Shown here: one piece after another, positions 1 through 64,000 of the stretch
Position numbering within the stretch: position 1 is the first letter of the stretch
Layout: every line of letters starts with the position of its first letter
DNA from: a virus
Virus record (IMG/VR): IMGVR_UViG_3300023196_002944
Coordinates: 1-64,000 of that record
Reading direction: 5' to 3' (one strand)
DNA: 64,000 nt
The notes under the pieces: model-generated
Database searches by the model: none
Told to the model about the DNA's origin: nothing
Seen by the model: only the letters and a program-made list of their open reading frames with translations
Translations under genes and position numbers: made by a program

Positions 1-621
1 CCGCTGACGCCGCGAGAAGCGATATTCGTGCATGAGTTTTTGCGCGATCTGAATGCCATTGAGGCGGCAAAGCGGGCGGGGTACAAGATCAAGGATGACA
101 GAGCGTACGCGCTGCTGGAAAAAGCAAACATTCGGCATTCGATCCACTTCCAGATGCAGGCGAAGGATGAATCCCTCGACATCACGGAACTGCGCATCAT
201 CGAAGAGATTGCGGCGCTTGCCTTTGCCAACGTCGGAGACTTCATCGACTGGACTGGTGGCTCGGTGATGATTCGGTCCAAGAGCATGATCAAGCCGTCA
301 CTGCAGGCGGCGATTGCAGAGATTACGGAGGTCACGCTGCCCAACGGCATGACCACGATCCGCTTCAAACTACACAACAAACTGAAGGCGTTGGAAGACT
401 TGCTGGCTTACACCTTAGACAAGAACAAGGCGTTGCAGGGCAATGAAGATGATGAGATGGTCAAAGCGCTGACAAAGTCTCGTGCACGGTCGCTCTTGCG
501 TGCGCGAGAAGATGCCAAACGGGATGAAGAAGATGGGGAGGAAGCGGGGCGACTGGTGCGTGAGAGCGCACCTGATAGTGATCCGCTGGATGAAGCACTG
601 GATGGAGATAACAATGAATGA
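1..621 (+). CDS. terS: Terminase small subunit (5'-truncated)
   Basis: Frame is open from base 1: PLTPREAIFVHEFLRDLNAIEAAKRAGY matches the TerS N-terminal HTH pattern (LTxKQxxFVxEYLxDLNAxxAAxRAGY); KLHNKLKALEDL motif; lies upstream of terL. Confidence 0.85.
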   Translation, partial: PLTPREAIFVHEFLRDLNAIEAAKRAGYKIKDDRAYALLEKANIRHSIHFQMQAKDESLDITELRIIEEIAALAFANVGDFIDWTGGSVMIRSKSMIKPSLQAAIAEITEVTLPNGMTTIRFKLHNKLKALEDLLAYTLDKNKALQGNEDDEMVKALTKSRARSLLRAREDAKRDEEDGEEAGRLVRESAPDSDPLDEALDGDNNE

Positions 622-955
622 GGATATTGAAGTTAAAAATGTCGCGGAAGCTGACTTCGAGATTGCGGAGGGAGAAGCCATGTTGCGGTTCTTTCCGCTG
701 GATGGGGTCGACGCCCTGCACATGTTTGTGCGCCGGCCGAAGGATAGTGAGCCTGCGGATTTCCGTGAGTTGACCAAGAACCAGCGGCTGACGGCGCTGC
801 TCTTCGGAGCGCTGACTGAAACGACCGAGGGGCAGGCGCTGATTCATCACGCCCGGTCTCTGGAAAACTGGCTCATGCAATCTAAGTTGCCTATCGAAGA
901 AGCGCAAAAGGCATACTTCGAAATGGCATTTATCCACCCAAGTGGCTCCACGTAA
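614..955 (+). CDS. Hypothetical protein (~113 aa)
   Basis: ATG at 614 after GGAG, overlapping the terS stop; C-terminal part of track ORF 482..955. Confidence 0.6.
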   Translation: MNEDIEVKNVAEADFEIAEGEAMLRFFPLDGVDALHMFVRRPKDSEPADFRELTKNQRLTALLFGALTETTEGQALIHHARSLENWLMQSKLPIEEAQKAYFEMAFIHPSGST

Positions 956-1196
956 CTATGACGATGTGGAGTACATGATGAATCTCACCGACGCCCTCCC
1001 ACGGGGGGAGCAGCACTGGAAAGCGCATCTGACACCTCAGAAGGTGAGGGCCATGCGTGCGCTTCGGGGGAAGCACAAACTCTGCATCGCATGCATTGCG
1101 AAGCTCTACAGGGTCAATTACCAGACGGCATACGATGCCATCACTGGTCGGACGTGGGCACACGTAACTGAGGTGGCTGTAGGGGAAGAAGGTTAG
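942..1196 (+). CDS. Small HTH DNA-binding protein resembling the C-terminal domain of HNH homing endonucleases
   Basis: RGEQHWKAHLTPQKVRAMR...IAKLYRVNYQTAYDAITGRTWAHV matches the GExHxxAKLT...IR...LAxxYGV...W.HV pattern; no HNH catalytic domain. Confidence 0.6.
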   Translation: MAPRNYDDVEYMMNLTDALPRGEQHWKAHLTPQKVRAMRALRGKHKLCIACIAKLYRVNYQTAYDAITGRTWAHVTEVAVGEEG

Positions 1197-1226
1197 TGAG
1201 TACTTACCAACCAAGGAAATTCTATT

Positions 1227-1556
1227 ATGGATTCACACAAAGACGCTGCCCGCCTGCAACTGCTGGATCACTATTTTGAAGCGGTCGTTATCTGCGATCC
1301 CTTCACGGAGTTGAAGGCCACCATTCCACATGACCAACTCGACGAACTGACCACGGTCTTCATGACGTGGGGGGATGACGGTGTTCGCGCCTTTGTTCAC
1401 GCGGCTGTGGGTTACAGCGAGAAAGGGTCACTACTGACCCGAAATTACCTAGAAGCGAAGGAGTACATCCATGCGAGACGTAGAAGCGATGACAGTGACA
1501 GTGCAGATCGGAAAATTAGTGGGCTTCCTAAAGGGGCATCGGAAGACCCACATTGA
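1227..1556 (+). CDS. Hypothetical protein
   Basis: 109-aa ORF with AAGGA upstream, in operon orientation. Confidence 0.55.
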   Translation: MDSHKDAARLQLLDHYFEAVVICDPFTELKATIPHDQLDELTTVFMTWGDDGVRAFVHAAVGYSEKGSLLTRNYLEAKEYIHARRRSDDSDSADRKISGLPKGASEDPH

Positions 1557-1836
1557 GGAATATGAGCAGGCGTGCGGAGCCTACTTTCGGAAACTGAAAG
1601 ATGAACTCAACATACTGTCGGGGCAGGCTGGTGCGAACAAGTTCCGTAAAGACAACTACGTGATTCAGGTCGTGCAGCCGGTGAACCGCGAATCTGAGTA
1701 CAACAAGTATATCGGTATGCTGGAGATGGCCGAGGAAGAGACGTTGGCGATTTCCACGCATCAGTATCGATGCTTCGTAGACAACGAGTGGTTGTGGGCG
1801 CAAGAAGCGTTCTTGTCGAACTCCACGTACCGATAA
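1471..1836 (+). CDS. Hypothetical protein
   Basis: AAGGAG 7 nt before ATG; 121-aa ORF with natural composition. Confidence 0.6.
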   Translation: MRDVEAMTVTVQIGKLVGFLKGHRKTHIEEYEQACGAYFRKLKDELNILSGQAGANKFRKDNYVIQVVQPVNRESEYNKYIGMLEMAEEETLAISTHQYRCFVDNEWLWAQEAFLSNSTYR

Positions 1837-1850
1837 GCTAGGATATAATC

Positions 1851-2153
1851 ATGGCATCAGGAATTGAAGATGAAATGGCTGAAGTTAACGAGGTAGCAAC
1901 GCTTGCTCAGTCAGCCGTTGCTTCAGATGGCAAACTGGACCCGGATGATGCGGCGTTGATCATGACTGCAGATGGCAGGATGAAATGCGTCGTGCCGGGG
2001 GTGGGGGGCGACGGAGAGGATGGTATGCCGCCGCACTGCGCGTTGATTGCCGGGTTGTACCTGTCGTTCCGTGATCAGACCGAGGCGGGAAAGCAGTTCA
2101 TGGATGCGGCGCTGACTTACTTACAGGAGGCGTTCCCCCGCGATGCGAAGTAA
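1851..2153 (+). CDS. Hypothetical protein
   Basis: 100-aa ORF overlapping the terL start. Confidence 0.6.
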   Translation: MASGIEDEMAEVNEVATLAQSAVASDGKLDPDDAALIMTADGRMKCVVPGVGGDGEDGMPPHCALIAGLYLSFRDQTEAGKQFMDAALTYLQEAFPRDAK

Positions 2154-3582
2154 TTTTGGGGACGATGTCGGGAAATATGTAGCCGAGCCCGGCAAATTCT
2201 CCAATGACATCTATAAGTGGGGGGAAGAGGGCACCATTCTCTACGATCATGATGGCCCTGATATTTGGCAAGCCAAGGTACTGGCGCGAATAGCCTACTG
2301 CGTCGCTCGAAATCTCCCTGTCAGAATCGCCGTGGCGTCCGGTCACGGCATAGGCAAGTCAGCCTTGGTGGCGTGGTTGATCCACTGGTTCATGTCCACG
2401 CGTGGCCCGAACCCGCAGGTGGTGGTCACGGCCAACACCAAGAACCAGTTGATGACCAAGACGTGGCGCGAACTCGCCCGTTGGCACAAGTTGTCCATCA
2501 ACGAGAAATGGTTCAAGTGGACGGCCACGCGCTACTACGGCTTTAAGAACCCTGAGACATGGGTGGCCAACGCGATCCCGTGGTCTAGTGAGAACTCCGA
2601 AGCGTTCGCCGGCACCCACGAAGAGCATGTGCTGGTCATCTTCGATGAAGCGTCGGCGGTCGACGATGCGATCTGGGAAGTCACCGAGGGCGCGATGACC
2701 ACACCCGGAGCCATGTGGGTGTGCTTCGGGAACCCGACGCGGAACACCGGTCGGTTCAGGGAGTGTTTTGCCGGGGGCAAGTTCTCTCACCGGTGGTGGA
2801 CGATGCAGGTGGATTCCCGCACGGCCAAGATGGCAGACAAGCGGCAGCTAAACGAGTGGATCGAAGATTACGGGATTGATTCTGACTTCGTGAAGGTTCG
2901 TGTCCTCGGCCAGTTCCCCGTCGCTGCCAACAACCAGTTCATCCCCAGTGACATCGTCACTCGCGCACGCGAACTGATTCTTCCTGACGCTGACTTTATC
3001 CAAGAGCCAAAGATTCTGTCCTGTGATCCGGCACGCTTCGGTGATGACTCCACCGTGGTCACGCGCCGGCAGGGCGGGAAGGTCTGGCAGCAAGCAGAGT
3101 ACAAGGGGCTCGACACCATGGCCGTCGCCCGGATTGTGGCGAATGATATCGATGAGTGGTCACCTGATGGAGTGTTCGTCGATGGCATTGGCATCGGGGC
3201 TGGCGTAGTGGATCGCCTACGTGAGATGCACTTCAAGACCTTCGATGTGCAGGTGTCAAATACGGCGAACCAAGAGGATGAATACTTCAATCATCGGGCT
3301 GAAATCTGGGGGGATGGGAGGAAGTGGCTGAGAAGGCAGGTTGATTTACCTGCCGATGATGATAAATTGCAGACAGACCTGATCGGTATTGAGTATGGGT
3401 TTGATGGCAAGGGCCGCATCCAACTGGAGAAAAAGTCCGATATGAAGAAGCGGGGGCTGAACTCCCCCGACCGTGGCGATTCACTGTTCCTTGGGTTCAG
3501 TGTTCCTGTGAGGAAGGATATGTTGCGGGATAGTGGTATATTGGCGATACGCCGTGAGACTGCGAACTGGCGTGTCTTGTAA
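2143..3582 (+). CDS. terL: Terminase large subunit
   Basis: Walker A SGHGIGKS, Walker B LVIFDEAS, coupling motif GNP, RNase H-like nuclease motifs DPARFGDD and SPDRGDS. Confidence 0.95.
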   Translation: MRSNFGDDVGKYVAEPGKFSNDIYKWGEEGTILYDHDGPDIWQAKVLARIAYCVARNLPVRIAVASGHGIGKSALVAWLIHWFMSTRGPNPQVVVTANTKNQLMTKTWRELARWHKLSINEKWFKWTATRYYGFKNPETWVANAIPWSSENSEAFAGTHEEHVLVIFDEASAVDDAIWEVTEGAMTTPGAMWVCFGNPTRNTGRFRECFAGGKFSHRWWTMQVDSRTAKMADKRQLNEWIEDYGIDSDFVKVRVLGQFPVAANNQFIPSDIVTRARELILPDADFIQEPKILSCDPARFGDDSTVVTRRQGGKVWQQAEYKGLDTMAVARIVANDIDEWSPDGVFVDGIGIGAGVVDRLREMHFKTFDVQVSNTANQEDEYFNHRAEIWGDGRKWLRRQVDLPADDDKLQTDLIGIEYGFDGKGRIQLEKKSDMKKRGLNSPDRGDSLFLGFSVPVRKDMLRDSGILAIRRETANWRVL

Positions 3583-3607
3583 TTATGTGATGCTGGAGGA
3601 ATGAATC

Positions 3608-3943
3608 ATGGCTGCTGGTCAGACAATTGCTTCTATCGGTAGTGAAGTTGGTCATCCGCGTGCGGACCTGACCGTAACCGTAGCTGCCCCAGTACTGCTG
3701 CGCATCCGTGGCAGTTCACACCCCATCTCTCTCGTCGGGCTAGCGCCCGCTACGGCGACACTGGTTGTTGCCTATACGTTGTCAAGCTGGGATGAAATGG
3801 ATGCCGGGACTGCCGTCTGGGTGGATTCCGCTATCACGTTTACTCCCGGCACAACGCCTATTGGTGGACAGATCGGATTCCCCGTGAATGGCCTGCGCGC
3901 CACAGCTACTACGCTGACGTGCACGTTGCAGGCGCAGGTGTAA
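3608..3943 (+). CDS. Small beta-rich putative virion protein
   Basis: GGAGG RBS; A/T/V/G-rich 111 aa; first gene of the appendage cluster. Confidence 0.6.
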   Translation: MAAGQTIASIGSEVGHPRADLTVTVAAPVLLRIRGSSHPISLVGLAPATATLVVAYTLSSWDEMDAGTAVWVDSAITFTPGTTPIGGQIGFPVNGLRATATTLTCTLQAQV

Positions 3944-3946
3944 ATC

Positions 3947-4306
3947 ATGGCCTGCGTGCAGCGCGAAAAACTGTGCATTTCGCAGGGGTCGGATTACGAC
4001 CATACCTTCGTCTACACGGAGAAGGACGGTGTCACTCCCATCGACATCACAGGCTTCACCGTAAGGATGAAGTTCAAACCCGACTATGATGACGATACAA
4101 TACTCTACGAAGCCACCTCGGCGGGGGGAGAATTTACGATCCCTAACGGTACGGATGGCGAGATTGAACTGTCCATTGCGAATACGGTCACTGAAGCTTG
4201 GCCTTTTGAAGATGCGGTGTATGATATTGAAATCGTGTCGGCAACAAGCAAAGTAACTCGTATACTGCAAGGTATAGTGGTCCTATCACCGGAGGTAACT
4301 GACTAA
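3947..4306 (+). CDS. Putative fibre-attachment/adaptor protein (BppU N-terminal-like)
   Basis: ISQGSDY...PIDITGFTVRM...GEIELSI...YDIEIV...RILQGIV pattern typical of small phage Ig-like fibre-anchoring proteins. Confidence 0.6.
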   Translation: MACVQREKLCISQGSDYDHTFVYTEKDGVTPIDITGFTVRMKFKPDYDDDTILYEATSAGGEFTIPNGTDGEIELSIANTVTEAWPFEDAVYDIEIVSATSKVTRILQGIVVLSPEVTD

Positions 4307-4473
4307 TGGCTATAGCAAGCGTAGCGCGTAATTACGCAAAATCCGTATCTCTTGATGCCGTGAAGATCACGGCGGATGGGAAGCGTGTCCCACTCGGGAC
4401 CATTTCGTACTGGCACCGCAATCCGTTCATGCGTCTGATGTATGTGGTAAAGCGGTTTTTCAATCTTGTCTAA
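4306..4473 (+). CDS. Small protein, 55 aa (not in ORF track)
   Basis: GGAGGT at 4291; ATG overlaps the upstream TAA; MAIASVARNYAKSVSLDAVKITADGKRVPLGTISYWHRNPFMRLMYVVKRFFNLV fills the gap exactly. Confidence 0.7.
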   Translation: MAIASVARNYAKSVSLDAVKITADGKRVPLGTISYWHRNPFMRLMYVVKRFFNLV

Positions 4474-4485
4474 TGGAGGCTAGCA

Positions 4486-4857
4486 ATGGCTACTCTGGTA
4501 ACGAATGCAGGTCTTGCCGTCGTCACAAACCGACTGAAGGGCGCGGGCACTGAACCCAACTACATCGATTGGGGCACCGACGTCACGGCGGCTGCGGTCA
4601 CCGATACGGCGCTCGGCACTCCCGGTGGTGAGGCCCGCGTAGCGGGTACCTCAACGCAGGAGACGACTTCGGTCACTAACGACACCTACCGTGTTGTTGG
4701 CACCATGACTGAAGGCGGCGCGGGCGAGACATTCCGAGAAGCAGGACTGTTCGACGCGACAACGGCCGGCAACATGCTGGTCAGTGCGCAGTTCGGGGAT
4801 GTTGTTCTGGCGACGGGCGAGTCGATCCAGTTTACGTTCAACGTCCAGTTCTCGTAA
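4486..4857 (+). CDS. Small structural protein resembling the tail-collar-fibre N-terminal domain; candidate major filament subunit
   Basis: LVTNAGL...YIDWGT...DTAL...EAR...EAGLFD...GNML pattern; GGAGG RBS; followed by a hairpin. Confidence 0.65.
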   Translation: MATLVTNAGLAVVTNRLKGAGTEPNYIDWGTDVTAAAVTDTALGTPGGEARVAGTSTQETTSVTNDTYRVVGTMTEGGAGETFREAGLFDATTAGNMLVSAQFGDVVLATGESIQFTFNVQFS

Positions 4858-4870
4858 TGACTCGGGCCAT

Positions 4871-4908
4871 GGGTTGACGGTGCTGTAACAACGGCACCGT
4901 TGGCCTTT
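4871..4908 (+). terminator. Putative intrinsic terminator
   Basis: GGGTTGACGGTGCTGT-AACA-ACGGCACCGTTGGCCT stem (with G:U pairs), followed by a short T run. Confidence 0.55.
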
Positions 4909-4922
4909 GAGGGGAGACGCGC

Positions 4923-7742
4923 ATGGCTCTCGTCTTCAAGGACCGGGTCAAAGAGACAACGTCGACGACCGGGACGGGTACCTATACTCTTCTCGGCGCA
5001 GCGGCGGGCTATCAGTCCTTCGCTGATATTGGTGATGGCAACACCTGCCATTACTTCGTATCTAATGGTGTCGACTGGGAATCTGGTCTAGGCACCTACA
5101 CGGCGGCGGGCACACTCCTTGCCCGCACAACCATCTACGAATCCTCCAATGCCGACGCCGCCGTTAGCTGGGGCGCGGGCACCAAGCAAGTTGAACATGG
5201 CCCGGTGGCGGCGTACGCGGGCGTCACGCTGGTCGATGCCGACATCGGCGTCACCGTCGCCGCCTTCGCTCACAACCACGCTGGAGTATACGAGCCGGCC
5301 GACGCCACGATCCTTAAAGACGCTGACATCGGCGTCACCGTCGCGGCCTTCGCTCACACCCATGCTGGGGTCTATGAGCCGGCCGACGCTACGATCCTCA
5401 AGGATGCAGACATCGGCGTTACGGTCGCGGCCTTCGCGCACAACCACTCAGGCGTGTATGAGCCGGCCGACGCCACGATTCTGAAAGACGCTGACATCGG
5501 CGTCACCGTCGCCGCCTTCGCGCACAACCACTCAGGCGTCTACGAACCGGTCTTCTCCAAGAACACAGGGTTCAACCTCAATCTCGGTACGGGGGCCGGA
5601 ACCGTATCGGAGGGCAACCACAACCACACCGGAGTCTACGAACCCGCTGACGCCACCATCCTCAAAGATGCTGACATCGGCGTTACCGTCGCCGCCTTCG
5701 CGCACAACCACTCGGGGGTGTACGAACCCGCCAGCGCCAATCTGACCAAAGACAATGTAGCCGAGACGATCACTGCGGCATGGGCATTCAACGGCGACAT
5801 CACGACCGCCTTTGAGCAGCACACCTATCTTGGTGCCTACCACGGTATAACAGGTAGCTCTGAATCCATTGTCTCTGGCGGATCAGGAACCACGGACGCT
5901 GTATATCTCGGGCGTATATGTACCGGGATGCACACGCTAAAAATTTATTACTCTGGCTGGGGTGCCTACGAGGGTGGCGAGTACCTAGTCCATAAGGATT
6001 ACGGCGTCACCACTCCAACCATTTTTGAGCAGAATGTTTGGGGCGCTGAGTTAACCTCCCTGCATTGGGTTTCTGTATCCAATACAGCCTGCGATCTGTT
6101 CCTGCTGTTTACGCACTCATCGCCCGTCTCAGAGAGCATCGCCGTCCGATGGACATTTGAATCGGTCAAGGCGACCGCTGACGAGAGAGTAACCTTCCCT
6201 GCGGTAACACCGCCGACGCTTGACGGCACGAATGACATTGTTCCGTGGAAGAAAACACCCAACACGGGTATTACAGAGTACGTCAACACCCCGACTGTCG
6301 GCGGAACAGCGGTATCCCTGACCACGCATAACCACTCGGGCGTGTATGAACCTGCTGACGGCACCATCCTCAAGGACGCTGATATTGGCGTGACGGTCGC
6401 TGCCTTCGCGCACAACCATAGTGCTGCCAATATTACCTCTGGCACCCTTGCGGTTCTTCGCGGCGGTACAGGTGTAACCACGAAGACAGGGACCGGGTCT
6501 GTAGTCCTCTCCGCAAGCCCGGTATTCACCGGGACAGTCGATCTTGGAACGCTTGCCCTAGTCGATGAGCTTAGGGTGGGCGACGGGTCTGTTTCGGCAC
6601 CGTCCATGACTTTTGGTGGGGACACCAATACTGGGTTTTATCGCTACGTAAGTACGGACACATACTTAGCCGTAACAGTAGGCGGGAACCTATGTGCTGA
6701 GTTTGGGTTTGACGAATCTAGTTACGAGTACACGGGTATTTATGGCGACCTGTATGTCTATGGGCAGGGCATTTGGGCTGATGAGGTATTTCTAGCAGAC
6801 CCCGGAAATGTCCAATTAACACTGGATAACACTGTCGCGCCTTCTACGCACGACCGGGTAACGATGGGGGTCAGCACCACTGGCCTGTTCACAATAGATG
6901 GCGACGGCATCCCGATCTTCGAATCGCAGATGGCGGCGACCACGATTACCTACAATCGGTTCCGTGGCCCGATGCAGTTCCAGTACGGCAGCACGGGGCA
7001 GGGCTTCACGGCGCTGTTCGGGGCGGACGCCATATCGAACGGCAGCACCCTGACCAACGTCACGACGAAGATCGCCCGAGTGGGCGTTCCACACTACACC
7101 AATGCAGAACAACCAATGTGCCTGTTTTGGGGGCAGAGCGCCTCCGGCTCTACCAGCATGTCCATAGGCGGTGGGTCGTCACTGTTTAACACTATTGAAA
7201 CCCTCAATATCTACGGAGCCGCCAACGACACGACGGTTACAGGCACGTTGCTGGCCCAGTTCACGCTGGCCGCCGGGCTGAACATGCAGCAGCAGGGCGT
7301 CAAGCTCAACAACCTCGCCTCATCCAACGTGAATACTTTGGATGATTACGAAGAAGGAACCTTCACTCCGGTTGTGTCAGGCAGTACCGTTACCGGGTCA
7401 GGGACATACTCAACTCAGAACGGGTACTACACAAAAGTAGGGGATGTTGTTTACGTATCCATAGATATTGGGTGGACGGCACATACGGGTAGCGGGAATA
7501 TGCTTTTGGATGGGTTGCCTTTTAACGCCAACGCTTCTCATTCCTACCACACGCTCTCGTGCAATTATGAGAGTGGGGTAACTAATAGAACTACAAATAA
7601 GCACATATCCGGTGGGTACATCACGCCTGGTAATAATTACGCTACGTTAGTGCAAACTGACCACGCCGCAGCAGGGGGCGCAGGGGCTATATCTCTCGGG
7701 GCGGCGGGGCGTCTGATGTTCAATGGGTTTTATAAGGTGTAA
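4923..7742 (+). CDS. Tail/head fibre (receptor-binding) protein, 939 aa
   Basis: N-terminal DRVKETT..TGTG domain, 28-aa HxH repeats, LAVLRGGTG motif, GSVSAPSMTFGGDTNTGFY motif and C-terminal LDDYEEGTFTP...YTKVG domain typical of phage fibres. Confidence 0.8.
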   Translation: MALVFKDRVKETTSTTGTGTYTLLGAAAGYQSFADIGDGNTCHYFVSNGVDWESGLGTYTAAGTLLARTTIYESSNADAAVSWGAGTKQVEHGPVAAYAGVTLVDADIGVTVAAFAHNHAGVYEPADATILKDADIGVTVAAFAHTHAGVYEPADATILKDADIGVTVAAFAHNHSGVYEPADATILKDADIGVTVAAFAHNHSGVYEPVFSKNTGFNLNLGTGAGTVSEGNHNHTGVYEPADATILKDADIGVTVAAFAHNHSGVYEPASANLTKDNVAETITAAWAFNGDITTAFEQHTYLGAYHGITGSSESIVSGGSGTTDAVYLGRICTGMHTLKIYYSGWGAYEGGEYLVHKDYGVTTPTIFEQNVWGAELTSLHWVSVSNTACDLFLLFTHSSPVSESIAVRWTFESVKATADERVTFPAVTPPTLDGTNDIVPWKKTPNTGITEYVNTPTVGGTAVSLTTHNHSGVYEPADGTILKDADIGVTVAAFAHNHSAANITSGTLAVLRGGTGVTTKTGTGSVVLSASPVFTGTVDLGTLALVDELRVGDGSVSAPSMTFGGDTNTGFYRYVSTDTYLAVTVGGNLCAEFGFDESSYEYTGIYGDLYVYGQGIWADEVFLADPGNVQLTLDNTVAPSTHDRVTMGVSTTGLFTIDGDGIPIFESQMAATTITYNRFRGPMQFQYGSTGQGFTALFGADAISNGSTLTNVTTKIARVGVPHYTNAEQPMCLFWGQSASGSTSMSIGGGSSLFNTIETLNIYGAANDTTVTGTLLAQFTLAAGLNMQQQGVKLNNLASSNVNTLDDYEEGTFTPVVSGSTVTGSGTYSTQNGYYTKVGDVVYVSIDIGWTAHTGSGNMLLDGLPFNANASHSYHTLSCNYESGVTNRTTNKHISGGYITPGNNYATLVQTDHAAAGGAGAISLGAAGRLMFNGFYKV
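5235..5731 (+). repeat. 84-bp (28-aa) tandem repeats DADIGVTVAAFAHNHSGVYEPADATILK
   Basis: About four tandem copies, a fifth after a short insert, and another near 6327-6420; copies differ mainly at synonymous sites. Confidence 0.9.
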
Positions 7743-7745
7743 AAA

Positions 7746-8036
7746 ATGGCAATCATACAGCGCGTAGAAACACAAATAGACGTACTTCGTGATCGACAGC
7801 TAGGCGTTGCGGTATACACGATCACCGAGGACAGCGTGACCGGCGAAGAAATGGCCCCGGCGCAAGTAGACCGTCGCGTGATCGATGTAGAAGATGATGT
7901 GACCGCCGAAGCTAAAGACATTAAGGATATAGCATCCTTGGTGTGGACTCCTGCCGTTAAATCCGCAAGGCAGGTTAAACGTGCGGAAGAAGCGGCCAAA
8001 ATGGAAGAACTGACGCCGCCGATAGTTGAAGAGTGA
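7746..8036 (+). CDS. Small fibre-associated protein (possible tip/chaperone)
   Basis: IDVL...RRVI...DV...IASLVWTPAV resembles the small gene that typically follows LDDYEEGT-type fibre domains in environmental phages. Confidence 0.6.
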   Translation: MAIIQRVETQIDVLRDRQLGVAVYTITEDSVTGEEMAPAQVDRRVIDVEDDVTAEAKDIKDIASLVWTPAVKSARQVKRAEEAAKMEELTPPIVEE

Positions 8037-8066
8037 TTTGTGTAACTTAAGCAGAAGGATTTAATA

Positions 8067-8303
8067 ATGGATGAGCAAGCGAAACAAGTAGCGAACTACC
8101 TTCTAGGGCTTCTTCAGGAAGCCTGCACTATTCCCGCACGCGAAGCGGAGAACGTCGTAGGAGCGAAGAACTTCCTGCGTGCGATGGCGACTGGGCAATT
8201 GGTGGTCAGTGAACCGAAAGCCCCAGACACCCCGCCCCCCGTTCCGCCAAAGGGGAATGGAGTGGATAGCCCGGATAGCCCGGATTCCCCGCCCGCTGAA
8301 TGA
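8067..8303 (+). CDS. Hypothetical protein with Pro-rich tail
   Basis: AAGGA RBS; 78-aa ORF in operon. Confidence 0.6.
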   Translation: MDEQAKQVANYLLGLLQEACTIPAREAENVVGAKNFLRAMATGQLVVSEPKAPDTPPPVPPKGNGVDSPDSPDSPPAE

Positions 8304-8306
8304 CTC

Positions 8307-9932
8307 ATGGCGACTTACGGCGATGCACCGTATGCGGCGTCATCGGTGTCGATTTTCTACAAGATATTGTCGGCTGTTGTAACAGTCGCGTCGAGCCTTT
8401 CGAAGTCTGCGTATAAAATAGCGAGTGCCACCGTTTCAGCGACGGTGGCACTCGTTAAGTCTATTACCAAGATTCTATCTGCCGGCGTGACGGCTGTTGC
8501 TTCGCTGATCAAGACACTCTACGAAGCGCTGTCAGCCACAGTCACGGCGACGGCTTCGTTGTCCAAGACGCTTTTTGAAACCCTATCGGCCGGCGTAACT
8601 GCTACTGCGACGCTTGCCAAAGAAGCGGCGCTTATATTGGTCGCGCCGGTTACATCAACCGCCGCGCTGATCAAGCGGGGCTACAAGATATTGTCGGACG
8701 CTGTTACAACGACGGCCACTACGCAGACGGCACGCACCCTGTTGTTGGCATTGTCTGCTTCGGTGACGGCTGCGGCTGACCTCATTAAGCGGGTCTACAA
8801 AATCCTCACGGACACCGTCGTGACTACGGCGGATACCGCCGCCGTGAAGGCACTTCTGCGGACCTTGAATGCCACGGTGACGGTCGCCACCACGCTGACC
8901 AAGAGTGTCACCAAGCTGCTGGCCTCTTCGGTAACAGCTTCGGCTTCCCTGATCCGGGCTATTGGTCAGACACTCACCGCGTCGGTGACGGCCTCGGCTG
9001 CGCTGATCAAGCGAGTCTATAAGACGCTGTCAGACCTTTTGGTGGCTACGGCTGCGCTCGACGCAGTTAAGGCACTCCTGAAGACCCTGACGGCCACGGT
9101 GACAGCTTCAGCCACCTTGACGCGTCTCGCTAGCTACCTACGCACCCTCAACGCCTCTGTAACAGCCACAGGCACGTTATTGCGGGGACTGTTCATGTCC
9201 CTATCCGCTACGGTGACTGTGGTCGCTACCTTGGACGTAATTGAACAACTGAAGCGTGTGTTGAATGCTTCTGTGGGGGTGACGGCTTCTCTGGCCAAGA
9301 CTGTTTACAAAATACTAACGGGTGCCGTTACCACGGTGGCAACGACTGAGCCGATCAAGGCGTTTTTGCGGGTACTGAACACTTCGGTCACGGCAGCAGC
9401 CTCATTAACCAAGGAAATTGGTAAGGTATTAAATGCCACCACAACCGTGGCAGCGTCGATCAGCAAAGATGTGTTCAAGTTGCTCACTAGCAGCGTGACA
9501 GCCACAGCGACGCTAATCCGACGCCTGTATATGGCCCTCGCTGCCAGCGTGACCAGTACGGCATCGACGATCAAGCAGGTGAGCAAGTTGCTAGCAGCCA
9601 CCGTGGTGACCGCCGCTACTACGGTTGCAGAGAAGTTCATTGCCGTTCTCGTCGTCTTGACAGCCACAGTCAGTACGACAGCTTCACTCGTTGTTGATCG
9701 TGCATTGTTCCTGCTGGCTCAGGTAGGCGTGGCTGGGTCCATGACCCGGCACATCTTCAAGATTCTCACAGCGACGGTCACTTCAACGGCCACCAAGCTG
9801 GCGAAGCGAGTCAGGGATGAATTCGTGGACATGCACCATTCCATCGTCAAACGGTGCGCGGCGCTGATCACCTACGTGCGGCGTCGCCCGGATGATAGTA
9901 TGACGATCATAAAGCGGCGTGGTAATGATTAA
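8307..9932 (+). CDS. Thr/Ala/Val-rich 18/20-aa repeat protein A (541 aa)
   Basis: About 26 repeats such as KILSAVVTVASSLSKSAY; short leader MATYGDAPYA; basic C-terminal motif. Confidence 0.8.
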   Translation: MATYGDAPYAASSVSIFYKILSAVVTVASSLSKSAYKIASATVSATVALVKSITKILSAGVTAVASLIKTLYEALSATVTATASLSKTLFETLSAGVTATATLAKEAALILVAPVTSTAALIKRGYKILSDAVTTTATTQTARTLLLALSASVTAAADLIKRVYKILTDTVVTTADTAAVKALLRTLNATVTVATTLTKSVTKLLASSVTASASLIRAIGQTLTASVTASAALIKRVYKTLSDLLVATAALDAVKALLKTLTATVTASATLTRLASYLRTLNASVTATGTLLRGLFMSLSATVTVVATLDVIEQLKRVLNASVGVTASLAKTVYKILTGAVTTVATTEPIKAFLRVLNTSVTAAASLTKEIGKVLNATTTVAASISKDVFKLLTSSVTATATLIRRLYMALAASVTSTASTIKQVSKLLAATVVTAATTVAEKFIAVLVVLTATVSTTASLVVDRALFLLAQVGVAGSMTRHIFKILTATVTSTATKLAKRVRDEFVDMHHSIVKRCAALITYVRRRPDDSMTIIKRRGND

Positions 9933-11773
9933 TGGCTATTGAAGTTGTTCGACCGTTAGACGCCTTTGGTACCCTGACCAATAAGGCGAATGCCTACGAT
10001 ACCGACACCGGTACGTTTGCCGACGCCACCGACTACAACTCTACAATTTCGTTCGGCGGCGACACCATACTGGAGATCACCAACGACTGGGATACCAAGG
10101 CTCAGACTTGGGATTCTGCCGAAGTAAAGATCGACTGTTCGTGGGACGGCGCGACCGGCAACGATGAAATGGAAATCCTGCTGGTCGATGCAGGTAACGG
10201 GTACGCCACGGTCGCCACACTTGTGGCCAATACGACGACGACATGGGGGCGCACGACCTACTCGGGAACACTGACAACGGCAGCGTTCGGAACCAACTTC
10301 GTAGACTTCGCTGATGCCCGCCTCCGCGTCAACGGCACTAAGATAGCTGGCAAGGACGGTAAATCCCTCAAGGTCTACGATGTCTGGATCGAAGGCACGT
10401 ACTCAAGTGCTACGCCTGTCACTCTGACCGCCACAGCTACGGCGGTTGCCGCCACGCTTTCCAAGAGCGCAAGTAAGGTTCTGAATGATGCCGTCACGGC
10501 AGCGGTGACCTTGGCCAAGTCGGTCACCAAGGTTCTGAACGACTCAGCTACTGTGGCCGTGACATTAATCAAGTCGGTCACCAAAGTTCTGAACGATGCG
10601 GTTACGACCGTAGCGACCACGACACCGACCAAGCAGGTGCTTCAGGTACTGAATGCCACGGTGTCAGGCGCTGTGAGCTTGTCCAAGAGCGTGAGTAAGG
10701 TGTTGACTGATGCTGTGACCACGACAGCCACGACGGGGTTGATTGCATCCTACCTACGCACGCTGACTGCTACAGCCACGACTGCAGCCGCTTCACTGAT
10801 CAAAACTGTTGCCAAGGTGCTATCGGACAGCGCAGCGACGACGGCTACGATAGAGACACTGAAGGTTTTCGGTCAGGTGCTGAACGCTGCAGTGACTGGT
10901 ACGGCAACGCTAGCCAATGCGGTGTTCAAGGTATTGACCAGCAGCGTGACGGTGGGAGTGACCCTACTCAAGTCGGTGACCAAGACGCTTACTGATGGTG
11001 TGACTACGACGGCCACACTTGATGCAATCAAGAGTGTGCTGATTCTGCTGACCGCTACAGCCACAACCGTTGCGGCCACGCTGGCCAAGTCGGTGGGCAA
11101 AGTACTGAATGGTGGGGCCACGGCAACGGCGACTCTGATCAAGTCAGTCAGCAAAGTGCTGACTGATGGCGCAACAGCAACAGCGGTGCTGATCAAGAGC
11201 GCGTGGAAGATTCTGGCTGATAGCGTAGTGACGACAGCCACGACGCAGGCGTTGAAATTTGTCATTCAGGTGCTGAACGCCACGGTGACAGCAGCCGCTA
11301 CAGCTACGAAATTTATAACCAAGAGCCTTGCTGCCGCAGTGACAGCAACGGCGGTATTGCTCAAGCGCATACCGGTGGCGTTGGTGGCTACGGTAACAAC
11401 GACAGCGACCACGCAGGCGCTGAAGTATGTGCTGCTGGTGCTGACAGCGACGGCTACGACAGCCACAGCGACGCTGACCAAGACGGTGAACTGGGTACTT
11501 TCGGCCACGGTGACCGGGGCAGCGACACTCACTAAATCAGTAGGCAAAGTGCTGACGGCCGGCGTGACGTCGATAGCACAAATTATCAAAAAGCGTTTGG
11601 TGGTTCTCAATGCCGTAGTGACGACAGCCGCTACAGGTGTGGCGACTTTCCTTGGCACACTGAGTCAGTTTGTAGACCGATTCCGAACCGTGATTCCACG
11701 AATTGTAAATCGAACCATCATTAAGGATGTGACTAGCGCGATCTCCATCGTGCTGCGCAAAGGCGGTCTCTGA
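9932..11773 (+). CDS. Thr/Ala/Val-rich repeat protein B with ~160-aa N-terminal globular domain (613 aa)
   Basis: Acidic beta-rich N-terminal domain, then ~22 repeats such as KVLNDAVTAAVTLAKSVT; basic C-terminal motif; TAATG coupling. Confidence 0.8.
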   Translation: MAIEVVRPLDAFGTLTNKANAYDTDTGTFADATDYNSTISFGGDTILEITNDWDTKAQTWDSAEVKIDCSWDGATGNDEMEILLVDAGNGYATVATLVANTTTTWGRTTYSGTLTTAAFGTNFVDFADARLRVNGTKIAGKDGKSLKVYDVWIEGTYSSATPVTLTATATAVAATLSKSASKVLNDAVTAAVTLAKSVTKVLNDSATVAVTLIKSVTKVLNDAVTTVATTTPTKQVLQVLNATVSGAVSLSKSVSKVLTDAVTTTATTGLIASYLRTLTATATTAAASLIKTVAKVLSDSAATTATIETLKVFGQVLNAAVTGTATLANAVFKVLTSSVTVGVTLLKSVTKTLTDGVTTTATLDAIKSVLILLTATATTVAATLAKSVGKVLNGGATATATLIKSVSKVLTDGATATAVLIKSAWKILADSVVTTATTQALKFVIQVLNATVTAAATATKFITKSLAAAVTATAVLLKRIPVALVATVTTTATTQALKYVLLVLTATATTATATLTKTVNWVLSATVTGAATLTKSVGKVLTAGVTSIAQIIKKRLVVLNAVVTTAATGVATFLGTLSQFVDRFRTVIPRIVNRTIIKDVTSAISIVLRKGGL

Positions 11774-12510
11774 TGGCGTTCATACATGCTGACTTTGTAC
11801 TTGAAACCACGGTCACTACCGGGACGGGCACCTATGATCTTGATGGGGCCGTAACAGGACATCGCTCATTCGTGGCAGGGATCGGTGGCGGCAACTCTTG
11901 CTACTACGCCGTTGAAGATGCCACAGATTGGGAAGTTGGTATTGGCATGGTGACCGATGCGGCCCCCGATACAATCTCTCGTACCCAAATCATTTCTTCT
12001 AGCAATGCTGATGCGGCCGTTAACTGGGGGGCGGGTACGAAGAATATCTATTGCACGCTGAGTGGCCACCGTTTGCTCACAGCCCCTGCGACGTACCCGG
12101 TAACTGCCGGCGGGCTCTTAGCGTTCGATGGCACGACTCCCTCTCAGGTTATCGACTCAGGCATCACGGCGGACGCTAACGGAAACATTTCGGCGGGGAT
12201 GGCCACTGTAACAATCAGCACCAGTCGCGCGTTGACACAAACAGATAATGGCAAAGTGTGCGTTTGTGACAATGGGGCGGCAATTACACTTACGTTGCCA
12301 CAGCAATCTACTGAGGCTGTTAATGAAGGCTTCGCCTGCCAAATAGTTCGGGCGGGTACAGGCACAGTTACTTTTGCTACGGAGGGCACGGATGTGCTGT
12401 ACATCGTATCGGGGGCTACGCAAATCGCTGCGCAGTTTGTGTCGGTTTCTGTGCACAAGCACTTCGATGCAGCGCAGAGTACATGGGGCATTTACGGTGA
12501 TCTGACATGA
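11773..12510 (+). CDS. Short fibre/adaptor protein, paralog of the 4923 N-terminus
   Basis: ADFVLETTVTTGTGTYDL...DWEVGIG...SSNADAAVNWGAGTK vs KDRVKETTSTTGTGTYTL...DWESGLG...SSNADAAVSWGAGTK; C-terminal WGIYGDL domain. Confidence 0.8.
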   Translation: MAFIHADFVLETTVTTGTGTYDLDGAVTGHRSFVAGIGGGNSCYYAVEDATDWEVGIGMVTDAAPDTISRTQIISSSNADAAVNWGAGTKNIYCTLSGHRLLTAPATYPVTAGGLLAFDGTTPSQVIDSGITADANGNISAGMATVTISTSRALTQTDNGKVCVCDNGAAITLTLPQQSTEAVNEGFACQIVRAGTGTVTFATEGTDVLYIVSGATQIAAQFVSVSVHKHFDAAQSTWGIYGDLT

Positions 12511-15500
12511 CCACTCGGCAGCAGAGTCCTCGCACCGAAAGGGATACAGCGTCTGATGACGTTGGCCTGAATGCAACAAACCACTGCACGTTTATTCGGC
12601 CGGGGGGGCCAGAAAAAGCATTCCGGCTCTACACGCTAGAGCGTGGATGTCTCATGCATAGTTTTGGCAATTTGTCGTTGACAACCAAAGCAGCAAGCAG
12701 CGGCAGTTCAGATAGCAGCATTATACTGTACCAGAGCGCACGTTTGAGTACGGCTTCGCCAGATAAAACAGAACCAGATGACAATTACACCATATTATAT
12801 ATTTACAGTGATTGGAATAACCCAAATCCCTATAAACAGCCTCCATCAGAGCAAGTCCCATGGACTGAAGCTGGCATGTGGGGACGGTGGTATTACGCGA
12901 ATATAGGCATACCTGAGCAGTCCACCACGCAGTACGCGGCAATGCTGATTGGTATCCACCTGATGCAAACTGGCCCGTCAGACAATTACTACGAAGGCGC
13001 ACTGACGAGCGGCCAAATATTTAGTTGGGGCGCATCGAAAAACGCAGGGCGTGATTGTTACATCAACAATGCATTTACCGACACGCAGTTATGGGGGACA
13101 GTCAGCAGAGCGAATTACGATAGCTACGGGCCTAATTGGGCACCAGCGCAACACAGTGTAGTCCCTGGCGGATGTCGGTACATCTACAATGCATCAACGG
13201 CGCGGGTTCTATTTGATGGATACTGGTACCCCGGCTTGACGCGTGCTGATTATTTATGGGGGTTTCAGGTCTACAACGCCAGTGGTGTGCGCTTGCTTGC
13301 GACGCTTGAAGGAGGGCCGCGACACGCTACCGATCTGACCACTAATGGCGGGTTGGTTATGGGGCTTCAGTTAAACTCCAACCAAGGCGAATCCGATTCG
13401 GGGCAATGCCACCTTGCGCGGATTGGGACTACGGACCCAACAGCGTTCAGCCAAGAATATAGGGATAACCTTTACTGCCCTCCCGGCACGGTGATCGATA
13501 ACTTTAAGAACAACCGTACTGGGACGTTAGATGGGCGACACGTCGAATGGATAGATAATCAGGCGCGACAGTATTCCAGCGGGTTATGGGAACTGAAAGG
13601 CGGTGTCTCTCCTACCTACGTGACAGACGCTACGTATGGCGTCGATATGATTCAGTTCAACAGCGACCCGGCGGTCGACTTCATCTGGCTCGATTACGAT
13701 ACAGACATCCACGTGGCTGTGTCCTTCGATCTTGGCGCGGCGGGAACGGGAGAGATCACGTTTATCTTCCGCTACAAAGACAATCAGAATTACGAGTACT
13801 ACTACGTCACTGCTGGTGGCTATTCGTATGGTGAGTACGTGGCGGGGGTTGGGTCTGAAATCACGGCTTCTGGATCACGCACTAATCGGTTCCAAAACAC
13901 AATTAACTTTGTTATCCAAAAAACGCATGGGACGCCTGTAGCGGCGAATATCAACTTATCTTCCGTCTTGTTTAACGGTGATCGTGTTGATCTGGATAGT
14001 GGCGGCACTCCACCGACAGGGATTACGAACGGTATAGGGTTCAGCGCTAATAAAGACGCAAGAGTGTCGTGCGTGAAGATATGCCCTGATGTGGCGCTGC
14101 CTGATGGAATCCCTAACAAGTGGGGACGTGGGTATCTTGCAGGCAAGTCTGAGTACTCCATGATTATAGGCGGCGTTCCAAGTTATAACCCGAGACATTC
14201 TCGCTATGCGATTTTGCGCACAGCGAGTTCAACACAGCGGCATTCTCTTGTTGGCTTGGAAAGTGCACACGGCAATATGCAGTTTTGGTGCAATAACAAC
14301 AGTAGTGGGTTTCCGCTTGCTCAGTACCAAGTAACGTACAAATCGGCTGGATACATTCAACTGGAAGGGCGGCATCATAATGGTACTGGCGGCGGCGGTA
14401 CGCCGCTTTACTTAATGGGGATGTGCGCCGAAGTTGCCGCGACCCGTTTTAGTACAGGAGCAGGCGGATACGCTATTGCCATGAATACCAATGGGTTCCC
14501 GTGGCGTGGAAAGTGGGCCTTAGAGCTTAATCAGCAAGCTGGTTATTTTGGCGACTGGACGTTAAATGGCTACGGCATGTGCAGTTTTGAAAGGGATGAA
14601 CCGTCAGTTGGCCCCCCGCATACAGGAGGGCACGCAGACCTAGATGACGGTTGGGGTACGGTGTATCTCAATTGGCAGGGGGGCAACTACCCGCTCGGAA
14701 ATGTCACTATTGACCAAAAGGTCGCACTGCATCCAAACATTCCTTGCACCAAAGTTATGGTTCGTATTATGCGTACGAGGCACATGAATGATGTAATCGG
14801 TGACGAAAACAGGGTTAAATTTATTCCCGGCACAGATGCTACGTGGGACTTGAGTGGCACACAGTATTTCTTCGGTCCTAAACTTCGATTTACAGGCATC
14901 GATGCTACGTTCCTTCGGTGGAGTTCAAGCAGCCACAACACAACAGACGTCAGTAGCTCGGTAGTGCCACTGTATATAGGCAGCGGTGAGCCTGATGAGA
15001 CTACGGCCTATGATAATAATTGGGCCACGAAGATTTATGGTGCGGGGGCATCAGGGGCTTTTACAAGCAGCACTTACGATCACGCTCGGTGGTACGAAAC
15101 ATTTTCATCTGGTACCGGTTCTATTGATGGTGTCAATTGCAATAGTGGGGAAGCAATCCCATGGACTGTGATCGGCGCACTAGGGGCTAATGCAAGCACA
15201 TTGCAAACCAACGGCCAGTGGAGCTACGGCGGCGGGTCACGCAAGACCCTCGCCTATCTTGATCCCGGCACGACGGAAGTGTCTTGTTTTTTGTGGTCGC
15301 GGGCCTACGCAGCAGCCGAAGTTATGCTGGCTTTTAGAATCGTAGATGGTTCTAATTTCTGGCTTGCTGGGTTCTGGACGGATGAAACGGCGGTTGAGGT
15401 CGTTCGTTTTGTATCTGATACAGCGACTGTTATGGCGACGCATACGCGGGCGAAGTTCTACGATCCATCAGAAGGGGACGTGCCATTTATTAATATCGCA

Positions 15501-15722
15501 GTGCGCAGTCAGGCAGAAGACATCTTGCTGCAGAACCGTTTCTATACAGATGTCGGGGCTATGACGGCTGATACTACTCACAACACGGCAACGAAGTTTG
15601 GTCTTTACAACCAAAAATCTGGTAACCCAGGCAATTCAATCGTAGAGCGTTTCGCACTTTATGATCTGAGTGACCCAAAATACCTAGAGATGTGGAAGAC
15701 CATGACAGGAGCGGACAGTTGA
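12507..15722 (+). CDS. Large aromatic/Gly-rich putative receptor-binding protein with lectin-like domains (start may be 12654)
   Basis: 1071-aa ORF rich in W/Y/G/N; two similar beta-sandwich-like segments (ITFIFRYKDNQNY / VMLAFRIVDGSNF). Confidence 0.65.
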   Translation: MTTRQQSPRTERDTASDDVGLNATNHCTFIRPGGPEKAFRLYTLERGCLMHSFGNLSLTTKAASSGSSDSSIILYQSARLSTASPDKTEPDDNYTILYIYSDWNNPNPYKQPPSEQVPWTEAGMWGRWYYANIGIPEQSTTQYAAMLIGIHLMQTGPSDNYYEGALTSGQIFSWGASKNAGRDCYINNAFTDTQLWGTVSRANYDSYGPNWAPAQHSVVPGGCRYIYNASTARVLFDGYWYPGLTRADYLWGFQVYNASGVRLLATLEGGPRHATDLTTNGGLVMGLQLNSNQGESDSGQCHLARIGTTDPTAFSQEYRDNLYCPPGTVIDNFKNNRTGTLDGRHVEWIDNQARQYSSGLWELKGGVSPTYVTDATYGVDMIQFNSDPAVDFIWLDYDTDIHVAVSFDLGAAGTGEITFIFRYKDNQNYEYYYVTAGGYSYGEYVAGVGSEITASGSRTNRFQNTINFVIQKTHGTPVAANINLSSVLFNGDRVDLDSGGTPPTGITNGIGFSANKDARVSCVKICPDVALPDGIPNKWGRGYLAGKSEYSMIIGGVPSYNPRHSRYAILRTASSTQRHSLVGLESAHGNMQFWCNNNSSGFPLAQYQVTYKSAGYIQLEGRHHNGTGGGGTPLYLMGMCAEVAATRFSTGAGGYAIAMNTNGFPWRGKWALELNQQAGYFGDWTLNGYGMCSFERDEPSVGPPHTGGHADLDDGWGTVYLNWQGGNYPLGNVTIDQKVALHPNIPCTKVMVRIMRTRHMNDVIGDENRVKFIPGTDATWDLSGTQYFFGPKLRFTGIDATFLRWSSSSHNTTDVSSSVVPLYIGSGEPDETTAYDNNWATKIYGAGASGAFTSSTYDHARWYETFSSGTGSIDGVNCNSGEAIPWTVIGALGANASTLQTNGQWSYGGGSRKTLAYLDPGTTEVSCFLWSRAYAAAEVMLAFRIVDGSNFWLAGFWTDETAVEVVRFVSDTATVMATHTRAKFYDPSEGDVPFINIAVRSQAEDILLQNRFYTDVGAMTADTTHNTATKFGLYNQKSGNPGNSIVERFALYDLSDPKYLEMWKTMTGADS

Positions 15723-16201
15723 TTTCGCGGTACGTACTGACCAAGTGGGAAGTCGTGCTTGCAGGCTCGGATGCCATCCCCACGCGTCGGCCGGCAGTCT
15801 TCGGCCATGCTAAATTAGGCGAGGCGCACATGGATGTGTACACGCCATTTTTTGAAAAGAACATGGAGGTGGGGCACGATGCCTTATTGGTGTTTGTTCG
15901 CGCAGAACAGATTGTGATCGACGCCATTGAAGCGGATACAGCCAAGTGCCTCGTACTGCCCATCGATCACAAGACGCAAAAGTATGACATCAATGCCTCG
16001 CAGCCTGCGAACATCAATCGGGTGAGGTCGTTCCTGAATGCGCGGGGGATTGAAAACCAGCATCTCAGTGAACTTGGCGGGCTCAAAGATGGGCTGTTCG
16101 TCCGCAAGGTGATCGACATCCTTCATGGCTTGAAGGGGGATACAAACAAGATGCCTCACATGAAGCGGTTCTTCGGGGCGTATGCAGGTGAGGATGTCTG
16201 A
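15692..16201 (+). CDS. Hypothetical protein (start possibly TTG at 15719)
   Basis: ORF bridging the 1071-aa gene and repeat protein C; GGAG precedes the TTG at 15719. Confidence 0.6.
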   Translation: MEDHDRSGQLISRYVLTKWEVVLAGSDAIPTRRPAVFGHAKLGEAHMDVYTPFFEKNMEVGHDALLVFVRAEQIVIDAIEADTAKCLVLPIDHKTQKYDINASQPANINRVRSFLNARGIENQHLSELGGLKDGLFVRKVIDILHGLKGDTNKMPHMKRFFGAYAGEDV

Positions 16202-17121
16202 TGCCTGCTCTTGGTCGGTACCCTATCGCCACGGCGCACTTTGCCAAGGAGCCTACTCTTGGCCCCGCCCCTCCAGTGCTTCTCACGCTGAACGCTTTAA
16301 TCGACGTCGGCATCGATCTGTACAAGCTGACGTGGGAGACGCTATCTGCCACGGTGACTACAGCGGCAGACGTCGTGACGTTCAAGTTTGTGTCTGTTGC
16401 GCTGACGGCTGCAGCTACGACTGTTACAGCGGCGCTCTCCCGGTCCTATCTATTGATCAAGTCTGCCGTGGTGACTACAACAGCCACCATGACCAAGATC
16501 GCAGATTTTCTACGGGTGCTTTCAGCGTCAGTCACGACGACAGCGACAGCCTTGAAGCATATTACATTCAATGCCCTCGTCGCCGCAGTGACAGCAGCGG
16601 CTTCGACGGGGGTGGCTCGGACCCTGCTGCTATCACTGACAGCAGTAGCGACAGCTACTGCTGTCCTATTCCGTATGATATCCATGACCTTGGCAGCGGC
16701 AGCAACTGTAGTGTCTACCTTGGTTAAACGCGTGGGCAAGGTTCTGATAGTTACAGTTAGTGCAGCGGCATCTGTCTTCCGGCAGATGTACCGAATACTC
16801 ACGTCTTCGGTTACTGCTACGGCGATTCAGGTGAAGATTGATCTGTTCCGCATCCTGTCAGCTACGGTGAATACCGTGGCCACGTTAGGGAAACCTCTCA
16901 TCACCAAGATTTTCTATACTCCTGTACGGAAGACGGCGACGTTGACTCGCCATATTACCCAATCGCTGTACGCTGCAGTAAGTGCTACTATAACGGGGAC
17001 TTGGGAGTTTATGTCGCCTCACAACCCGAGGTACCGAACCATTGTGAAGCGTTGTGTAGTGGAGACACGTCTGGTAGCGAAGCGTCTTAGGACGATTATT
17101 CGCCCGCGTGGAAATGGGTAA
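16201..17121 (+). CDS. Thr/Ala/Val-rich repeat protein C (306 aa)
   Basis: About 12 repeats such as RILTSSVTATA; leader MPALGRYPIATAHFA; C-terminal RTIVKRC...TIIRPRGNG. Confidence 0.8.
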   Translation: MPALGRYPIATAHFAKEPTLGPAPPVLLTLNALIDVGIDLYKLTWETLSATVTTAADVVTFKFVSVALTAAATTVTAALSRSYLLIKSAVVTTTATMTKIADFLRVLSASVTTTATALKHITFNALVAAVTAAASTGVARTLLLSLTAVATATAVLFRMISMTLAAAATVVSTLVKRVGKVLIVTVSAAASVFRQMYRILTSSVTATAIQVKIDLFRILSATVNTVATLGKPLITKIFYTPVRKTATLTRHITQSLYAAVSATITGTWEFMSPHNPRYRTIVKRCVVETRLVAKRLRTIIRPRGNG

Positions 17122-17126
17122 ATGAT

Positions 17127-17546
17127 ATGCCTGAGAAACTTCTTGAGTTCCTGAACATCAAAGAATGCGCTATGCCGTTCATGCTTGCAGCGAGTACCCA
17201 TACCAATCGACTCAACTTTCCTCGACTCCTAGAACTGGTCATCATCGTCGCATCGTCGGCGTTTGCCTCATACCAGATCATTGAGTATCGGCTTGATAAC
17301 GCAGCGGCAGACATCGTTACGTTGGAAGCGAACTTGCTAACCACCAATGCCAACTTCATTAATCTGGAGCGTACGTTGACTTCTACGAAGCTGGCGATGT
17401 CCGACCGATGGACTGGAGCTGACGAAGCTGATTACCAGTACGCCCACCTCAAAGAACATCATGCCATGATGAAAGAGGTTACGGGAGCCATTGAAAAGAT
17501 GGCTGACCGCATACGAGCGGTAGAGATTAATAACGGAGGCAGGTGA
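17127..17546 (+). CDS. Membrane protein with coiled coil (lysis-associated?)
   Basis: One hydrophobic segment LLELVIIVASSAFASY then heptad-like sequence; directly precedes the endolysin. Confidence 0.55.
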   Translation: MPEKLLEFLNIKECAMPFMLAASTHTNRLNFPRLLELVIIVASSAFASYQIIEYRLDNAAADIVTLEANLLTTNANFINLERTLTSTKLAMSDRWTGADEADYQYAHLKEHHAMMKEVTGAIEKMADRIRAVEINNGGR

Positions 17547-17547
17547 C

Positions 17548-18171
17548 ATGATCGTGCTGGTTTCTGCAGGCCATCATGGGCGGGCGAGAGGGGCAGTCTT
17601 TGAAGGCTTCTCTGAGTACCCCGAGACGTCGATCTGGGCTGATGCGCTCGTCACAGCGATCAACGAGATGAAAGAGACTCGGCACCATCCTCTTCTTGCA
17701 GACTACCCCGCAGCCATGCGCATTCAGAGTGGGCTACTGCGCGACAAGGTGGTTGAAGTCAACGAAATTTGCAAGGCGTCGCCTGTTTTCTGCGCCATAG
17801 AAATCCACTTTAATTCAGCCGCTGCCGCGAATGTCAGAGGAAGCGAGACGCTGTACGCTCCCGGTTCTCAGCGAGGCAGGGGCATTGCTCAGATTGTTCA
17901 GCGCTACTTGGCCAAGACGTTTCCGCCCGACCGTGGCATCAAGGAGGGCTGGTACCGTATGGATAGGCCGGGCATCATCGATTACCAAGGCGACGTTGAT
18001 GGTGATGAGAAAATTGACTTTTGGCTGCGTAAGACACAGTGCCCCGCGCTGATTGTCGAGCCTGAATTTATTCAGAACAATGGGCTGATTACTGGCAAGC
18101 GTGAAGAGGGGATAACGCAGTTGGCAGAAGGCGTACTTGACGCCTTCATGGCTCCTGCAACGAGGCAATAA
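17548..18171 (+). CDS. Endolysin, N-acetylmuramoyl-L-alanine amidase (Amidase_3)
   Basis: VLVSAGH, downstream E, IEIHFNS and PALIVEPEF zinc-amidase motifs. Confidence 0.9.
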   Translation: MIVLVSAGHHGRARGAVFEGFSEYPETSIWADALVTAINEMKETRHHPLLADYPAAMRIQSGLLRDKVVEVNEICKASPVFCAIEIHFNSAAAANVRGSETLYAPGSQRGRGIAQIVQRYLAKTFPPDRGIKEGWYRMDRPGIIDYQGDVDGDEKIDFWLRKTQCPALIVEPEFIQNNGLITGKREEGITQLAEGVLDAFMAPATRQ

Positions 18172-18174
18172 AGT

Positions 18175-18603
18175 GTGGAACAAATACAGCAGAAGGTAGA
18201 ATACCTTGCTCCGACACAGCATCCGCCGCCACCTGATGGCGTATGGGAAGCGCTTTGGCCGGCGATCCACTCATTGATGACTCCAGCATTGATCGGGGCT
18301 TTCGTCCTCACGATTGCAGCAACGCATATCCTCAAACAGATTGTGCCCGTGACGTTCCCCCACGTTACAGCTAGTGAGAACATATGGCGGGCTTTCTGCG
18401 CTACAGCGTCCATGCTGATCGGCGCGATGGCGGGTACCGTTGTATGGCTTGCTTCCAATGCGGAATGGTTGGCTATCCCACTTGTGGCGTTCGGTACTGG
18501 ACTTGTCTGGCGGATAATGATCGCTTTGCTTCCCGCACGAATCAGTGCAGCTTTGATGACGGATGAAGACCGTCGATGGAAGCAGGAAGAGCTAGGAGGG
18601 TGA
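18175..18603 (+). CDS. Putative holin (3 TM segments)
   Basis: Three hydrophobic stretches and a charged C-terminus; adjacent to the amidase. Confidence 0.55.
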   Translation: MEQIQQKVEYLAPTQHPPPPDGVWEALWPAIHSLMTPALIGAFVLTIAATHILKQIVPVTFPHVTASENIWRAFCATASMLIGAMAGTVVWLASNAEWLAIPLVAFGTGLVWRIMIALLPARISAALMTDEDRRWKQEELGG

Positions 18604-18604
18604 T

Positions 18605-19102
18605 ATGGAATGGTTAGACGGTCTATTAGGCATCGCTGCCACGGCTGGATCAGGCGGGCTATTCGGAGTAATTGGTGGGTTAGTCGGGGCCGTGGGGAAG
18701 TACTTCGGGGAGAAGCAGCGCCAAGCATGGGAAGTCCAGAAGCACGCCATGATGCTGGATACCATGAAGATGAGGCAGCAGATCGCGGCGAGTCAGGGTT
18801 CGTGGGACGGCTTAACCGCCGCCATGACCCAACAGCGCGAACCCGAAAGCAGTAATGTCCATATGTGGGTGAATGACATCCGCAGCCTGTTTCGGCCCAT
18901 GTTCACCATCATGCTCTGGGTTCTGTCAGCCTACATTTTTTACCTCCTACTTAACGGGGTTCTCGACAGTAAATTCAAGGCAGAGGGAGGTATTGAACTA
19001 GTCAAATACATCGTCCACAGCGTGATCTTCACAGCAGCGACTGCTGGCACGTGGTGGTTCGCTGATCGGGCGCTGATGCCGCCCGGTGCGAAGAGCAGAT
19101 AA
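18605..19102 (+). CDS. Holin-like membrane protein (GTA 3TM-holin-like)
   Basis: Gly-rich hydrophobic N-terminus, WVNDIRSLFRP motif, two TM segments, WWFADR C-terminal motif. Confidence 0.6.
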   Translation: MEWLDGLLGIAATAGSGGLFGVIGGLVGAVGKYFGEKQRQAWEVQKHAMMLDTMKMRQQIAASQGSWDGLTAAMTQQREPESSNVHMWVNDIRSLFRPMFTIMLWVLSAYIFYLLLNGVLDSKFKAEGGIELVKYIVHSVIFTAATAGTWWFADRALMPPGAKSR

Positions 19103-19121
19103 ATTAAGGTAGACTGCGGCT

Positions 19122-21233
19122 ATGCCAGCGAAAATGACGACGGAAAAACTTGAAGCTTTCCTGTTAGATATACGGGATGAGCCGAATTGGCGTCTTGAAG
19201 CCAACAAGGAAATGGATTACTACGATGGCAATCAACTCGACAATGACATTCTGAGACAGATGGAAGATCGGGGCATGGCCCCGCTGATTCGCAATTTGAT
19301 CGGGCCGACCATCGATGTCGTCTTGGGCATGGAAGCCAAGAACAAGCGTGACTGGAAGGTCGTGGGAGACGAAGAGAGCGACACAGATTCTGCCATGGCC
19401 ATGAACCAGCGCATGCGTGATGCAGAGCGCATGTCCGAGGCCGACCTTGCTTGCTCTGATGCTTACGGCTCACAGGTGAAGGTCGGTCTCGGATGGGTCG
19501 AAGTAGCCAGAGAGTCTAATCCCTTCGCTTCTCCCTATCGCGTCAGGTACGTCCACCGACGCGAGATGTTCCCTGACTGGCGTGACATCGAACGCGATCT
19601 GTCCAATTCTCGTTTTCTCGTTCGCAAACAATGGCATGACGAAGACATTCTGCTTCTGGCCTTCCCTGACCAGAAAGACAAGATCAAGGCGGCGATCTAC
19701 GGCAACAACGCCATGCCAATGTGGCAGACGATTCAGGAAGCCGCAGAGACCGATATCGAACTGGCGCAGAATCTTGAGACGGCGTCGCGTAGCAGCATCA
19801 ACGCAGAAGAGTACCGCGACTTTGATCGCAAGCGTGGTGCCCTGTTCGAAGTCTGGTACAAGGTTTATGAGCGGGCCGTTATCATGCGCCTCCCCGGTGG
19901 GCGCGTGGTCGAGTTCGATCTGAAGAACCCGAAGCATCAAGCCATTGCCAGTTCAGGTCAGGTCATTCTTGAGACAGCTATCATCCCGCGCATCCGGTTG
20001 TCGTGGTGGATTGGCCCCTACCAACTGGCTGACATCCCGAGCCCATACCCGCACAACCGATTCCCCTACGTCCCCTTCTGGGGCTACCGCGAAGACCGTA
20101 CTGGCATTCCGTATGGCCTGATCCGCCGCATGATGTCTCCGCAGGACGAGATCAATTCTCGCCTGTCGAAGATGATGTGGTTACTTTCAGCCAAGCGCGT
20201 AGTCATGGACTCCGACGCCACAGTGTGGACGCACGAGCGAGTCATGCAGGAAGTCGGTCGCCCTGATGCTTTCATCATCCTGAATGAGAACCGGAAAAAT
20301 AAGGACAAAGACGCCTTTCAGGTCGAGAGTGATTTCAACCTGTCGCAGCAGCAGTTCATGGTTCTGCAGGATGCTTCCAAGGCCATCAATGATACGGCTG
20401 GCGTCTATCAGGCCATGCTTGGCAAACAGGATCAGGGCGGGGCCGAATCCGGTGTTGCCATCAATTCGTTGGTCGAGCAGGGGGCCACTACGCTGGCTGA
20501 GATTAATGATAACTACCGTTACTCTCGTCGGCTTGTCGGTGAACAGTTGATGTCATTGGTCCGTGAGGATATGCGTGACGATCCGCAGACTGTTTCGGTG
20601 GACTTCAACGGGCGGCGTCGTGATATTGAATTGAACAAACCAACACAGGATGATCATGGGTACGTTTACCGCACCAATGACATCATGCTGGCAAAGATGC
20701 ATGTCGAGTTAGAAGACGTGCCGAACACGCCGGCCTACAAGTCGCAGCAGTTAATGCAACTGACTGAAATCACGAAGTCCTTGCCCGATGAACTCAAAGC
20801 GATTATTGTCGATCTCATTATCAAGGCGACTGATCTTGAACAGCGCCATGAAATCGCAGATCGTCTTGCCCGAGCGACTGGCCAGAAGCCAACTAATATG
20901 TCGCCCGAGGAAGAGGAAGAGTACGAAGCCGCGCAGCAGAAGCAGCAGGAGCAGGAGCAGCTTGCTTTGCGCGAACTGGCAGCGAAGGTTGAGAAACTGG
21001 AGGCCGATGCAGAACTTTCCCGCTCCAAGGCTGATAAGACTGAAGCGGAAACGGACATCCTTGAGGATGATGCGGTGCGTAAAGTGGACGTGCACGAACA
21101 AGAGGCAGGGTCACGCCGATTGGAAGATGCGCGTACATTGAGCGAAGCCGACCGCAACGAGGCCCAAGCAACCGCTGCGTTGCAGAAGCCAAAAGAATCG
21201 TCCGCTGGAACGACATCCAGCAAAAAGAAGTGA
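19122..21233 (+). CDS. Portal protein (P22/933W-like)
   Basis: WR..A..EMDYYDGNQ, NLIGPTIDVVLG, GLGWVEV, FPYVPFWGYR..GIPYGLIR.M.SPQDEIN, SGVAI and a C-terminal Q/E-rich barrel. Confidence 0.92.
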   Translation: MPAKMTTEKLEAFLLDIRDEPNWRLEANKEMDYYDGNQLDNDILRQMEDRGMAPLIRNLIGPTIDVVLGMEAKNKRDWKVVGDEESDTDSAMAMNQRMRDAERMSEADLACSDAYGSQVKVGLGWVEVARESNPFASPYRVRYVHRREMFPDWRDIERDLSNSRFLVRKQWHDEDILLLAFPDQKDKIKAAIYGNNAMPMWQTIQEAAETDIELAQNLETASRSSINAEEYRDFDRKRGALFEVWYKVYERAVIMRLPGGRVVEFDLKNPKHQAIASSGQVILETAIIPRIRLSWWIGPYQLADIPSPYPHNRFPYVPFWGYREDRTGIPYGLIRRMMSPQDEINSRLSKMMWLLSAKRVVMDSDATVWTHERVMQEVGRPDAFIILNENRKNKDKDAFQVESDFNLSQQQFMVLQDASKAINDTAGVYQAMLGKQDQGGAESGVAINSLVEQGATTLAEINDNYRYSRRLVGEQLMSLVREDMRDDPQTVSVDFNGRRRDIELNKPTQDDHGYVYRTNDIMLAKMHVELEDVPNTPAYKSQQLMQLTEITKSLPDELKAIIVDLIIKATDLEQRHEIADRLARATGQKPTNMSPEEEEEYEAAQQKQQEQEQLALRELAAKVEKLEADAELSRSKADKTEAETDILEDDAVRKVDVHEQEAGSRRLEDARTLSEADRNEAQATAALQKPKESSAGTTSSKKK

Positions 21234-21269
21234 CCACTCCGCGAACCCGAGCGAAAGAGGGATAGAGAA

Positions 21270-22421
21270 ATGGCAGGCGAAAACGCAATTGATCTGGACA
21301 AACCGGAAACATGGCCGGATGACATTGGCGAGTTAGAGTCTTTGACGGGCGGTATCCCCGACCCGGAAGACGCTCCCGGCGATAAAGGGAAGACCACTGA
21401 CTCAGATGACGATGACAAGCTGACGGACGAGGAAAAAGCAGCCGCTCAAAAGGTGGAAGAGGAAGAGAAAGCCAAGGCCGATGCCGACGCTGCGAAAGTA
21501 GCAGATGAGGAAGCCGCTGCAGCGAAAGCTGCAGAGGAAGCCGAAGCTGCCGCCGCTGCTGCGAAGGAGAAGGAAGAGGAAGAACTTCCGATTGCGACAC
21601 GGGACGGCAAACAAACCATACCGTTCGAAGTCCTTCAGCAAGAGCGCCAAAAGGCTCGGGATGCGATAGCTCGTAATACCGAACTTGAGGCTGAACTTGA
21701 GGCGGCTCGTAAGGTTACTCCGGTCGATAAGACTGTAGTGACAGAAGAGGAAGCCGAAGAGTTTGTTGTCACCGAGGCCATGCAGGCGAAAGCCGATCAG
21801 TTGAAAGAGGATTGGGGCGAAGACATTGCGGAGCAGCACATCAACAGTCTGCGCATCGCGTTTGACAATGAGCAGCTTCGTAAGAAAATCGACTCCCTTG
21901 AGACGGAGACAAGTCGCACTTCGGCAGCATCGAAACAGAGAGAAGAAACCGTGGTTCAGGCCGCGATTGACAACTCTCCTGACATGCTGGCGTGGCAGAG
22001 TGGGGACGCGGCCATGTATGACCGCTCTCTCACAATGCATGACACATTGATGGGTACTGACCCAACATATGCTGCGATGACTTGGGAAGAACGGTTTCAG
22101 GCACTTCCGAGCCGCGTTCGCGCTGCCTACGGAATGCCAGAGCCGAAACCCAAGGAAGACCCTCCGAAACCCAAGGAAGACCCTCCTGCCAAGACTCCAG
22201 AGGAAATTGAGGCGGAAGCTAAAGCTGCAGCCGACAAAGCTGTTGCTGAAGGCAAGCCTCCAAATTCCATGTCGGACCTTCCAAAAGGTGACACACCGAT
22301 TGAGAAGACACCGATCGAAGCGCTTGAGGGGTTGGACAGTGTTGATATCCAGAAGAAAATGCTGGAGCTATCTGAATCAGACCCGGTGGCCTACGAGCGG
22401 TACATCAACTCTCTCATGTGA
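21270..22421 (+). CDS. Capsid scaffolding protein
   Basis: Very acidic A/E-rich 383 aa between portal and capsid; DGKQTIPFEVL motif. Confidence 0.75.
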   Translation: MAGENAIDLDKPETWPDDIGELESLTGGIPDPEDAPGDKGKTTDSDDDDKLTDEEKAAAQKVEEEEKAKADADAAKVADEEAAAAKAAEEAEAAAAAAKEKEEEELPIATRDGKQTIPFEVLQQERQKARDAIARNTELEAELEAARKVTPVDKTVVTEEEAEEFVVTEAMQAKADQLKEDWGEDIAEQHINSLRIAFDNEQLRKKIDSLETETSRTSAASKQREETVVQAAIDNSPDMLAWQSGDAAMYDRSLTMHDTLMGTDPTYAAMTWEERFQALPSRVRAAYGMPEPKPKEDPPKPKEDPPAKTPEEIEAEAKAAADKAVAEGKPPNSMSDLPKGDTPIEKTPIEALEGLDSVDIQKKMLELSESDPVAYERYINSLM

Positions 22422-22465
22422 GCCTGATGGAAGGGGAAACAACGGTCTAAAATGAGGAACCTCTA

Positions 22466-23704
22466 ATGGCTCAGACCAATATCCCCTTTGGGCATCCCCT
22501 TGCCCGTAAGGTTTTCGGTGCGGCTGTCTTCGCAGAAGTGGTACGTGCCCCAAGCCTTACAAATCGCCTCGTCGGCCCGGCTCCCAAGCTGGGTCAGGCG
22601 ACCGCAAAGCTGGAGAAGATGCAGACTTCAGCCGATTACCCAATTATTCGGGTCACTGATCTGAATAAGGGTGCTGGTGATACCGTCAGTGTTGACCTGT
22701 TCAACATCCTTGAAGGTAAGCCGGTGATGGGTGATACCAAGCTGTCAGGCAAGATGATGAAACTGACCTCGTCCAGCATGGACGTCCAGTTGAATCAGTG
22801 CCGTGGCGGCGTCGACACCGGTGGTCGGATGACGCAGCAGCGTACTATCCATGACCTCCGTCGTGTCGGTCTTGCCGGCCTCGCCGGTTGGTACGCTCGG
22901 TTGGCTGAACAGCGTCGGTTCGTCCATCTGGCTGGTGCCCGTGGATCGCAGAATACTGCGGACTGGGTTATCCCGCTGGCTGCGGACGGTGACTTCAGCA
23001 CCATCATGGTCAACTCGGTAGCTCCACCGACCTATGACCGTCACTTGTACTCGGGTGCAGCCAATGCGGCCCCTGCGGATATCGCAGCGGCGGATATGCT
23101 CGTACTGGATGACATCGACCGTATGCGGGCGCTCATTGATGAGCAGAACTTCCCGTTGCAGCCGGTGAAGTTCCCCGACGATCCGGCGGCGGAAGACGAG
23201 CCACTGTTCGTGTTGCTGGTTAGCTCACGTGTGTGGCATCACCTCCAGACGGAAACCGGTTCTACGGCGTGGCGTACCTTCTTGATGAACGCTCGTGAGC
23301 GTTCTAGCAAGAACCCGCTGTTTACCGGAATGCCGGGGATGTGGAACGGAATCCTTGTTCGTAAGATGCCGCGTGCCATTCGGTTCAATCCGGGTGACGT
23401 CGTGACCATCGCCACGAACGCGGATACGCCGGGTACCACGACCAGTACGGTCGCTGCTGGCGTTACGGTTGATCGCTCAGTCTTGCTCGGTGCACAGGCA
23501 CTGTGCGAGGTCTACGGTCGCCACACGTCGTCTGGTACTCACTTCAATTGGCACGAAGAGAAGACCGACCATGAAAACACGCTGGAAGCGTCGATTGCGT
23601 CCATCACTGGCTGTTCGAAGCTTCGCTTCGCTGACAAAGCCGGTCGGACCAATGACCATGGCGTCATGGTCATCGATTCTTCTTCGCCCACCATCGTCGC
23701 GTAA
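22466..23704 (+). CDS. Major capsid protein (N4-gp56/933W-like)
   Basis: PIIRVTDLNKGAGDTV, PVMGD, GGRMTQQRTIHDLR, NPLFTG..GMWNGILVRK, DHGVMVID motifs; 412 aa. Confidence 0.9.
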   Translation: MAQTNIPFGHPLARKVFGAAVFAEVVRAPSLTNRLVGPAPKLGQATAKLEKMQTSADYPIIRVTDLNKGAGDTVSVDLFNILEGKPVMGDTKLSGKMMKLTSSSMDVQLNQCRGGVDTGGRMTQQRTIHDLRRVGLAGLAGWYARLAEQRRFVHLAGARGSQNTADWVIPLAADGDFSTIMVNSVAPPTYDRHLYSGAANAAPADIAAADMLVLDDIDRMRALIDEQNFPLQPVKFPDDPAAEDEPLFVLLVSSRVWHHLQTETGSTAWRTFLMNARERSSKNPLFTGMPGMWNGILVRKMPRAIRFNPGDVVTIATNADTPGTTTSTVAAGVTVDRSVLLGAQALCEVYGRHTSSGTHFNWHEEKTDHENTLEASIASITGCSKLRFADKAGRTNDHGVMVIDSSSPTIVA

Positions 23705-23718
23705 GGGAGGGTTAGTAA

Positions 23719-24132
23719 ATGGCTGACTTCAACTTCACTGAACTGCGCCGTGACCTCATCCCTGCGGGGACTTGGGGTAACGTCAACGTGGTTCTTGGCG
23801 CTTACACTGCTGATACGAATGAGAACACGACTGACCGTATCGCGCTGTGTAAGGTTCCGGGCAACGCCTTGATTCTTGGCTTTGCCTACACCATCGGTGA
23901 CATGGGTACCGCTCAGACGTTCGACCTCGGTGTCGAGGCTGAAGACGGGCTACCTACTGCCCCGACGTCACTGGCGACTGCAATTGCAGAAGCCACCGCT
24001 GCGGTTGTCTGGATTCCCGGTGGTCTGGCCACGGTCGAGGATTCGTATATCTTTGCCACTCTTGGCGGTGCTGACATCACCGTTGCGGGCGACATCGATA
24101 TCACGGTGTTCTACCGTTACGACAACGCCTGA
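23719..24132 (+). CDS. Putative capsid decoration/minor head protein
   Basis: GGGAGG RBS; 137-aa beta-rich gene right after the MCP and before a terminator. Confidence 0.65.
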   Translation: MADFNFTELRRDLIPAGTWGNVNVVLGAYTADTNENTTDRIALCKVPGNALILGFAYTIGDMGTAQTFDLGVEAEDGLPTAPTSLATAIAEATAAVVWIPGGLATVEDSYIFATLGGADITVAGDIDITVFYRYDNA

Positions 24133-24140
24133 TCGGCGTA

Positions 24141-24170
24141 GCCCCCGGCCAAAGTGGCCGGGGGCACTTT
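24141..24170 (+). terminator. Intrinsic terminator after head genes
   Basis: GCCCCCGGCCA-AAG-TGGCCGGGGGC perfect 11-bp stem followed by ACTTT. Confidence 0.75.
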
Positions 24171-24183
24171 CAAGGGAGTAGGC

Positions 24184-24534
24184 ATGGAAACTGTCCGCTT
24201 AAAGTACGTAGGCGCAGAGCCTCGACTGGACCGAACACTGGATATCCCCATTGTGTGGATGCCCGGTGATGTCCGTATCTACCCCCGCCGCCTTCGGCCG
24301 AATAGTAAATTCTACAAGGCCATGAAGGGGCAAATCGGGAATGACGATATCGGTCTTCCCATCCCTGTTTTCCCAGAACGTATTTCCCCGCGAGACATCG
24401 AACGATCTATTAAATGGTATTCGCTGATGGAACTCGTTGAAATGCGCGAGGTGTATCAGGCTGCAAAGATGCGCCAGCACCGCGACGTAGTCGACGAGGA
24501 AATCATCCGCCGGGAGGGTGAAGGTGAAACTTGA
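24184..24534 (+). CDS. Hypothetical protein
   Basis: GGGAG RBS before ATG 24184. Confidence 0.6.
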   Translation: METVRLKYVGAEPRLDRTLDIPIVWMPGDVRIYPRRLRPNSKFYKAMKGQIGNDDIGLPIPVFPERISPRDIERSIKWYSLMELVEMREVYQAAKMRQHRDVVDEEIIRREGEGET

Positions 24535-25240
24535 ACCTTTAGTTCGCCATCTACGGTCCAAGTTATTGGACTTTGGCACCTACGTCGCCACGGACGAAGA
24601 GTGGATCGATGACGATGCCGACATGCTCTGGAAGAATGAGGAACTGGTCCTCTACCTCCAGAGAGCGGAGGAAGAATTCTGCCGGCGCTATCCGATCATG
24701 GATCGCACTACGGCAGCGGTGTGTCAGGCTACAGTGACGCTGGCTGATCCCATCGTTGTTCTCGATCCCCGCGTCTTGCAGGTAGATCGCATCAAGCTGT
24801 CTACGGGCACGCAGTTTCTGAAGCAAATTTTCCTCACTGAACTGGAGGAAGTAATACCAGATACGTGGGAAGCTGAGACGGGTGAGCCTACGCATTTCAT
24901 CGAAGACTGGGAGCGCAATAAGCTACGGCTCTATCCGATCCCGATCACGACGGGCACAGCAGACATGCACGTTGGCCGCAACCCGCTGCGTGCACTCAAA
25001 TGGGATTTTAATAATCGCTCCCCAGAGATTCCTGAAGTGTCGCATGCCCATCTTCTGGACTGGGCCTTGTATCTGGCCTACCTCAAGGATGACACCGAAG
25101 AAACGGCCGATGTGAAGCGGGCCATGACGTTCCGCGATCTGTTTAATGACAACGTCGGTGGTGATATCTCCGTGAAGGCCATGGAGGCTCGTAGGCACCA
25201 CGCGGCGCGCCCTCCACGCACTCGGGCTTATGACCGATGA
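24518..25240 (+). CDS. Head-tail adaptor/head completion protein
   Basis: W.NEEL..YL..AEEE, GEP.HF, LRLYP.P, PEIPE..H..LLDWA.Y.AY.KDD motifs of podophage adaptor proteins. Confidence 0.7.
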   Translation: MKVKLEPLVRHLRSKLLDFGTYVATDEEWIDDDADMLWKNEELVLYLQRAEEEFCRRYPIMDRTTAAVCQATVTLADPIVVLDPRVLQVDRIKLSTGTQFLKQIFLTELEEVIPDTWEAETGEPTHFIEDWERNKLRLYPIPITTGTADMHVGRNPLRALKWDFNNRSPEIPEVSHAHLLDWALYLAYLKDDTEETADVKRAMTFRDLFNDNVGGDISVKAMEARRHHAARPPRTRAYDR

Positions 25241-26421
25241 GTCAGTCAGTCAACATTGACCGGTTCTTGGGTCTGCGCAACAAGGTCGATGAGTTGCGTA
25301 CGGTCACCGATGGCGGCATCGGTCTGACGCGGGCCGACAACATCTACATCGATGATGAATTCAAGATGCAGTTTGCCGAGGGCACCACACGCGTGACCAC
25401 GGAGATTTCACGCGAGTTGATTATCAGCCATGATGAACAACGGGCGTTGGTTATCACAGGGACCACTTTACGAAAACTAAATGATGATCTGACGACCACG
25501 ATGATCATGGATGGGCTGGACCCTACAGCCACGTATGACTACTGTGAGGTCAACGAATTCATCTATCTGTCCTCGTCCAAGGGGGACTCATGGATCATCG
25601 CTCCTGACTTCACTGTGCGTGCGTGGGGGCTTCCATTGCCAGCACAGGTGGACCTGTTCTTCGTCGATGGCTATCTGGCTGCAGGTCGATACCAAGTCGC
25701 CTGCACATTCGTAGCGCCTGACGGCCGTGAATCCGGTGCGCCGCTGTCGACCGTACTTGAGGTCGTGGACAGCAGTGCCTTGGTGATCAGCGATATCCCA
25801 CAACTCGCTGGCCACCTGACGCGGGTGTACATTTCCTCCACAAACGGAACTGTGCTGTACCGCGCTTTCGAGACGACGCAGATTGTCGTGACGTGGAATG
25901 GTCCGGTCGACGAACTCGTTGAGCCGCTACGCACGCAGTTCCTGCGTCCACCTCCCGCTGCTGATCGCGTGGCCTACTACCGTGGACAGTTGATCCTCAG
26001 TTACTGGGATGCGCACCGGAACATTTCCATCCTCTATGGCAGTCAACCGTTGGGGTTTGAACTCTTTGATACCCTGAAGAATGCCAACGTCCTGTCTGGG
26101 CGAGTGCATGTGCTGCGGGGCATGAAGGAATATCTCGTTATTGGCACTGACAGTGAAATCTACATCTACGCCGATGATGACCTTACAAGGGTGGCCAAAT
26201 ATGGGGTGCCTTTTGGTAAATCGGATGTAGAATACGAGAAGAAGGTCTACTTCTGGTCAAACCGAGGCGTCTGTCGTGCTGCGCCTTTTGAGAACATGAC
26301 CGAAGAAGATGTGAGTTTGCCTCCGGGTACGGATACCTACGGGGCAATCGTGGAGAGCGGCGGTGTTGAGAAATACGTCGTAATGCTCAATGATAGTGGC
26401 ACAGCACGTAATGCTTACTGA
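25237..26421 (+). CDS. Putative tail hub/nozzle protein
   Basis: F.GL.N...L.RADN.YIDD N-terminus, GRESG motif, beta-propeller-like composition; follows the adaptor. Confidence 0.55.
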   Translation: MSQSVNIDRFLGLRNKVDELRTVTDGGIGLTRADNIYIDDEFKMQFAEGTTRVTTEISRELIISHDEQRALVITGTTLRKLNDDLTTTMIMDGLDPTATYDYCEVNEFIYLSSSKGDSWIIAPDFTVRAWGLPLPAQVDLFFVDGYLAAGRYQVACTFVAPDGRESGAPLSTVLEVVDSSALVISDIPQLAGHLTRVYISSTNGTVLYRAFETTQIVVTWNGPVDELVEPLRTQFLRPPPAADRVAYYRGQLILSYWDAHRNISILYGSQPLGFELFDTLKNANVLSGRVHVLRGMKEYLVIGTDSEIYIYADDDLTRVAKYGVPFGKSDVEYEKKVYFWSNRGVCRAAPFENMTEEDVSLPPGTDTYGAIVESGGVEKYVVMLNDSGTARNAY

Positions 26422-26433
26422 GAGGTAATTGAC

Positions 26434-26898
26434 ATGGCTATCCGCTTCAGCACCGGTCTTCGGGATAACATTCTGGACACCGCCAATTTTGGTGCCATCT
26501 TCAACGATGGTGTCATCTACATTTACTCCGGCTCCCAACCTGCTTCTGCTGACAACGCTGTCAGCGGCACGCTGCTGGCTAAGGTCACTGTTGACGCAGG
26601 TGCCTTCGCATTTGGCTCCCCGACCAACGGGTTGTCGTTCGCAGCGGCGGCTGTCGCAGGCCAGCTACTCAAGAACGCCGCCGAAACGTGGCAGTGGCTC
26701 GGTGAAGCTGCTGGCGTCGCCGGCTGGTTCCGCCTGATGGCCAACCCTGTCGATAACCTCGGGGCTAGCACTACGCTGCCTCGCATGGATGGCACCATCG
26801 GTACGTTCGGGGCTGACCTGAACTTGTCGAATGTGAACATCGCTGTCAGTCAGGTGGGTACCATCGACACGTTCACGGCCACCATCAACGCCAACTAA
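26434..26898 (+). CDS. Small virion structural protein (paralog 1)
   Basis: IYIYSGSQPASAD...GTLL...G.AGWFRL...PRMDG.IG..GADLNLS. Confidence 0.7.
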   Translation: MAIRFSTGLRDNILDTANFGAIFNDGVIYIYSGSQPASADNAVSGTLLAKVTVDAGAFAFGSPTNGLSFAAAAVAGQLLKNAAETWQWLGEAAGVAGWFRLMANPVDNLGASTTLPRMDGTIGTFGADLNLSNVNIAVSQVGTIDTFTATINAN

Positions 26899-26908
26899 GG
26901 GGTGAGCC

Positions 26909-27391
26909 ATGGCTGTTCAACTTAGCCGACGCGCTCGGAATTACCTTCTGGCTGAAGGTAATCTCAAGACGCTGATGGAAACAGCGGACATTGGTGCAGG
27001 AGCCGAGGGCTTCGTCCTCGACATCTTCTCCGGTGCCGCTCCGACCAACCCTGAAGATGTAGCATCCGGTACACTGATCGTCACGGTCAGCGAAGCCGGT
27101 GGAGGGACGACCCTTGGATTTGAAGCCTCCCCCGTTACGGGCAACGGCGCAATCGCAAAAGCGTCCGCAGGTGATTGGCGCGGTACAGCAATCGGTGCTG
27201 GCGGTACCATGGGGTATTTCCGGTTCAGGAAGATCAGTGATGCACAAGCAGCGGATGGAGCGTTCACGTACCCACGCATCCAAGGAAACGTCGCGCTTGC
27301 AGCGTCGGACCTCAATCTTTCCAGCACTTCCCTGACGACCGCGCAGATTCAGATTATCCTTTCGTTTACGATGAATCTGCCCGTGATGTAA
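26909..27391 (+). CDS. Small virion structural protein (paralog 2)
   Basis: LDIFSGAAPTNPED...GTLI...GTMGYFRF...PRIQGNV...SDLNLS; clearly alignable to the preceding gene. Confidence 0.7.
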   Translation: MAVQLSRRARNYLLAEGNLKTLMETADIGAGAEGFVLDIFSGAAPTNPEDVASGTLIVTVSEAGGGTTLGFEASPVTGNGAIAKASAGDWRGTAIGAGGTMGYFRFRKISDAQAADGAFTYPRIQGNVALAASDLNLSSTSLTTAQIQIILSFTMNLPVM

Positions 27392-28549
27392 ATGGGCCGT
27401 CGCAAGTATATCCTGCTAGGAGATCAGAAAAGGGCAGCAGGTATGCTGCCCTTTGCGTATCGATTGGCAGATTCTCTGGCTGCACAAGACAGACGGCATG
27501 CTCGTCGGGAAATGCTTGACGGCACGTGGGTCGAAGTCACGCGCTACTCTGCCAGTGGACTGGAAGACATCCGCATCTTCGGCGGTTCGGGCTACGGTGC
27601 TGGATCGTACATCGTCGTTGAAGCGGATTATGTCCGCGACGGTGTAGATACGATTTGGGGTTCCCCTCTCGGCACCCAACCGGGCTACCGAAATTACTTC
27701 GTCTATGCTGTGGATGGGTACACTGCCAAGACGAATCTACTGTTCTGGTTCTATGGCGGCGATTCGCCTATGAGCAGCGCCATCGGCTCACGTGGGGCCA
27801 GCACACCTCCGCCAATTATTTATCCCTACTTTTTCAACAACGCGTTTGAAGGCAACGGGGGGTTACTGCATTTGCATGTAGATAACCACTACAGCAACAC
27901 GACTGGAGGCATGTACGCCGAGTATCTATTCGTGTCGGACACGCGGGACTTCGGCTCTTATACAGCAACCGTGGAAGGCTGGCAGATTTGGGTTGGTTTT
28001 GGTGAAGCCACATGGCCAGTAACCGTCTATGACGGTACGCTGCTAGGGCACATCTTCCTCCCCCCTGCACAGCGGATGGCAGCGAACCAAATTCGTGGCG
28101 ATGAAACGTGGACATGGTCCTACAACATCAAGACGCAGGAGAGTGACACACCCGATTGGACTCCCCTGATTGGGTACAAAATCGCCAACACCAACTACTA
28201 TGGCTATACCTCAAATTTCTGGAATACGTGGGTCGATTTCAATAACGGTTCGCACTTCCCTTATGCGATCTACAACCCTGACGGCGCGGGCACGGATGGC
28301 TACGACATTTACGGGCGAAGTGATGATTCAATCATTCGCGCTTTGAACGACATTGCCTACGACATGATCAGTTTCTTTAACTGGCGCGAAGTAAAATTAT
28401 TCTGCGCTCTCGACTACCGTATTGGCGCGACAGAAGCCTATGGGGACATCGGTTTGTTCTCGGTCGACATCGTCGACTCCATTGGTGACGTTGGAGCGCA
28501 CCTTGCTGGCTTCTGTGTATGCCCCCGGTGCCATTTCATTTATATGTGA
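27392..28549 (+). CDS. Aromatic-rich putative tail/receptor-binding protein, N-terminal part
   Basis: 385-aa Y/W/G-rich ORF with an atypical Cys-rich last ~20 aa; overlaps the next ORF by 128 nt. Confidence 0.6.
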   Translation: MGRRKYILLGDQKRAAGMLPFAYRLADSLAAQDRRHARREMLDGTWVEVTRYSASGLEDIRIFGGSGYGAGSYIVVEADYVRDGVDTIWGSPLGTQPGYRNYFVYAVDGYTAKTNLLFWFYGGDSPMSSAIGSRGASTPPPIIYPYFFNNAFEGNGGLLHLHVDNHYSNTTGGMYAEYLFVSDTRDFGSYTATVEGWQIWVGFGEATWPVTVYDGTLLGHIFLPPAQRMAANQIRGDETWTWSYNIKTQESDTPDWTPLIGYKIANTNYYGYTSNFWNTWVDFNNGSHFPYAIYNPDGAGTDGYDIYGRSDDSIIRALNDIAYDMISFFNWREVKLFCALDYRIGATEAYGDIGLFSVDIVDSIGDVGAHLAGFCVCPRCHFIYM

Positions 28550-29237
28550 AACATTCCTTGAGTCCGATGAATCAAATGTCGTCGGGTTTGTTCTCAGCTT
28601 CAACGATGAGTTCGCCAAAGCGGGATGGCGGGCTGACTTCTACGTAGGCACGACCTTGAGCGCGGCCACGAAGCTGTTCAGCATCAACGCCAAGACCGAC
28701 CTGATCAATGGATACGATCCTGATGACCCTGACCTTCAGGCTGAACACTCAGGCTTTTTGACTTTTTTCTGGAGCTGCAAGTGGTTCGTCCTGCTGGATG
28801 CTACTCCCGGCGCACGTATTTTTGGTTTCGCTATGACGAACACCAACTCATATCTTGGGTACCCCAACATCATCGCTCGTTACCACGAAGCCACAGATGA
28901 CATTCAGATTCTGTACAAGAGCAACAAGCCCTACACGTCTAACTCACATTGGTGGCATACCCGTGAATACGACGCGCAGGCCGGAGATGCAGGTACTGGG
29001 TACACCAACAGCATGATGTATCTGGAGTGGTCCTATGACACCTACGGTTCGGGGAAGTACATGCTGCCACCGAAGATTGTTAATATGGATAGTGGAGAAA
29101 TAGCTGACCTTGGCACTCGTCCGGTTTATTACCCAGCAAGTATTTCGTCGAGTCCGGGGTCGTGGCGTCTAGGCTACAAGTGGCCGGGCATATGCTGTAT
29201 ACAATCAGATAGTCATTCGCTGCCGCTGACACCCTAA
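28422..29237 (+). CDS. Probable C-terminal continuation of the 27392 gene in the +1 frame
   Basis: Same Y/W/G-rich composition; no convincing start codon with RBS. Confidence 0.5.
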   Translation: MARQKPMGTSVCSRSTSSTPLVTLERTLLASVYAPGAISFICETFLESDESNVVGFVLSFNDEFAKAGWRADFYVGTTLSAATKLFSINAKTDLINGYDPDDPDLQAEHSGFLTFFWSCKWFVLLDATPGARIFGFAMTNTNSYLGYPNIIARYHEATDDIQILYKSNKPYTSNSHWWHTREYDAQAGDAGTGYTNSMMYLEWSYDTYGSGKYMLPPKIVNMDSGEIADLGTRPVYYPASISSSPGSWRLGYKWPGICCIQSDSHSLPLTP

Positions 29238-29251
29238 TGAGGGCATGAATT

Positions 29252-29935
29252 ATGGCATTTGAAGTAACTGGCACTGGTAGCCCTGACCTAAAAGCACTAG
29301 AGGGCTGGGGCTGGGGTCAGCAATCGACTGACACCTACAACAACGCAGGTTGGGCGGATGCTGATATAGCGTCGCTCACAGCCTTCGGCCACAACTCGCC
29401 GGTCGCAGGCTTTCCTGCCTTTGGCCTGATCGCTTCAGGTTCGGTCGTTACGCAGGGGGGAGAATTCGTCTTCCCAGCCGTGACTCTGATTGGAGAGAGC
29501 GGTGGCACGCAGGACAATGCTGTCATCGGCTGGTCGGTGTCGGTTACGGGCACCTCTCTTGCACTAGGCCGCGCCCCCGACCTTCGCTTCCCAGCTTTCA
29601 CGCTAGAAGGTAACGGGCTGACAGGTGCCCGTGGCACAGCAGAATTCTCCGTGCCTGACTTCCTGCTGGCAGGTTACGGTGCCGGTAATGCCATACTAAG
29701 TTGGCCGCTGTTCACTCTGAATGGCAACGGCGTTGCGATGGAAACGGGCGTCCTGCAGGACGAGTTTGAATGTGACTTCATCAATCTGTTTCCCATCACG
29801 TGGACCGTCACAGGCAGTGGCACCGTCGTGCCTTCCGGTAATGCCGTTGCTCCGTTCCCCAGTTTCACCGTTTCGACGACCCCACTACAAAGCATTACGT
29901 TCCCTGCGTTCTGGATTGATGGGAGAGCCGCATGA
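29252..29935 (+). CDS. Gly-rich repeat structural protein (FPAFTLxGxG repeats)
   Basis: About 8 recurrences of (F/W/V)P-x-F-T-L-x-G-x-G-like units; GAGG RBS. Confidence 0.65.
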   Translation: MAFEVTGTGSPDLKALEGWGWGQQSTDTYNNAGWADADIASLTAFGHNSPVAGFPAFGLIASGSVVTQGGEFVFPAVTLIGESGGTQDNAVIGWSVSVTGTSLALGRAPDLRFPAFTLEGNGLTGARGTAEFSVPDFLLAGYGAGNAILSWPLFTLNGNGVAMETGVLQDEFECDFINLFPITWTVTGSGTVVPSGNAVAPFPSFTVSTTPLQSITFPAFWIDGRAA

Positions 29936-30423
29936 CTGACACCATCTACACCATGAATCTTCGTCACAAGGGAATGACGAAGTACACGCACATGCCGTTC
30001 ACGCGAATCGTGCGGTTCAAGGACAAGATTGTTGGCATCGCCCCGGATGGCATCTACACCATTAGCAAGGATGTGACAGCAGCCAACGGCGTGAATATCG
30101 ACAGCTTTGTGGCCACCGGCCAGATGGATTTCAACTCTAAGACCATCATCGGGACCAGACAAAAGCGCGTGCCGGCGGTATACGTTGGGTACCGCTCCAC
30201 AGGTGATATACTGATTTCATTGCAGGATGATGCGAAGACGGCACTGGCCTACACGCTGCGTAAGAACCGCACGGACAAGCTGGTGCAACGCCGCATCATC
30301 GCGGCACGTAATCGTCGCGGCCGTTATTGGAAGGTGACATGGCAAAATGTCGATGGGTGCACCTTCGACATTGACAACACCGAGTTGATTGTTGAGGTTC
30401 TGAAACGGAGGCTGAGTACATGA
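29932..30423 (+). CDS. Putative tail structural protein
   Basis: ATGA-coupled; YTMN...TKY...F, TGQMDF, KRVPAVYVG, RGRYW motifs typical of podophage tail proteins. Confidence 0.6.
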   Translation: MTDTIYTMNLRHKGMTKYTHMPFTRIVRFKDKIVGIAPDGIYTISKDVTAANGVNIDSFVATGQMDFNSKTIIGTRQKRVPAVYVGYRSTGDILISLQDDAKTALAYTLRKNRTDKLVQRRIIAARNRRGRYWKVTWQNVDGCTFDIDNTELIVEVLKRRLST

Positions 30424-32321
30424 CTGCTGAAGCCACAGTTAATAACATCATTGAAGATGCACGGACTTACGCGGAAGAGAGCTACGATAATGGCGTCGGT
30501 CTGATCTCCGCCGCTATCAATGCTGCGCGTGGGTATACCTACATCACACTGGAGGCAAATCTTCCACAAATCGATGAAGTTGAGATTGCTACGATCCCCG
30601 ATCCGGGCGACTTTACCGGGGTACTGGAAGCGCCGGGCACAGCACCTGTCCTCGGGGCATTCGGCCCAGTTCATATCCCGGTCTTCAGCGACCTCCGCGA
30701 TGCGCCAGAGGCAATCGACACGTCGGGCCTTTTTCAGCATCCGTTACCTGACGGCTCGTTACCAACTCTCGAAGCGCAGGAACCGACGCTCACGGACCCG
30801 AATCTTCCTGTTACGCCCGTTCTGCAGGACATCACGTTCCCTACGCTTCGCCCCATTGACTCGCCAGATGCGCCCAGCATCTCGTTGCCTGTCTTTGATG
30901 GCGTCCGTCCGCAGAACCCCCCAACGGCACCAAATGACTTGAAGTGTATGTTTGAAGATGCCTACAACTCTATGTTGCCGGAGATGCAGTCATACATCGA
31001 CAATCAGGTGCTGTCTTTCATCGAACGGTATTACCCAGACTACAGCGCCAACATGAGCAAGGCACAACTGCGGCTGGAGGAAATGCTAGATGGCAAGGCA
31101 CTACCTGAAGAAATTGAGCAGGCAATCTTCGACCGGGCACGGGGGCGGGTTAACCGGGAAGTTGTCCAGTCGGAAAGTACTGCGTTTGACATCTTTGCCA
31201 AGCGCGGTTTCTCCATGCCCCAAGGCATGTTGGCCGAAGAACTCTCACGGGGACATCAAACGGCTGCGGACCGAAACGCTGCTGCTGCTACGGAAATTGC
31301 CATAAAGCAGGCTGAACTTGCTCAGAGCAATTTGCAGTTTGCTATCTCGTCTGTGCTGAGTCTGCAGGAAGGTGTCCGCAGTGCAGCAATCCAGTATGCC
31401 TCGACCCTCGTCTCCACGAACGGAGCGGCGCTGCAGTATGCGCAGGGTCTGGTGGGCTCGGCTATCGAGTTGTACAACGTGCAGGTAAAGCAGTTTCAGG
31501 TCGAGGTCGACCTGTATCGGGCGTACGCCAGCGTCTATGAATTGGAGATCAAGTCGGAATTGGCGAAGATTCAAATCTTCGAATCCGAGGTTCGGCTGGC
31601 TGAGTTGCAGGGCACGCTGAACAAACTCGACGTGGAACTCGTCGCCCAGCAGGTAGCCGTATCCAAGAGTCGGATTGAACTCTACGCTGAAGAGATCAAT
31701 GGTGTGAAACTCACGCTCGACGTGCAGGAACAGCAACTTGATTTGTACAAGGCACAAGTGGATGCCTACTTGGCCAAAGTGAAGGTCAAAGAGTCGGAGT
31801 TCCGTATCTATGAAGCGGCGATGAATGGCGACACGATGAAGGTCCGCGCCAACATCGCTGAGTTCGATGGGTTCCGCTCCGAGGCCGCAGCTTTGACGGC
31901 TGGTGGCCAGCTTGAGGTTGCCCATATGAGTGGTGACATCACACGTAACACGAACATCGTTGACGTCTACAAGGCCGAAATTGCGCAGTATGCTGCGAAC
32001 CTCGACTTCAACAAGACGACCTTCGAAGCTGACCTCAAAGCTTACCTGTCCTATCTGGACCGGTACCGAATCCGCATCGACAGCGAAATCGCAGAGGCAA
32101 AGTTGATTCTTGATCAGCGGCTTGGAAACGCCGATATAGCTCACAAGGAAGCACGGCATGACCTCGACCGGGCCATCACGAACAGCTCAAACTTCGTGAA
32201 GCTGACTGACATCGAAGCCACTACGACAATGCAGGGTGCCAAGGTGTATGCTGCTATTGCAGAGGCTGCAATTTCTGCACAGCACACCATGGTGCAACTG
32301 GTGAACCAGACGGTTCAGTGA
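30420..32321 (+). CDS. Pro-rich/coiled-coil virion protein (633 aa)
   Basis: Pro-rich N-terminal third, RGFSMP.G motif, long heptad-like region. Confidence 0.65.
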   Translation: MTAEATVNNIIEDARTYAEESYDNGVGLISAAINAARGYTYITLEANLPQIDEVEIATIPDPGDFTGVLEAPGTAPVLGAFGPVHIPVFSDLRDAPEAIDTSGLFQHPLPDGSLPTLEAQEPTLTDPNLPVTPVLQDITFPTLRPIDSPDAPSISLPVFDGVRPQNPPTAPNDLKCMFEDAYNSMLPEMQSYIDNQVLSFIERYYPDYSANMSKAQLRLEEMLDGKALPEEIEQAIFDRARGRVNREVVQSESTAFDIFAKRGFSMPQGMLAEELSRGHQTAADRNAAAATEIAIKQAELAQSNLQFAISSVLSLQEGVRSAAIQYASTLVSTNGAALQYAQGLVGSAIELYNVQVKQFQVEVDLYRAYASVYELEIKSELAKIQIFESEVRLAELQGTLNKLDVELVAQQVAVSKSRIELYAEEINGVKLTLDVQEQQLDLYKAQVDAYLAKVKVKESEFRIYEAAMNGDTMKVRANIAEFDGFRSEAAALTAGGQLEVAHMSGDITRNTNIVDVYKAEIAQYAANLDFNKTTFEADLKAYLSYLDRYRIRIDSEIAEAKLILDQRLGNADIAHKEARHDLDRAITNSSNFVKLTDIEATTTMQGAKVYAAIAEAAISAQHTMVQLVNQTVQ

Positions 32322-32337
32322 GCGTTGGAGAATTGAT

Positions 32338-33849
32338 ATGCCGCATACGCCAAATCATTTTGTGAACACACCTGTAGGCCCGACGCCAGCCCCTCGGTCA
32401 CGTCGGCCAGCGCCTTCATTCACTACAGGAATCAATGAACTGGTTTCGGGGGTCACGAATCTCCGAAAAGGGTTTCGAGCCGACGTGGAAAGCAGGGCGG
32501 GACAGCCACCGATAGGTGCCATGGAATCTATCCTCTCGGGACGTGGACTTACAGGCACAGTCAAACAGCCAACTATACCCCCAGAAGCGCAATTCCGTGG
32601 GGAGTCAGGCAGCAACGTCCAGACTGGCGCTGCGCCGCTCACTGGCTCTGCCCGTTTCTCGTCGGCTGGAGCGACCAATCCTGAGCAGCCAATGAACGTG
32701 GCTGGCAACAAACCTACATCAGCCTACCTTCTATCTGAAGAGGCTGCGCGAGACGCTGTTGTCGAGGCCAAAACAAATCAGCGATTTGGAGAAGACAAAT
32801 ACCCAACCCATCCCGCTTCCACGTCGCCCCATGGGTTCATGCGCAGAGGGGGAGATCAGCCGTTTCGATTTGACCCTGACCCCAACCGGGCGGATGAAAT
32901 GAATCGGCTGCAGTCGCCGGAGTATCTTCGCTACCTGAAACAGCAAGGCGCAGAACGGTTGCCGGAAGGCGTCAACTTCAGTGCCGAAACTGGATTTACC
33001 AGTGGCGGCGGATACGGTTCAGGCAAGACTCCACAATCAGCGCAGTATGACCGCGCTGGCGAAGCTGAATTGATTAGAGGGCGGCGTGCTGACACCGCTG
33101 CTTTCATCGAAAGTCGAGGCGGCGGGGCAGAAGGGCGGCGCGAAACCAATCTGCGCCGCAAGGCTAATGCTCGTCTGTCAGGCAACATGGGCATCGTAAG
33201 CTTCGTGACGGCCGCAGCCAACCGCAAAAATGCTCGTGATGAACTGACGCAGTTGACTACCGAAAAAGGCCGTGATCGTCGCGCCTTCCTCGCTGCTGAT
33301 ACCAGTCGCGCAAACGTAAGAGATCAGCAGAGCGGTGCGCTTGATCGGACGCTGATCGGTGAGCGGGGAGACACGAATCGTGCTGTGTACAAGGCAGAAC
33401 AGACCGAACGGTTGGAATCGTTCAAGCAAGGTAAACTCGACGCCCGTAATCTGTTCTCCGAAGCGGCCAAGACCAACCGCGAACTGCTGAAGCAAGAGTT
33501 TACTGCGCTGAAAGAAGTGGCTGGTAGTCGCCGTAAATTGATCACTCGTGTAGCAGAACAGCATGACTCCAACGAAGCTGATTTGATAAGTTACATTGTC
33601 GATGGTGTGCGACCGGGCATAAACCAGCAGCGCGCCGAACAGAATAAAGCCCCGCTAGGCACTGATCCCGGCTTGTGGAATGATGGTGATCTGGCACTGG
33701 CACTCAGTTCTGCGGGGCCATTCCTCGCACGGCAGGCTTCCAGCAGAACTTTCTTTGGCGATCCTGCTATCGATGCTGTTGACGCACGCCGTGAAGCGGG
33801 CTCAAATTACTTCTCTTCGCGTCGCCGGAACGACAACTCCAAAGACTGA
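32338..33849 (+). CDS. Putative internal virion/ejection protein
   Basis: 503 aa, A/R/G-rich and low complexity; directly before the giant gene. Confidence 0.55.
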   Translation: MPHTPNHFVNTPVGPTPAPRSRRPAPSFTTGINELVSGVTNLRKGFRADVESRAGQPPIGAMESILSGRGLTGTVKQPTIPPEAQFRGESGSNVQTGAAPLTGSARFSSAGATNPEQPMNVAGNKPTSAYLLSEEAARDAVVEAKTNQRFGEDKYPTHPASTSPHGFMRRGGDQPFRFDPDPNRADEMNRLQSPEYLRYLKQQGAERLPEGVNFSAETGFTSGGGYGSGKTPQSAQYDRAGEAELIRGRRADTAAFIESRGGGAEGRRETNLRRKANARLSGNMGIVSFVTAAANRKNARDELTQLTTEKGRDRRAFLAADTSRANVRDQQSGALDRTLIGERGDTNRAVYKAEQTERLESFKQGKLDARNLFSEAAKTNRELLKQEFTALKEVAGSRRKLITRVAEQHDSNEADLISYIVDGVRPGINQQRAEQNKAPLGTDPGLWNDGDLALALSSAGPFLARQASSRTFFGDPAIDAVDARREAGSNYFSSRRRNDNSKD

Positions 33850-33860
33850 GGTAACGCCCC

Positions 33861-36800
33861 ATGGCGAACGACCGTAGATTCTCAGCGACTAATGCGCTGA
33901 CGCCTCGTACCATAGACGCCGACACCATCGATCTGAGGGGTCGGCGTCATCGTCTCTTCGGTGTCGGTGCCTCGGAGATGAGTACGGCTTCCGGCCGCGA
34001 GGCCACACGTCGCGCCAGTGAGTTCCTATCTCGCCCCGGCGTCACAACGCGAACTCATGGGACGGGGTACTTCGGCCGAGCGCTATCAGAGGCTATCGGT
34101 CCTGATGGCGAGAATCTGAATGCCCGTCTTATCGAAGAAGGGCTGGCAATCTCTAGAGATTATACGGGCGTTGGAAACATCTACCCCGATGCCACGGCGA
34201 AGAGCAGACGCGAAGGCGAAGTTCCCAGTCGTGCTGCGCAGTTCCTTGAAGCCCGTGCTGCGCAGCGTGGGGACGTAGCTACTAAGTTCGACGAGAAATA
34301 CGTTCCCCCAGAAGCCACGGTCACGCAGGCTCTGGGAGTCGGTGTCCGCTCTGGCGTCGACAGCCTGCAAGCTGGTGCCTACGGTATGGCCTCGGCGCTG
34401 GCCAGTATCATTTCCCCGCCTGCTGACCAGCAACCCAGTGATGACAGCGCGATTGAACGATTCGGTCGTCGCAAGCGGAATGACTTTGAGAATGGGTTCA
34501 TTCGTAACAGCATCGAAGCTTCGCAGGTGCATGTAGCGCAGTCGCTCAAAGAACTGACGGAAGGTGAAGACACCACGTTTGGTGACTGGGCACGGTGGGC
34601 CGCATTCAACGTCGGTGTTGGCGCTCCCTCGCTTGTAGCCATGGCAGCTACTAGTGGCACTGGTTTCGCCGCAGGAGCAGGCTTACGTGCTCTCAGCCTC
34701 GGTGTGGCCCGATCCCTCACCAAGAAAGGCATGAGTCGCGCTACGGCGAAACAGATGTCAAAAGGCATCATGACCAATCTGCCGAAATACGGTGCCCGCA
34801 TGGGAGCCATGATGGGGTCTGGCGTACCGCAGGGCGGTCAGATTTACGAGACGGTCAAGAATGATTACGGCGTTGATTCTGTAGGCACCGCCCTGACGAC
34901 AGCCGTCATCACAGGTGGGCTGGATGTGGTTGGGCTGGAGTATGTCCTAAGAGGGCTGTTACCTGACCCGAAGAAGTACCTGTCAGAATCCATCGCTGTG
35001 AACCTCGCCAAGATGATGGCAGGCAGTTCCGCCCGAGGCATTCTTGCAGAAGCCCCGGTCGAAGCACTGCAGGAAGTCACGGCGTTGGTAGCCGAAGGCA
35101 TCCATGATCCTGATGAACTGATCATGGAGAAACTGACTTCGGAAGAAGGTCGGTGGCGCATCCTTGAAGCGGCTGCGGCCGGCGCTGTGTTCGGTGGCGT
35201 GTTCGGCGGCTCTGGTGGGGTCATGTCCTACGGCCTGCAGGGTCTGCCGACGAAGCAGAAGAAAGCTAAGACCCCAGCACCAGATGCCCCGCCGCCTGAT
35301 GCCCCGCCGCCTGCTATTGAGCCGCCTGATGCCCCGCCGCCTGCTGGTGCGCCGCCTGCTGGTGCGCCGCCTGCTGGTGCGCCGCCGATTGGTATTGTCT
35401 CGCCGGGCGAAGGTCCACCCCCTGATGATGGCGTACCACCAATCGGTGTCGATCCACGCAATCCGACAGCGCCACCGATCGGCCTGACGCCAACCGAAGA
35501 AGGTCGACCTGCGCCTGAGACTGTGGAGGTTTCAGAAAGAGCAACCGACGTCGAGGGCAAGCACACCTTCAGCAAGCCGCGTGAGGCGATGGAGTTCGCC
35601 AAGAACGTAAAGAAACTGTACCCCGCAGCACAGGTCAAACAGACTCGTCTTGAAGTCGAAGTGAAATTCCCAATTGATGAGGCTCCGACTGATACCGGAG
35701 TAGACCCGCGTGCTGCAAAGCCGACTGAGGCTCCAACCACTACGTCCCCAGTCGCTGAGACGCCAGCACCCGAGGCTCCCAAGACTGAGGCTCCAGTTGC
35801 TGCGCCTGTCGAGTTCAATGAAGGTGATAAAAAGCGTGGGCACAAAACAAAGCAGGAAGATCACGAAGTTGCGCTTGCCGACGGTTCTAGGCATGTCGTT
35901 AAAGGTCGCACTGTTGTGCCGCCAGAAGGTTTTGAAGACGTTCGGCTCATCGTCCACAAGATTGTAGGCGGAAAAGAATGGAAAGTTACAGAACTCGAAA
36001 CTGGATACGGTATTGGTGGCACCTCCGCAACCATGAAAGAAGCCGTCGCAAACGCAAAGAAAAAGCTAAAAGATGTTGGGCGTACAGAATTCGATCTCGC
36101 TTTTGCAAGAACGCAGGAAAAAATTGCTGGTAAGGAAGCTCCGAAGACCGAAGCTCCGAAGACCGAAGCTCCGAAAGTTCCAAGGACTCCTGAAGAGTTC
36201 AAAGCGCAGCAGGAACAACGTCGTGTTGAATCTCAGGAGCGCGCTGAAAAAGAAATCGCTGAAGTCGAAGCAGCGGGCGGTAAGGCCCGCAAGTCCAAGG
36301 GCGGCGACAAACGCGGCATCATGGAGTTTGCTGATCGTGACAAGTTCGTTGCTTATCTGAAAGGAAAAGGCCGCGAAGATTTTATCATTGAAAATATCCT
36401 GCGTGGGCAGAGTGGCCCGTTTACTCACTTGATGGAGTATGCGCAGACTGAACACTTCACTGCGAAGCCTGCTGCGAAGCCTGCTGCGAAGCCTGCTGCG
36501 AAGCCTGCTGCGAAGCCTGCTGCGAAGTCCGAAGTTAAATTTCTATCTAACGAAGACAAAGATGCGCTGATCGCTGTCGAAGGTGTCGTCAGCAAACTGC
36601 CGCAGGTTTTGCGCTCTCGTATAGTCAATGTAGTAGCGAAGTCCCTCGGCATAGGTGCTATCAATGAAGGACAAGTCATTGAGTGGGCAAACCGCACTTA
36701 CGGAACAAACTTCAACATAGAAGCCAAGCCTTCAGATGTAAAGAAACCTGCTGCCAAGTCTGAACCGCACGAAGCTGATCCCGGTGTAAACCCACGTGCG

Positions 36801-39800
36801 CGTCCAGCGAAGGCTCCTGTTACTACAGCCCCGCGCCGTGCACCTAGTAACCAAGGTGCCAAGGGCCGGGCAGCGCGGAAACGGAGAAACGAGGCAGCGA
36901 GGCAGACTGCGCCTGCTACATCGCAGGAAGCGGCTCCGCTGCATAAGGTCGCGCCTGCAAGTGTCGCCGCCGGCACGCCGGGGATTGCCTATTCAGGTGG
37001 TGCCATAGGTTCTGACTCTGTGTGGTCTGCTGCGCTGGCTGACAAAGACGTGCCGACTGTACACATGTCGTTCGCTGGCCACAGCATAAATAAGAATGCA
37101 CGCGGCCAACGTGTAGAGTTGACTCCTGAACAACTGACTGAGGCCGATGCAGCGTACAGACGTGCACGTGGTCGCCTTAATAGAAGCGGCAAACCCAGTA
37201 CTGACTTTGCTACCAATCTGCAGCGCCGCAACTATTTCCAAGTGCGCGATGCCGATGCGGTCTACGCCGTAGGTGAACTCATCATCGACAAGCGAGGGGC
37301 TGTGTCTGGTGGGACAGGGTATGCCGTTGAGTACGCCGTGCAGATGGACAAGCCTGTATTCCTGTTTGATCAGAAGCAGAACCGGTGGTTCAGCATCACC
37401 AAGGGAGCGCAGAACAACGTCGTCAAGCCTGCGGAAGTCACTCGACTGGAAGGCGACACTGTTGCGCTGATTGGCACGCGGAAGATCAGTAAGCAGGCCA
37501 AGGAAGTCATCTACACGCTGGTAGATAACACCTACAGTGTCGACCGAGGCAATGCCCCCGGTCCCACAGATGCCATGGCTGATGGTGTAGCACCAGAAGA
37601 TGCAGGTGTAGGCCCGATCCAAAAAGATACGCCCGCTGTAATTGCGGTCATGAACAGACTCAATTCACTCTTTGGCAAAGTCGAACTCAGCGACGGAGCC
37701 TATGGCAAAGGGTTAATAGCCGCAGTCAGTAAACATCTGCTGACTGACGCTGCAAATGCCAAGGGAATCCTCACGGTCGTCGAAGAGTACACGCAGAACT
37801 TTGTTACGGACCACATCTTCGATAGCCCGAAGGCGTTAATCGGCGTGCCTCTTATTGGCCTCGACGCCCAGTTCTTCAGTTCTCAATTTGCAACTTGGAA
37901 CCGCAGTAATACTTTTGAGAAACTGAATAAGGCGTTTCCGATGAATCGGAACCGCATGGTGTCAATCAACACACGCCCAGAATACAGCCTCCACGAATCG
38001 TCTGACCTCAGATACCGCGATACTTATGTGTTTGAACTTAGAAAGCCTGATGCGCGGGAATTCCGATTGACGAAACTGGCACGAAGCTGGGCAAACATGC
38101 TTGGCCTGAAACGATATGCAAAGCAGATAACAGTTACGCTTCGTGACCCAGAAGATAGCCGCGATGACGCGTATCTTTGGGGCATATATGGCATGGCCTA
38201 CACCAATGAGGCCATCATTTACATCAATCCCACACTGCTCGACCCAGCAGTGTTAAAAGACAATGCTGCGCTGAAAGGTGTTCTCGCTCATGAATTCGGG
38301 CATCTCGTTCATCGCGCAGTGATCGATGGGATGCTAGAGACGGCAGAAGGGGACTACTTCACTCTGCTAAAAGAAATGCGGCAGTCCTACCGTACGTTTG
38401 CAGGGTTGAAACGTGGCAGCGGCGTTGTGACTGACGGCCTGACAGATCGTGCCAATAAACTGATGGATGAGTTTAATGGCCTGCAGTCAGCACTCGTAGC
38501 TGGCACTTTGAATGATGCCGAATTCGCAGCCGCTCTCAAACAGCTTACGCCATTCATAGATACCGTCTCACAGCAGCGTGGCTTCGTTGCATCACAAGAA
38601 GTTGTAGATACGTTGCGCGTTGAGCGAGGCCAAACGCTGGCCCGCACTCCTGCCATGACTAGTTTCATACTGGCTGTGCAGAATGGTGATCCCATCACGG
38701 ATGCAATGCGAGAAAGCGCATTGAGTGATGCGCAGGATACGGTAAAGAATTTCATCTCTAGTTATATAATTAGCCAGCCCGAGTGGTATGCCGATCAAAT
38801 TGGGGCGTGGCTAAACACTAAGGAAGAGCCGAAGACAGTACTGGAGCGTTTCTTTGCCGGCCTCGCGGCGGCGATCAAGAAACTGTTTGGTCAGGCACCG
38901 CAGACGTCAGCCGACTTTGCTGGTAAGCCACCAGTCAATTCTGTCCAGAAGTTCATGGACAGTCTGCTGGCTACATCCCGACCAATTAAGTCCAAGCCTA
39001 AGAAGCATGTGTTCAATCAGCAAGCCGAAGCGGTGCTGGATGCCATCATTGAAGAGATTGAACGCGACCCTGTAGCCAAGATCGCTGTGACTACCGTCCT
39101 AGAAGGTGATGTCACGCGCATTGGGCCGAAGCGTTCTATTGAATGGCTGCGTAATCGGCTGAAGTTAATCTTTGATGGTACGAACGCCGAGATCGAAAAT
39201 GCAATCTGGGGTGCGTTCTATATCGTATCGATGGGGGACATGTACAACGAACTGACCCGCAACGATCCGCAGACAGACTGGGTGCCGGGCGAAGACTTGA
39301 TTGTGGCCGATGATGATGGTGGCAAGGGGTCACCGTGGCGCACCGGGTTTGTGAGTGTCATCAATAACATTCGTGGCAAGCACGGTCAGGTTGCCGGCAT
39401 CGACGTAGGATTCTCACTGAAGAGCATCTTCCCAAGCGGCTATGACAATAAAGGTATGGGAGCGCTGGTCAATAACCCGCGTCGTTTGCGCTCTGTCGTG
39501 GGCGGCATGCTGCCAACGGGTTACTACAACGCCCTGTCCGTAGCCTTGGAGCAGGCACGTCTGAAAATTCAGGCGGCTCCTGAGTACAACGCACAGGCCG
39601 AACGCATATATAAGAGTTTCCTAATAAACAAACGCGGCCTGCAGCGTGACTCCGAGAACCCGAATATCATTCATGTTCCAGTATCTCCGATGTTGTTTGA
39701 TGCACTGGACACCAAGCACAAGGCCAAGATCGATCAGTTCATTGCTGAACAGCAGCAGTGGGCCAAGGACAATAATGTCGAGACGGCCATGACGCGGGAA

Positions 39801-42800
39801 TCATTGATGGACCCACAGGGTCTGAACCAACTCTTCCTGACGTACAACCCCGACATGCAGCAGAAGCGTCAGGACGGCACGATGGAAGACCGTGCGTGGA
39901 CGTTCTCTCTCCGCACTCATCAGGGCACCGAACTGGCGTGGGTCTGGCATGAGAATCGGCATCGCCTGTTCCAGCAGGTTTTCGATTCCATGATCGATCA
40001 GGCCAAGAGCTACGCCAAGAATAAACTCGACACGGCTGATGAAGCCCACTACCTGCAGACCACATTGCAGTTCTTGGCTCCTGCGAAGACCACGCTCAAC
40101 TCCAAGGGCGAAGAGGTGCACACGCCCCCGCAGCCCATCGATCTGGGCGTTCGTGTGCTGGCTCAATACGGTCGTAGCTTTGATGGCGGTCAGCGACGTG
40201 GGATTGAATCGCCACAGCGTCATGTACTCAACCAAGAACGCTACCTTGCCAACGGCATCACCGCCCTACTGGATAACGGCTATGTGCTACTGAATGATCG
40301 CACGATGCCTGATGGCAAGGGCACAAAGCTTGTGCCACAAGTAGTAACCGACAAGATGGGCACGCGCTTCAGGGCTGACCTCATCGTTGGTTATGGCACT
40401 GGAATTCGTACCGCTCGTCGTCTGTCTGATGCGCTCAAGGCTGTGCAGAGAGAATCCAAACTGCACGATGAAGCTGCGTGGATCGAACGCAGCATCGAAC
40501 GCAGCATGGAACGTGTCGCCGGCCTGAAGGGCAAAGTTGCTCAGTACAAACGCATCAAGGCGCGGGCAAAATCCATTGCGTCAGCCAAGCCAAAGCTGAA
40601 AACCGCTATGGATCGTCAGTTACGCAAGGCTGAGACGGCGATTACCAATGAGATGGAAGCCGTGTTCACCATCCTTCACGACGAAGAGACGCCGTACAGT
40701 GCGGCACTCAAGGAAGGCATGGACAAGGTGACCATGGAGTTCCTTGAAACGGATGACATGATCGCTCTGCGCAACGAAGCGATGCAACGATTGCAGGCGG
40801 CTCAGGCAGAGAACAAACGCGTCGATATTGGTGCCCAGCTAATTGAGAATCGTGTTGGGCAGGCGGAACTGCATTCAATCTATGAAGGCATCAAGACCAA
40901 ACTAGAGACCTTAGCAGGAATCGTCGACGTCACAACGGATGAAGTGGCCAAGGCCACGCACGCTTACAACGAGTCGAACACCAAGGCGAATCTCGACAAG
41001 CTGATGAAGGCACGTGCCCATCAGGGGCTGGCCATCTTGCGGCAGATGCAGCAAGTGGACCCGGATACGATCACAGATGAGTTCATCGAACAGACTATCC
41101 AATCCGACGCGTTTCTTGGTACTACGCGGCTGTACGAATTCAAGCCAGAGACGAAGCGCCAGAAAGCAGAAGTGAAAGAACGCGTCATCGATATGCAACG
41201 TACGCGTTCTGCGGCCACACTCGCGCTGCATAAGTTCAGGGATGATGTTGGCAATGCTCTGAAGAAGCGACTGATTGAACTCGACCATAAACTGGCTACG
41301 ATGACTGGTGTTGCTAACGGCCTCGTCCAGTGGGCTTCGCAGAACGGTATCCTGATCGAAGATTTGGAGGCCGAAGGGCAGATCACAGTTGACGATGACA
41401 AGAAGGTCAGTGCGGCATTCAAAGAACTTCAGAAACATGAAGCGCGAGTGCAGTCCCTGCAGGCTAAAGTCGATGGGATGAATGCCGTGGTTACCCCGCC
41501 TGCCAAACTCGCAGAAGCGAGTGCCCAGTTACGTGAGGCTCAGGAACATCGGGAAGCCGCCTTTGCAGACGCTACGGTGCAGCGCCGAGGCAAACGCGTT
41601 CTGGATATGCGTGCATTGGAGACAGCGTATGGCAAAGCAGCCGGTGCCTACACCATAGCCAAGCGCAAGGCGTTATCTGAACTGCAGGTATATCTGGTAG
41701 AGAACGATATCGACACGGGCGTAGATGCTGAATCTACACTGATCAGCCAAATGTCGATTCCATATGAAATACAGCGCCTGCAGCGGATGCGGCGTGAGTA
41801 CATACGCGTCACGCAGATAGATGCTTTCCGTCATGCAAGCATCCCCTTGCTGGACCAAAAGATTGCTGGCATCACGACTCAACTTGAGTCCCTGTATCTA
41901 TTGAACTCTATGCGAGTTTCGGAGATTCGCAATCTGATGCCCTTAAATCGGGTACTGCGTTCCCGGTTGGCTTCGTTAAAGCGTGAAGGGGCTCCGTTCT
42001 GGAATGGGCAGATGGCTATCGACGAAGAAGCCGAAGCTGTCGCCGCGCTGCATGAAGAAGTTGCTGAACATGAGCAGTACGGCATGGATGTCGTCGATCA
42101 TAATTTGGCGCAGACAGAAACCGAAGCGGGCATGACCTTCAGCACAGATGTCGCGCTCGACCCTGACACCGGGAACCCTCTGGCGATTCAGCGATTCCGT
42201 GAGCCACGCCAGCTAGGTTCCTTGGCTTTCGAGAATGGGTTCCTGCCTGAGAACACCACGAAGGGTAAGGGGGCACGGAAGACAGTCACGAATCCCATGC
42301 TGGAAACAATCCAAGCCATCTATCGCGTGAGTGGTCTGGACCGGTTCGGCATCGACTTCAACTTTGGGTTCAATGAGAAGGAAGGCATGCCCAGTCAGGT
42401 TACGATCTGGACAGAGCCGGGAATGCGAGAGCATAAGCGCAAGATCGAAGTCACGATCAGAATCGACCCGGCGCTGAAAGATAACCCCGAGGCGATGATC
42501 CGTGATATCGCCCATGAAATGGCCCACGTCACCAAGGACGCGCTACTGGGAGTCGAGGAATCGAAGAACTCCGTAGTGTGGAAGAAGTTGATGAAGGGCT
42601 ACAAGCAGTACGCGGCTGACTGGAAGGGAGAGGGTCCAGCCCCAATCTTTGAAGAGTGGTTTGCTGATCGCTTTGCTGCATGGCTGGTGGATTCGACGAT
42701 GCGGGGACGTAAGTCCACCATCAAGAATGATCCGAAGACCGTTGTTGGCAAGTTCATGCGGCGGCTGGGTGACACGATCAAATCCATACTCAAGATATCC

Positions 42801-45191
42801 AACCCGAAGAAATCCGAAGAGGATGTGGTCTACGAATTTCTCGACATGCTGGCCGTGATCACGACCCGCGACACCATGCCTGACAAAATCTATGACGAAT
42901 TCCGCAACCAGAACGAAATGTTCGATGAGGTATACAACCGACTGCGTGGACGGATGGGCCAATTCCAAGAGGGGCAGGTGTCTTACTTTGCAGATGGCGG
43001 GCGTAGCGGCCCAGTCGTAGGTCGCGTGGACGAAGTGACGGCGCGGAGTCGTGTCTTCGCCATGGCATTCAGTGGAGCCAAGAACGTATGGAAGGATACG
43101 CGAGGATTCATTGCTGAGATTTATGACCGCTACATTCGGTGGGCGAACCGCTCACTGTGGTTGCAGAAGAACTCAGATGGCAAGATCATCAAGGCCATTC
43201 GCGCTTTCGGGTTGCAGTGGTCTGATATGCCCGGCCACGCCCGTGGTGATCGTCACCCAGTGACGGGGGAGTGGCATGACAACGTAGTCTTCATCACCCG
43301 TGCTGATGGCCGAGTGGAGACAGTCAAGATCGGTGATGAAACAATCAAGCATTCCATTGACCGGGAACGCGGCCAGTGGGTCGAGCTTAAACTGACAAAG
43401 TTGTTAGAAGAGCATGGCAATACCGAACAGCACGATCAGGTGCTGAAGTATCTGCAGTCTGAGACGCCACTAAGCAGCATTCGCAATGCTGAAGTACGTG
43501 CACATGTCTCAGCGTTCCGTGATTATCTGGATTCCTTTTACGACGACTACATCGGTGCGATGTACGAAAGCCGTCAGGGCAGCGGTGCCCCGGTGGAGTA
43601 TGGCATCAAACGGTGGAATGCGAATTACTTCCCTCGCGTCCTCGACCCCCAGATTCTGATGGAGAACAGGGATGAATTCATCACCGACGTAGTGACAAAA
43701 CTCGGGTTCACACGTCAGGGAGCCGAGGAATTGTGGCAGTCGTACATGGGCAACGACAATGTTGACGCGTGGTTCGATCCTGACCGCACCTTTGCTCCGG
43801 GCAACCCCCAAGGCAAGAGTCGTCAGCAGCAGTTGGCCGACGCCGCACCGGTGCTGGAGAAGTACATGGCGAAGAGCATGACCCACGTCATGCAGAGCTA
43901 CATGCACGCCATGATCAAACGGGTTGAGTACGAGCGCCGGTATGGTGGCGTGGCCATGACTGAAGCAGGCACGCCGTACTGGGATCACGATGTAGGGTTC
44001 CAACGCTTGATGCGGCTGGCGAATGAAGAGGGCGCGTCGGCCGCGCAGTTAAAATGGTGGTCTGAAGTGAAGGAAGGTTACCTTGGCCGTTTGGGTCAGG
44101 ATATCCCGCCTGCGCTGCGCCGGTTCTACTCCCTGACGCAGACGTTTCTGAACTTCCTGTTGCTGCCGTTCGCCACGCTGTCATCGTTCGTCGATCTTGC
44201 CAATGTGATCGTGCGGTCCAACGGTTCGGTGACCTTCAGCCTTACTCACCTTCGTGATGCTTTCAAGGCCGTGCGTGAGAAAGGCGACAACGAGCTATGG
44301 AAGCTGGCCCAGACTCATGGTTTGGTGGTCGACAATGTCATGCATTCAGTGCTGGCTGAACGATTTGATACGGGGTATATGACCCCTATCTACCAGAAAA
44401 TGAACGAGAAATTCTTCCGCTGGATCGGATTGCACCAGTGGACGGCCGCGATGCGCATGTATTCGTGGCAGATGGGCAAGGATTTTCTCCATAAACACGC
44501 TACAAACCGTACGGAGTATGGCGATAGCTACCTTACAGAACTGAATCTCAAGGCCGAGGATGTCCTGAACTGGTTCCATGAAGGCCAGAAGACGTGGCAG
44601 GTGACTCCGGGGGCTGAGAACGATGCTCTGGCCCGCAAAGTGACTATTGCCCTGAATCGGTTCGTCTCGGAGTCCATATTTCGCCCTGACGCCTCTCAGC
44701 GGCCGAAGTGGGCCTCTGACCCACACTGGATGCTTGTATGGCACCTGAAGCAGTTTGGCTACTCATTCTGGGCCAATCTGGTGCATCGGTTGATCGATGT
44801 AGCCAAGACGAGGCCCGGAACGCTGGCTAAAATGGCCGCATTCCTACCTTTGCTGGCCGTTCTGCCGTTTGCCATGGTAGGCATGGAGTTGCGGAATATA
44901 ATCCAGTACGGAGCATCTGACGAGACCCCTTACAACCATCAGAGGGGAGCGGCTGGGTACATGGCCGAGCTAGTAGAGCGGTCAGGCGCTCTGGGGCCAA
45001 TGCAGTTCCTCTGGGATGCCATGGAGTCACAGGAGCGAGGTAAGCTCTTCATCCTGTCTTTGCTTGGGCCTGCCGCGACAATGACAGAAACAGCACTCAC
45101 CAAGGAACTCAGCACGGTTATCCCTCGCTTCACACCGGGGATTTCGGTGATGCCTCCCTTGCGGCACTGGCTGACAGAGCAGGTGCAATAA
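33861..45191 (+). CDS. Giant polyvalent virion/ejection protein (3776 aa)
   Basis: GAGGT RBS; N-terminal SNase-like domain, hydrophobic A/G-rich helices, Pro-rich linker, SLOG-like domain, HEFGH and HEMAH zincin motifs each followed by EW(Y/F)AD, helical C-terminal region. Confidence 0.85.
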   Translation: MANDRRFSATNALTPRTIDADTIDLRGRRHRLFGVGASEMSTASGREATRRASEFLSRPGVTTRTHGTGYFGRALSEAIGPDGENLNARLIEEGLAISRDYTGVGNIYPDATAKSRREGEVPSRAAQFLEARAAQRGDVATKFDEKYVPPEATVTQALGVGVRSGVDSLQAGAYGMASALASIISPPADQQPSDDSAIERFGRRKRNDFENGFIRNSIEASQVHVAQSLKELTEGEDTTFGDWARWAAFNVGVGAPSLVAMAATSGTGFAAGAGLRALSLGVARSLTKKGMSRATAKQMSKGIMTNLPKYGARMGAMMGSGVPQGGQIYETVKNDYGVDSVGTALTTAVITGGLDVVGLEYVLRGLLPDPKKYLSESIAVNLAKMMAGSSARGILAEAPVEALQEVTALVAEGIHDPDELIMEKLTSEEGRWRILEAAAAGAVFGGVFGGSGGVMSYGLQGLPTKQKKAKTPAPDAPPPDAPPPAIEPPDAPPPAGAPPAGAPPAGAPPIGIVSPGEGPPPDDGVPPIGVDPRNPTAPPIGLTPTEEGRPAPETVEVSERATDVEGKHTFSKPREAMEFAKNVKKLYPAAQVKQTRLEVEVKFPIDEAPTDTGVDPRAAKPTEAPTTTSPVAETPAPEAPKTEAPVAAPVEFNEGDKKRGHKTKQEDHEVALADGSRHVVKGRTVVPPEGFEDVRLIVHKIVGGKEWKVTELETGYGIGGTSATMKEAVANAKKKLKDVGRTEFDLAFARTQEKIAGKEAPKTEAPKTEAPKVPRTPEEFKAQQEQRRVESQERAEKEIAEVEAAGGKARKSKGGDKRGIMEFADRDKFVAYLKGKGREDFIIENILRGQSGPFTHLMEYAQTEHFTAKPAAKPAAKPAAKPAAKPAAKSEVKFLSNEDKDALIAVEGVVSKLPQVLRSRIVNVVAKSLGIGAINEGQVIEWANRTYGTNFNIEAKPSDVKKPAAKSEPHEADPGVNPRARPAKAPVTTAPRRAPSNQGAKGRAARKRRNEAARQTAPATSQEAAPLHKVAPASVAAGTPGIAYSGGAIGSDSVWSAALADKDVPTVHMSFAGHSINKNARGQRVELTPEQLTEADAAYRRARGRLNRSGKPSTDFATNLQRRNYFQVRDADAVYAVGELIIDKRGAVSGGTGYAVEYAVQMDKPVFLFDQKQNRWFSITKGAQNNVVKPAEVTRLEGDTVALIGTRKISKQAKEVIYTLVDNTYSVDRGNAPGPTDAMADGVAPEDAGVGPIQKDTPAVIAVMNRLNSLFGKVELSDGAYGKGLIAAVSKHLLTDAANAKGILTVVEEYTQNFVTDHIFDSPKALIGVPLIGLDAQFFSSQFATWNRSNTFEKLNKAFPMNRNRMVSINTRPEYSLHESSDLRYRDTYVFELRKPDAREFRLTKLARSWANMLGLKRYAKQITVTLRDPEDSRDDAYLWGIYGMAYTNEAIIYINPTLLDPAVLKDNAALKGVLAHEFGHLVHRAVIDGMLETAEGDYFTLLKEMRQSYRTFAGLKRGSGVVTDGLTDRANKLMDEFNGLQSALVAGTLNDAEFAAALKQLTPFIDTVSQQRGFVASQEVVDTLRVERGQTLARTPAMTSFILAVQNGDPITDAMRESALSDAQDTVKNFISSYIISQPEWYADQIGAWLNTKEEPKTVLERFFAGLAAAIKKLFGQAPQTSADFAGKPPVNSVQKFMDSLLATSRPIKSKPKKHVFNQQAEAVLDAIIEEIERDPVAKIAVTTVLEGDVTRIGPKRSIEWLRNRLKLIFDGTNAEIENAIWGAFYIVSMGDMYNELTRNDPQTDWVPGEDLIVADDDGGKGSPWRTGFVSVINNIRGKHGQVAGIDVGFSLKSIFPSGYDNKGMGALVNNPRRLRSVVGGMLPTGYYNALSVALEQARLKIQAAPEYNAQAERIYKSFLINKRGLQRDSENPNIIHVPVSPMLFDALDTKHKAKIDQFIAEQQQWAKDNNVETAMTRESLMDPQGLNQLFLTYNPDMQQKRQDGTMEDRAWTFSLRTHQGTELAWVWHENRHRLFQQVFDSMIDQAKSYAKNKLDTADEAHYLQTTLQFLAPAKTTLNSKGEEVHTPPQPIDLGVRVLAQYGRSFDGGQRRGIESPQRHVLNQERYLANGITALLDNGYVLLNDRTMPDGKGTKLVPQVVTDKMGTRFRADLIVGYGTGIRTARRLSDALKAVQRESKLHDEAAWIERSIERSMERVAGLKGKVAQYKRIKARAKSIASAKPKLKTAMDRQLRKAETAITNEMEAVFTILHDEETPYSAALKEGMDKVTMEFLETDDMIALRNEAMQRLQAAQAENKRVDIGAQLIENRVGQAELHSIYEGIKTKLETLAGIVDVTTDEVAKATHAYNESNTKANLDKLMKARAHQGLAILRQMQQVDPDTITDEFIEQTIQSDAFLGTTRLYEFKPETKRQKAEVKERVIDMQRTRSAATLALHKFRDDVGNALKKRLIELDHKLATMTGVANGLVQWASQNGILIEDLEAEGQITVDDDKKVSAAFKELQKHEARVQSLQAKVDGMNAVVTPPAKLAEASAQLREAQEHREAAFADATVQRRGKRVLDMRALETAYGKAAGAYTIAKRKALSELQVYLVENDIDTGVDAESTLISQMSIPYEIQRLQRMRREYIRVTQIDAFRHASIPLLDQKIAGITTQLESLYLLNSMRVSEIRNLMPLNRVLRSRLASLKREGAPFWNGQMAIDEEAEAVAALHEEVAEHEQYGMDVVDHNLAQTETEAGMTFSTDVALDPDTGNPLAIQRFREPRQLGSLAFENGFLPENTTKGKGARKTVTNPMLETIQAIYRVSGLDRFGIDFNFGFNEKEGMPSQVTIWTEPGMREHKRKIEVTIRIDPALKDNPEAMIRDIAHEMAHVTKDALLGVEESKNSVVWKKLMKGYKQYAADWKGEGPAPIFEEWFADRFAAWLVDSTMRGRKSTIKNDPKTVVGKFMRRLGDTIKSILKISNPKKSEEDVVYEFLDMLAVITTRDTMPDKIYDEFRNQNEMFDEVYNRLRGRMGQFQEGQVSYFADGGRSGPVVGRVDEVTARSRVFAMAFSGAKNVWKDTRGFIAEIYDRYIRWANRSLWLQKNSDGKIIKAIRAFGLQWSDMPGHARGDRHPVTGEWHDNVVFITRADGRVETVKIGDETIKHSIDRERGQWVELKLTKLLEEHGNTEQHDQVLKYLQSETPLSSIRNAEVRAHVSAFRDYLDSFYDDYIGAMYESRQGSGAPVEYGIKRWNANYFPRVLDPQILMENRDEFITDVVTKLGFTRQGAEELWQSYMGNDNVDAWFDPDRTFAPGNPQGKSRQQQLADAAPVLEKYMAKSMTHVMQSYMHAMIKRVEYERRYGGVAMTEAGTPYWDHDVGFQRLMRLANEEGASAAQLKWWSEVKEGYLGRLGQDIPPALRRFYSLTQTFLNFLLLPFATLSSFVDLANVIVRSNGSVTFSLTHLRDAFKAVREKGDNELWKLAQTHGLVVDNVMHSVLAERFDTGYMTPIYQKMNEKFFRWIGLHQWTAAMRMYSWQMGKDFLHKHATNRTEYGDSYLTELNLKAEDVLNWFHEGQKTWQVTPGAENDALARKVTIALNRFVSESIFRPDASQRPKWASDPHWMLVWHLKQFGYSFWANLVHRLIDVAKTRPGTLAKMAAFLPLLAVLPFAMVGMELRNIIQYGASDETPYNHQRGAAGYMAELVERSGALGPMQFLWDAMESQERGKLFILSLLGPAATMTETALTKELSTVIPRFTPGISVMPPLRHWLTEQVQ
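36460..36527 (+). repeat. Perfect 12-bp tandem repeat CTGCGAAGCCTG x5.7 (AKPA)
   Basis: Read directly from the sequence. Confidence 0.95.
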
Positions 45192-45222
45192 AAAACGGGC
45201 TAGTGCGGTAGCACCAGCCCGT
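45186..45222 (-). terminator. Intrinsic terminator at the convergence of the two arms
   Basis: Minus strand ACGGGCTGGTGC-TACC-GCACTAGCCCGT followed by a T run that overlaps the giant gene's stop. Confidence 0.8.
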
Positions 45223-45256
45223 CAAAACCACCGAAGAGGACACCCACCCATAGATG

Positions 45257-45769
45257 TCAGCGTTTATGGTACCAGTGCTTCCCGCGAATTCCAAGTAAGG
45301 ACTCCAGCACCCTTCGAACGGACATGGCCAGCATGGTGTAGCCCATCATTTCGATGAGTGAAATCACAAAGACGATGCTGCGGCGCACCAGTTCATCTTC
45401 GTCACCGCTGTTCTCTCGTATGATGTCGGCATATTGCCGATGCATTTTGAGCGGGGAACGGTAGTGGTCCCGCCAGTCATCTCCGAAGATTCTGGCCCAT
45501 TCAGTCTCTACCAGATCAGCCGCGCCGACATTCAGCATCTTCATTAGTGAACTGAACGGTATTTCCGTTAAGGGGACGATGGGTGTGTTATCACAGGTCA
45601 AGGCTCCCAGCCGCATGATCGGTTCGGATTTAGGCCTGAAATCGCAGGTAATGCTCACGAAGGGCATACCCCCCGTGGTATCTACAGCCCGAGGGTCGCC
45701 CCATTTTCCATCAAAGAGTATCAGTTGCCGAATCTTCGGCCCCGGCTTTCTTCGGCTGCTGTTTTTCAT
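45257..45769 (-). CDS. Hypothetical protein
   Basis: 170-aa ORF, last gene of the minus-strand arm. Confidence 0.55.
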   Translation of the reverse strand: MKNSSRRKPGPKIRQLILFDGKWGDPRAVDTTGGMPFVSITCDFRPKSEPIMRLGALTCDNTPIVPLTEIPFSSLMKMLNVGAADLVETEWARIFGDDWRDHYRSPLKMHRQYADIIRENSGDEDELVRRSIVFVISLIEMMGYTMLAMSVRRVLESLLGIRGKHWYHKR

Positions 45770-45926
45770 TAGTTTTCCCTAATGACAGGACGGTGTAGTC
45801 AGATTCCGAGAGCCCTCGGTGCATGGTGTTGATCACGCCTTTGATTAGTGCAGCAGCGTGCTTCATGTCCCGTGCCGGAAAAGAAATTCTCCGCTTGAGG
45901 GTGTATGTCAGTTCAAATTCAGCCAT
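45711..45926 (-). CDS. Hypothetical protein
   Basis: GGGGAG RBS; 71 aa. Confidence 0.55.
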   Translation of the reverse strand: MAEFELTYTLKRRISFPARDMKHAAALIKGVINTMHRGLSESDYTVLSLGKTNEKQQPKKAGAEDSATDTL

Positions 45927-45983
45927 GGCTTGTACTCCCCGAGCCCCACTTAGGTTTTAGCCTCAAATAAAAAAATAATCAAC

Positions 45984-46241
45984 TCAGATAGAAACCATAA
46001 GTTCGATAGAGTCTCCTTTTTCTACAGGTGTAACAATGCCATTACCATTTTGGATGGTAGCGGGGTTGCCGTTGTGTAGGTTAACAGCGCAGTAGATATC
46101 AGTAGCGCTAGCGGTTCTTGAAGGCGTACGAATATAAAAAAATCCTTCGTAGATGAAGATGTCACCAACTGGAAGGGCACCGGCGGGTTTACCGATAATA
46201 CTTGGATGGGGGTTTAGTGTGACTCGGTTGTTGTTGCTCAT
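45984..46241 (-). CDS. Hypothetical protein
   Basis: 85 aa, stop/start coupled with the upstream gene. Confidence 0.55.
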   Translation of the reverse strand: MSNNNRVTLNPHPSIIGKPAGALPVGDIFIYEGFFYIRTPSRTASATDIYCAVNLHNGNPATIQNGNGIVTPVEKGDSIELMVSI

Positions 46242-46537
46242 TATGAATCCTTTATCTTGTAGTTGCCGTCTCCTACAGTTTGGTTAAGTAGGAATACCCA
46301 GCGTTGGCGGATAGGGTCGAGTTCATTGTGCAATGCTTCGCTGTACATTTTGGCAGCGAGGTCTTGTCGTTGAAGGATTTGTCGGCCAGTGCGCATTTGG
46401 TCGATGGTGATGGTTTGCTCATAGTATGATAAGAAAGTGTCTTTGAGCGGTGCAGGTACCATGAGTGAGCCGTAACGGACGAAGGCTGGAGCCGTAGCAG
46501 CGGCAATCATACCTTTGAGGAAGTTACGGCGTTTCAT
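46241..46537 (-). CDS. Small protein with a twin-arginine-like N-terminus
   Basis: MKRRNFLKGMIAAATAPA matches the Tat-type RRxFLK motif. Confidence 0.55.
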   Translation of the reverse strand: MKRRNFLKGMIAAATAPAFVRYGSLMVPAPLKDTFLSYYEQTITIDQMRTGRQILQRQDLAAKMYSEALHNELDPIRQRWVFLLNQTVGDGNYKIKDS

Positions 46538-46814
46538 GATGTTTTATCCATGCTTTGTAGGCTTCGGGTGATCCGTGACTGCCGGGCGGGGCGCAGTTGT
46601 AAATGTATTTGATGTATTCCAATAGACAGTATTGGTTGGTGCTGTCAGCGTGGCTGGCAGCATCGTAGTAGTTGTTGCTAATTATCAAACGTAAGAAATC
46701 TCCCGCTTCAGCGTGGTTGATGAAGTAGTTAGTCATACCTTCCCACATGTGAAGAGGGATATGATATTTCAGGCATGCGTCACGACATTCTTGGGTGGTG
46801 GTTGGGCAAGGCAT
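46524..46814 (-). CDS. Hypothetical phage protein
   Basis: 96 aa; IPxHM..G...Y......GDFL..I.SN...A...AD..N...P...HGS.E...W pattern common in phage early genes. Confidence 0.6.
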   Translation of the reverse strand: MPCPTTTQECRDACLKYHIPLHMWEGMTNYFINHAEAGDFLRLIISNNYYDAASHADSTNQYCLLEYIKYIYNCAPPGSHGSPEAYKAWIKHHETP

Positions 46815-47062
46815 TATTTTTTCTCCTTGTCTGCGAAGTATAGGTCCATCTGACGATCTTTCTCTGCTTCGTAGAGATAGTCGCCATATCCGTCGTCACC
46901 TTCGTCTGGGTCAGGTGCGTATTCATCGCATTCTTGGCATTGCCAGCCGCCGGGCTCTTCGGGGGTTTCACGAGTCTGTGGGTAAGGGGAGTCATAGTAA
47001 AATTCTGTGGTCTTACCACAGTGTTCACAATGAATTTGTCTGAGGTCACCGGTTTTTGGCAT
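46814..47062 (-). CDS. Small zinc-ribbon protein
   Basis: GGAG RBS before ATG 47062; CEHC...CQEC; acidic tail. Confidence 0.55.
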   Translation of the reverse strand: MPKTGDLRQIHCEHCGKTTEFYYDSPYPQTRETPEEPGGWQCQECDEYAPDPDEGDDGYGDYLYEAEKDRQMDLYFADKEKK

Positions 47063-47231
47063 CAGATTTGTCTCCGAAGAATTGTGCATGGCGGGTGCGA
47101 ATGGCGTTACCAAGGATTGAGTAGTAACTGTCAGTCAGGTACTCGGGCATTTCCATGATGTAGTCGAGAAGTTCAGATGCTGGCATTCTCATGATCCGTT
47201 CGACTTCAAGGTCGTTGGGTGATTTGGCCAT
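47046..47231 (-). CDS. Hypothetical protein
   Basis: 61 aa, AGGA RBS, fills the gap. Confidence 0.5.
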   Translation of the reverse strand: MAKSPNDLEVERIMRMPASELLDYIMEMPEYLTDSYYSILGNAIRTRHAQFFGDKSDAKNR

Positions 47232-47232
47232 G

Positions 47233-48138
47233 TCAGGTTCCTGTCATCGGTAAAGGATCAACTACACGGTAGATTTTACCGCGATAGTCTTTCTCTAGTG
47301 CGCCGATCCATGTGGGTTTGATCCAGATGCGCTGGCCATATTTTGGATGGTTGCGGAAACGTGGGTGGTCGAGACGACGCCAGTGTCCGCGTCGATCATG
47401 GCCGCGAGGGGAGGCGTGGTGTCCACCTTGAGATTCATGGGGTTTACTGGGCATGCGATTCAACGCGAGGATGACGGTGTAGTCATCATCTTTCCACGGT
47501 TTGTGTTTGATTTCTTTTGCAGTATGAAGATGACGGGGTTTATTTTTTGCTTCTATGAAGTAATGATCGCTTGTTTGGACCCATTGGTTCCATAAATAAA
47601 TAGTATTAAACAAAGAGACGATGACTCCGGTCATATAGGGCTGGCGTTCTTCAGGGCATAAAGAGTAGACTATATAAGGTTGAGGATCGGTATAGCCTGA
47701 TTGTTCTTCACGCCCGAGATTAAAGAAAGTAGTTTCGCGTATAGTATTATCTACTTCAGTGATAAGAGCAGCACGTGTAATTATTTCTTCACCGTTAGGG
47801 TCCATAAGATGACTAGGTTCAACAGATAAAAATAAAGCGGCGTGGTTGTGAACACCTTTTAGGTTTTTGGCGAAGTTAGAATCAGCAGAGTATTTTTTAG
47901 AAATTCTTTCGAGTTGGTTGAGGCTTAACTGAATAGTATAAATAGCGCGCCGAAAAGGTAGCCATTCTAGGTTCCAAAAAGCGCAGCTAATTTTTTCTTC
48001 AATAGATACGGGTCGAGGACTTGCTATGTCATTATATTGGTCAGGGGGGATTAATACGAGCGGACGTTGTCTCCAGTCATCTGCCAGTTCTGGTGACATA
48101 GCGTGTAGGTGTCGGATGATGTGCTTATCAATGCGCAT
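47233..48138 (-). CDS. Hypothetical protein with C-terminal SPRxHxRRGHWR motif
   Basis: 301 aa; HASPRGHDRRGHWRR...RIWIKPTWIG. Confidence 0.7.
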   Translation of the reverse strand: MRIDKHIIRHLHAMSPELADDWRQRPLVLIPPDQYNDIASPRPVSIEEKISCAFWNLEWLPFRRAIYTIQLSLNQLERISKKYSADSNFAKNLKGVHNHAALFLSVEPSHLMDPNGEEIITRAALITEVDNTIRETTFFNLGREEQSGYTDPQPYIVYSLCPEERQPYMTGVIVSLFNTIYLWNQWVQTSDHYFIEAKNKPRHLHTAKEIKHKPWKDDDYTVILALNRMPSKPHESQGGHHASPRGHDRRGHWRRLDHPRFRNHPKYGQRIWIKPTWIGALEKDYRGKIYRVVDPLPMTGT

Positions 48139-48141
48139 GGG

Positions 48142-48210
48142 CTATCCTATTTTTCTGGCTATGAGGGCGAGGATAATAATAATGACAAGGATGAAAAATA
48201 TGTTATCCAT
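48142..48210 (-). CDS. Putative 22-aa membrane peptide (not in ORF track)
   Basis: MDNIFFILVIIIILALIARKIG; TAATG-coupled to the upstream gene and ends 3 nt before the next start. Confidence 0.5.
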   Translation of the reverse strand: MDNIFFILVIIIILALIARKIG

Positions 48211-48629
48211 TAGTCAGGTACCGTTGTTTCAACATAGAGACTGCCGTCAGTGATGTTTTCTATGTTGTGACCTGAAGTAAACATGTGTTCGTGATCTTCA
48301 ATGGCTTGTAAAATATCTGGTATTTTTACTTTAAGGGCACGAGAAACACGACGTACAGTTGGAAATTCTGTTTTGTCTTTTTTCTGAAAGAATTTTTCTG
48401 TGTAGTTGTAAACTAACTTGGGCAGATTATTCATTCTTTCTAATCTGCGTTGATTTGCTTTTATCTTAATTTTGTCTTTTGCACGTTCTCTAATTGAAAA
48501 GGAGTCATATTGCATACAGGCACGTAAAAGATTGGCACGAATAGAATTGAACCCGCTTTTGATGATGTCGTCAGCAATCCAGCGGGTGTTTTCTTCTAAG
48601 AGTTTATTGAGTTCTATCGGTATGCCCAT
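48210..48629 (-). CDS. Hypothetical protein, possible C-terminal winged HTH
   Basis: 139 aa; FPTVRRVSRALKVKIPDILQAI. Confidence 0.5.
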   Translation of the reverse strand: MGIPIELNKLLEENTRWIADDIIKSGFNSIRANLLRACMQYDSFSIRERAKDKIKIKANQRRLERMNNLPKLVYNYTEKFFQKKDKTEFPTVRRVSRALKVKIPDILQAIEDHEHMFTSGHNIENITDGSLYVETTVPD

Positions 48630-49114
48630 CAGAAGTTTCCTTTCTCCACTTGCAGAGTCTTGATGCCGAGGTCACGCCACATCTCCACGACTTGGGTACG
48701 GTCGTCGACAGCAAAGAGAATTTCACGATCTATGAAGTAAGCATCGTGAATTTCTTTTTTGATGACATAGTCGGCGCGGTAGTCTTTATTTTTACGCATA
48801 TGCAGGAAGTGAAAAAATACGCCGTGATCTTCAAGCCAGTTAATAGTTTTCTCACGACTGCTTTCCATGCGACCAGAAGTTAAATGAATTTCGTAGCCGG
48901 CAAAATAAATCATTTGGTTTAAGCGGTAGATAGGATCGATCAACGTGTCCTTGGCGATCTCGGAGTCGGAGTGAAATTTCTTCCAGTCAGGCTTGAAGTT
49001 GACTTGGACATCGACGAGCGAGGGTTTGATAAGGTGTAGACGGTGAGTGATGTCAGCGAGTGTGCCATCGATATCCATGATGACTATTGAAGGGGGTGTA
49101 TTGTAATTACCCAT
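48629..49114 (-). CDS. HAD-family phosphatase (T4 PNKP 3'-phosphatase-like)
   Basis: DIDGTLAD, SGR, MR...D.R.D...K, DDRTQVVEMWR.LG..TLQV motifs. Confidence 0.85.
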   Translation of the reverse strand: MGNYNTPPSIVIMDIDGTLADITHRLHLIKPSLVDVQVNFKPDWKKFHSDSEIAKDTLIDPIYRLNQMIYFAGYEIHLTSGRMESSREKTINWLEDHGVFFHFLHMRKNKDYRADYVIKKEIHDAYFIDREILFAVDDRTQVVEMWRDLGIKTLQVEKGNF

Positions 49115-49439
49115 TTTTTTCTGCCTTTTTTAGTTCTTCTATTGCATGGAAGGATTCTGCAGATAATGAGTCGAGTTCGATTTTCATATACATTTGAATT
49201 GAATGTAGATCGGAGATTGACGGTTGGCGTACACGGAAATTTAGATACGCGCATAACAATAAATTGGCTGATGTGTATTCAGCAAGGGCAGCTATAGTAA
49301 GTTTAGAAGGTTGAACCTGCATACGTTTGGGAGCGCCACGAAGAAATTTGTAGAATTCTTTTGTGTCTTCGCATTCATCGATAACTTTGGTCAGAGTGTC
49401 GGTGAGTGCCTGAATGAATTTGCCGCTGTCGAGTTCCAT
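49107..49439 (-). CDS. Hypothetical protein
   Basis: ATG 49439 overlapping the upstream gene; part of track ORF 49107..49475. Confidence 0.5.
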   Translation of the reverse strand: MELDSGKFIQALTDTLTKVIDECEDTKEFYKFLRGAPKRMQVQPSKLTIAALAEYTSANLLLCAYLNFRVRQPSISDLHSIQMYMKIELDSLSAESFHAIEELKKAEKNG

Positions 49440-49840
49440 AGTATTTTGCTCTCGGTTGCTTGGTGGGTGATCCATGCAATGACATCTTGACGTGTCAGTG
49501 GCATGGTGGTGGTGTCGATAGTGTTGTACCAGTCACGGTTCAAAAGAATGATGCTTCGTTTCATATCAGAAAGGATGACACCGACATTGCGCCCTTCGGC
49601 ATAACGTCCATCAATCCAACGAAGTTGTTTGCCAGATAGGCAGGGAACGTGAGTGCGAGTAACTAGGTTAATGGACTTGGGTAGTTTTTCTGCAAATTTG
49701 AATTCAATCCAGAAGTCACGTGCTGTACCGGAGAAGTAAGCATCAAGTATGCCCGATGTGATGTTGTCGTGGATTTTCCACGCATACACCACACCGGGCA
49801 ACTTTCCGGTTATGGTCCTCGTATGTGAGGACTCGTTCAT
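49391..49840 (-). CDS. PD-(D/E)XK nuclease (VRR-NUC/resolvase-like)
   Basis: GILDAYF...WIEFK...LSGKQLRWI pattern. Confidence 0.75.
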   Translation of the reverse strand: MNESSHTRTITGKLPGVVYAWKIHDNITSGILDAYFSGTARDFWIEFKFAEKLPKSINLVTRTHVPCLSGKQLRWIDGRYAEGRNVGVILSDMKRSIILLNRDWYNTIDTTTMPLTRQDVIAWITHQATESKILWNSTAANSFRHSPTL

Positions 49841-49843
49841 GGT

Positions 49844-50518
49844 TTAGTCGGATTCAGGCTCTGGTTCCGACCACAGTAACGGTTGCGCTTCCGCATGTAG
49901 CGGGTAGCACGCGTCCAGATTCTCGTTTTTGCCGATGTCATTGAAGAGAAGGTTTGGATAAACCTCATTCTTGTTGAAGCTGATTTCAGTGACTACAGCA
50001 ATCGGAGTTGAATTGGTCGCTATGTTGATACGCTCGACATAAGCTGCCCAACCTGTAAGTCCCTTGGGGGCGACTTTCAGGATCATCACATCATTACCGT
50101 GTTTCGGGTTGGCGGGAACCACGGCAAGACGTGCGTAGTTGGTACAAGCTTTACCTCGCTTGTTGGCAGCAGACTTATACTGATTCATTGGACAGTTAAA
50201 GCAGAGGTCATTCTGCTTGTTCTTTTTCTCGACATTCTCGCTTGGTGCGAGTTCTTTGACTTTACGAGCAAGTGCCCAACAGACAGGCGGGGAGTATACT
50301 CCCGGTACCCAGTCGTCGATGTAATACGCGTAGAAGTTTACAAAGTCGAGAATGACGACGTTCAGCGGGCCGGGTTCAGATCGGCCGTTGGGTAGAGTGA
50401 ACATCTTGCCCTCAGTTGAGATGTTAAACCCGGCAGGTTGCGGAAGAGAGTCCGCGAGATTTTCAGACTGTTCTGCGATTTGTTTCTGAATTTGAGTTGC
50501 AATATCGGTTCCACTCAT
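49844..50518 (-). CDS. Putative ssDNA-binding/annealing protein
   Basis: 224 aa with Cys cluster (VC, CFNCPMNQY, KAC) and acidic tail, inside the helicase/nuclease operon. Confidence 0.55.
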   Translation of the reverse strand: MSGTDIATQIQKQIAEQSENLADSLPQPAGFNISTEGKMFTLPNGRSEPGPLNVVILDFVNFYAYYIDDWVPGVYSPPVCWALARKVKELAPSENVEKKNKQNDLCFNCPMNQYKSAANKRGKACTNYARLAVVPANPKHGNDVMILKVAPKGLTGWAAYVERINIATNSTPIAVVTEISFNKNEVYPNLLFNDIGKNENLDACYPLHAEAQPLLWSEPEPESD

Positions 50519-50901
50519 TGCTTTCCACCTCGGTTATATGACAGTTTTCGCGTTGTGATGGGCTTTACACCCGGAATTACCGAACCTAACTTGATCATTT
50601 CCAGTACAGCTTTGGGAGCTAATCTGGCTTGGTACAAGAAAGGTTGGTTCGTTTCGACGACGTAATCACCAAAAGCTTGTGGGTCTTCCAGTGCCACAGT
50701 TTCATTTTCAGAAAAGAAGGCAGAGCCTAGATTCCCACGTGCAAGGTCGAGGCCAATAGCATCGAGATTGCTGGCAATAGACTCTTGGATTAGTTCAGCC
50801 TCCTTCTTTTTGTCACGAAGAGCGGCTTCAATGTCTGATTTTTCAGACAGAAGAGTCATCCACTGATCGATGAGGTTACCAAGGTTAACGGGGTCAGACA
50901 T
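50515..50901 (-). CDS. Coiled-coil protein (Gp157/Gam-like, tentative)
   Basis: N-terminal coiled coil and C-terminal IPGV motif. Confidence 0.5.
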   Translation of the reverse strand: MSDPVNLGNLIDQWMTLLSEKSDIEAALRDKKKEAELIQESIASNLDAIGLDLARGNLGSAFFSENETVALEDPQAFGDYVVETNQPFLYQARLAPKAVLEMIKLGSVIPGVKPITTRKLSYNRGGKQ

Positions 50902-50906
50902 TGGAC

Positions 50907-51146
50907 TTATGCCTTCTTTTTGGCCGCTTTCTTAACGGCTTTTCTGGGTGTGGCACCGGCTTTGATCTTGGCTTCCAATTTGCCAAGGGTAACCGTTACA
51001 TCGGCATTCTGAAGGGCGAGGGCTTCGACCTCCTTCATATCGCCAGCGGCGGCGGCGATGCCCATGTCAGTGCGGTTGGCGTCCTGTGCCAGCTTGAGTG
51101 CATCATGCATCATGCGAAACTCATCGGTGCTGAAACGTACATTCAT
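50907..51146 (-). CDS. Small protein with K/A-rich tail
   Basis: 79 aa ending TPRKAVKKAAKKKA. Confidence 0.6.
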   Translation of the reverse strand: MNVRFSTDEFRMMHDALKLAQDANRTDMGIAAAAGDMKEVEALALQNADVTVTLGKLEAKIKAGATPRKAVKKAAKKKA

Positions 51147-51421
51147 TTGTTGTCTTCCTTCATGTTGATTGTGAAATTCAGGTCACGTCGTTTTCCATAT
51201 CCGTGAGTTTCACGAAAACGGAGCAGGGCTATCCGCTCGACCTGAGTGATGGTGTAGCCCTGTGTATCAAACTTAACTTCGTCAGATGTTTTCACGCAGA
51301 ATGCTCTAACATTCCAATATATTAATATTGCTGACTTACTAACATTAGAAGGTCGTCGAGGGTTCCTTGCTTTTCTTGTAACCGATTGTACACTTCGGTT
51401 TCTATCGTGTCCAATGCGCAT
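51143..51421 (-). CDS. Hypothetical protein (start uncertain)
   Basis: ORF fills the gap and is ATGA-coupled to the next gene. Confidence 0.4.
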   Translation of the reverse strand: MRIGHDRNRSVQSVTRKARNPRRPSNVSKSAILIYWNVRAFCVKTSDEVKFDTQGYTITQVERIALLRFRETHGYGKRRDLNFTINMKEDNK

Positions 51422-52689
51422 ATGTGTATGGTCTCCGTTTTGCGGGTTTGGCCGGCGCGATAGATGCGCTTGTTAAACTGTAGATAGTGTTCAAGGTTAT
51501 AAGTTGGGCTGGTCCAGATAGTAGTTGTTCCCCGCGTTAGAGTGAGGCCGTGGGCACCAGTTTGTGGGTGAGCAAAGATGATTCTAAGCTCCCCTCGTTG
51601 AAACGCTTCTACGGCTTCTAAACGAGTGTCATCACTGGTGTCTCCGTCGATAACAGCAAATGTGAATCCTCTTTTGGCAGCTAGCTCAGTCAGCTTGTCA
51701 CGTTGGTGTTTCCATAAGAAAGCAATGACGCATTGTTGACGTTCTTCTACAAGGTCCATGATCAATTCATAGCGATCTTCAAACATGCAGTGCATACCAC
51801 CTGTCTGGTCGTAGACAGTTCCGGCTGTGATCTGCAGAAGTTTATTCATAAAATCTGCTGCATGGACTGGATCGATAGAACCGGGAACTGGGTTGCCAAA
51901 ATCCATAAATTTTTTGGCGATAAATTCTTGGTACTCCATTAAGACATGAGCTGGAATTTCGGTTTCGATGTTGTGAACGGAGTGTGGAGGAATGTCGATA
52001 CATTCTTCAAAGATATGACGAATGGTGCAGTCAGATATCATTCCGCTAACGGCATCTACAGCACCGGGTTTGTCAATCCAGCGAACCATTTTAGCGTCGC
52101 GTCCTACTTGCTGGGGTGCGCAGGTTGCCATACGAAAACCGTAGAAACTTTTGCCTAGACGTTCTCCTTCATCAAGGATGAACATTTGTGCCCATATATC
52201 AAGTACGGTATTAGGAATGGCTGTACCTGACATTAGGTAAATGTGTTTGAAATATTGCCGCATGTTGAATACAGCTTTGGTGCGTTTAGACCCTGGATTT
52301 TTGAACGCCGTAGATTCATCTATGACCAAGATGCCGAAGTACCCATCGATCCATTTAGGGTCAATGTAGCGGACGGCATCATGATTAGTGATGACAATGT
52401 CTGCTAGTTTATTTTTGAGGGCTTCTTCTCGGTTTTTATTTGTAGCAATGCAGAAGGTCATATGGGGGGCGTAGGTGCGAATGTCTTTGCCCCATGCCGC
52501 CCGTGTAATGGACTTTGGGCAAAGGACAAGAGCGCGACCACTGCCCTGTTTTTGCAGTGTGTCGATGGTATCGATTAATGAACGGGTTTTGCCAGTGCCC
52601 GGATCGGACATATCAAATCCGTAGGGCAAAGGAGATAAGTAATTAGTTGTTTTTACTTGGTGGTCAAACTGGGGTGGGATCGCTAGCAT
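51322..52689 (-). CDS. SNF2-family (SF2) helicase
   Basis: DPGTGKT, VIDEST, MSGT, HGLTL, QFNKRIYRAGQ motifs. Confidence 0.92.
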   Translation of the reverse strand: MLAIPPQFDHQVKTTNYLSPLPYGFDMSDPGTGKTRSLIDTIDTLQKQGSGRALVLCPKSITRAAWGKDIRTYAPHMTFCIATNKNREEALKNKLADIVITNHDAVRYIDPKWIDGYFGILVIDESTAFKNPGSKRTKAVFNMRQYFKHIYLMSGTAIPNTVLDIWAQMFILDEGERLGKSFYGFRMATCAPQQVGRDAKMVRWIDKPGAVDAVSGMISDCTIRHIFEECIDIPPHSVHNIETEIPAHVLMEYQEFIAKKFMDFGNPVPGSIDPVHAADFMNKLLQITAGTVYDQTGGMHCMFEDRYELIMDLVEERQQCVIAFLWKHQRDKLTELAAKRGFTFAVIDGDTSDDTRLEAVEAFQRGELRIIFAHPQTGAHGLTLTRGTTTIWTSPTYNLEHYLQFNKRIYRAGQTRKTETIHICALDTIETEVYNRLQEKQGTLDDLLMLVSQQY

Positions 52690-52698
52690 TTTATTACC

Positions 52699-53415
52699 TC
52701 ACATGAAATCTGGGCTATGTGGGCACTCATTGGAGTTGTTGGATGAGAATGGGCAATATCTGCAGTTCCATGCGTTGGGTTTTGCAGGAAACTCAGTAGC
52801 TGTAGTCATACATAAACCACGGTGCCAGAGTTTTTGTTCCATGTTTGTGATGGCTTCTTTATTGAAGCGTCTGTGAAACGGTTTGGTATTGGTTGAATCG
52901 AAGTACACAGCATAAAGGTCATAAGCTTCGATAGGAAATGGAAAGATGTGTTTAGCCGCGCAGCCATAAGCGATTAGTTGCTGCAAATGAACGACTTCTT
53001 TTCCTGTGCGTTTACCGGTTTTGTAATCGGTGATACTCAGGATGGCAAGTTCGGGGTTGTAGTGGCAGTAATCAGCACCGAAACGTGCCCACGCGTCGTC
53101 ATCATAATAGCCTGTAGATTTTAGATCATTGTCGAGGCACCATTTAGTTTCTACCCAAGTGTGTTTTGGGTACATCTCTATAGTGTCACGATATTCACTG
53201 AGTAAGTTTTTGTATGGCAAAAGACCTTCGGGAAGAGCAATTTTACCAAGAACAAAGTTCTCTGCCCATCCATGCCATTCGGTTCCACGAGCTAGTATCT
53301 CGTCTCGTTCTTGACTGGATTGGACGGGCAGTTTGTTTGGGCCATAAAGAAGAAGCGCTCGGTAAGGGCATTCTTCGAATTCTTTTAGACGACTCATTGA
53401 CCAGCTTTTGATCAT
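52699..53415 (-). CDS. Cas4/RecB-like PD-(D/E)XK exonuclease
   Basis: WSMSRL..F..CP, RGT.WH, D...DYKTGK, QL..Y, and a CRYCPF...C Fe-S-type Cys set. Confidence 0.85.
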   Translation of the reverse strand: MIKSWSMSRLKEFEECPYRALLLYGPNKLPVQSSQERDEILARGTEWHGWAENFVLGKIALPEGLLPYKNLLSEYRDTIEMYPKHTWVETKWCLDNDLKSTGYYDDDAWARFGADYCHYNPELAILSITDYKTGKRTGKEVVHLQQLIAYGCAAKHIFPFPIEAYDLYAVYFDSTNTKPFHRRFNKEAITNMEQKLWHRGLCMTTATEFPAKPNAWNCRYCPFSSNNSNECPHSPDFM

Positions 53416-54464
53416 ATGTTGCCTCCGGTGTTTTGGTTAAACCCCCATTCGTATTGCATTACGCATTTCTCTTCAAGATCACTTAGAAAATCGTCATAGT
53501 CAAATCCAAGTGTAGAATAGATGTATTCAGCAGCGGCATCTGATTCATACTTGAGAAGTTCAGCAATGAGTTCTAGGTGTTCAACACGAGTTCGATCACG
53601 AATGGGTTTTGGTAGTGATTTAGTAGTTGCTGTTTTTGGTAACTGGCTTTCATAGCCAAAACCGTCGCGTGCACTGCCATAACTGTAAGTATAACGGTAG
53701 TTGTCTTCGGATGGATTACGTTTGACAGGAAGTTCATGCCATTTTATATCGATCAGTTTGTCGGTGAGTTGCACAAGGTATTCTACATTAAGGTGTTCGA
53801 ATTTGCTGTGTTCCTCGTAGTATCCAATACTGATGTTGCTGCATTCGGGGACTAAGTGAACGTAGTTGGCGGTGTCAGTGAATGAACCAGTAGCAGGAGA
53901 GTGGCCCATATCTAGCTGTTTTGCCAAGGCATAGGCCCATTCTTGTGAACAGCAGACACCTGTCATTTGGCTGGTAATGATGTCTTTGGTGCCTTTGCGG
54001 TCGAATGCCAGAATCATATCAATGTCTTCTAACAGTTCGGGATTGAATTCAGCGATTGCATCGCTGCCAATACCTCCCATTTCTTCTCCGACGTGGAATA
54101 TGTATTGTCCCGGTACGTTGTACTTGATCAGCATTAACATGATCCATACACCTGCGCCGTCATCAGCACCTAAAACTCCCCCGTCGTGGTTAAAGATGGT
54201 GCAGGTGTCTTTGACTACAGCCAGTTGGTGACGAGTGTCTTTGTTGTGAACGGTATCAAGATGGCAGGAAAAAGCATTGCGGTAATTTTCACCAATGCTG
54301 ATTAGACGGTTGCCTGTACTATCAACAATGCATCCGGGGATTGGATCAATCCAGTCTTCTGCAAGTTGTGACTCATGTCTGCCGTTGTAAGGGCGTCCTG
54401 TGGAAAGAATGTTAAACAACGCAGGAACATTCAGTTCATATTTGGTGGGGGATAGTATTCTCAT
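53412..54464 (-). CDS. M20/M28-family metallopeptidase
   Basis: CHLDTVH, LGADDGAG, GEEMGGIGS, FDRKG, GSFTD, NISIGYYEEH motifs. Confidence 0.85.
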   Translation of the reverse strand: MRILSPTKYELNVPALFNILSTGRPYNGRHESQLAEDWIDPIPGCIVDSTGNRLISIGENYRNAFSCHLDTVHNKDTRHQLAVVKDTCTIFNHDGGVLGADDGAGVWIMLMLIKYNVPGQYIFHVGEEMGGIGSDAIAEFNPELLEDIDMILAFDRKGTKDIITSQMTGVCCSQEWAYALAKQLDMGHSPATGSFTDTANYVHLVPECSNISIGYYEEHSKFEHLNVEYLVQLTDKLIDIKWHELPVKRNPSEDNYRYTYSYGSARDGFGYESQLPKTATTKSLPKPIRDRTRVEHLELIAELLKYESDAAAEYIYSTLGFDYDDFLSDLEEKCVMQYEWGFNQNTGGNI

Positions 54465-56683
54465 CAGGCAACAACCTCTTCTGCTGTGGGTTCAATGGGC
54501 TCTGCATTGTCTTCCATGGCTTCATCGATTAGAGATTGAAGGCGCTTAAATTTATCGAGAGTGAGATAGAATTCAATAGCATGAATAGACGTGATAACAG
54601 AATCACAGGTGTAAGGTAAGTTTTCTGGCTTACAAGGTTCAGTTCGATTTTCTTTACATGCTTTGAGGTATGAATAGACGATGTACTTATGTAGGGACTG
54701 GGTGATTTCAAGGGCGGGACAATTACATGAATCAAGAATATCAGCACCCATTAAAGAATTCGACAAGAATGAAGAGAAGTAAGTGTCGAGGGGAGTAATT
54801 GCCAGAGGTTGCGTACGATAGATGTCTTCGCTCACGTTGAAGTAGTGAGCAGAATCAGTTTTGATGCATTTTACATCTTCTCCGTTAAATAGAAGGTCTG
54901 CGCAGAAGTGAAGGAGTGGTTCTGGGCGATCTGTGAATTCGGCTTCTTCTATAAAATCCATATCGCAGACAGCGAGTTTGCCGCCATCAACAGGGCCGAT
55001 GATCATATCTTCATTTATAATATCACTGGTAAGCATGAATGTGACATCACCAGAATCATTAAGAACAGGAAAGGCTTCATCATTCGGGATGTATTCACCG
55101 GAGATATCTTCAAGGAGATCATCTGCTCTCATGTAGTCGTCGTTATATTCACAGTACAGAAACCCGTTGTTTATGGCGGCTTCGTAGTTAACAAAGAATT
55201 GGTCTTGGCATTCTGATTTGACAAGGTCTTCATTGTTAATTTCGACCCAAGAAGTCCAGCCGTGTAAGTTGTGGGCCTCTACGAAGTAATTATCTATACA
55301 TGACTGACATACATCTGTTCCGGTATGAATCGTAGTAAACTCGATATCACGGCGTTCTTCACACCATTCACAATACCGCCCTTGGTCAAAATGTGCATAG
55401 CCTTGTGTGGCGTCTGCATCAATTGTTTGCATATCTTCCATACTATCGTTAGAAGGTATAAACCATTCACCATCTGAGTCTTCTACTATGCCAAAAGCGT
55501 AGCAGAAGCCGTCAATATAAGGGAATACATAGGAGCCGCTACAGTAGTCGCCGTTATCAATGGCAGCAAGGCGACAACCATTTAAAGCTCTTTCGTTGTA
55601 TCTGTAACCTAAGTCTTTTAGTAAACGACTGAGTACGCCTTCATCGCCATAAACGCGGCCAAATACTTTATCATTTTTGTTAACTACAGCGCGTGCTGAA
55701 TATCCCCTACTTCCGTTTTGGCGGCGTAAAGCAACAACGGTAGTATCAGGTGAGAAGTAGACGCGAGAGGGGTGGCAAACAGTTTCGAAGGTATGTGATC
55801 CATCCATGCAAGAACTGGGGCCGTCTTGGTAGATTTCTTCTGCGTCATCAGAACTTTCTGCGAAGAAAAGACGTTGCATTGCTATGTCGGCTGTGAATGA
55901 AGCAACGGCGTCTTTGATTTGCTCATTATCCATAAATGGGAATTCACGTGAAAGATACCGTCCCGGTCGTATGCTCAGTTGGCGATCTCCAATAAGATAT
56001 TGGAGGTTGGGAGTATAGGCGATATTCTCCGGTTTGTTGCGTGCACGATGAACGAAGTGAGACGGCATTGTAGGAAAACAGGAAGGTGGCACCATGTCGA
56101 TTAAACCAAGTGCTGACCGAAGATTTTCTCGGTGCATGGGCCAGTGATTACTCATCTGGTTTTTTCCGATTATTCTACGGATGTAATAACCGATGTTGTG
56201 TGGGCGAGTAAAGGTGTCACTGGGGAAAAAGGCTGCAACGTATGGCAAAATGCTTCCTGTATTATTTAATACTGGAATAATTGATTTTAACATGTCAGGA
56301 GCCGTTTCCATGTTTGTTTCTTTCATAACTTTGATAGCACATTGTTCAAATTGATCCATCATGGAATTTATATCTGAAGCAAGAGGGGATTCAAGTGCAC
56401 TTAGAAGGGCGTACAGAGTATTTTCCCATGTGTGTTGATGAGCAAGAGCTACTAAAAGAGCGTGGTGATAGTTTCGATTGCGATCTGATTGGTCGCGGGG
56501 AGGCTCTCCATTGAATGAATCTAGTTCAATGACAGAAGAATCGTAGTCGGGAAGATAAGGAACGAGACCGGATCGGATTATCGAATGTTCTTTGGGTATG
56601 AATCTGAGTGTTAGGTGCGAGAAAACTGGGCCGAGGAAGCCAACTGTCCAGAGAAGAAAGCGATGTTTACTATTGATTTTCAT
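54464..56683 (-). CDS. Large hypothetical protein with zinc-ribbon motifs (739 aa)
   Basis: PGRYL, GPSSCM, ARAVV, RVYG, PYID motifs, then CEWC...CQSC and an acidic region; TGATG-coupled to the peptidase. Confidence 0.75.
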   Translation of the reverse strand: MKINSKHRFLLWTVGFLGPVFSHLTLRFIPKEHSIIRSGLVPYLPDYDSSVIELDSFNGEPPRDQSDRNRNYHHALLVALAHQHTWENTLYALLSALESPLASDINSMMDQFEQCAIKVMKETNMETAPDMLKSIIPVLNNTGSILPYVAAFFPSDTFTRPHNIGYYIRRIIGKNQMSNHWPMHRENLRSALGLIDMVPPSCFPTMPSHFVHRARNKPENIAYTPNLQYLIGDRQLSIRPGRYLSREFPFMDNEQIKDAVASFTADIAMQRLFFAESSDDAEEIYQDGPSSCMDGSHTFETVCHPSRVYFSPDTTVVALRRQNGSRGYSARAVVNKNDKVFGRVYGDEGVLSRLLKDLGYRYNERALNGCRLAAIDNGDYCSGSYVFPYIDGFCYAFGIVEDSDGEWFIPSNDSMEDMQTIDADATQGYAHFDQGRYCEWCEERRDIEFTTIHTGTDVCQSCIDNYFVEAHNLHGWTSWVEINNEDLVKSECQDQFFVNYEAAINNGFLYCEYNDDYMRADDLLEDISGEYIPNDEAFPVLNDSGDVTFMLTSDIINEDMIIGPVDGGKLAVCDMDFIEEAEFTDRPEPLLHFCADLLFNGEDVKCIKTDSAHYFNVSEDIYRTQPLAITPLDTYFSSFLSNSLMGADILDSCNCPALEITQSLHKYIVYSYLKACKENRTEPCKPENLPYTCDSVITSIHAIEFYLTLDKFKRLQSLIDEAMEDNAEPIEPTAEEVVA

Positions 56684-56685
56684 GT

Positions 56686-56844
56686 TTAGTGTTCTCGTTT
56701 GATGGGTATATCTTTGTCATCAATGTTTTTGCTGATAGTATCTGCAATGTCGTGCAGTTTGTCTGCCAAGTCCTCCTTATCATCAGCATGTACAGTAATA
56801 TCCAGTTTTAGTCGTCGTCGTTTTTGCTTTTTCTCGTCAGTCAT
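56686..56844 (-). CDS. Small protein, 52 aa (not in ORF track)
   Basis: MTDEKKQKRRRLKLDITVHADDKEDLADKLHDIADTISKNIDDKDIPIKREH fills the gap between neighbours. Confidence 0.6.
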   Translation of the reverse strand: MTDEKKQKRRRLKLDITVHADDKEDLADKLHDIADTISKNIDDKDIPIKREH

Positions 56845-57682
56845 GTGTGTGTCTTCCGGCAAGCCCGTAGGGTGTGGTTATACCTGCTGCTTTCAGGCAC
56901 GTGGTTGTGGGTTCGTGGAAATGTGGGCATTTCCATTGGCTGTAAATATTACGACAAGTAAGTGGGAACGAAACATTTTTGTAGATGTTGTTGGTGTGAC
57001 GATAGTGGTGGCCGAGACTGAGAAATTCGGGGGTCGCATCGGCTGCTAGATAGGCATTAGATGCGTAAGCACGAGCAGTTGCGTAACGATTTTCCCAGTC
57101 TGGATCATTGCGTTTGTTTTGGAACCAGCGAATGAAATCGCATCGCATTAATTCGTCTTGATGTATGGTCATAGGTTCAAATGGTGCTACAGGGATGACT
57201 GAAGCTGAAGGGGATGGAAGTGATTTCATAAACTCACGTATCCAGTAAGGTTCTGAATACACAACTGGTTGGGCGTAAAGCATTACAATATGCGGGATGT
57301 CGATGCGAGGGTAGACATTTAGCCCGCGCCGATGTCCTTCTTCCCATTTGAAGTAGTAGTGACGCCCGCCACTGGGGGTTTTTGTGTACTTGAACCAGAG
57401 CCACGGGATGCGGGAGATTGGCCTGAAGTCTTTGTTGACGGGAGTGTCAAAGTCGATGACGGTGATGCCGCTGGCTTTGCCGGTGAGGACGCAGTAGTGG
57501 CCTGTGTCGAATTTGGTGATGCTGCTCCAGAGTTCTTCTGGACTTGGTGGCTCCTGCTGATAGTGTTTCCAGCGGATTGCTGGCCTTTTTTCTTGTCTGA
57601 TCGCTGGGAGAATGATCCATTTTTCCCTGAAGATTTTACGCCGGATGTACTCGCCATCGATGGGTGTGAGGTGGTCTGCCAT
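56837..57682 (-). CDS. Bifunctional Prim-Pol domain protein with 4-Cys C-terminal domain
   Basis: KRP..W..YQ, LTG..SGITVIDFD, KTPSGGRHYYF (Prim-Pol motifs); C...PLTCRNI....C........C; GGAGAG RBS. Confidence 0.85.
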   Translation of the reverse strand: MADHLTPIDGEYIRRKIFREKWIILPAIRQEKRPAIRWKHYQQEPPSPEELWSSITKFDTGHYCVLTGKASGITVIDFDTPVNKDFRPISRIPWLWFKYTKTPSGGRHYYFKWEEGHRRGLNVYPRIDIPHIVMLYAQPVVYSEPYWIREFMKSLPSPSASVIPVAPFEPMTIHQDELMRCDFIRWFQNKRNDPDWENRYATARAYASNAYLAADATPEFLSLGHHYRHTNNIYKNVSFPLTCRNIYSQWKCPHFHEPTTTCLKAAGITTPYGLAGRHTHD

Positions 57683-58254
57683 GATTTTCTCTCCGGCAAG
57701 GCTTCAGCTACGACCAAGGAGTCGAAGGGATTAGTTGCTGCGGGTTTGCTTGTGATAACCAATTCATCATCCTCTGCTGAGAGGAATCCCAGCGGTTCGT
57801 TGGTTTTGGTGTCGAAGAGGGCACCGCAGTCGATGCAGATGGACACATCTTTTAGGAACTCGGGTGGGTTGGGGGGAATCATGAGATTGTGGGGACAAGG
57901 AGGTGTCTCTGGTTCTACTGCAGGTTCGAAGACAATTTCCACCTCTTCCTCATCGTTGTCATCATCAACGAGTGCGATAGGAGGGGGAAAATCGATAGAC
58001 TCTCCTGCGAGTCCGAAAAGAGCAGCACCGTCGACGTAATGGTCAATGTTGGTTTTCTCCCCTCGGGAACGTGCCATTTTTACGCAGACCATGAACATCC
58101 AGCCTTCTTCTTCAGTGAGTTTGTGTTCACTGTAAGCATTGAAGATGGCAACAGTGCGTTTCATGCTGCGTTCAGCGTGGATGTCGCGCTCGGCAGCGCG
58201 GTCTTCAATTTGATCGCCTGCAATTTCGAGGATGGTAAAGGCTGATGTCTTCAT
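57319..58254 (-). CDS. DUF6378-like (putative dNTP pyrophosphatase-like) protein with long extension
   Basis: R...RD...ERSM..TV..FNA....LTE.EGW.FM..VK.AR...DHYVD.A...GL.GE N-terminal domain. Confidence 0.65.
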   Translation of the reverse strand: MKTSAFTILEIAGDQIEDRAAERDIHAERSMKRTVAIFNAYSEHKLTEEEGWMFMVCVKMARSRGEKTNIDHYVDGAALFGLAGESIDFPPPIALVDDDNDEEEVEIVFEPAVEPETPPCPHNLMIPPNPPEFLKDVSICIDCGALFDTKTNEPLGFLSAEDDELVITSKPAATNPFDSLVVAEALPERKSWQTTSHPSMASTSGVKSSGKNGSFSQRSDKKKGQQSAGNTISRSHQVQKNSGAASPNSTQATTASSPAKPAASPSSTLTLPSTKTSGQSPASRGSGSSTQKPPVAGVTTTSNGKKDIGAG

Positions 58255-58265
58255 GTTTGCTCCGT

Positions 58266-58529
58266 TTATGGTTTATGCTTCTGCAAGGCTTCTTCGATCT
58301 TTTCGTGAAATTCCGGGGTATCAAAATTTTCGGTGATTATACGGCAGGTGCTAAGTAATCCCATTAAAGACTTGAGTTCATATTCACCAAAATCGCAGAC
58401 TTCTTGTTCATTTAACATGTCAAGACATTGTTCAAGATCAGGAGCGGTATTTTCGATGGCGCAGTAGCTCATGTTAGCCATCATCTTTCTCCTTGAAGTC
58501 GCAGTGGCCAGAAGGATTATCGCTCCCAC
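58266..58529 (-). CDS. Hypothetical protein (start probably ~58480)
   Basis: MANMSYCAIENT..DL.QC motif common in phage early genes; AAGGAG RBS. Confidence 0.55.
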   Translation of the reverse strand: MGAIILLATATSRRKMMANMSYCAIENTAPDLEQCLDMLNEQEVCDFGEYELKSLMGLLSTCRIITENFDTPEFHEKIEEALQKHKP

Positions 58530-58818
58530 AATGTAGACAGCAATACTTGCTGTGAACGAGACGGTTACCTACGCAGCGTTTTGGGTCGATGTAGGTGTGA
58601 CAGAGAGCAAGTCTGTCTTTTTGATCTTGAGTAAGAACAATTTTTTCAGGTTCGATTTCAATTTCGGTGTGATGGAAATCGTAGATGTTGGTCCATTCAA
58701 GGCCACAGTCACGGCATATGACTTCGATATATTTTTCATCACTTCTGACACGATTGATTGAATTAGATCGGCAACTGGGGCATAGGTTGGGCGGAGAGTC
58801 GAGGCATATGGTAGTCAT
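58474..58818 (-). CDS. Cys-rich zinc-binding protein
   Basis: CPSC, CRDC, CCLHC motifs. Confidence 0.6.
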   Translation of the reverse strand: MTTICLDSPPNLCPSCRSNSINRVRSDEKYIEVICRDCGLEWTNIYDFHHTEIEIEPEKIVLTQDQKDRLALCHTYIDPKRCVGNRLVHSKYCCLHCGSDNPSGHCDFKEKDDG

Positions 58819-59123
58819 GCGGCTTTTCTCATTGCCATCAGTTCGTGTAGACCAGTGTTGGTAGCACGGTCGGCATAGTAGACATCAAGGCCAAGACCAT
58901 TGGCAACTTTGGCGATAGTTTTGAAGTGTGGAAACATGACGCGGCAGTCGATCCAGTTGTAGAGAGTCTGGACGCTGACTTCTGCGTCCAGTGCAAGTTT
59001 GGAAAGAGCGAGACCTTCGTTTCGGTTCATGTAGATGATGTATTCAACGAGTTCATCGAAGGCTTTGTAGTGGGCTTCTTGGGACATGGCTTTGTGCCAC
59101 ATTTTTAAGCTCATTTTCTTCAT
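58815..59123 (-). CDS. XRE/Cro-like HTH regulator
   Basis: LSKLALDAEVSVQTLYNW....P...TI.KVA.GLG. Confidence 0.75.
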   Translation of the reverse strand: MKKMSLKMWHKAMSQEAHYKAFDELVEYIIYMNRNEGLALSKLALDAEVSVQTLYNWIDCRVMFPHFKTIAKVANGLGLDVYYADRATNTGLHELMAMRKAA

Positions 59124-59128
59124 CGGTT

Positions 59129-59539
59129 TTATTCTCCAGTCTCTGGGGGCGTGTGCAAATCGGCATACCTGTGGATGTGTTTCAGGTCTGTGAGTACGGT
59201 ATCCAGACGTTGAGCGAGTTCATCGATTTCGGGGTGACTGCGGTCGACGTAACGAAGTAATTCGATATGAGTAAAGCCGTGAAGGTTGATATTAGACATG
59301 GGTTCTAACATGTCGAGTTCAGAATCCACGAACTGGTAGATGATTTCAGATTCGTCTGGCGAGGTGACGAGGCAAACTTGGTAGGCAGTGTTGAAAGGGT
59401 TGGGGTGTGGGTATTCCAAGAACATGAGCGGTGTGCGGTCGCGTTGCATACCTAGCATGTGGTCGGTAGTTCCAAAGGCGAAGTCGTGCACACCTCGGGT
59501 GATGACAATTTTGTCACCGCGTTGAAATTTGTTTGGCAT
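59129..59539 (-). CDS. Hypothetical protein
   Basis: GGAG RBS before ATG 59539; KFQRGDKIVI SH3-like start. Confidence 0.55.
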   Translation of the reverse strand: MPNKFQRGDKIVITRGVHDFAFGTTDHMLGMQRDRTPLMFLEYPHPNPFNTAYQVCLVTSPDESEIIYQFVDSELDMLEPMSNINLHGFTHIELLRYVDRSHPEIDELAQRLDTVLTDLKHIHRYADLHTPPETGE

Positions 59540-59801
59540 GCTGTTTTGCTCCAACTTTTATGAGGAAGGGTTTGTGGGCTTGCGATACGATCAATTGGTA
59601 ATGCCCTTTGGGTAAGTCGTCAGGCATGACGTTGAATATGGCTTCCCACATGATGTAGCGTGCTTCTGCGTGCCCATAGCCTCGGTTTGAAGCTTTAGAT
59701 AACAAGTCGTAGAGACGTAGAATGTCGATTATGTGTTCCTTGGGGATCATATAGTGGGTTTCGGTTTTGGGTTCGAAAAAGGCTTTTATTGCTTTCCACA
59801 T
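59514..59801 (-). CDS. Hypothetical protein
   Basis: AAGGAG RBS before ATG 59801. Confidence 0.55.
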   Translation of the reverse strand: MWKAIKAFFEPKTETHYMIPKEHIIDILRLYDLLSKASNRGYGHAEARYIMWEAIFNVMPDDLPKGHYQLIVSQAHKPFLIKVGAKQHAKQISTR

Positions 59802-59811
59802 AGGGGCTCCT

Positions 59812-60333
59812 TTAAGGCTGCGCTTGCATCCACTCAATGGCTTCTTCAAAATAGTTGGAACCAATAGAACGTCGTATTATTTTGTCGACGTAGAGAGTTT
59901 CAGTCATGTCGCAGGTTACAGAAGTGAGTATTTCTGTGCCTTCTGGGATGATACAAAGTGCCAGTCCTACATCATGACCCCAGAAGCAATACTCTTTTGC
60001 TTTGGCTAAACTTAAGAAGCCAAAAAATCCGAAAGTTGAATCAAATGGAGATGAGTATTCAAAGCCGGGGGCGTAGTGCACATCTTCTCCCGTAGGGTGG
60101 TTTACTATTTTGCCCATCATGCGCTGATTCCTTTTGGCATTGCACCATTTGAGGATGGAGTCAATAACAGCGAATCTGCCTGACAGGAAGAAGGAGTCGA
60201 GGTCATTTGAAAAGGTGAACCCTCCGCGTTGCGAGGGAGAGTAGTAAGACCAGTATTTAGACCTTCTTCCTTTGGTTCTTCGAATTTCAACCCATTTGTA
60301 GAAGGGGGTGGGGCAGTTAGTTATGCGCGGCAT
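59812..60333 (-). CDS. Hypothetical protein
   Basis: Part of track ORF 59812..60384; ATG 60333 overlaps the primase-helicase end. Confidence 0.55.
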   Translation of the reverse strand: MPRITNCPTPFYKWVEIRRTKGRRSKYWSYYSPSQRGGFTFSNDLDSFFLSGRFAVIDSILKWCNAKRNQRMMGKIVNHPTGEDVHYAPGFEYSSPFDSTFGFFGFLSLAKAKEYCFWGHDVGLALCIIPEGTEILTSVTCDMTETLYVDKIIRRSIGSNYFEEAIEWMQAQP

Positions 60334-62623
60334 ACTCGTCTTCAGCATTAAGCTCATGGGTGGTGTCCTCTGTCTTCCAGTCAATTATCATTCCGCGATG
60401 GGTTTCGTCATCGACACGCAAGACTCTTATTTTTACGAAGTGGTGTTTCAGCATGCGTGAGAAGTTGGACGGTGAGAGGTCTTTGCCTCCCTGAATGTAG
60501 TGATAGACCTTGTAGAGTTCGTCGCGTTTTACTTTGGATGGCCGTGAATCGGCGGCATCAGCTATCCACTGATCGATGATCTTCTTGCTCTGTTCAAACT
60601 CAAGCATCTTGTTGAACGGGGGTTCTGCCATGCCAAGGTCAGTGAAGTAATCCAAATCGCATGCGTGCAGGGCATTGAAGAAATGATCGACTGAGTTCTG
60701 GGCAGCGAGGCGCATGTCCACCTTGGCTGAGTTGTCTGTGGCCATCATGACGCGCTGTTCATCGATCTCCAGATGCATGATGAAGCCCATGAAGTGGGCT
60801 AGCTCATGTTCGATCTGTTGAATCTCTTTTGTGGTAATGAGTAACCGGGCTTCTTGGCGTGCCGCAACGTGATGCCGGCGGTCAGATTCGGGGATAGCGA
60901 TGGCGTCGTGGTCGTTAGATGCGAAGATGATGCCGAAGTAAACAGGGACTTGGTATGGGTTGGTGCGCATGGGCCGAATTCGCCCCGTTGGCTCCGTGAT
61001 CATGTTTCTTATCTGATTAATAGTTTTTCGGTCGGAAATTCCGTCCAACTTAACTTCATCCACAAAGAGCAAGAGACAATACTCCATCCATTCATTAAAG
61101 GAATCTTTGAAATCTTGAACTGTGATAATACGGCAGTAGTCAGGGCCGAGGGTCGGAGCAATGATATTGTGGAATAGTAAACCCTTGCCTGTTCCTTCCA
61201 CTCCATGCAAAACAATGGCGGTGCCGGGCTTGGTTCGCCTTTGATATATCCACGCAAGCCAGTGCAATAGGGTTGTATAAGATTCCTCGTCAGCGGTGAC
61301 ATGGTGCATGATCCTTTCTATGGTAGCGGGCAGGTGATCTTGTTTCGGGGGCACGTTGCGCATGTACACAGTCGGGACGTAACGGTTGGCACGCTGTTTC
61401 TTCATGTCGAGTAGCTTGGAGTCGTGCGGATCGAAGCAATACTCCCAATCAGGTATGGGATCGGGTAGCTGGCTCCCGTGTTGCACCATGAAGTCGTTTA
61501 AACGGTCTCTGGCCCCGGTTCTGGCAAGCAGGAGACTGGGCACGTCGGGGTCATAGATGCCGTTCCAGTAGCTGTCTGATTTGAAATCACGAAACACGAT
61601 GGGCATGCGGCCGGTGGGTTCTTGGTGTCGTTGTATCTGTTCCCAGTAATCCGGCAGGAAGGTCTCGGTCAGGTAGATGGGCTCTCCCTTGAAGTTCAAA
61701 ATAAATCGCGGGTTCTCTTTCGGGTGCCAGTAACCGTAGCTGTCACCACCGTTGATATTGAGGTACACAAATCCGCGCTCTGAGCGTATGGGTCCGGTGA
61801 TGTGCGCACGAGACGGGTTGGTCATGACCCGGTGCCCCATCATTGATTTGAAACGGCAGGTTTTGGGTTTCAGACCGGCCCGCTTGCGCACCTTGTTGAC
61901 CGTCGCCTGCACGCGTTCCTCGGTTTCACTCATGGAGCGCGGATCAATATCGATCGATGCGCGTCTCTGGCCCTGATTCACCTGCACAATCCGATCCGCA
62001 ATGTCGATGTTGGGGTCGATGCCCACGATCACCGGCGGTGCGATGTAGAGCAGCTTGTCGTTCTGGCAGGTGGTGGTGTCGACGGGGTATTTGAGCGTGG
62101 TGCCATTCACCGAGAGGGCCAGTTGCGATTCCAGCCCTTCGTCGAGGTTGATGCGCTGCAGCCACGATTTGAGCATCGGGGCCGGGATTGGCGCGTCGAG
62201 CAGGAAGAATACGTGGGCAGATAGGCCGCGTGAGAAGCCGTGAGAGGCGCTGTATTGGATGATGTGGTCTACGTCATGGAGTTCAGAGGGCAGGGCGCGC
62301 TTGATGAAGTCTGGTACGTCTGTGAAGCCTCTGGCCCGGTCAATGTCGATACACAGCCATTCAGTGTCGTCTTCGGTGCGTGTCGCGCCGGCCCGAGACT
62401 CATTGGCAAGGCTCCGATGGAGGGTGCCTTTGAGTAAGCAGTGGCCCATATCGGCGTGTGCCCTGATTGCCGCTTCGAAGGTGTCGAGGTCGTCAACTTC
62501 GTGATGGAAGGAGTTGAAGTCGCGGATGTGTGGGTAAGGGTTCTTGGTGACGTGGCCGTTTTCGACGGTGATGGTTTTTGTCAGCGGGGTTTTGTCCGCT
62601 GCCTGAAGAAAAAAGAGCTTCAT
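60317..62623 (-). CDS. AEP-type primase(-polymerase)/SF3 helicase (NrS-1 polymerase-like architecture)
   Basis: N-terminal CIDID, SASHG...HVFF, PVD motifs; C-terminal Walker A GVEGTGKG, Walker B LFVDE, FASN, DRR; GGAG RBS before ATG 62623. Confidence 0.85.
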   Translation of the reverse strand: MKLFFLQAADKTPLTKTITVENGHVTKNPYPHIRDFNSFHHEVDDLDTFEAAIRAHADMGHCLLKGTLHRSLANESRAGATRTEDDTEWLCIDIDRARGFTDVPDFIKRALPSELHDVDHIIQYSASHGFSRGLSAHVFFLLDAPIPAPMLKSWLQRINLDEGLESQLALSVNGTTLKYPVDTTTCQNDKLLYIAPPVIVGIDPNIDIADRIVQVNQGQRRASIDIDPRSMSETEERVQATVNKVRKRAGLKPKTCRFKSMMGHRVMTNPSRAHITGPIRSERGFVYLNINGGDSYGYWHPKENPRFILNFKGEPIYLTETFLPDYWEQIQRHQEPTGRMPIVFRDFKSDSYWNGIYDPDVPSLLLARTGARDRLNDFMVQHGSQLPDPIPDWEYCFDPHDSKLLDMKKQRANRYVPTVYMRNVPPKQDHLPATIERIMHHVTADEESYTTLLHWLAWIYQRRTKPGTAIVLHGVEGTGKGLLFHNIIAPTLGPDYCRIITVQDFKDSFNEWMEYCLLLFVDEVKLDGISDRKTINQIRNMITEPTGRIRPMRTNPYQVPVYFGIIFASNDHDAIAIPESDRRHHVAARQEARLLITTKEIQQIEHELAHFMGFIMHLEIDEQRVMMATDNSAKVDMRLAAQNSVDHFFNALHACDLDYFTDLGMAEPPFNKMLEFEQSKKIIDQWIADAADSRPSKVKRDELYKVYHYIQGGKDLSPSNFSRMLKHHFVKIRVLRVDDETHRGMIIDWKTEDTTHELNAEDEYAAHN

Positions 62624-62699
62624 GGCGCAGTCTCCAAGGGGGTGGGCAGCTAGTGTGATACCACGTGGTTCATAAGGGCACAAGTGAGCAATCACTAAC

Positions 62700-62725
62700 T
62701 TGGGTTTATTATATTCGAATATTAA
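62700..62725 (-). promoter_or_regulatory. Candidate -10 box overlapped by a 12-bp palindrome
   Basis: TATAAT on the minus strand (62708-62713) overlapping ATATTCGAATAT (62711-62722), upstream of the primase-helicase; no good -35. Confidence 0.35.
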
Positions 62726-62811
62726 GAGGTGCTTTTATAGGTGGGGCGGTTCAGCCTGCGAGGAAAAACGGTTACGGTGGTACAGTGCTTCGCTAAGTGC
62801 TTGATCGATCA

Positions 62812-63191
62812 ACAATGTTACAGGGAAACAGGGAGACTAGGCTTAAGTTACACTTATGTTACACTTTTTATTCTTATAAGTATATGAATTATATACTATG
62901 TTACACTTATATAGTTATATTGTAAGTTAATTAGTATTAACCGGGGAATACATAAAAACTGTAATGTAAGGGTCTAGTGTGTGCTACGTCCCCACCGGGG
63001 GGAAATCGCAGATTCACTACCTTTTTAACTACGTATGTGTAACTTACCTTTGGAATCAAAGGCTTAGAAGAGAAATAAGTGTAACAAAAGGGCTAAAAAA
63101 GTGTAACATGTTACACTTTTTTGTGTAACATGCTAAATGTCATCTCCGTGGAGACGGATTTCGGGCTGGTAGGTGCGCGCCAATGTTACAC
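62812..63191 (+). repeat. AT-rich iteron region, probable replication origin
   Basis: GTTACAC at 62847, 62858, 62900, 63110, 63185; GTGTAAC at 63037, 63079, 63101, 63123; perfect 28-bp palindrome 63095-63122; very AT-rich 62860-62965. Confidence 0.75.
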
Positions 63192-63603
63192 ATCTGTCGA
63201 TGGTCTTCCAACTGATCTGGTAGCGTTTGTACATTACGCTCAGAGGGATGCCGGCGTCGAAATCGGTGGCTATTCTGACGGCGCGCTTCAATCTCACCTC
63301 CCTGCGCGCGTCCCTGCACATGAGGAATACTGTGTTGCGTCCCAGTTGCACAAGCGAGGCGATTTGGTTGTAGGTGAACCGCCATTTCCAACCGATGGTG
63401 GGGGGCTCGGTTTTGATCGATAAAGCGATGACCCGTTCTTTATAGAGGGGGTTGACTTGGCCGTAATGCTCTTTGTCACCGATGCGTTTAGGTACGACTT
63501 TTGGCCCCCAGTTGGTGTCTCTAGTCAGCCGCTGCCAGCGTGGTTTCGGTGGGCTTTTGCTGAGACGCGAGGGTTTGATAGAGGTGGGCTTGTGCGCGGA
63601 CAC
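63133..63603 (-). CDS. Basic protein with two HTH-like motifs
   Basis: FTYNQIASLVQLGRNTVFLMC and IPLSVMYKRYQISWKTIDRCV; AAGGA before GTG. Confidence 0.55.
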   Translation of the reverse strand: MSAHKPTSIKPSRLSKSPPKPRWQRLTRDTNWGPKVVPKRIGDKEHYGQVNPLYKERVIALSIKTEPPTIGWKWRFTYNQIASLVQLGRNTVFLMCRDARREVRLKRAVRIATDFDAGIPLSVMYKRYQISWKTIDRCVTLARTYQPEIRLHGDDI

Positions 63604-64000
63604 GGATGAGTTCCTTTTGTGAGAGTTGCACGATCTTGGCCTGTCGGATGGTGTCGGTCAGAGCGTGGTGTTTTGGCCCCTCTACTTGGGGGTTTGGACC
63701 GCCACCGTTGGGCCATGCTGCATCCTTGAGAGTGCGAAGGCTGCGGGGCTGATAGAACCTGAAGGGCCAGCGGGCTTTAACGGCGTGCATGTTGCAGCGA
63801 ATGATGGCGACATCGAAGTCAGGATCGTTTGCCCAGACATGCAGTACCTTGAATGGGAGGTTCGATAACCACATGGCGAAATTGTGCATGGCTACAGCGA
63901 GACTGGGTCCACCTTTTTCAATTTCAGCGCGTGCTTCGGTTGACTGTTCTTTCCACCACTTGATGGTGGACTCAGTTACACGCATGCCTTTGTCGATTCC
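63521..64000 (-). CDS. DEDDh 3'-5' exonuclease (Rv2179c/DUF5051-like), 5'-truncated
   Basis: TIKWW..Q, VWANDPDFDVAI, RSLRTL, HHALTDTIRQA; the first DxE motif lies beyond the window edge. Confidence 0.8.
   Translation of the reverse strand, partial: GIDKGMRVTESTIKWWKEQSTEARAEIEKGGPSLAVAMHNFAMWLSNLPFKVLHVWANDPDFDVAIIRCNMHAVKARWPFRFYQPRSLRTLKDAAWPNGGGPNPQVEGPKHHALTDTIRQAKIVQLSQKELIRVRAQAHLYQTLASQQKPTETTLAAAD

Follow-up and report, generated by a model that had tools for sequence, protein, structure and literature searches.

A podophage fibre module in which three repeat-protein ropes and one bead gene probably specify chain-like fibres of different length

To our knowledge, the first chain-like phage fibre was resolved in 2023, and only a handful of phages are so far known to have one. 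Beads-on-a-rope assemblies of bead dimers are described for GP4, A1002 and Bas63 in excerpts of two papers (PMC13730344; PMC12609058). According to these excerpts, A1002 has 11 bead dimers on the ~300-Å rope domain of gp39, a protein whose Ig-like domain is distal and whose C-terminal end is anchored in the nozzle, and GP4 has five dimers on a separately encoded rope (both PMC13730344); in Bas63 the rope is the N-terminal part of an Ig-like collar protein and bears two dimers, and the role suggested for this whisker is head-tail bracing or transient contact with LPS (PMC12609058). An earlier note on the locus considered here, made from its letters alone, knew of no characterised system with such a layout, a statement that fails in view of Fiber I of GP4, the chain-like fibre of A1002 and the whiskers of Bas63, as far as the same excerpts describe them (PMC13730344; PMC12609058).

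The window is the whole stretch of 64,000 nucleotides that was analysed, positions 1 to 64,000 of IMG/VR virus record IMGVR_UViG_3300023196_002944. The record is that of a 72.7-kb podophage, and positions 3608-17121 are its fibre module, with the large terminase gene on one side and lysis and portal genes on the other; the phage is a relative of the GP4/933W group. The gene layout given in the earlier note is borne out, with all ORFs at the positions it gave and on the plus strand (Table 1), and by their coordinates neighbouring genes of the module are separated or overlap by at most 65 nt. Neither promoter-like sites (6 against 9.8 expected) nor terminator-like sites (13 against 11.2 expected) are enriched in it. 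The 3608-3943 protein has no Pfam or PHROG family and no homologue among the fetched loci, the small-gene pair at 7746..8303 gave a weak match to phrog_6228 only (E 8e-4), the 1071-aa protein, called lectin-like in the earlier note, matched nothing in Pfam, PHROG or the PDB and gained no useful lead from the Atlas, and family searches found no family for the 169-aa protein (15692-16201). Residues 144-228 of the 245-aa protein are matched by phrog_8295 and phrog_4209, and homologues of the 4306-4473 protein lie immediately upstream of bead genes in 7 loci.

Table 1. Genes of the fibre module, in window positions
Feature	Position	Strand	Remark
111-aa small protein	3608..3943	+	first gene after large terminase
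119-aa LtfC/p132-like beta-sandwich protein	3947..4306	+	candidate collar or fibre-docking protein
55-aa conserved small protein, fourth small gene	4306..4473	+	precedes bead gene
Bead, 123-aa GP4 gp80 (Fiber I)/whisker-family protein	4486..4857	+	Pfam PF23140, fold matches
939-aa fibre protein with DRVKET head	4923..7742	+	
96-aa small gene	7746..8036	+	between 939-aa fibre and rope 1
78-aa small gene	8067..8303	+	between 939-aa fibre and rope 1
Rope 1, 541 aa, FG-like leader, basic C-terminal motif	8307..9932	+	
Rope 2, 613 aa, fused N-terminal globular head, C-terminal motif	9932..11773	+	
245-aa protein, DRVKET head and short C-terminal part	11773..12510	+	candidate adaptor for next gene's product
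1071-aa protein, candidate receptor-binding or enzymatic head	12507..15722	+	
169-aa small gene, GTG start, start uncertain	15692..16201	+	
Rope 3, 306 aa, FG-like leader, C-terminal motif	16201..17121	+	

The three repeat proteins of the module are most likely ropes. That one repeat family is shared across three cassettes, as the earlier note had it, is confirmed by paralogy in phmmer comparisons among the three (E 2.6e-15 to 7e-57); none of the other ORFs of the window matched them at E<=0.01. The repeat period is 18-20 aa, with about 25-26 repeats in the 541-aa protein, 22 in the 613-aa protein, where they start at residue 165 after a globular head (~residues 1-164), and about 11-12 in the 306-aa protein. 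The C-terminal motif common to the ropes is weak, the E value being 5e-5 between the 541- and 306-aa ropes and 1e-3 between the 613- and 306-aa ropes, each in a single comparison. In nearly all of the 150 rope relatives listed the repeats form the C-terminal part and a large N-terminal region precedes them. No Pfam model matched the rope-type proteins scanned, which were the three window ropes, GP4 gp79 and the rope of one further locus (L002). A leader of the ALN or FG type, repeats of 18-20 aa rich in A/T/V/S and a basic motif at the C-terminus together form a signature that marks about a thousand protein clusters at 50% identity, and as these usually lie beside a gp80-like gene, many phage proteins now called 'hypothetical' could become annotated fibre cores.

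The 4486-4857 protein is a member of the GP4 gp80 bead family, and its gene is the single bead gene in the whole 72.7-kb record. Its own match to Pfam PF23140 (E 4.7e-4, 20.9 bits) is under the cut-off of 27, but it has at least 1247 homologues at E<=1e-3, and PF23140 is carried by most of the best 120 of these, one of them at 79% identity; relatives at 60-79% identity carry it. The AF2 model (pLDDT 80.5) has an N-terminal strand and a helix followed by beta strands. Compared with GP4 gp80 (8jou_a) it gave E 2.5e-3 and TM 0.55/0.51 in Foldseek, and Z 8.1 with an rmsd of 3.2 Å over 111 aligned residues in VIA, where Z was 8.2 to Sf14 9c39_K and 7.7 to the Bas63 whisker 9mt4_L. All of the first 13 VIA rows are tail, neck or baseplate parts of phages or archaeal viruses, and Z is at most 4.5 thereafter.

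Bead and rope genes keep company in other viruses. The bead selected 80 viral loci, of which 70 extend for 1 kb or more downstream, and with ropes called by phmmer at E<=1e-3 the following counts were obtained, which are of non-independent events since the loci are mutually related and some are duplicated: a rope-like ORF is present in 47 of the 70, its start is within 100 nt of the bead stop in 31, and bead and rope are on the same strand in all 116 query-target pairs. Further ropes with an 18-aa period escaped phmmer in these loci. The reverse selection, of 13 loci picked by rope DNA patterns alone, has a bead gene in the same record in 10 cases, and the three records lacking it are fragments of 5.8-11.7 kb in which the rope is no more than 1.1 kb from a contig end. 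The neighbourhood comparison suggested in the earlier note thus found the two families together from either side.

Complex prediction, also suggested there for repeats with several bead copies, gave a weak pass. Four beads folded with residues 165-256 of the 613-aa rope had a median score of 0.35 (runs 0.60, 0.34 and 0.35), and the best of three controls 0.13. Of 80 solved complexes 58 reach the mark for such a score, as do 2 of 110 mismatched pairs; with a score of 0.60 or below, just 7 of the 80 reach it, together with both of the mismatches that passed. The runs agreed in at least 65% of contacts with a partner pLDDT of at least 49, and the rope segment had pLDDT 50-59 with beads against 34 with the bead replaced. 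A job of this kind is unlike the calibration set of the tool. As like complexes have already been solved, the pass may reflect likeness to them. From the gp80-type bead, the two-way gene co-occurrence and this weak pass, the idea in the earlier note that the repeat proteins are cores which set the length and are coated by the 4486-4857 protein has gained ground, and it seems quite likely that the ropes are bead-coated, as far as sequence and models can tell.

On balance it is probable that the cluster builds chain-like ('beads-on-a-string') fibres from three ropes, one bead and differing heads. Each repeat protein would be a rope, an extended polypeptide whose 18-20-aa repeats would be serial docking sites for dimers of the 123-aa bead protein, with strand addition as the presumed mode of binding and the stoichiometry likewise presumed. 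Repeat number (about 26, 22 and 12) would set fibre length. The conserved basic C-terminus of the rope would be anchored on the virion, probably in an Ig-like/beta-sandwich collar, and the N-terminus would be distal and bear the head, which is fused in the 613-aa rope and in the 541- and 306-aa ropes would come from the gene or genes just upstream, by docking of a DRVKET beta-barrel on the FG-type leader. Coating three ropes from one gene would call for several hundred beads per virion, by simple arithmetic that assumes six fibres per kind.

A virion-proximal C-terminus and a distal N-terminus fit the sequences and the analogous systems. In the cases compared, a gene for a gp77-like fibre-tail adaptor begins at the rope stop; an HMM built from gp77 and 5 relatives matched 36 ORFs in the loci, and such an adaptor gene is present in the locus for 24 of 29 ropes with an ALN leader and 7 of 12 with an FG leader. 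The gp77-type adaptor (PF23148) is absent from the window, where the single match to the HMM, at 23719-24132, is marginal (E 9.6e-4). The collar of T5, which carries the L-shaped fibres, is formed by p132. The 119-aa protein encoded at 3947-4306 matches Pfam PF23926 below its cut-off of 27 (E 3.7e-4, 21.5 bits), and in PHROG phrog_1084 (E 1e-23) and phrog_3304, 'L-shaped tail fiber protein assembly' (E 1e-9); its family profile matched 26dk_M in the PDB at E 1.9e-16 and T5 p132 chains at E 0.05-0.08 (7qg9_R 0.084), and 7 loci have a homologue shortly before the bead gene. This p132/LtfC-like protein is a candidate for the collar that would hold the rope C-terminus, but its family has no detectable relation to gp77 (hhalign probability 0.7%), and so the identity of the anchor is a guess.

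The 939- and 245-aa proteins share an N-terminal DRVKET domain (58% identity over 92 aa, E 5e-21), in agreement with the common adaptor head that the earlier note had assigned to them. In the 939-aa protein, which has no PDB relative by sequence, the DRVKET beta-barrel (~residues 1-95) is followed by 28-aa His-rich repeats and by C-terminal domains that match no family. The two headless ropes of the window, of 541 and 306 aa, have FG-like leaders and both lie inside DRVKET cassettes. Elsewhere a DRVKET protein is encoded in the locus of none of the 29 ALN-leader ropes and of 10 of the 12 ropes whose FG leader was called by regex, as well as with the L049 and L050 ropes, whose FG leader was judged by eye; mostly its gene is directly upstream of the rope. 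Fibre heads of the gp75/76 ('NNA') type, like the gp77-like adaptors, occur with both leader classes, and leader type therefore co-varies with DRVKET. With a fused head on the 613-aa rope and DRVKET proteins found only with FG-leader ropes, the different distal tips of the earlier note gain indirect support, and there is about an even chance, judged from sequence, that DRVKET heads sit on rope leaders.

An alternative places these heads elsewhere. The ropes would be of the Fiber I type and the DRVKET proteins (939 aa; 245 + 1071 aa) ordinary tail-attached fibres like those of types II and III of GP4, in which case the cassettes are mere gene order and two of the ropes have no separate tip. [quoted passage not shown] That domain forms part of the model of the GP4 portal-tail complex, which contains gp76 in 18 chains, and DRVKET proteins may therefore be carried by the tail and not by the ropes. 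GP4 also has three fibre types of which one is chain-like, going by the title of Zheng et al. 2023 as given in the excerpt of PMC12609058. A Z of 7.0 is, however, middling and within the range that the tool calls common, there is no sequence relation between DRVKET and GP4 gp75 (hhalign probability 0.5%), and DRVKET goes with FG leaders alone, with no case among the 29 ALN-leader ropes, whereas gp77-like adaptors and 'NNA' heads go with both. We regard tail attachment as unlikely, though it is the strongest of the alternatives.

A second alternative, more doubtful still, has the repeat proteins as homo-oligomeric shafts that stand by themselves, beta-structured or coiled-coil, with heads of their own, and the bead making separate short whiskers on some other rope segment. 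The large N-terminal head followed by repeats in most relatives does resemble a fibre written backwards, and the support for a bead-rope complex is weak. In hydropathy the repeats have a negative autocorrelation at lag 2 and positive values at lags 4, 7, 11, 14 and 18, a pattern closer to an amphipathic helix than to a plain strand and in line with an 18/5 helical spacing; fixed K/N positions in the repeats could also yield it. But G-K-P, present in each repeat of many rope relatives, is helix-breaking and speaks against a continuous helix, the rope segment deprived of beads was modelled at a low pLDDT (34), bead and rope genes are neighbours on one strand in 31 of the 70 loci, 10 of the 13 records selected by rope have a bead gene, and the bead gene of the window adjoins no other rope candidate. 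Least credible, and very improbable, is a tape-measure-like or internal (ejected) role for the repeat proteins in place of one as external appendages. The 541-aa protein did match PHROG tape measure families (E 1.1e-4 and 5.1e-4), which also speaks for a self-standing shaft, but these weak matches fall in A/T/V/L-rich repeats and the other two ropes have none; moreover the phage, with its SU10-type adaptor, is of podophage type and has no recognised tail-tube module, the repeat genes lie among fibre genes, and relatives bear lectin-type heads.

With bead-coated ropes as the preferred reading, what is new here is that three separately encoded, very long ropes are served by one bead gene and that heads are either fused or separately encoded; no description of one phage with three ropes of different length and heads was found in the literature searched. 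It is conceivable, at somewhat less than even chances, that the 18-residue rope family is a general programmable-tether system with heads fused or DRVKET-plugged onto an FG leader. If so, repeat number sets the reach of a bead-stiffened filament, a single bead gene lets one phage mount several appendages of varied length and specificity, heads are exchangeable by swapping gene cassettes, and the window, with three ropes of 12-26 sites, is the most elaborate case to date. Length set by repeat number and exchangeable heads would together make the reach and host range of a phage follow a simple rule open to test, and ropes would also be a natural scaffold for the display of binding domains.

Among the described systems GP4 Fiber I (gp80 dimers, rope and adaptor gp77; PDB 8JOU) is like the window in its PF23140 bead family, in having the rope as a separate gene product adjoining the bead gene, and in a related backbone, the matches of the window portal including 31 Ralstonia records; both phages also have a giant ORF. 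Unlike the window, with three ropes of about 12-26 repeats, GP4 has one rope with five dimers in the account excerpted from PMC13730344, it has the gp77 adaptor for which the window has no gp77-type counterpart, and its fibre module is not between terminase and portal. The GP4 rope candidate gp79 is G/A-rich with ~10-aa repeats and has no sequence similarity to the window ropes; it matches no PDB chain, and its leader has no significant match to ALN leaders (E 5.9). The likeness of the 119-aa family to T5 p132/LtfC consists of weak matches below curated thresholds. The collar-whiskers of the myophages Bas63 and Sf14 have a monomer with the bead fold (Z 7.7 and 8.2), and in the excerpt of PMC12609058 the Bas63 dimers are wrapped round a rope 'like beads on a string'; there the rope is N-terminal to the Ig-like collar domain, which agrees with the C-terminal anchor proposed for the window, but it belongs to the collar protein itself, as a short extension at its N-terminus with two dimers. 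In A1002 the rope forms one protein with a split-nozzle domain and is served by two bead proteins, gp40 and gp41, in the excerpt of PMC13730344, whereas the window ropes, compared by description, end in a short basic motif, share one bead gene and in two cases have separate heads. The order in A1002 of distal globular (Ig-like) domain, rope and C-terminal anchor is nevertheless like that inferred for the 613-aa rope, and by arithmetic from the same excerpt (PMC13730344) its ~24 rope residues per dimer come close to the 18-20-aa repeat of the window.

The ORFs that an earlier note had claimed for the fibre module are all present, the fourth small gene being that of the 55-aa protein, and adjacent genes either overlap or lie no more than 65 nt apart. 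Within the module there is no enrichment of promoter-like or terminator-like sites, and together with the overlaps and short gaps this fits a single transcription unit. The 939-aa fibre gene contains an 84-nt tandem repeat (3.7 copies, 85% matches) encoding 28-aa units with H-N-H-x-G-V-Y-E-P, of which further copies occur downstream in the protein; a run of H-x-H motifs is also found in the GP4 fibre gp75. The description of the 1071-aa protein as lectin-like could not be confirmed, as a PDB sequence search and an Atlas look-up were uninformative: by sequence it and the 939-aa protein had no PDB match or chance-level ones, and in the Atlas both it and the head of the 613-aa protein fell only in nameless viral clusters.

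Positions of the features discussed, in the window and in other viral-contig loci (L numbers)
Feature	Record	Position	Strand
small terminase	window	1-621	+
large terminase	window	2143-3582	+
fibre module	window	3608-17121	+
119-aa protein	window	3947-4306	+
55-aa protein	window	4306-4473	+
bead, 123 aa	window	4486-4857	+
939-aa fibre	window	4923-7742	+
84-nt tandem repeat	window	5241-5550	
541-aa rope	window	8307-9932	+
613-aa rope	window	9932-11773	+
245-aa protein	window	11773-12510	+
1071-aa protein	window	12507-15722	+
306-aa rope	window	16201-17121	+
lysis cassette, amidase-type endolysin	window	17127-19102	+
portal	window	19122-21233	+
scaffold-like protein	window	21270-22421	+
major capsid protein	window	22466-23704	+
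137-aa protein	window	23719-24132	+
SU10-type adaptor	window	24518-25240	+
3776-aa ORF, after further virion genes	window	33861-45191	+
998-aa rope-type ORF	L003 (MW202615.1)	4716-7712	+
three-rope region	L007	9529-18554	
C-x-x-C-G-R-K-Y-K protein	L039	9894-10301	
C-x-x-C-G-R-K-Y-K protein	L050	8174-8596	

The window covers the first 64,000 bases of its parent viral record, which is 72,654 bases long with a CheckV completeness of 92%. Among phage records its portal is closest to those of an Achromobacter phage and Vibrio phages of 58-60 kb (37-43% identity), and 409 records match it, Stx-converting, Pseudomonas and Ralstonia phages included. An N4-like phage, prompted by the 3776-aa ORF, was dropped on the evidence of the portal, which has its relatives in podophages of 58-61 kb (Achromobacter, Vibrio, Stx, Pseudomonas and Ralstonia). 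That ORF occupies ~16% of the record, and at the counterpart position in GP4, past the virion genes, is a 9.7-kb gene annotated 'DarB-like antirestriction protein'. Between large terminase and portal (3583-19121) lie the fibre module and the lysis cassette; because the portal directly follows the terminase in Achromobacter phage CF418P1, and only two small genes separate them in GP4, this 15.5-kb block is unusual for the group. Neither the module (megablast) nor the 613-aa rope (tblastn) had a match among phage records. Across 46000-64000 the GC content is 0.43-0.47, down from ~0.54, with long ORFs now on the minus strand, and early or replication genes presumably lie there.

The three repeat proteins, here called ropes, are one family as the earlier note had proposed, with mutual phmmer E-values of 2.6e-15 to 7e-57 and no match to any other ORF of the window, and they do have a C-terminus in common, in the form of a short basic motif; basic strands of similar kind end the ropes across loci. 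They are rich in A, T, V, L and S, with maxima of residue-identity autocorrelation at 18 and 36-38 residues, and can be segmented into units of 17-23 residues (~26 in the 541-aa, ~22 in the 613-aa and 11-12 in the 306-aa rope) with the consensus V-L-(N/S)-A-x-V-T-x-A-A-T-L-x-K-S-V-x-K. For the 541-aa rope, 1066 relatives were found at E≤1e-3 in a set of 1.84 billion representative proteins, and 223 of them reach E≤1e-10; a search for loci of close relatives found none, no PDB chain was matched by sequence above chance level, and no Pfam rope family was found among the proteins scanned. GP4 gp79, the rope candidate of that phage, was rejected as a relative, there being no PDB chain, no Pfam family and a non-significant leader match. 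A 998-aa rope-type ORF in MW202615.1 (E 1.4e-18 to the window ropes) is represented in GenBank by several tiny CDSs and one minus-strand CDS instead, and the annotation is probably wrong across that stretch.

The bead, the small protein that would coat the ropes, matches Pfam PF23140, 'Podophage GP4 fiber I protein gp80', under the curated cut-off, and has at least 1247 homologues at E≤1e-3, with PF23140 in most of the 120 listed. As a single sequence it had no PDB match or chance-level ones, and as a profile only 8jou_a at E 0.065. Its AlphaFold2 model (35 input sequences, pLDDT 80.5) resembles GP4 gp80 (Foldseek E 2.5e-3; VIA Z 8.1, rmsd 3.2 Å over 111 residues), the Sf14 neck protein (VIA Z 8.2), the Bas63 whisker (VIA Z 7.7) and one domain of an HFTV1 tail protein (VIA Z 11.8), and VIA also matches it to the phi812 and A511 baseplate arm proteins; 13 phage or virus entries head the VIA ranking, followed by Z of 4.5 or lower.

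Bead and rope genes keep company well beyond this phage, as the gene-neighbourhood check suggested in the earlier note has now revealed. The ORFs of 80 viral-contig loci selected by bead were searched with the three window ropes by phmmer, which missed some ropes with an 18-residue period (in L002, L009, L016, L049 and L050), and a rope-like ORF was found in 47 of the 70 loci that extend 1 kb or more past the bead, always on the same strand. The distance from the bead stop to its start is at most 100 nt in 31 loci, and the count rises to 39 at 1.5 kb and to 44 at 3 kb. Conversely, two degenerate DNA patterns derived from the rope repeat selected 14 loci, 13 with a rope, and 10 of these 13 records have a bead: seven encode it inside the locus, and it is in three, of 28-39 kb, of five further records searched whole, the other two being fragments of 5.8 and 7.1 kb from which it is absent. 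In the thirteenth the contig begins within the rope. More than one rope occurs in two of the 80 bead-selected loci. The sole other three-rope locus among the 80, on a 71.8-kb viral contig (L007) and so from a record of similar size, has one bead gene and, with other genes in between, three rope-like proteins (432, 384 and 862 aa).

Of the 150 relatives listed for the 541-aa rope, nearly all have a long N-terminal region ahead of the repeats, in some a ConA-like lectin domain, which argues for an arrangement with the head first, then the rope and last the anchor, like that of A1002 and of the 613-aa rope itself. An HMM of the GP4 fibre-tail adaptor gp77 (PF23148) and five relatives detects the adaptor gene in 35 further ORFs of the loci; it accompanies 24 of the 29 ropes with one class of N-terminal leader (ALN) and seven of the 12 with another (FG), and in the cases compared it starts at the rope stop. 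In many bead-rope loci it is followed by a gene for a ~135-aa protein with C-x-x-C-G-R-K-Y-K and then by fibre genes with GP4 gp75/76-type N-termini; no obvious copy of the ~135-aa protein is present in the window. The same HMM finds no gp77-type gene in the window, where there is instead the LtfC/p132-like 119-aa protein, whose family was rejected as a gp77 relative, no relation being found. Seven loci encode a homologue of the 119-aa protein shortly before the bead gene, and seven one of the 55-aa protein, these latter being L007, L008, L011, L029, L030, L031 and L045. The 55-aa protein has a conserved motif, G-x-V-S-Y-W-H-R-N-P-(L/F)-K-R, loosely like that of the rope C-termini. Directly past the major capsid protein gene, the 137-aa protein has no Pfam family and a marginal match to the gp77 HMM (E 9.6e-4), and could be the missing collar.

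When four bead copies were folded with residues 165-256 of the 613-aa rope, the three runs scored 0.60, 0.34 and 0.35 (median 0.35), as against 0.13 for the best of three controls, with at least 65% of contacts agreeing between runs and partner pLDDT of at least 49; once the bead was swapped out the rope segment had a pLDDT of 34. Of 80 solved complexes 58 attained the mark used, and of 110 mismatches two; at scores up to 0.60 it was attained by only seven of the solved complexes and by both passing mismatches, and the pass may stem from resemblance to complexes already solved. The predicted complex weakly supports a bead-coated rope. Hydropathy autocorrelation raises another reading, in which the rope repeats may be helical. 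For a coated rope the lengths would follow from the repeats: at the dimer spacing of A1002, one dimer per 18-20-aa repeat would give ~26, 22 and 12 dimers and roughly 70, 60 and 32 nm, and one dimer per two repeats, which fits the 36-38-residue super-period, would halve both.

What would sit at the far end of such ropes is suggested by their N-termini, which are of three classes, an ALN leader, an FG leader and a fused globular head. [quoted passage not shown] Profile matches to designed 'Cake' propellers in the PDB were discounted as summed weak repeats, and a bead variant was rejected (hhalign probability 0.2%). A DRVKET-headed protein is encoded in 20 loci; the ropes found there have the FG leader in 12 of 12 cases (10 by regular expression, L049 and L050 by eye), the DRVKET gene mostly lying directly upstream of them, and none of the 29 ALN ropes detected by HMM has such a protein in its locus, counts that are inflated by duplicated and related loci. 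Seven of the eight DRVKET loci with no detected rope end within ~500 nt of the DRVKET gene, and in L059 none is detected in the 2.3 kb downstream. Since either leader can be accompanied by gp77-like adaptors and gp75/76-type fibre heads, the leader is the feature that co-varies with DRVKET. This pairing is what favors docking of DRVKET heads on rope tips; they may alternatively be docked on the tail, as their best structural match is in GP4.

Fibers of beads on a rope are known from solved phages. According to PMC13730344, A1002 has eleven dimers of two gp80-like proteins on a gp39 'fiber-dock' rope of ~300 Å, each forming an augmented beta-sheet with it, which by arithmetic is ~24 rope residues and ~27 Å per dimer; the Ig-like domain of gp39 is distal and its C-terminal domains are fixed to the nozzle. 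The same source describes for GP4 a separately encoded rope with five dimers, interlocked with an Ig-like collar. In the account of PMC12609058, the collar protein of Bas63 has an N-terminal rope around which two dimers are wrapped 'like beads on a string' and which completes the sandwich that each monomer leaves incomplete. The ruler-and-coat model of the earlier note would, judging by sequence and models, be largely right in mechanism, and the kind of assembly is one already known from these three phages. New with respect to them are the presence in one phage of three separately encoded putative ropes and their length, the single bead gene that would serve to coat all three, and heads of two kinds, fused to the rope or encoded apart from it, the latter with a leader-specific partner domain putatively docked at the tip.
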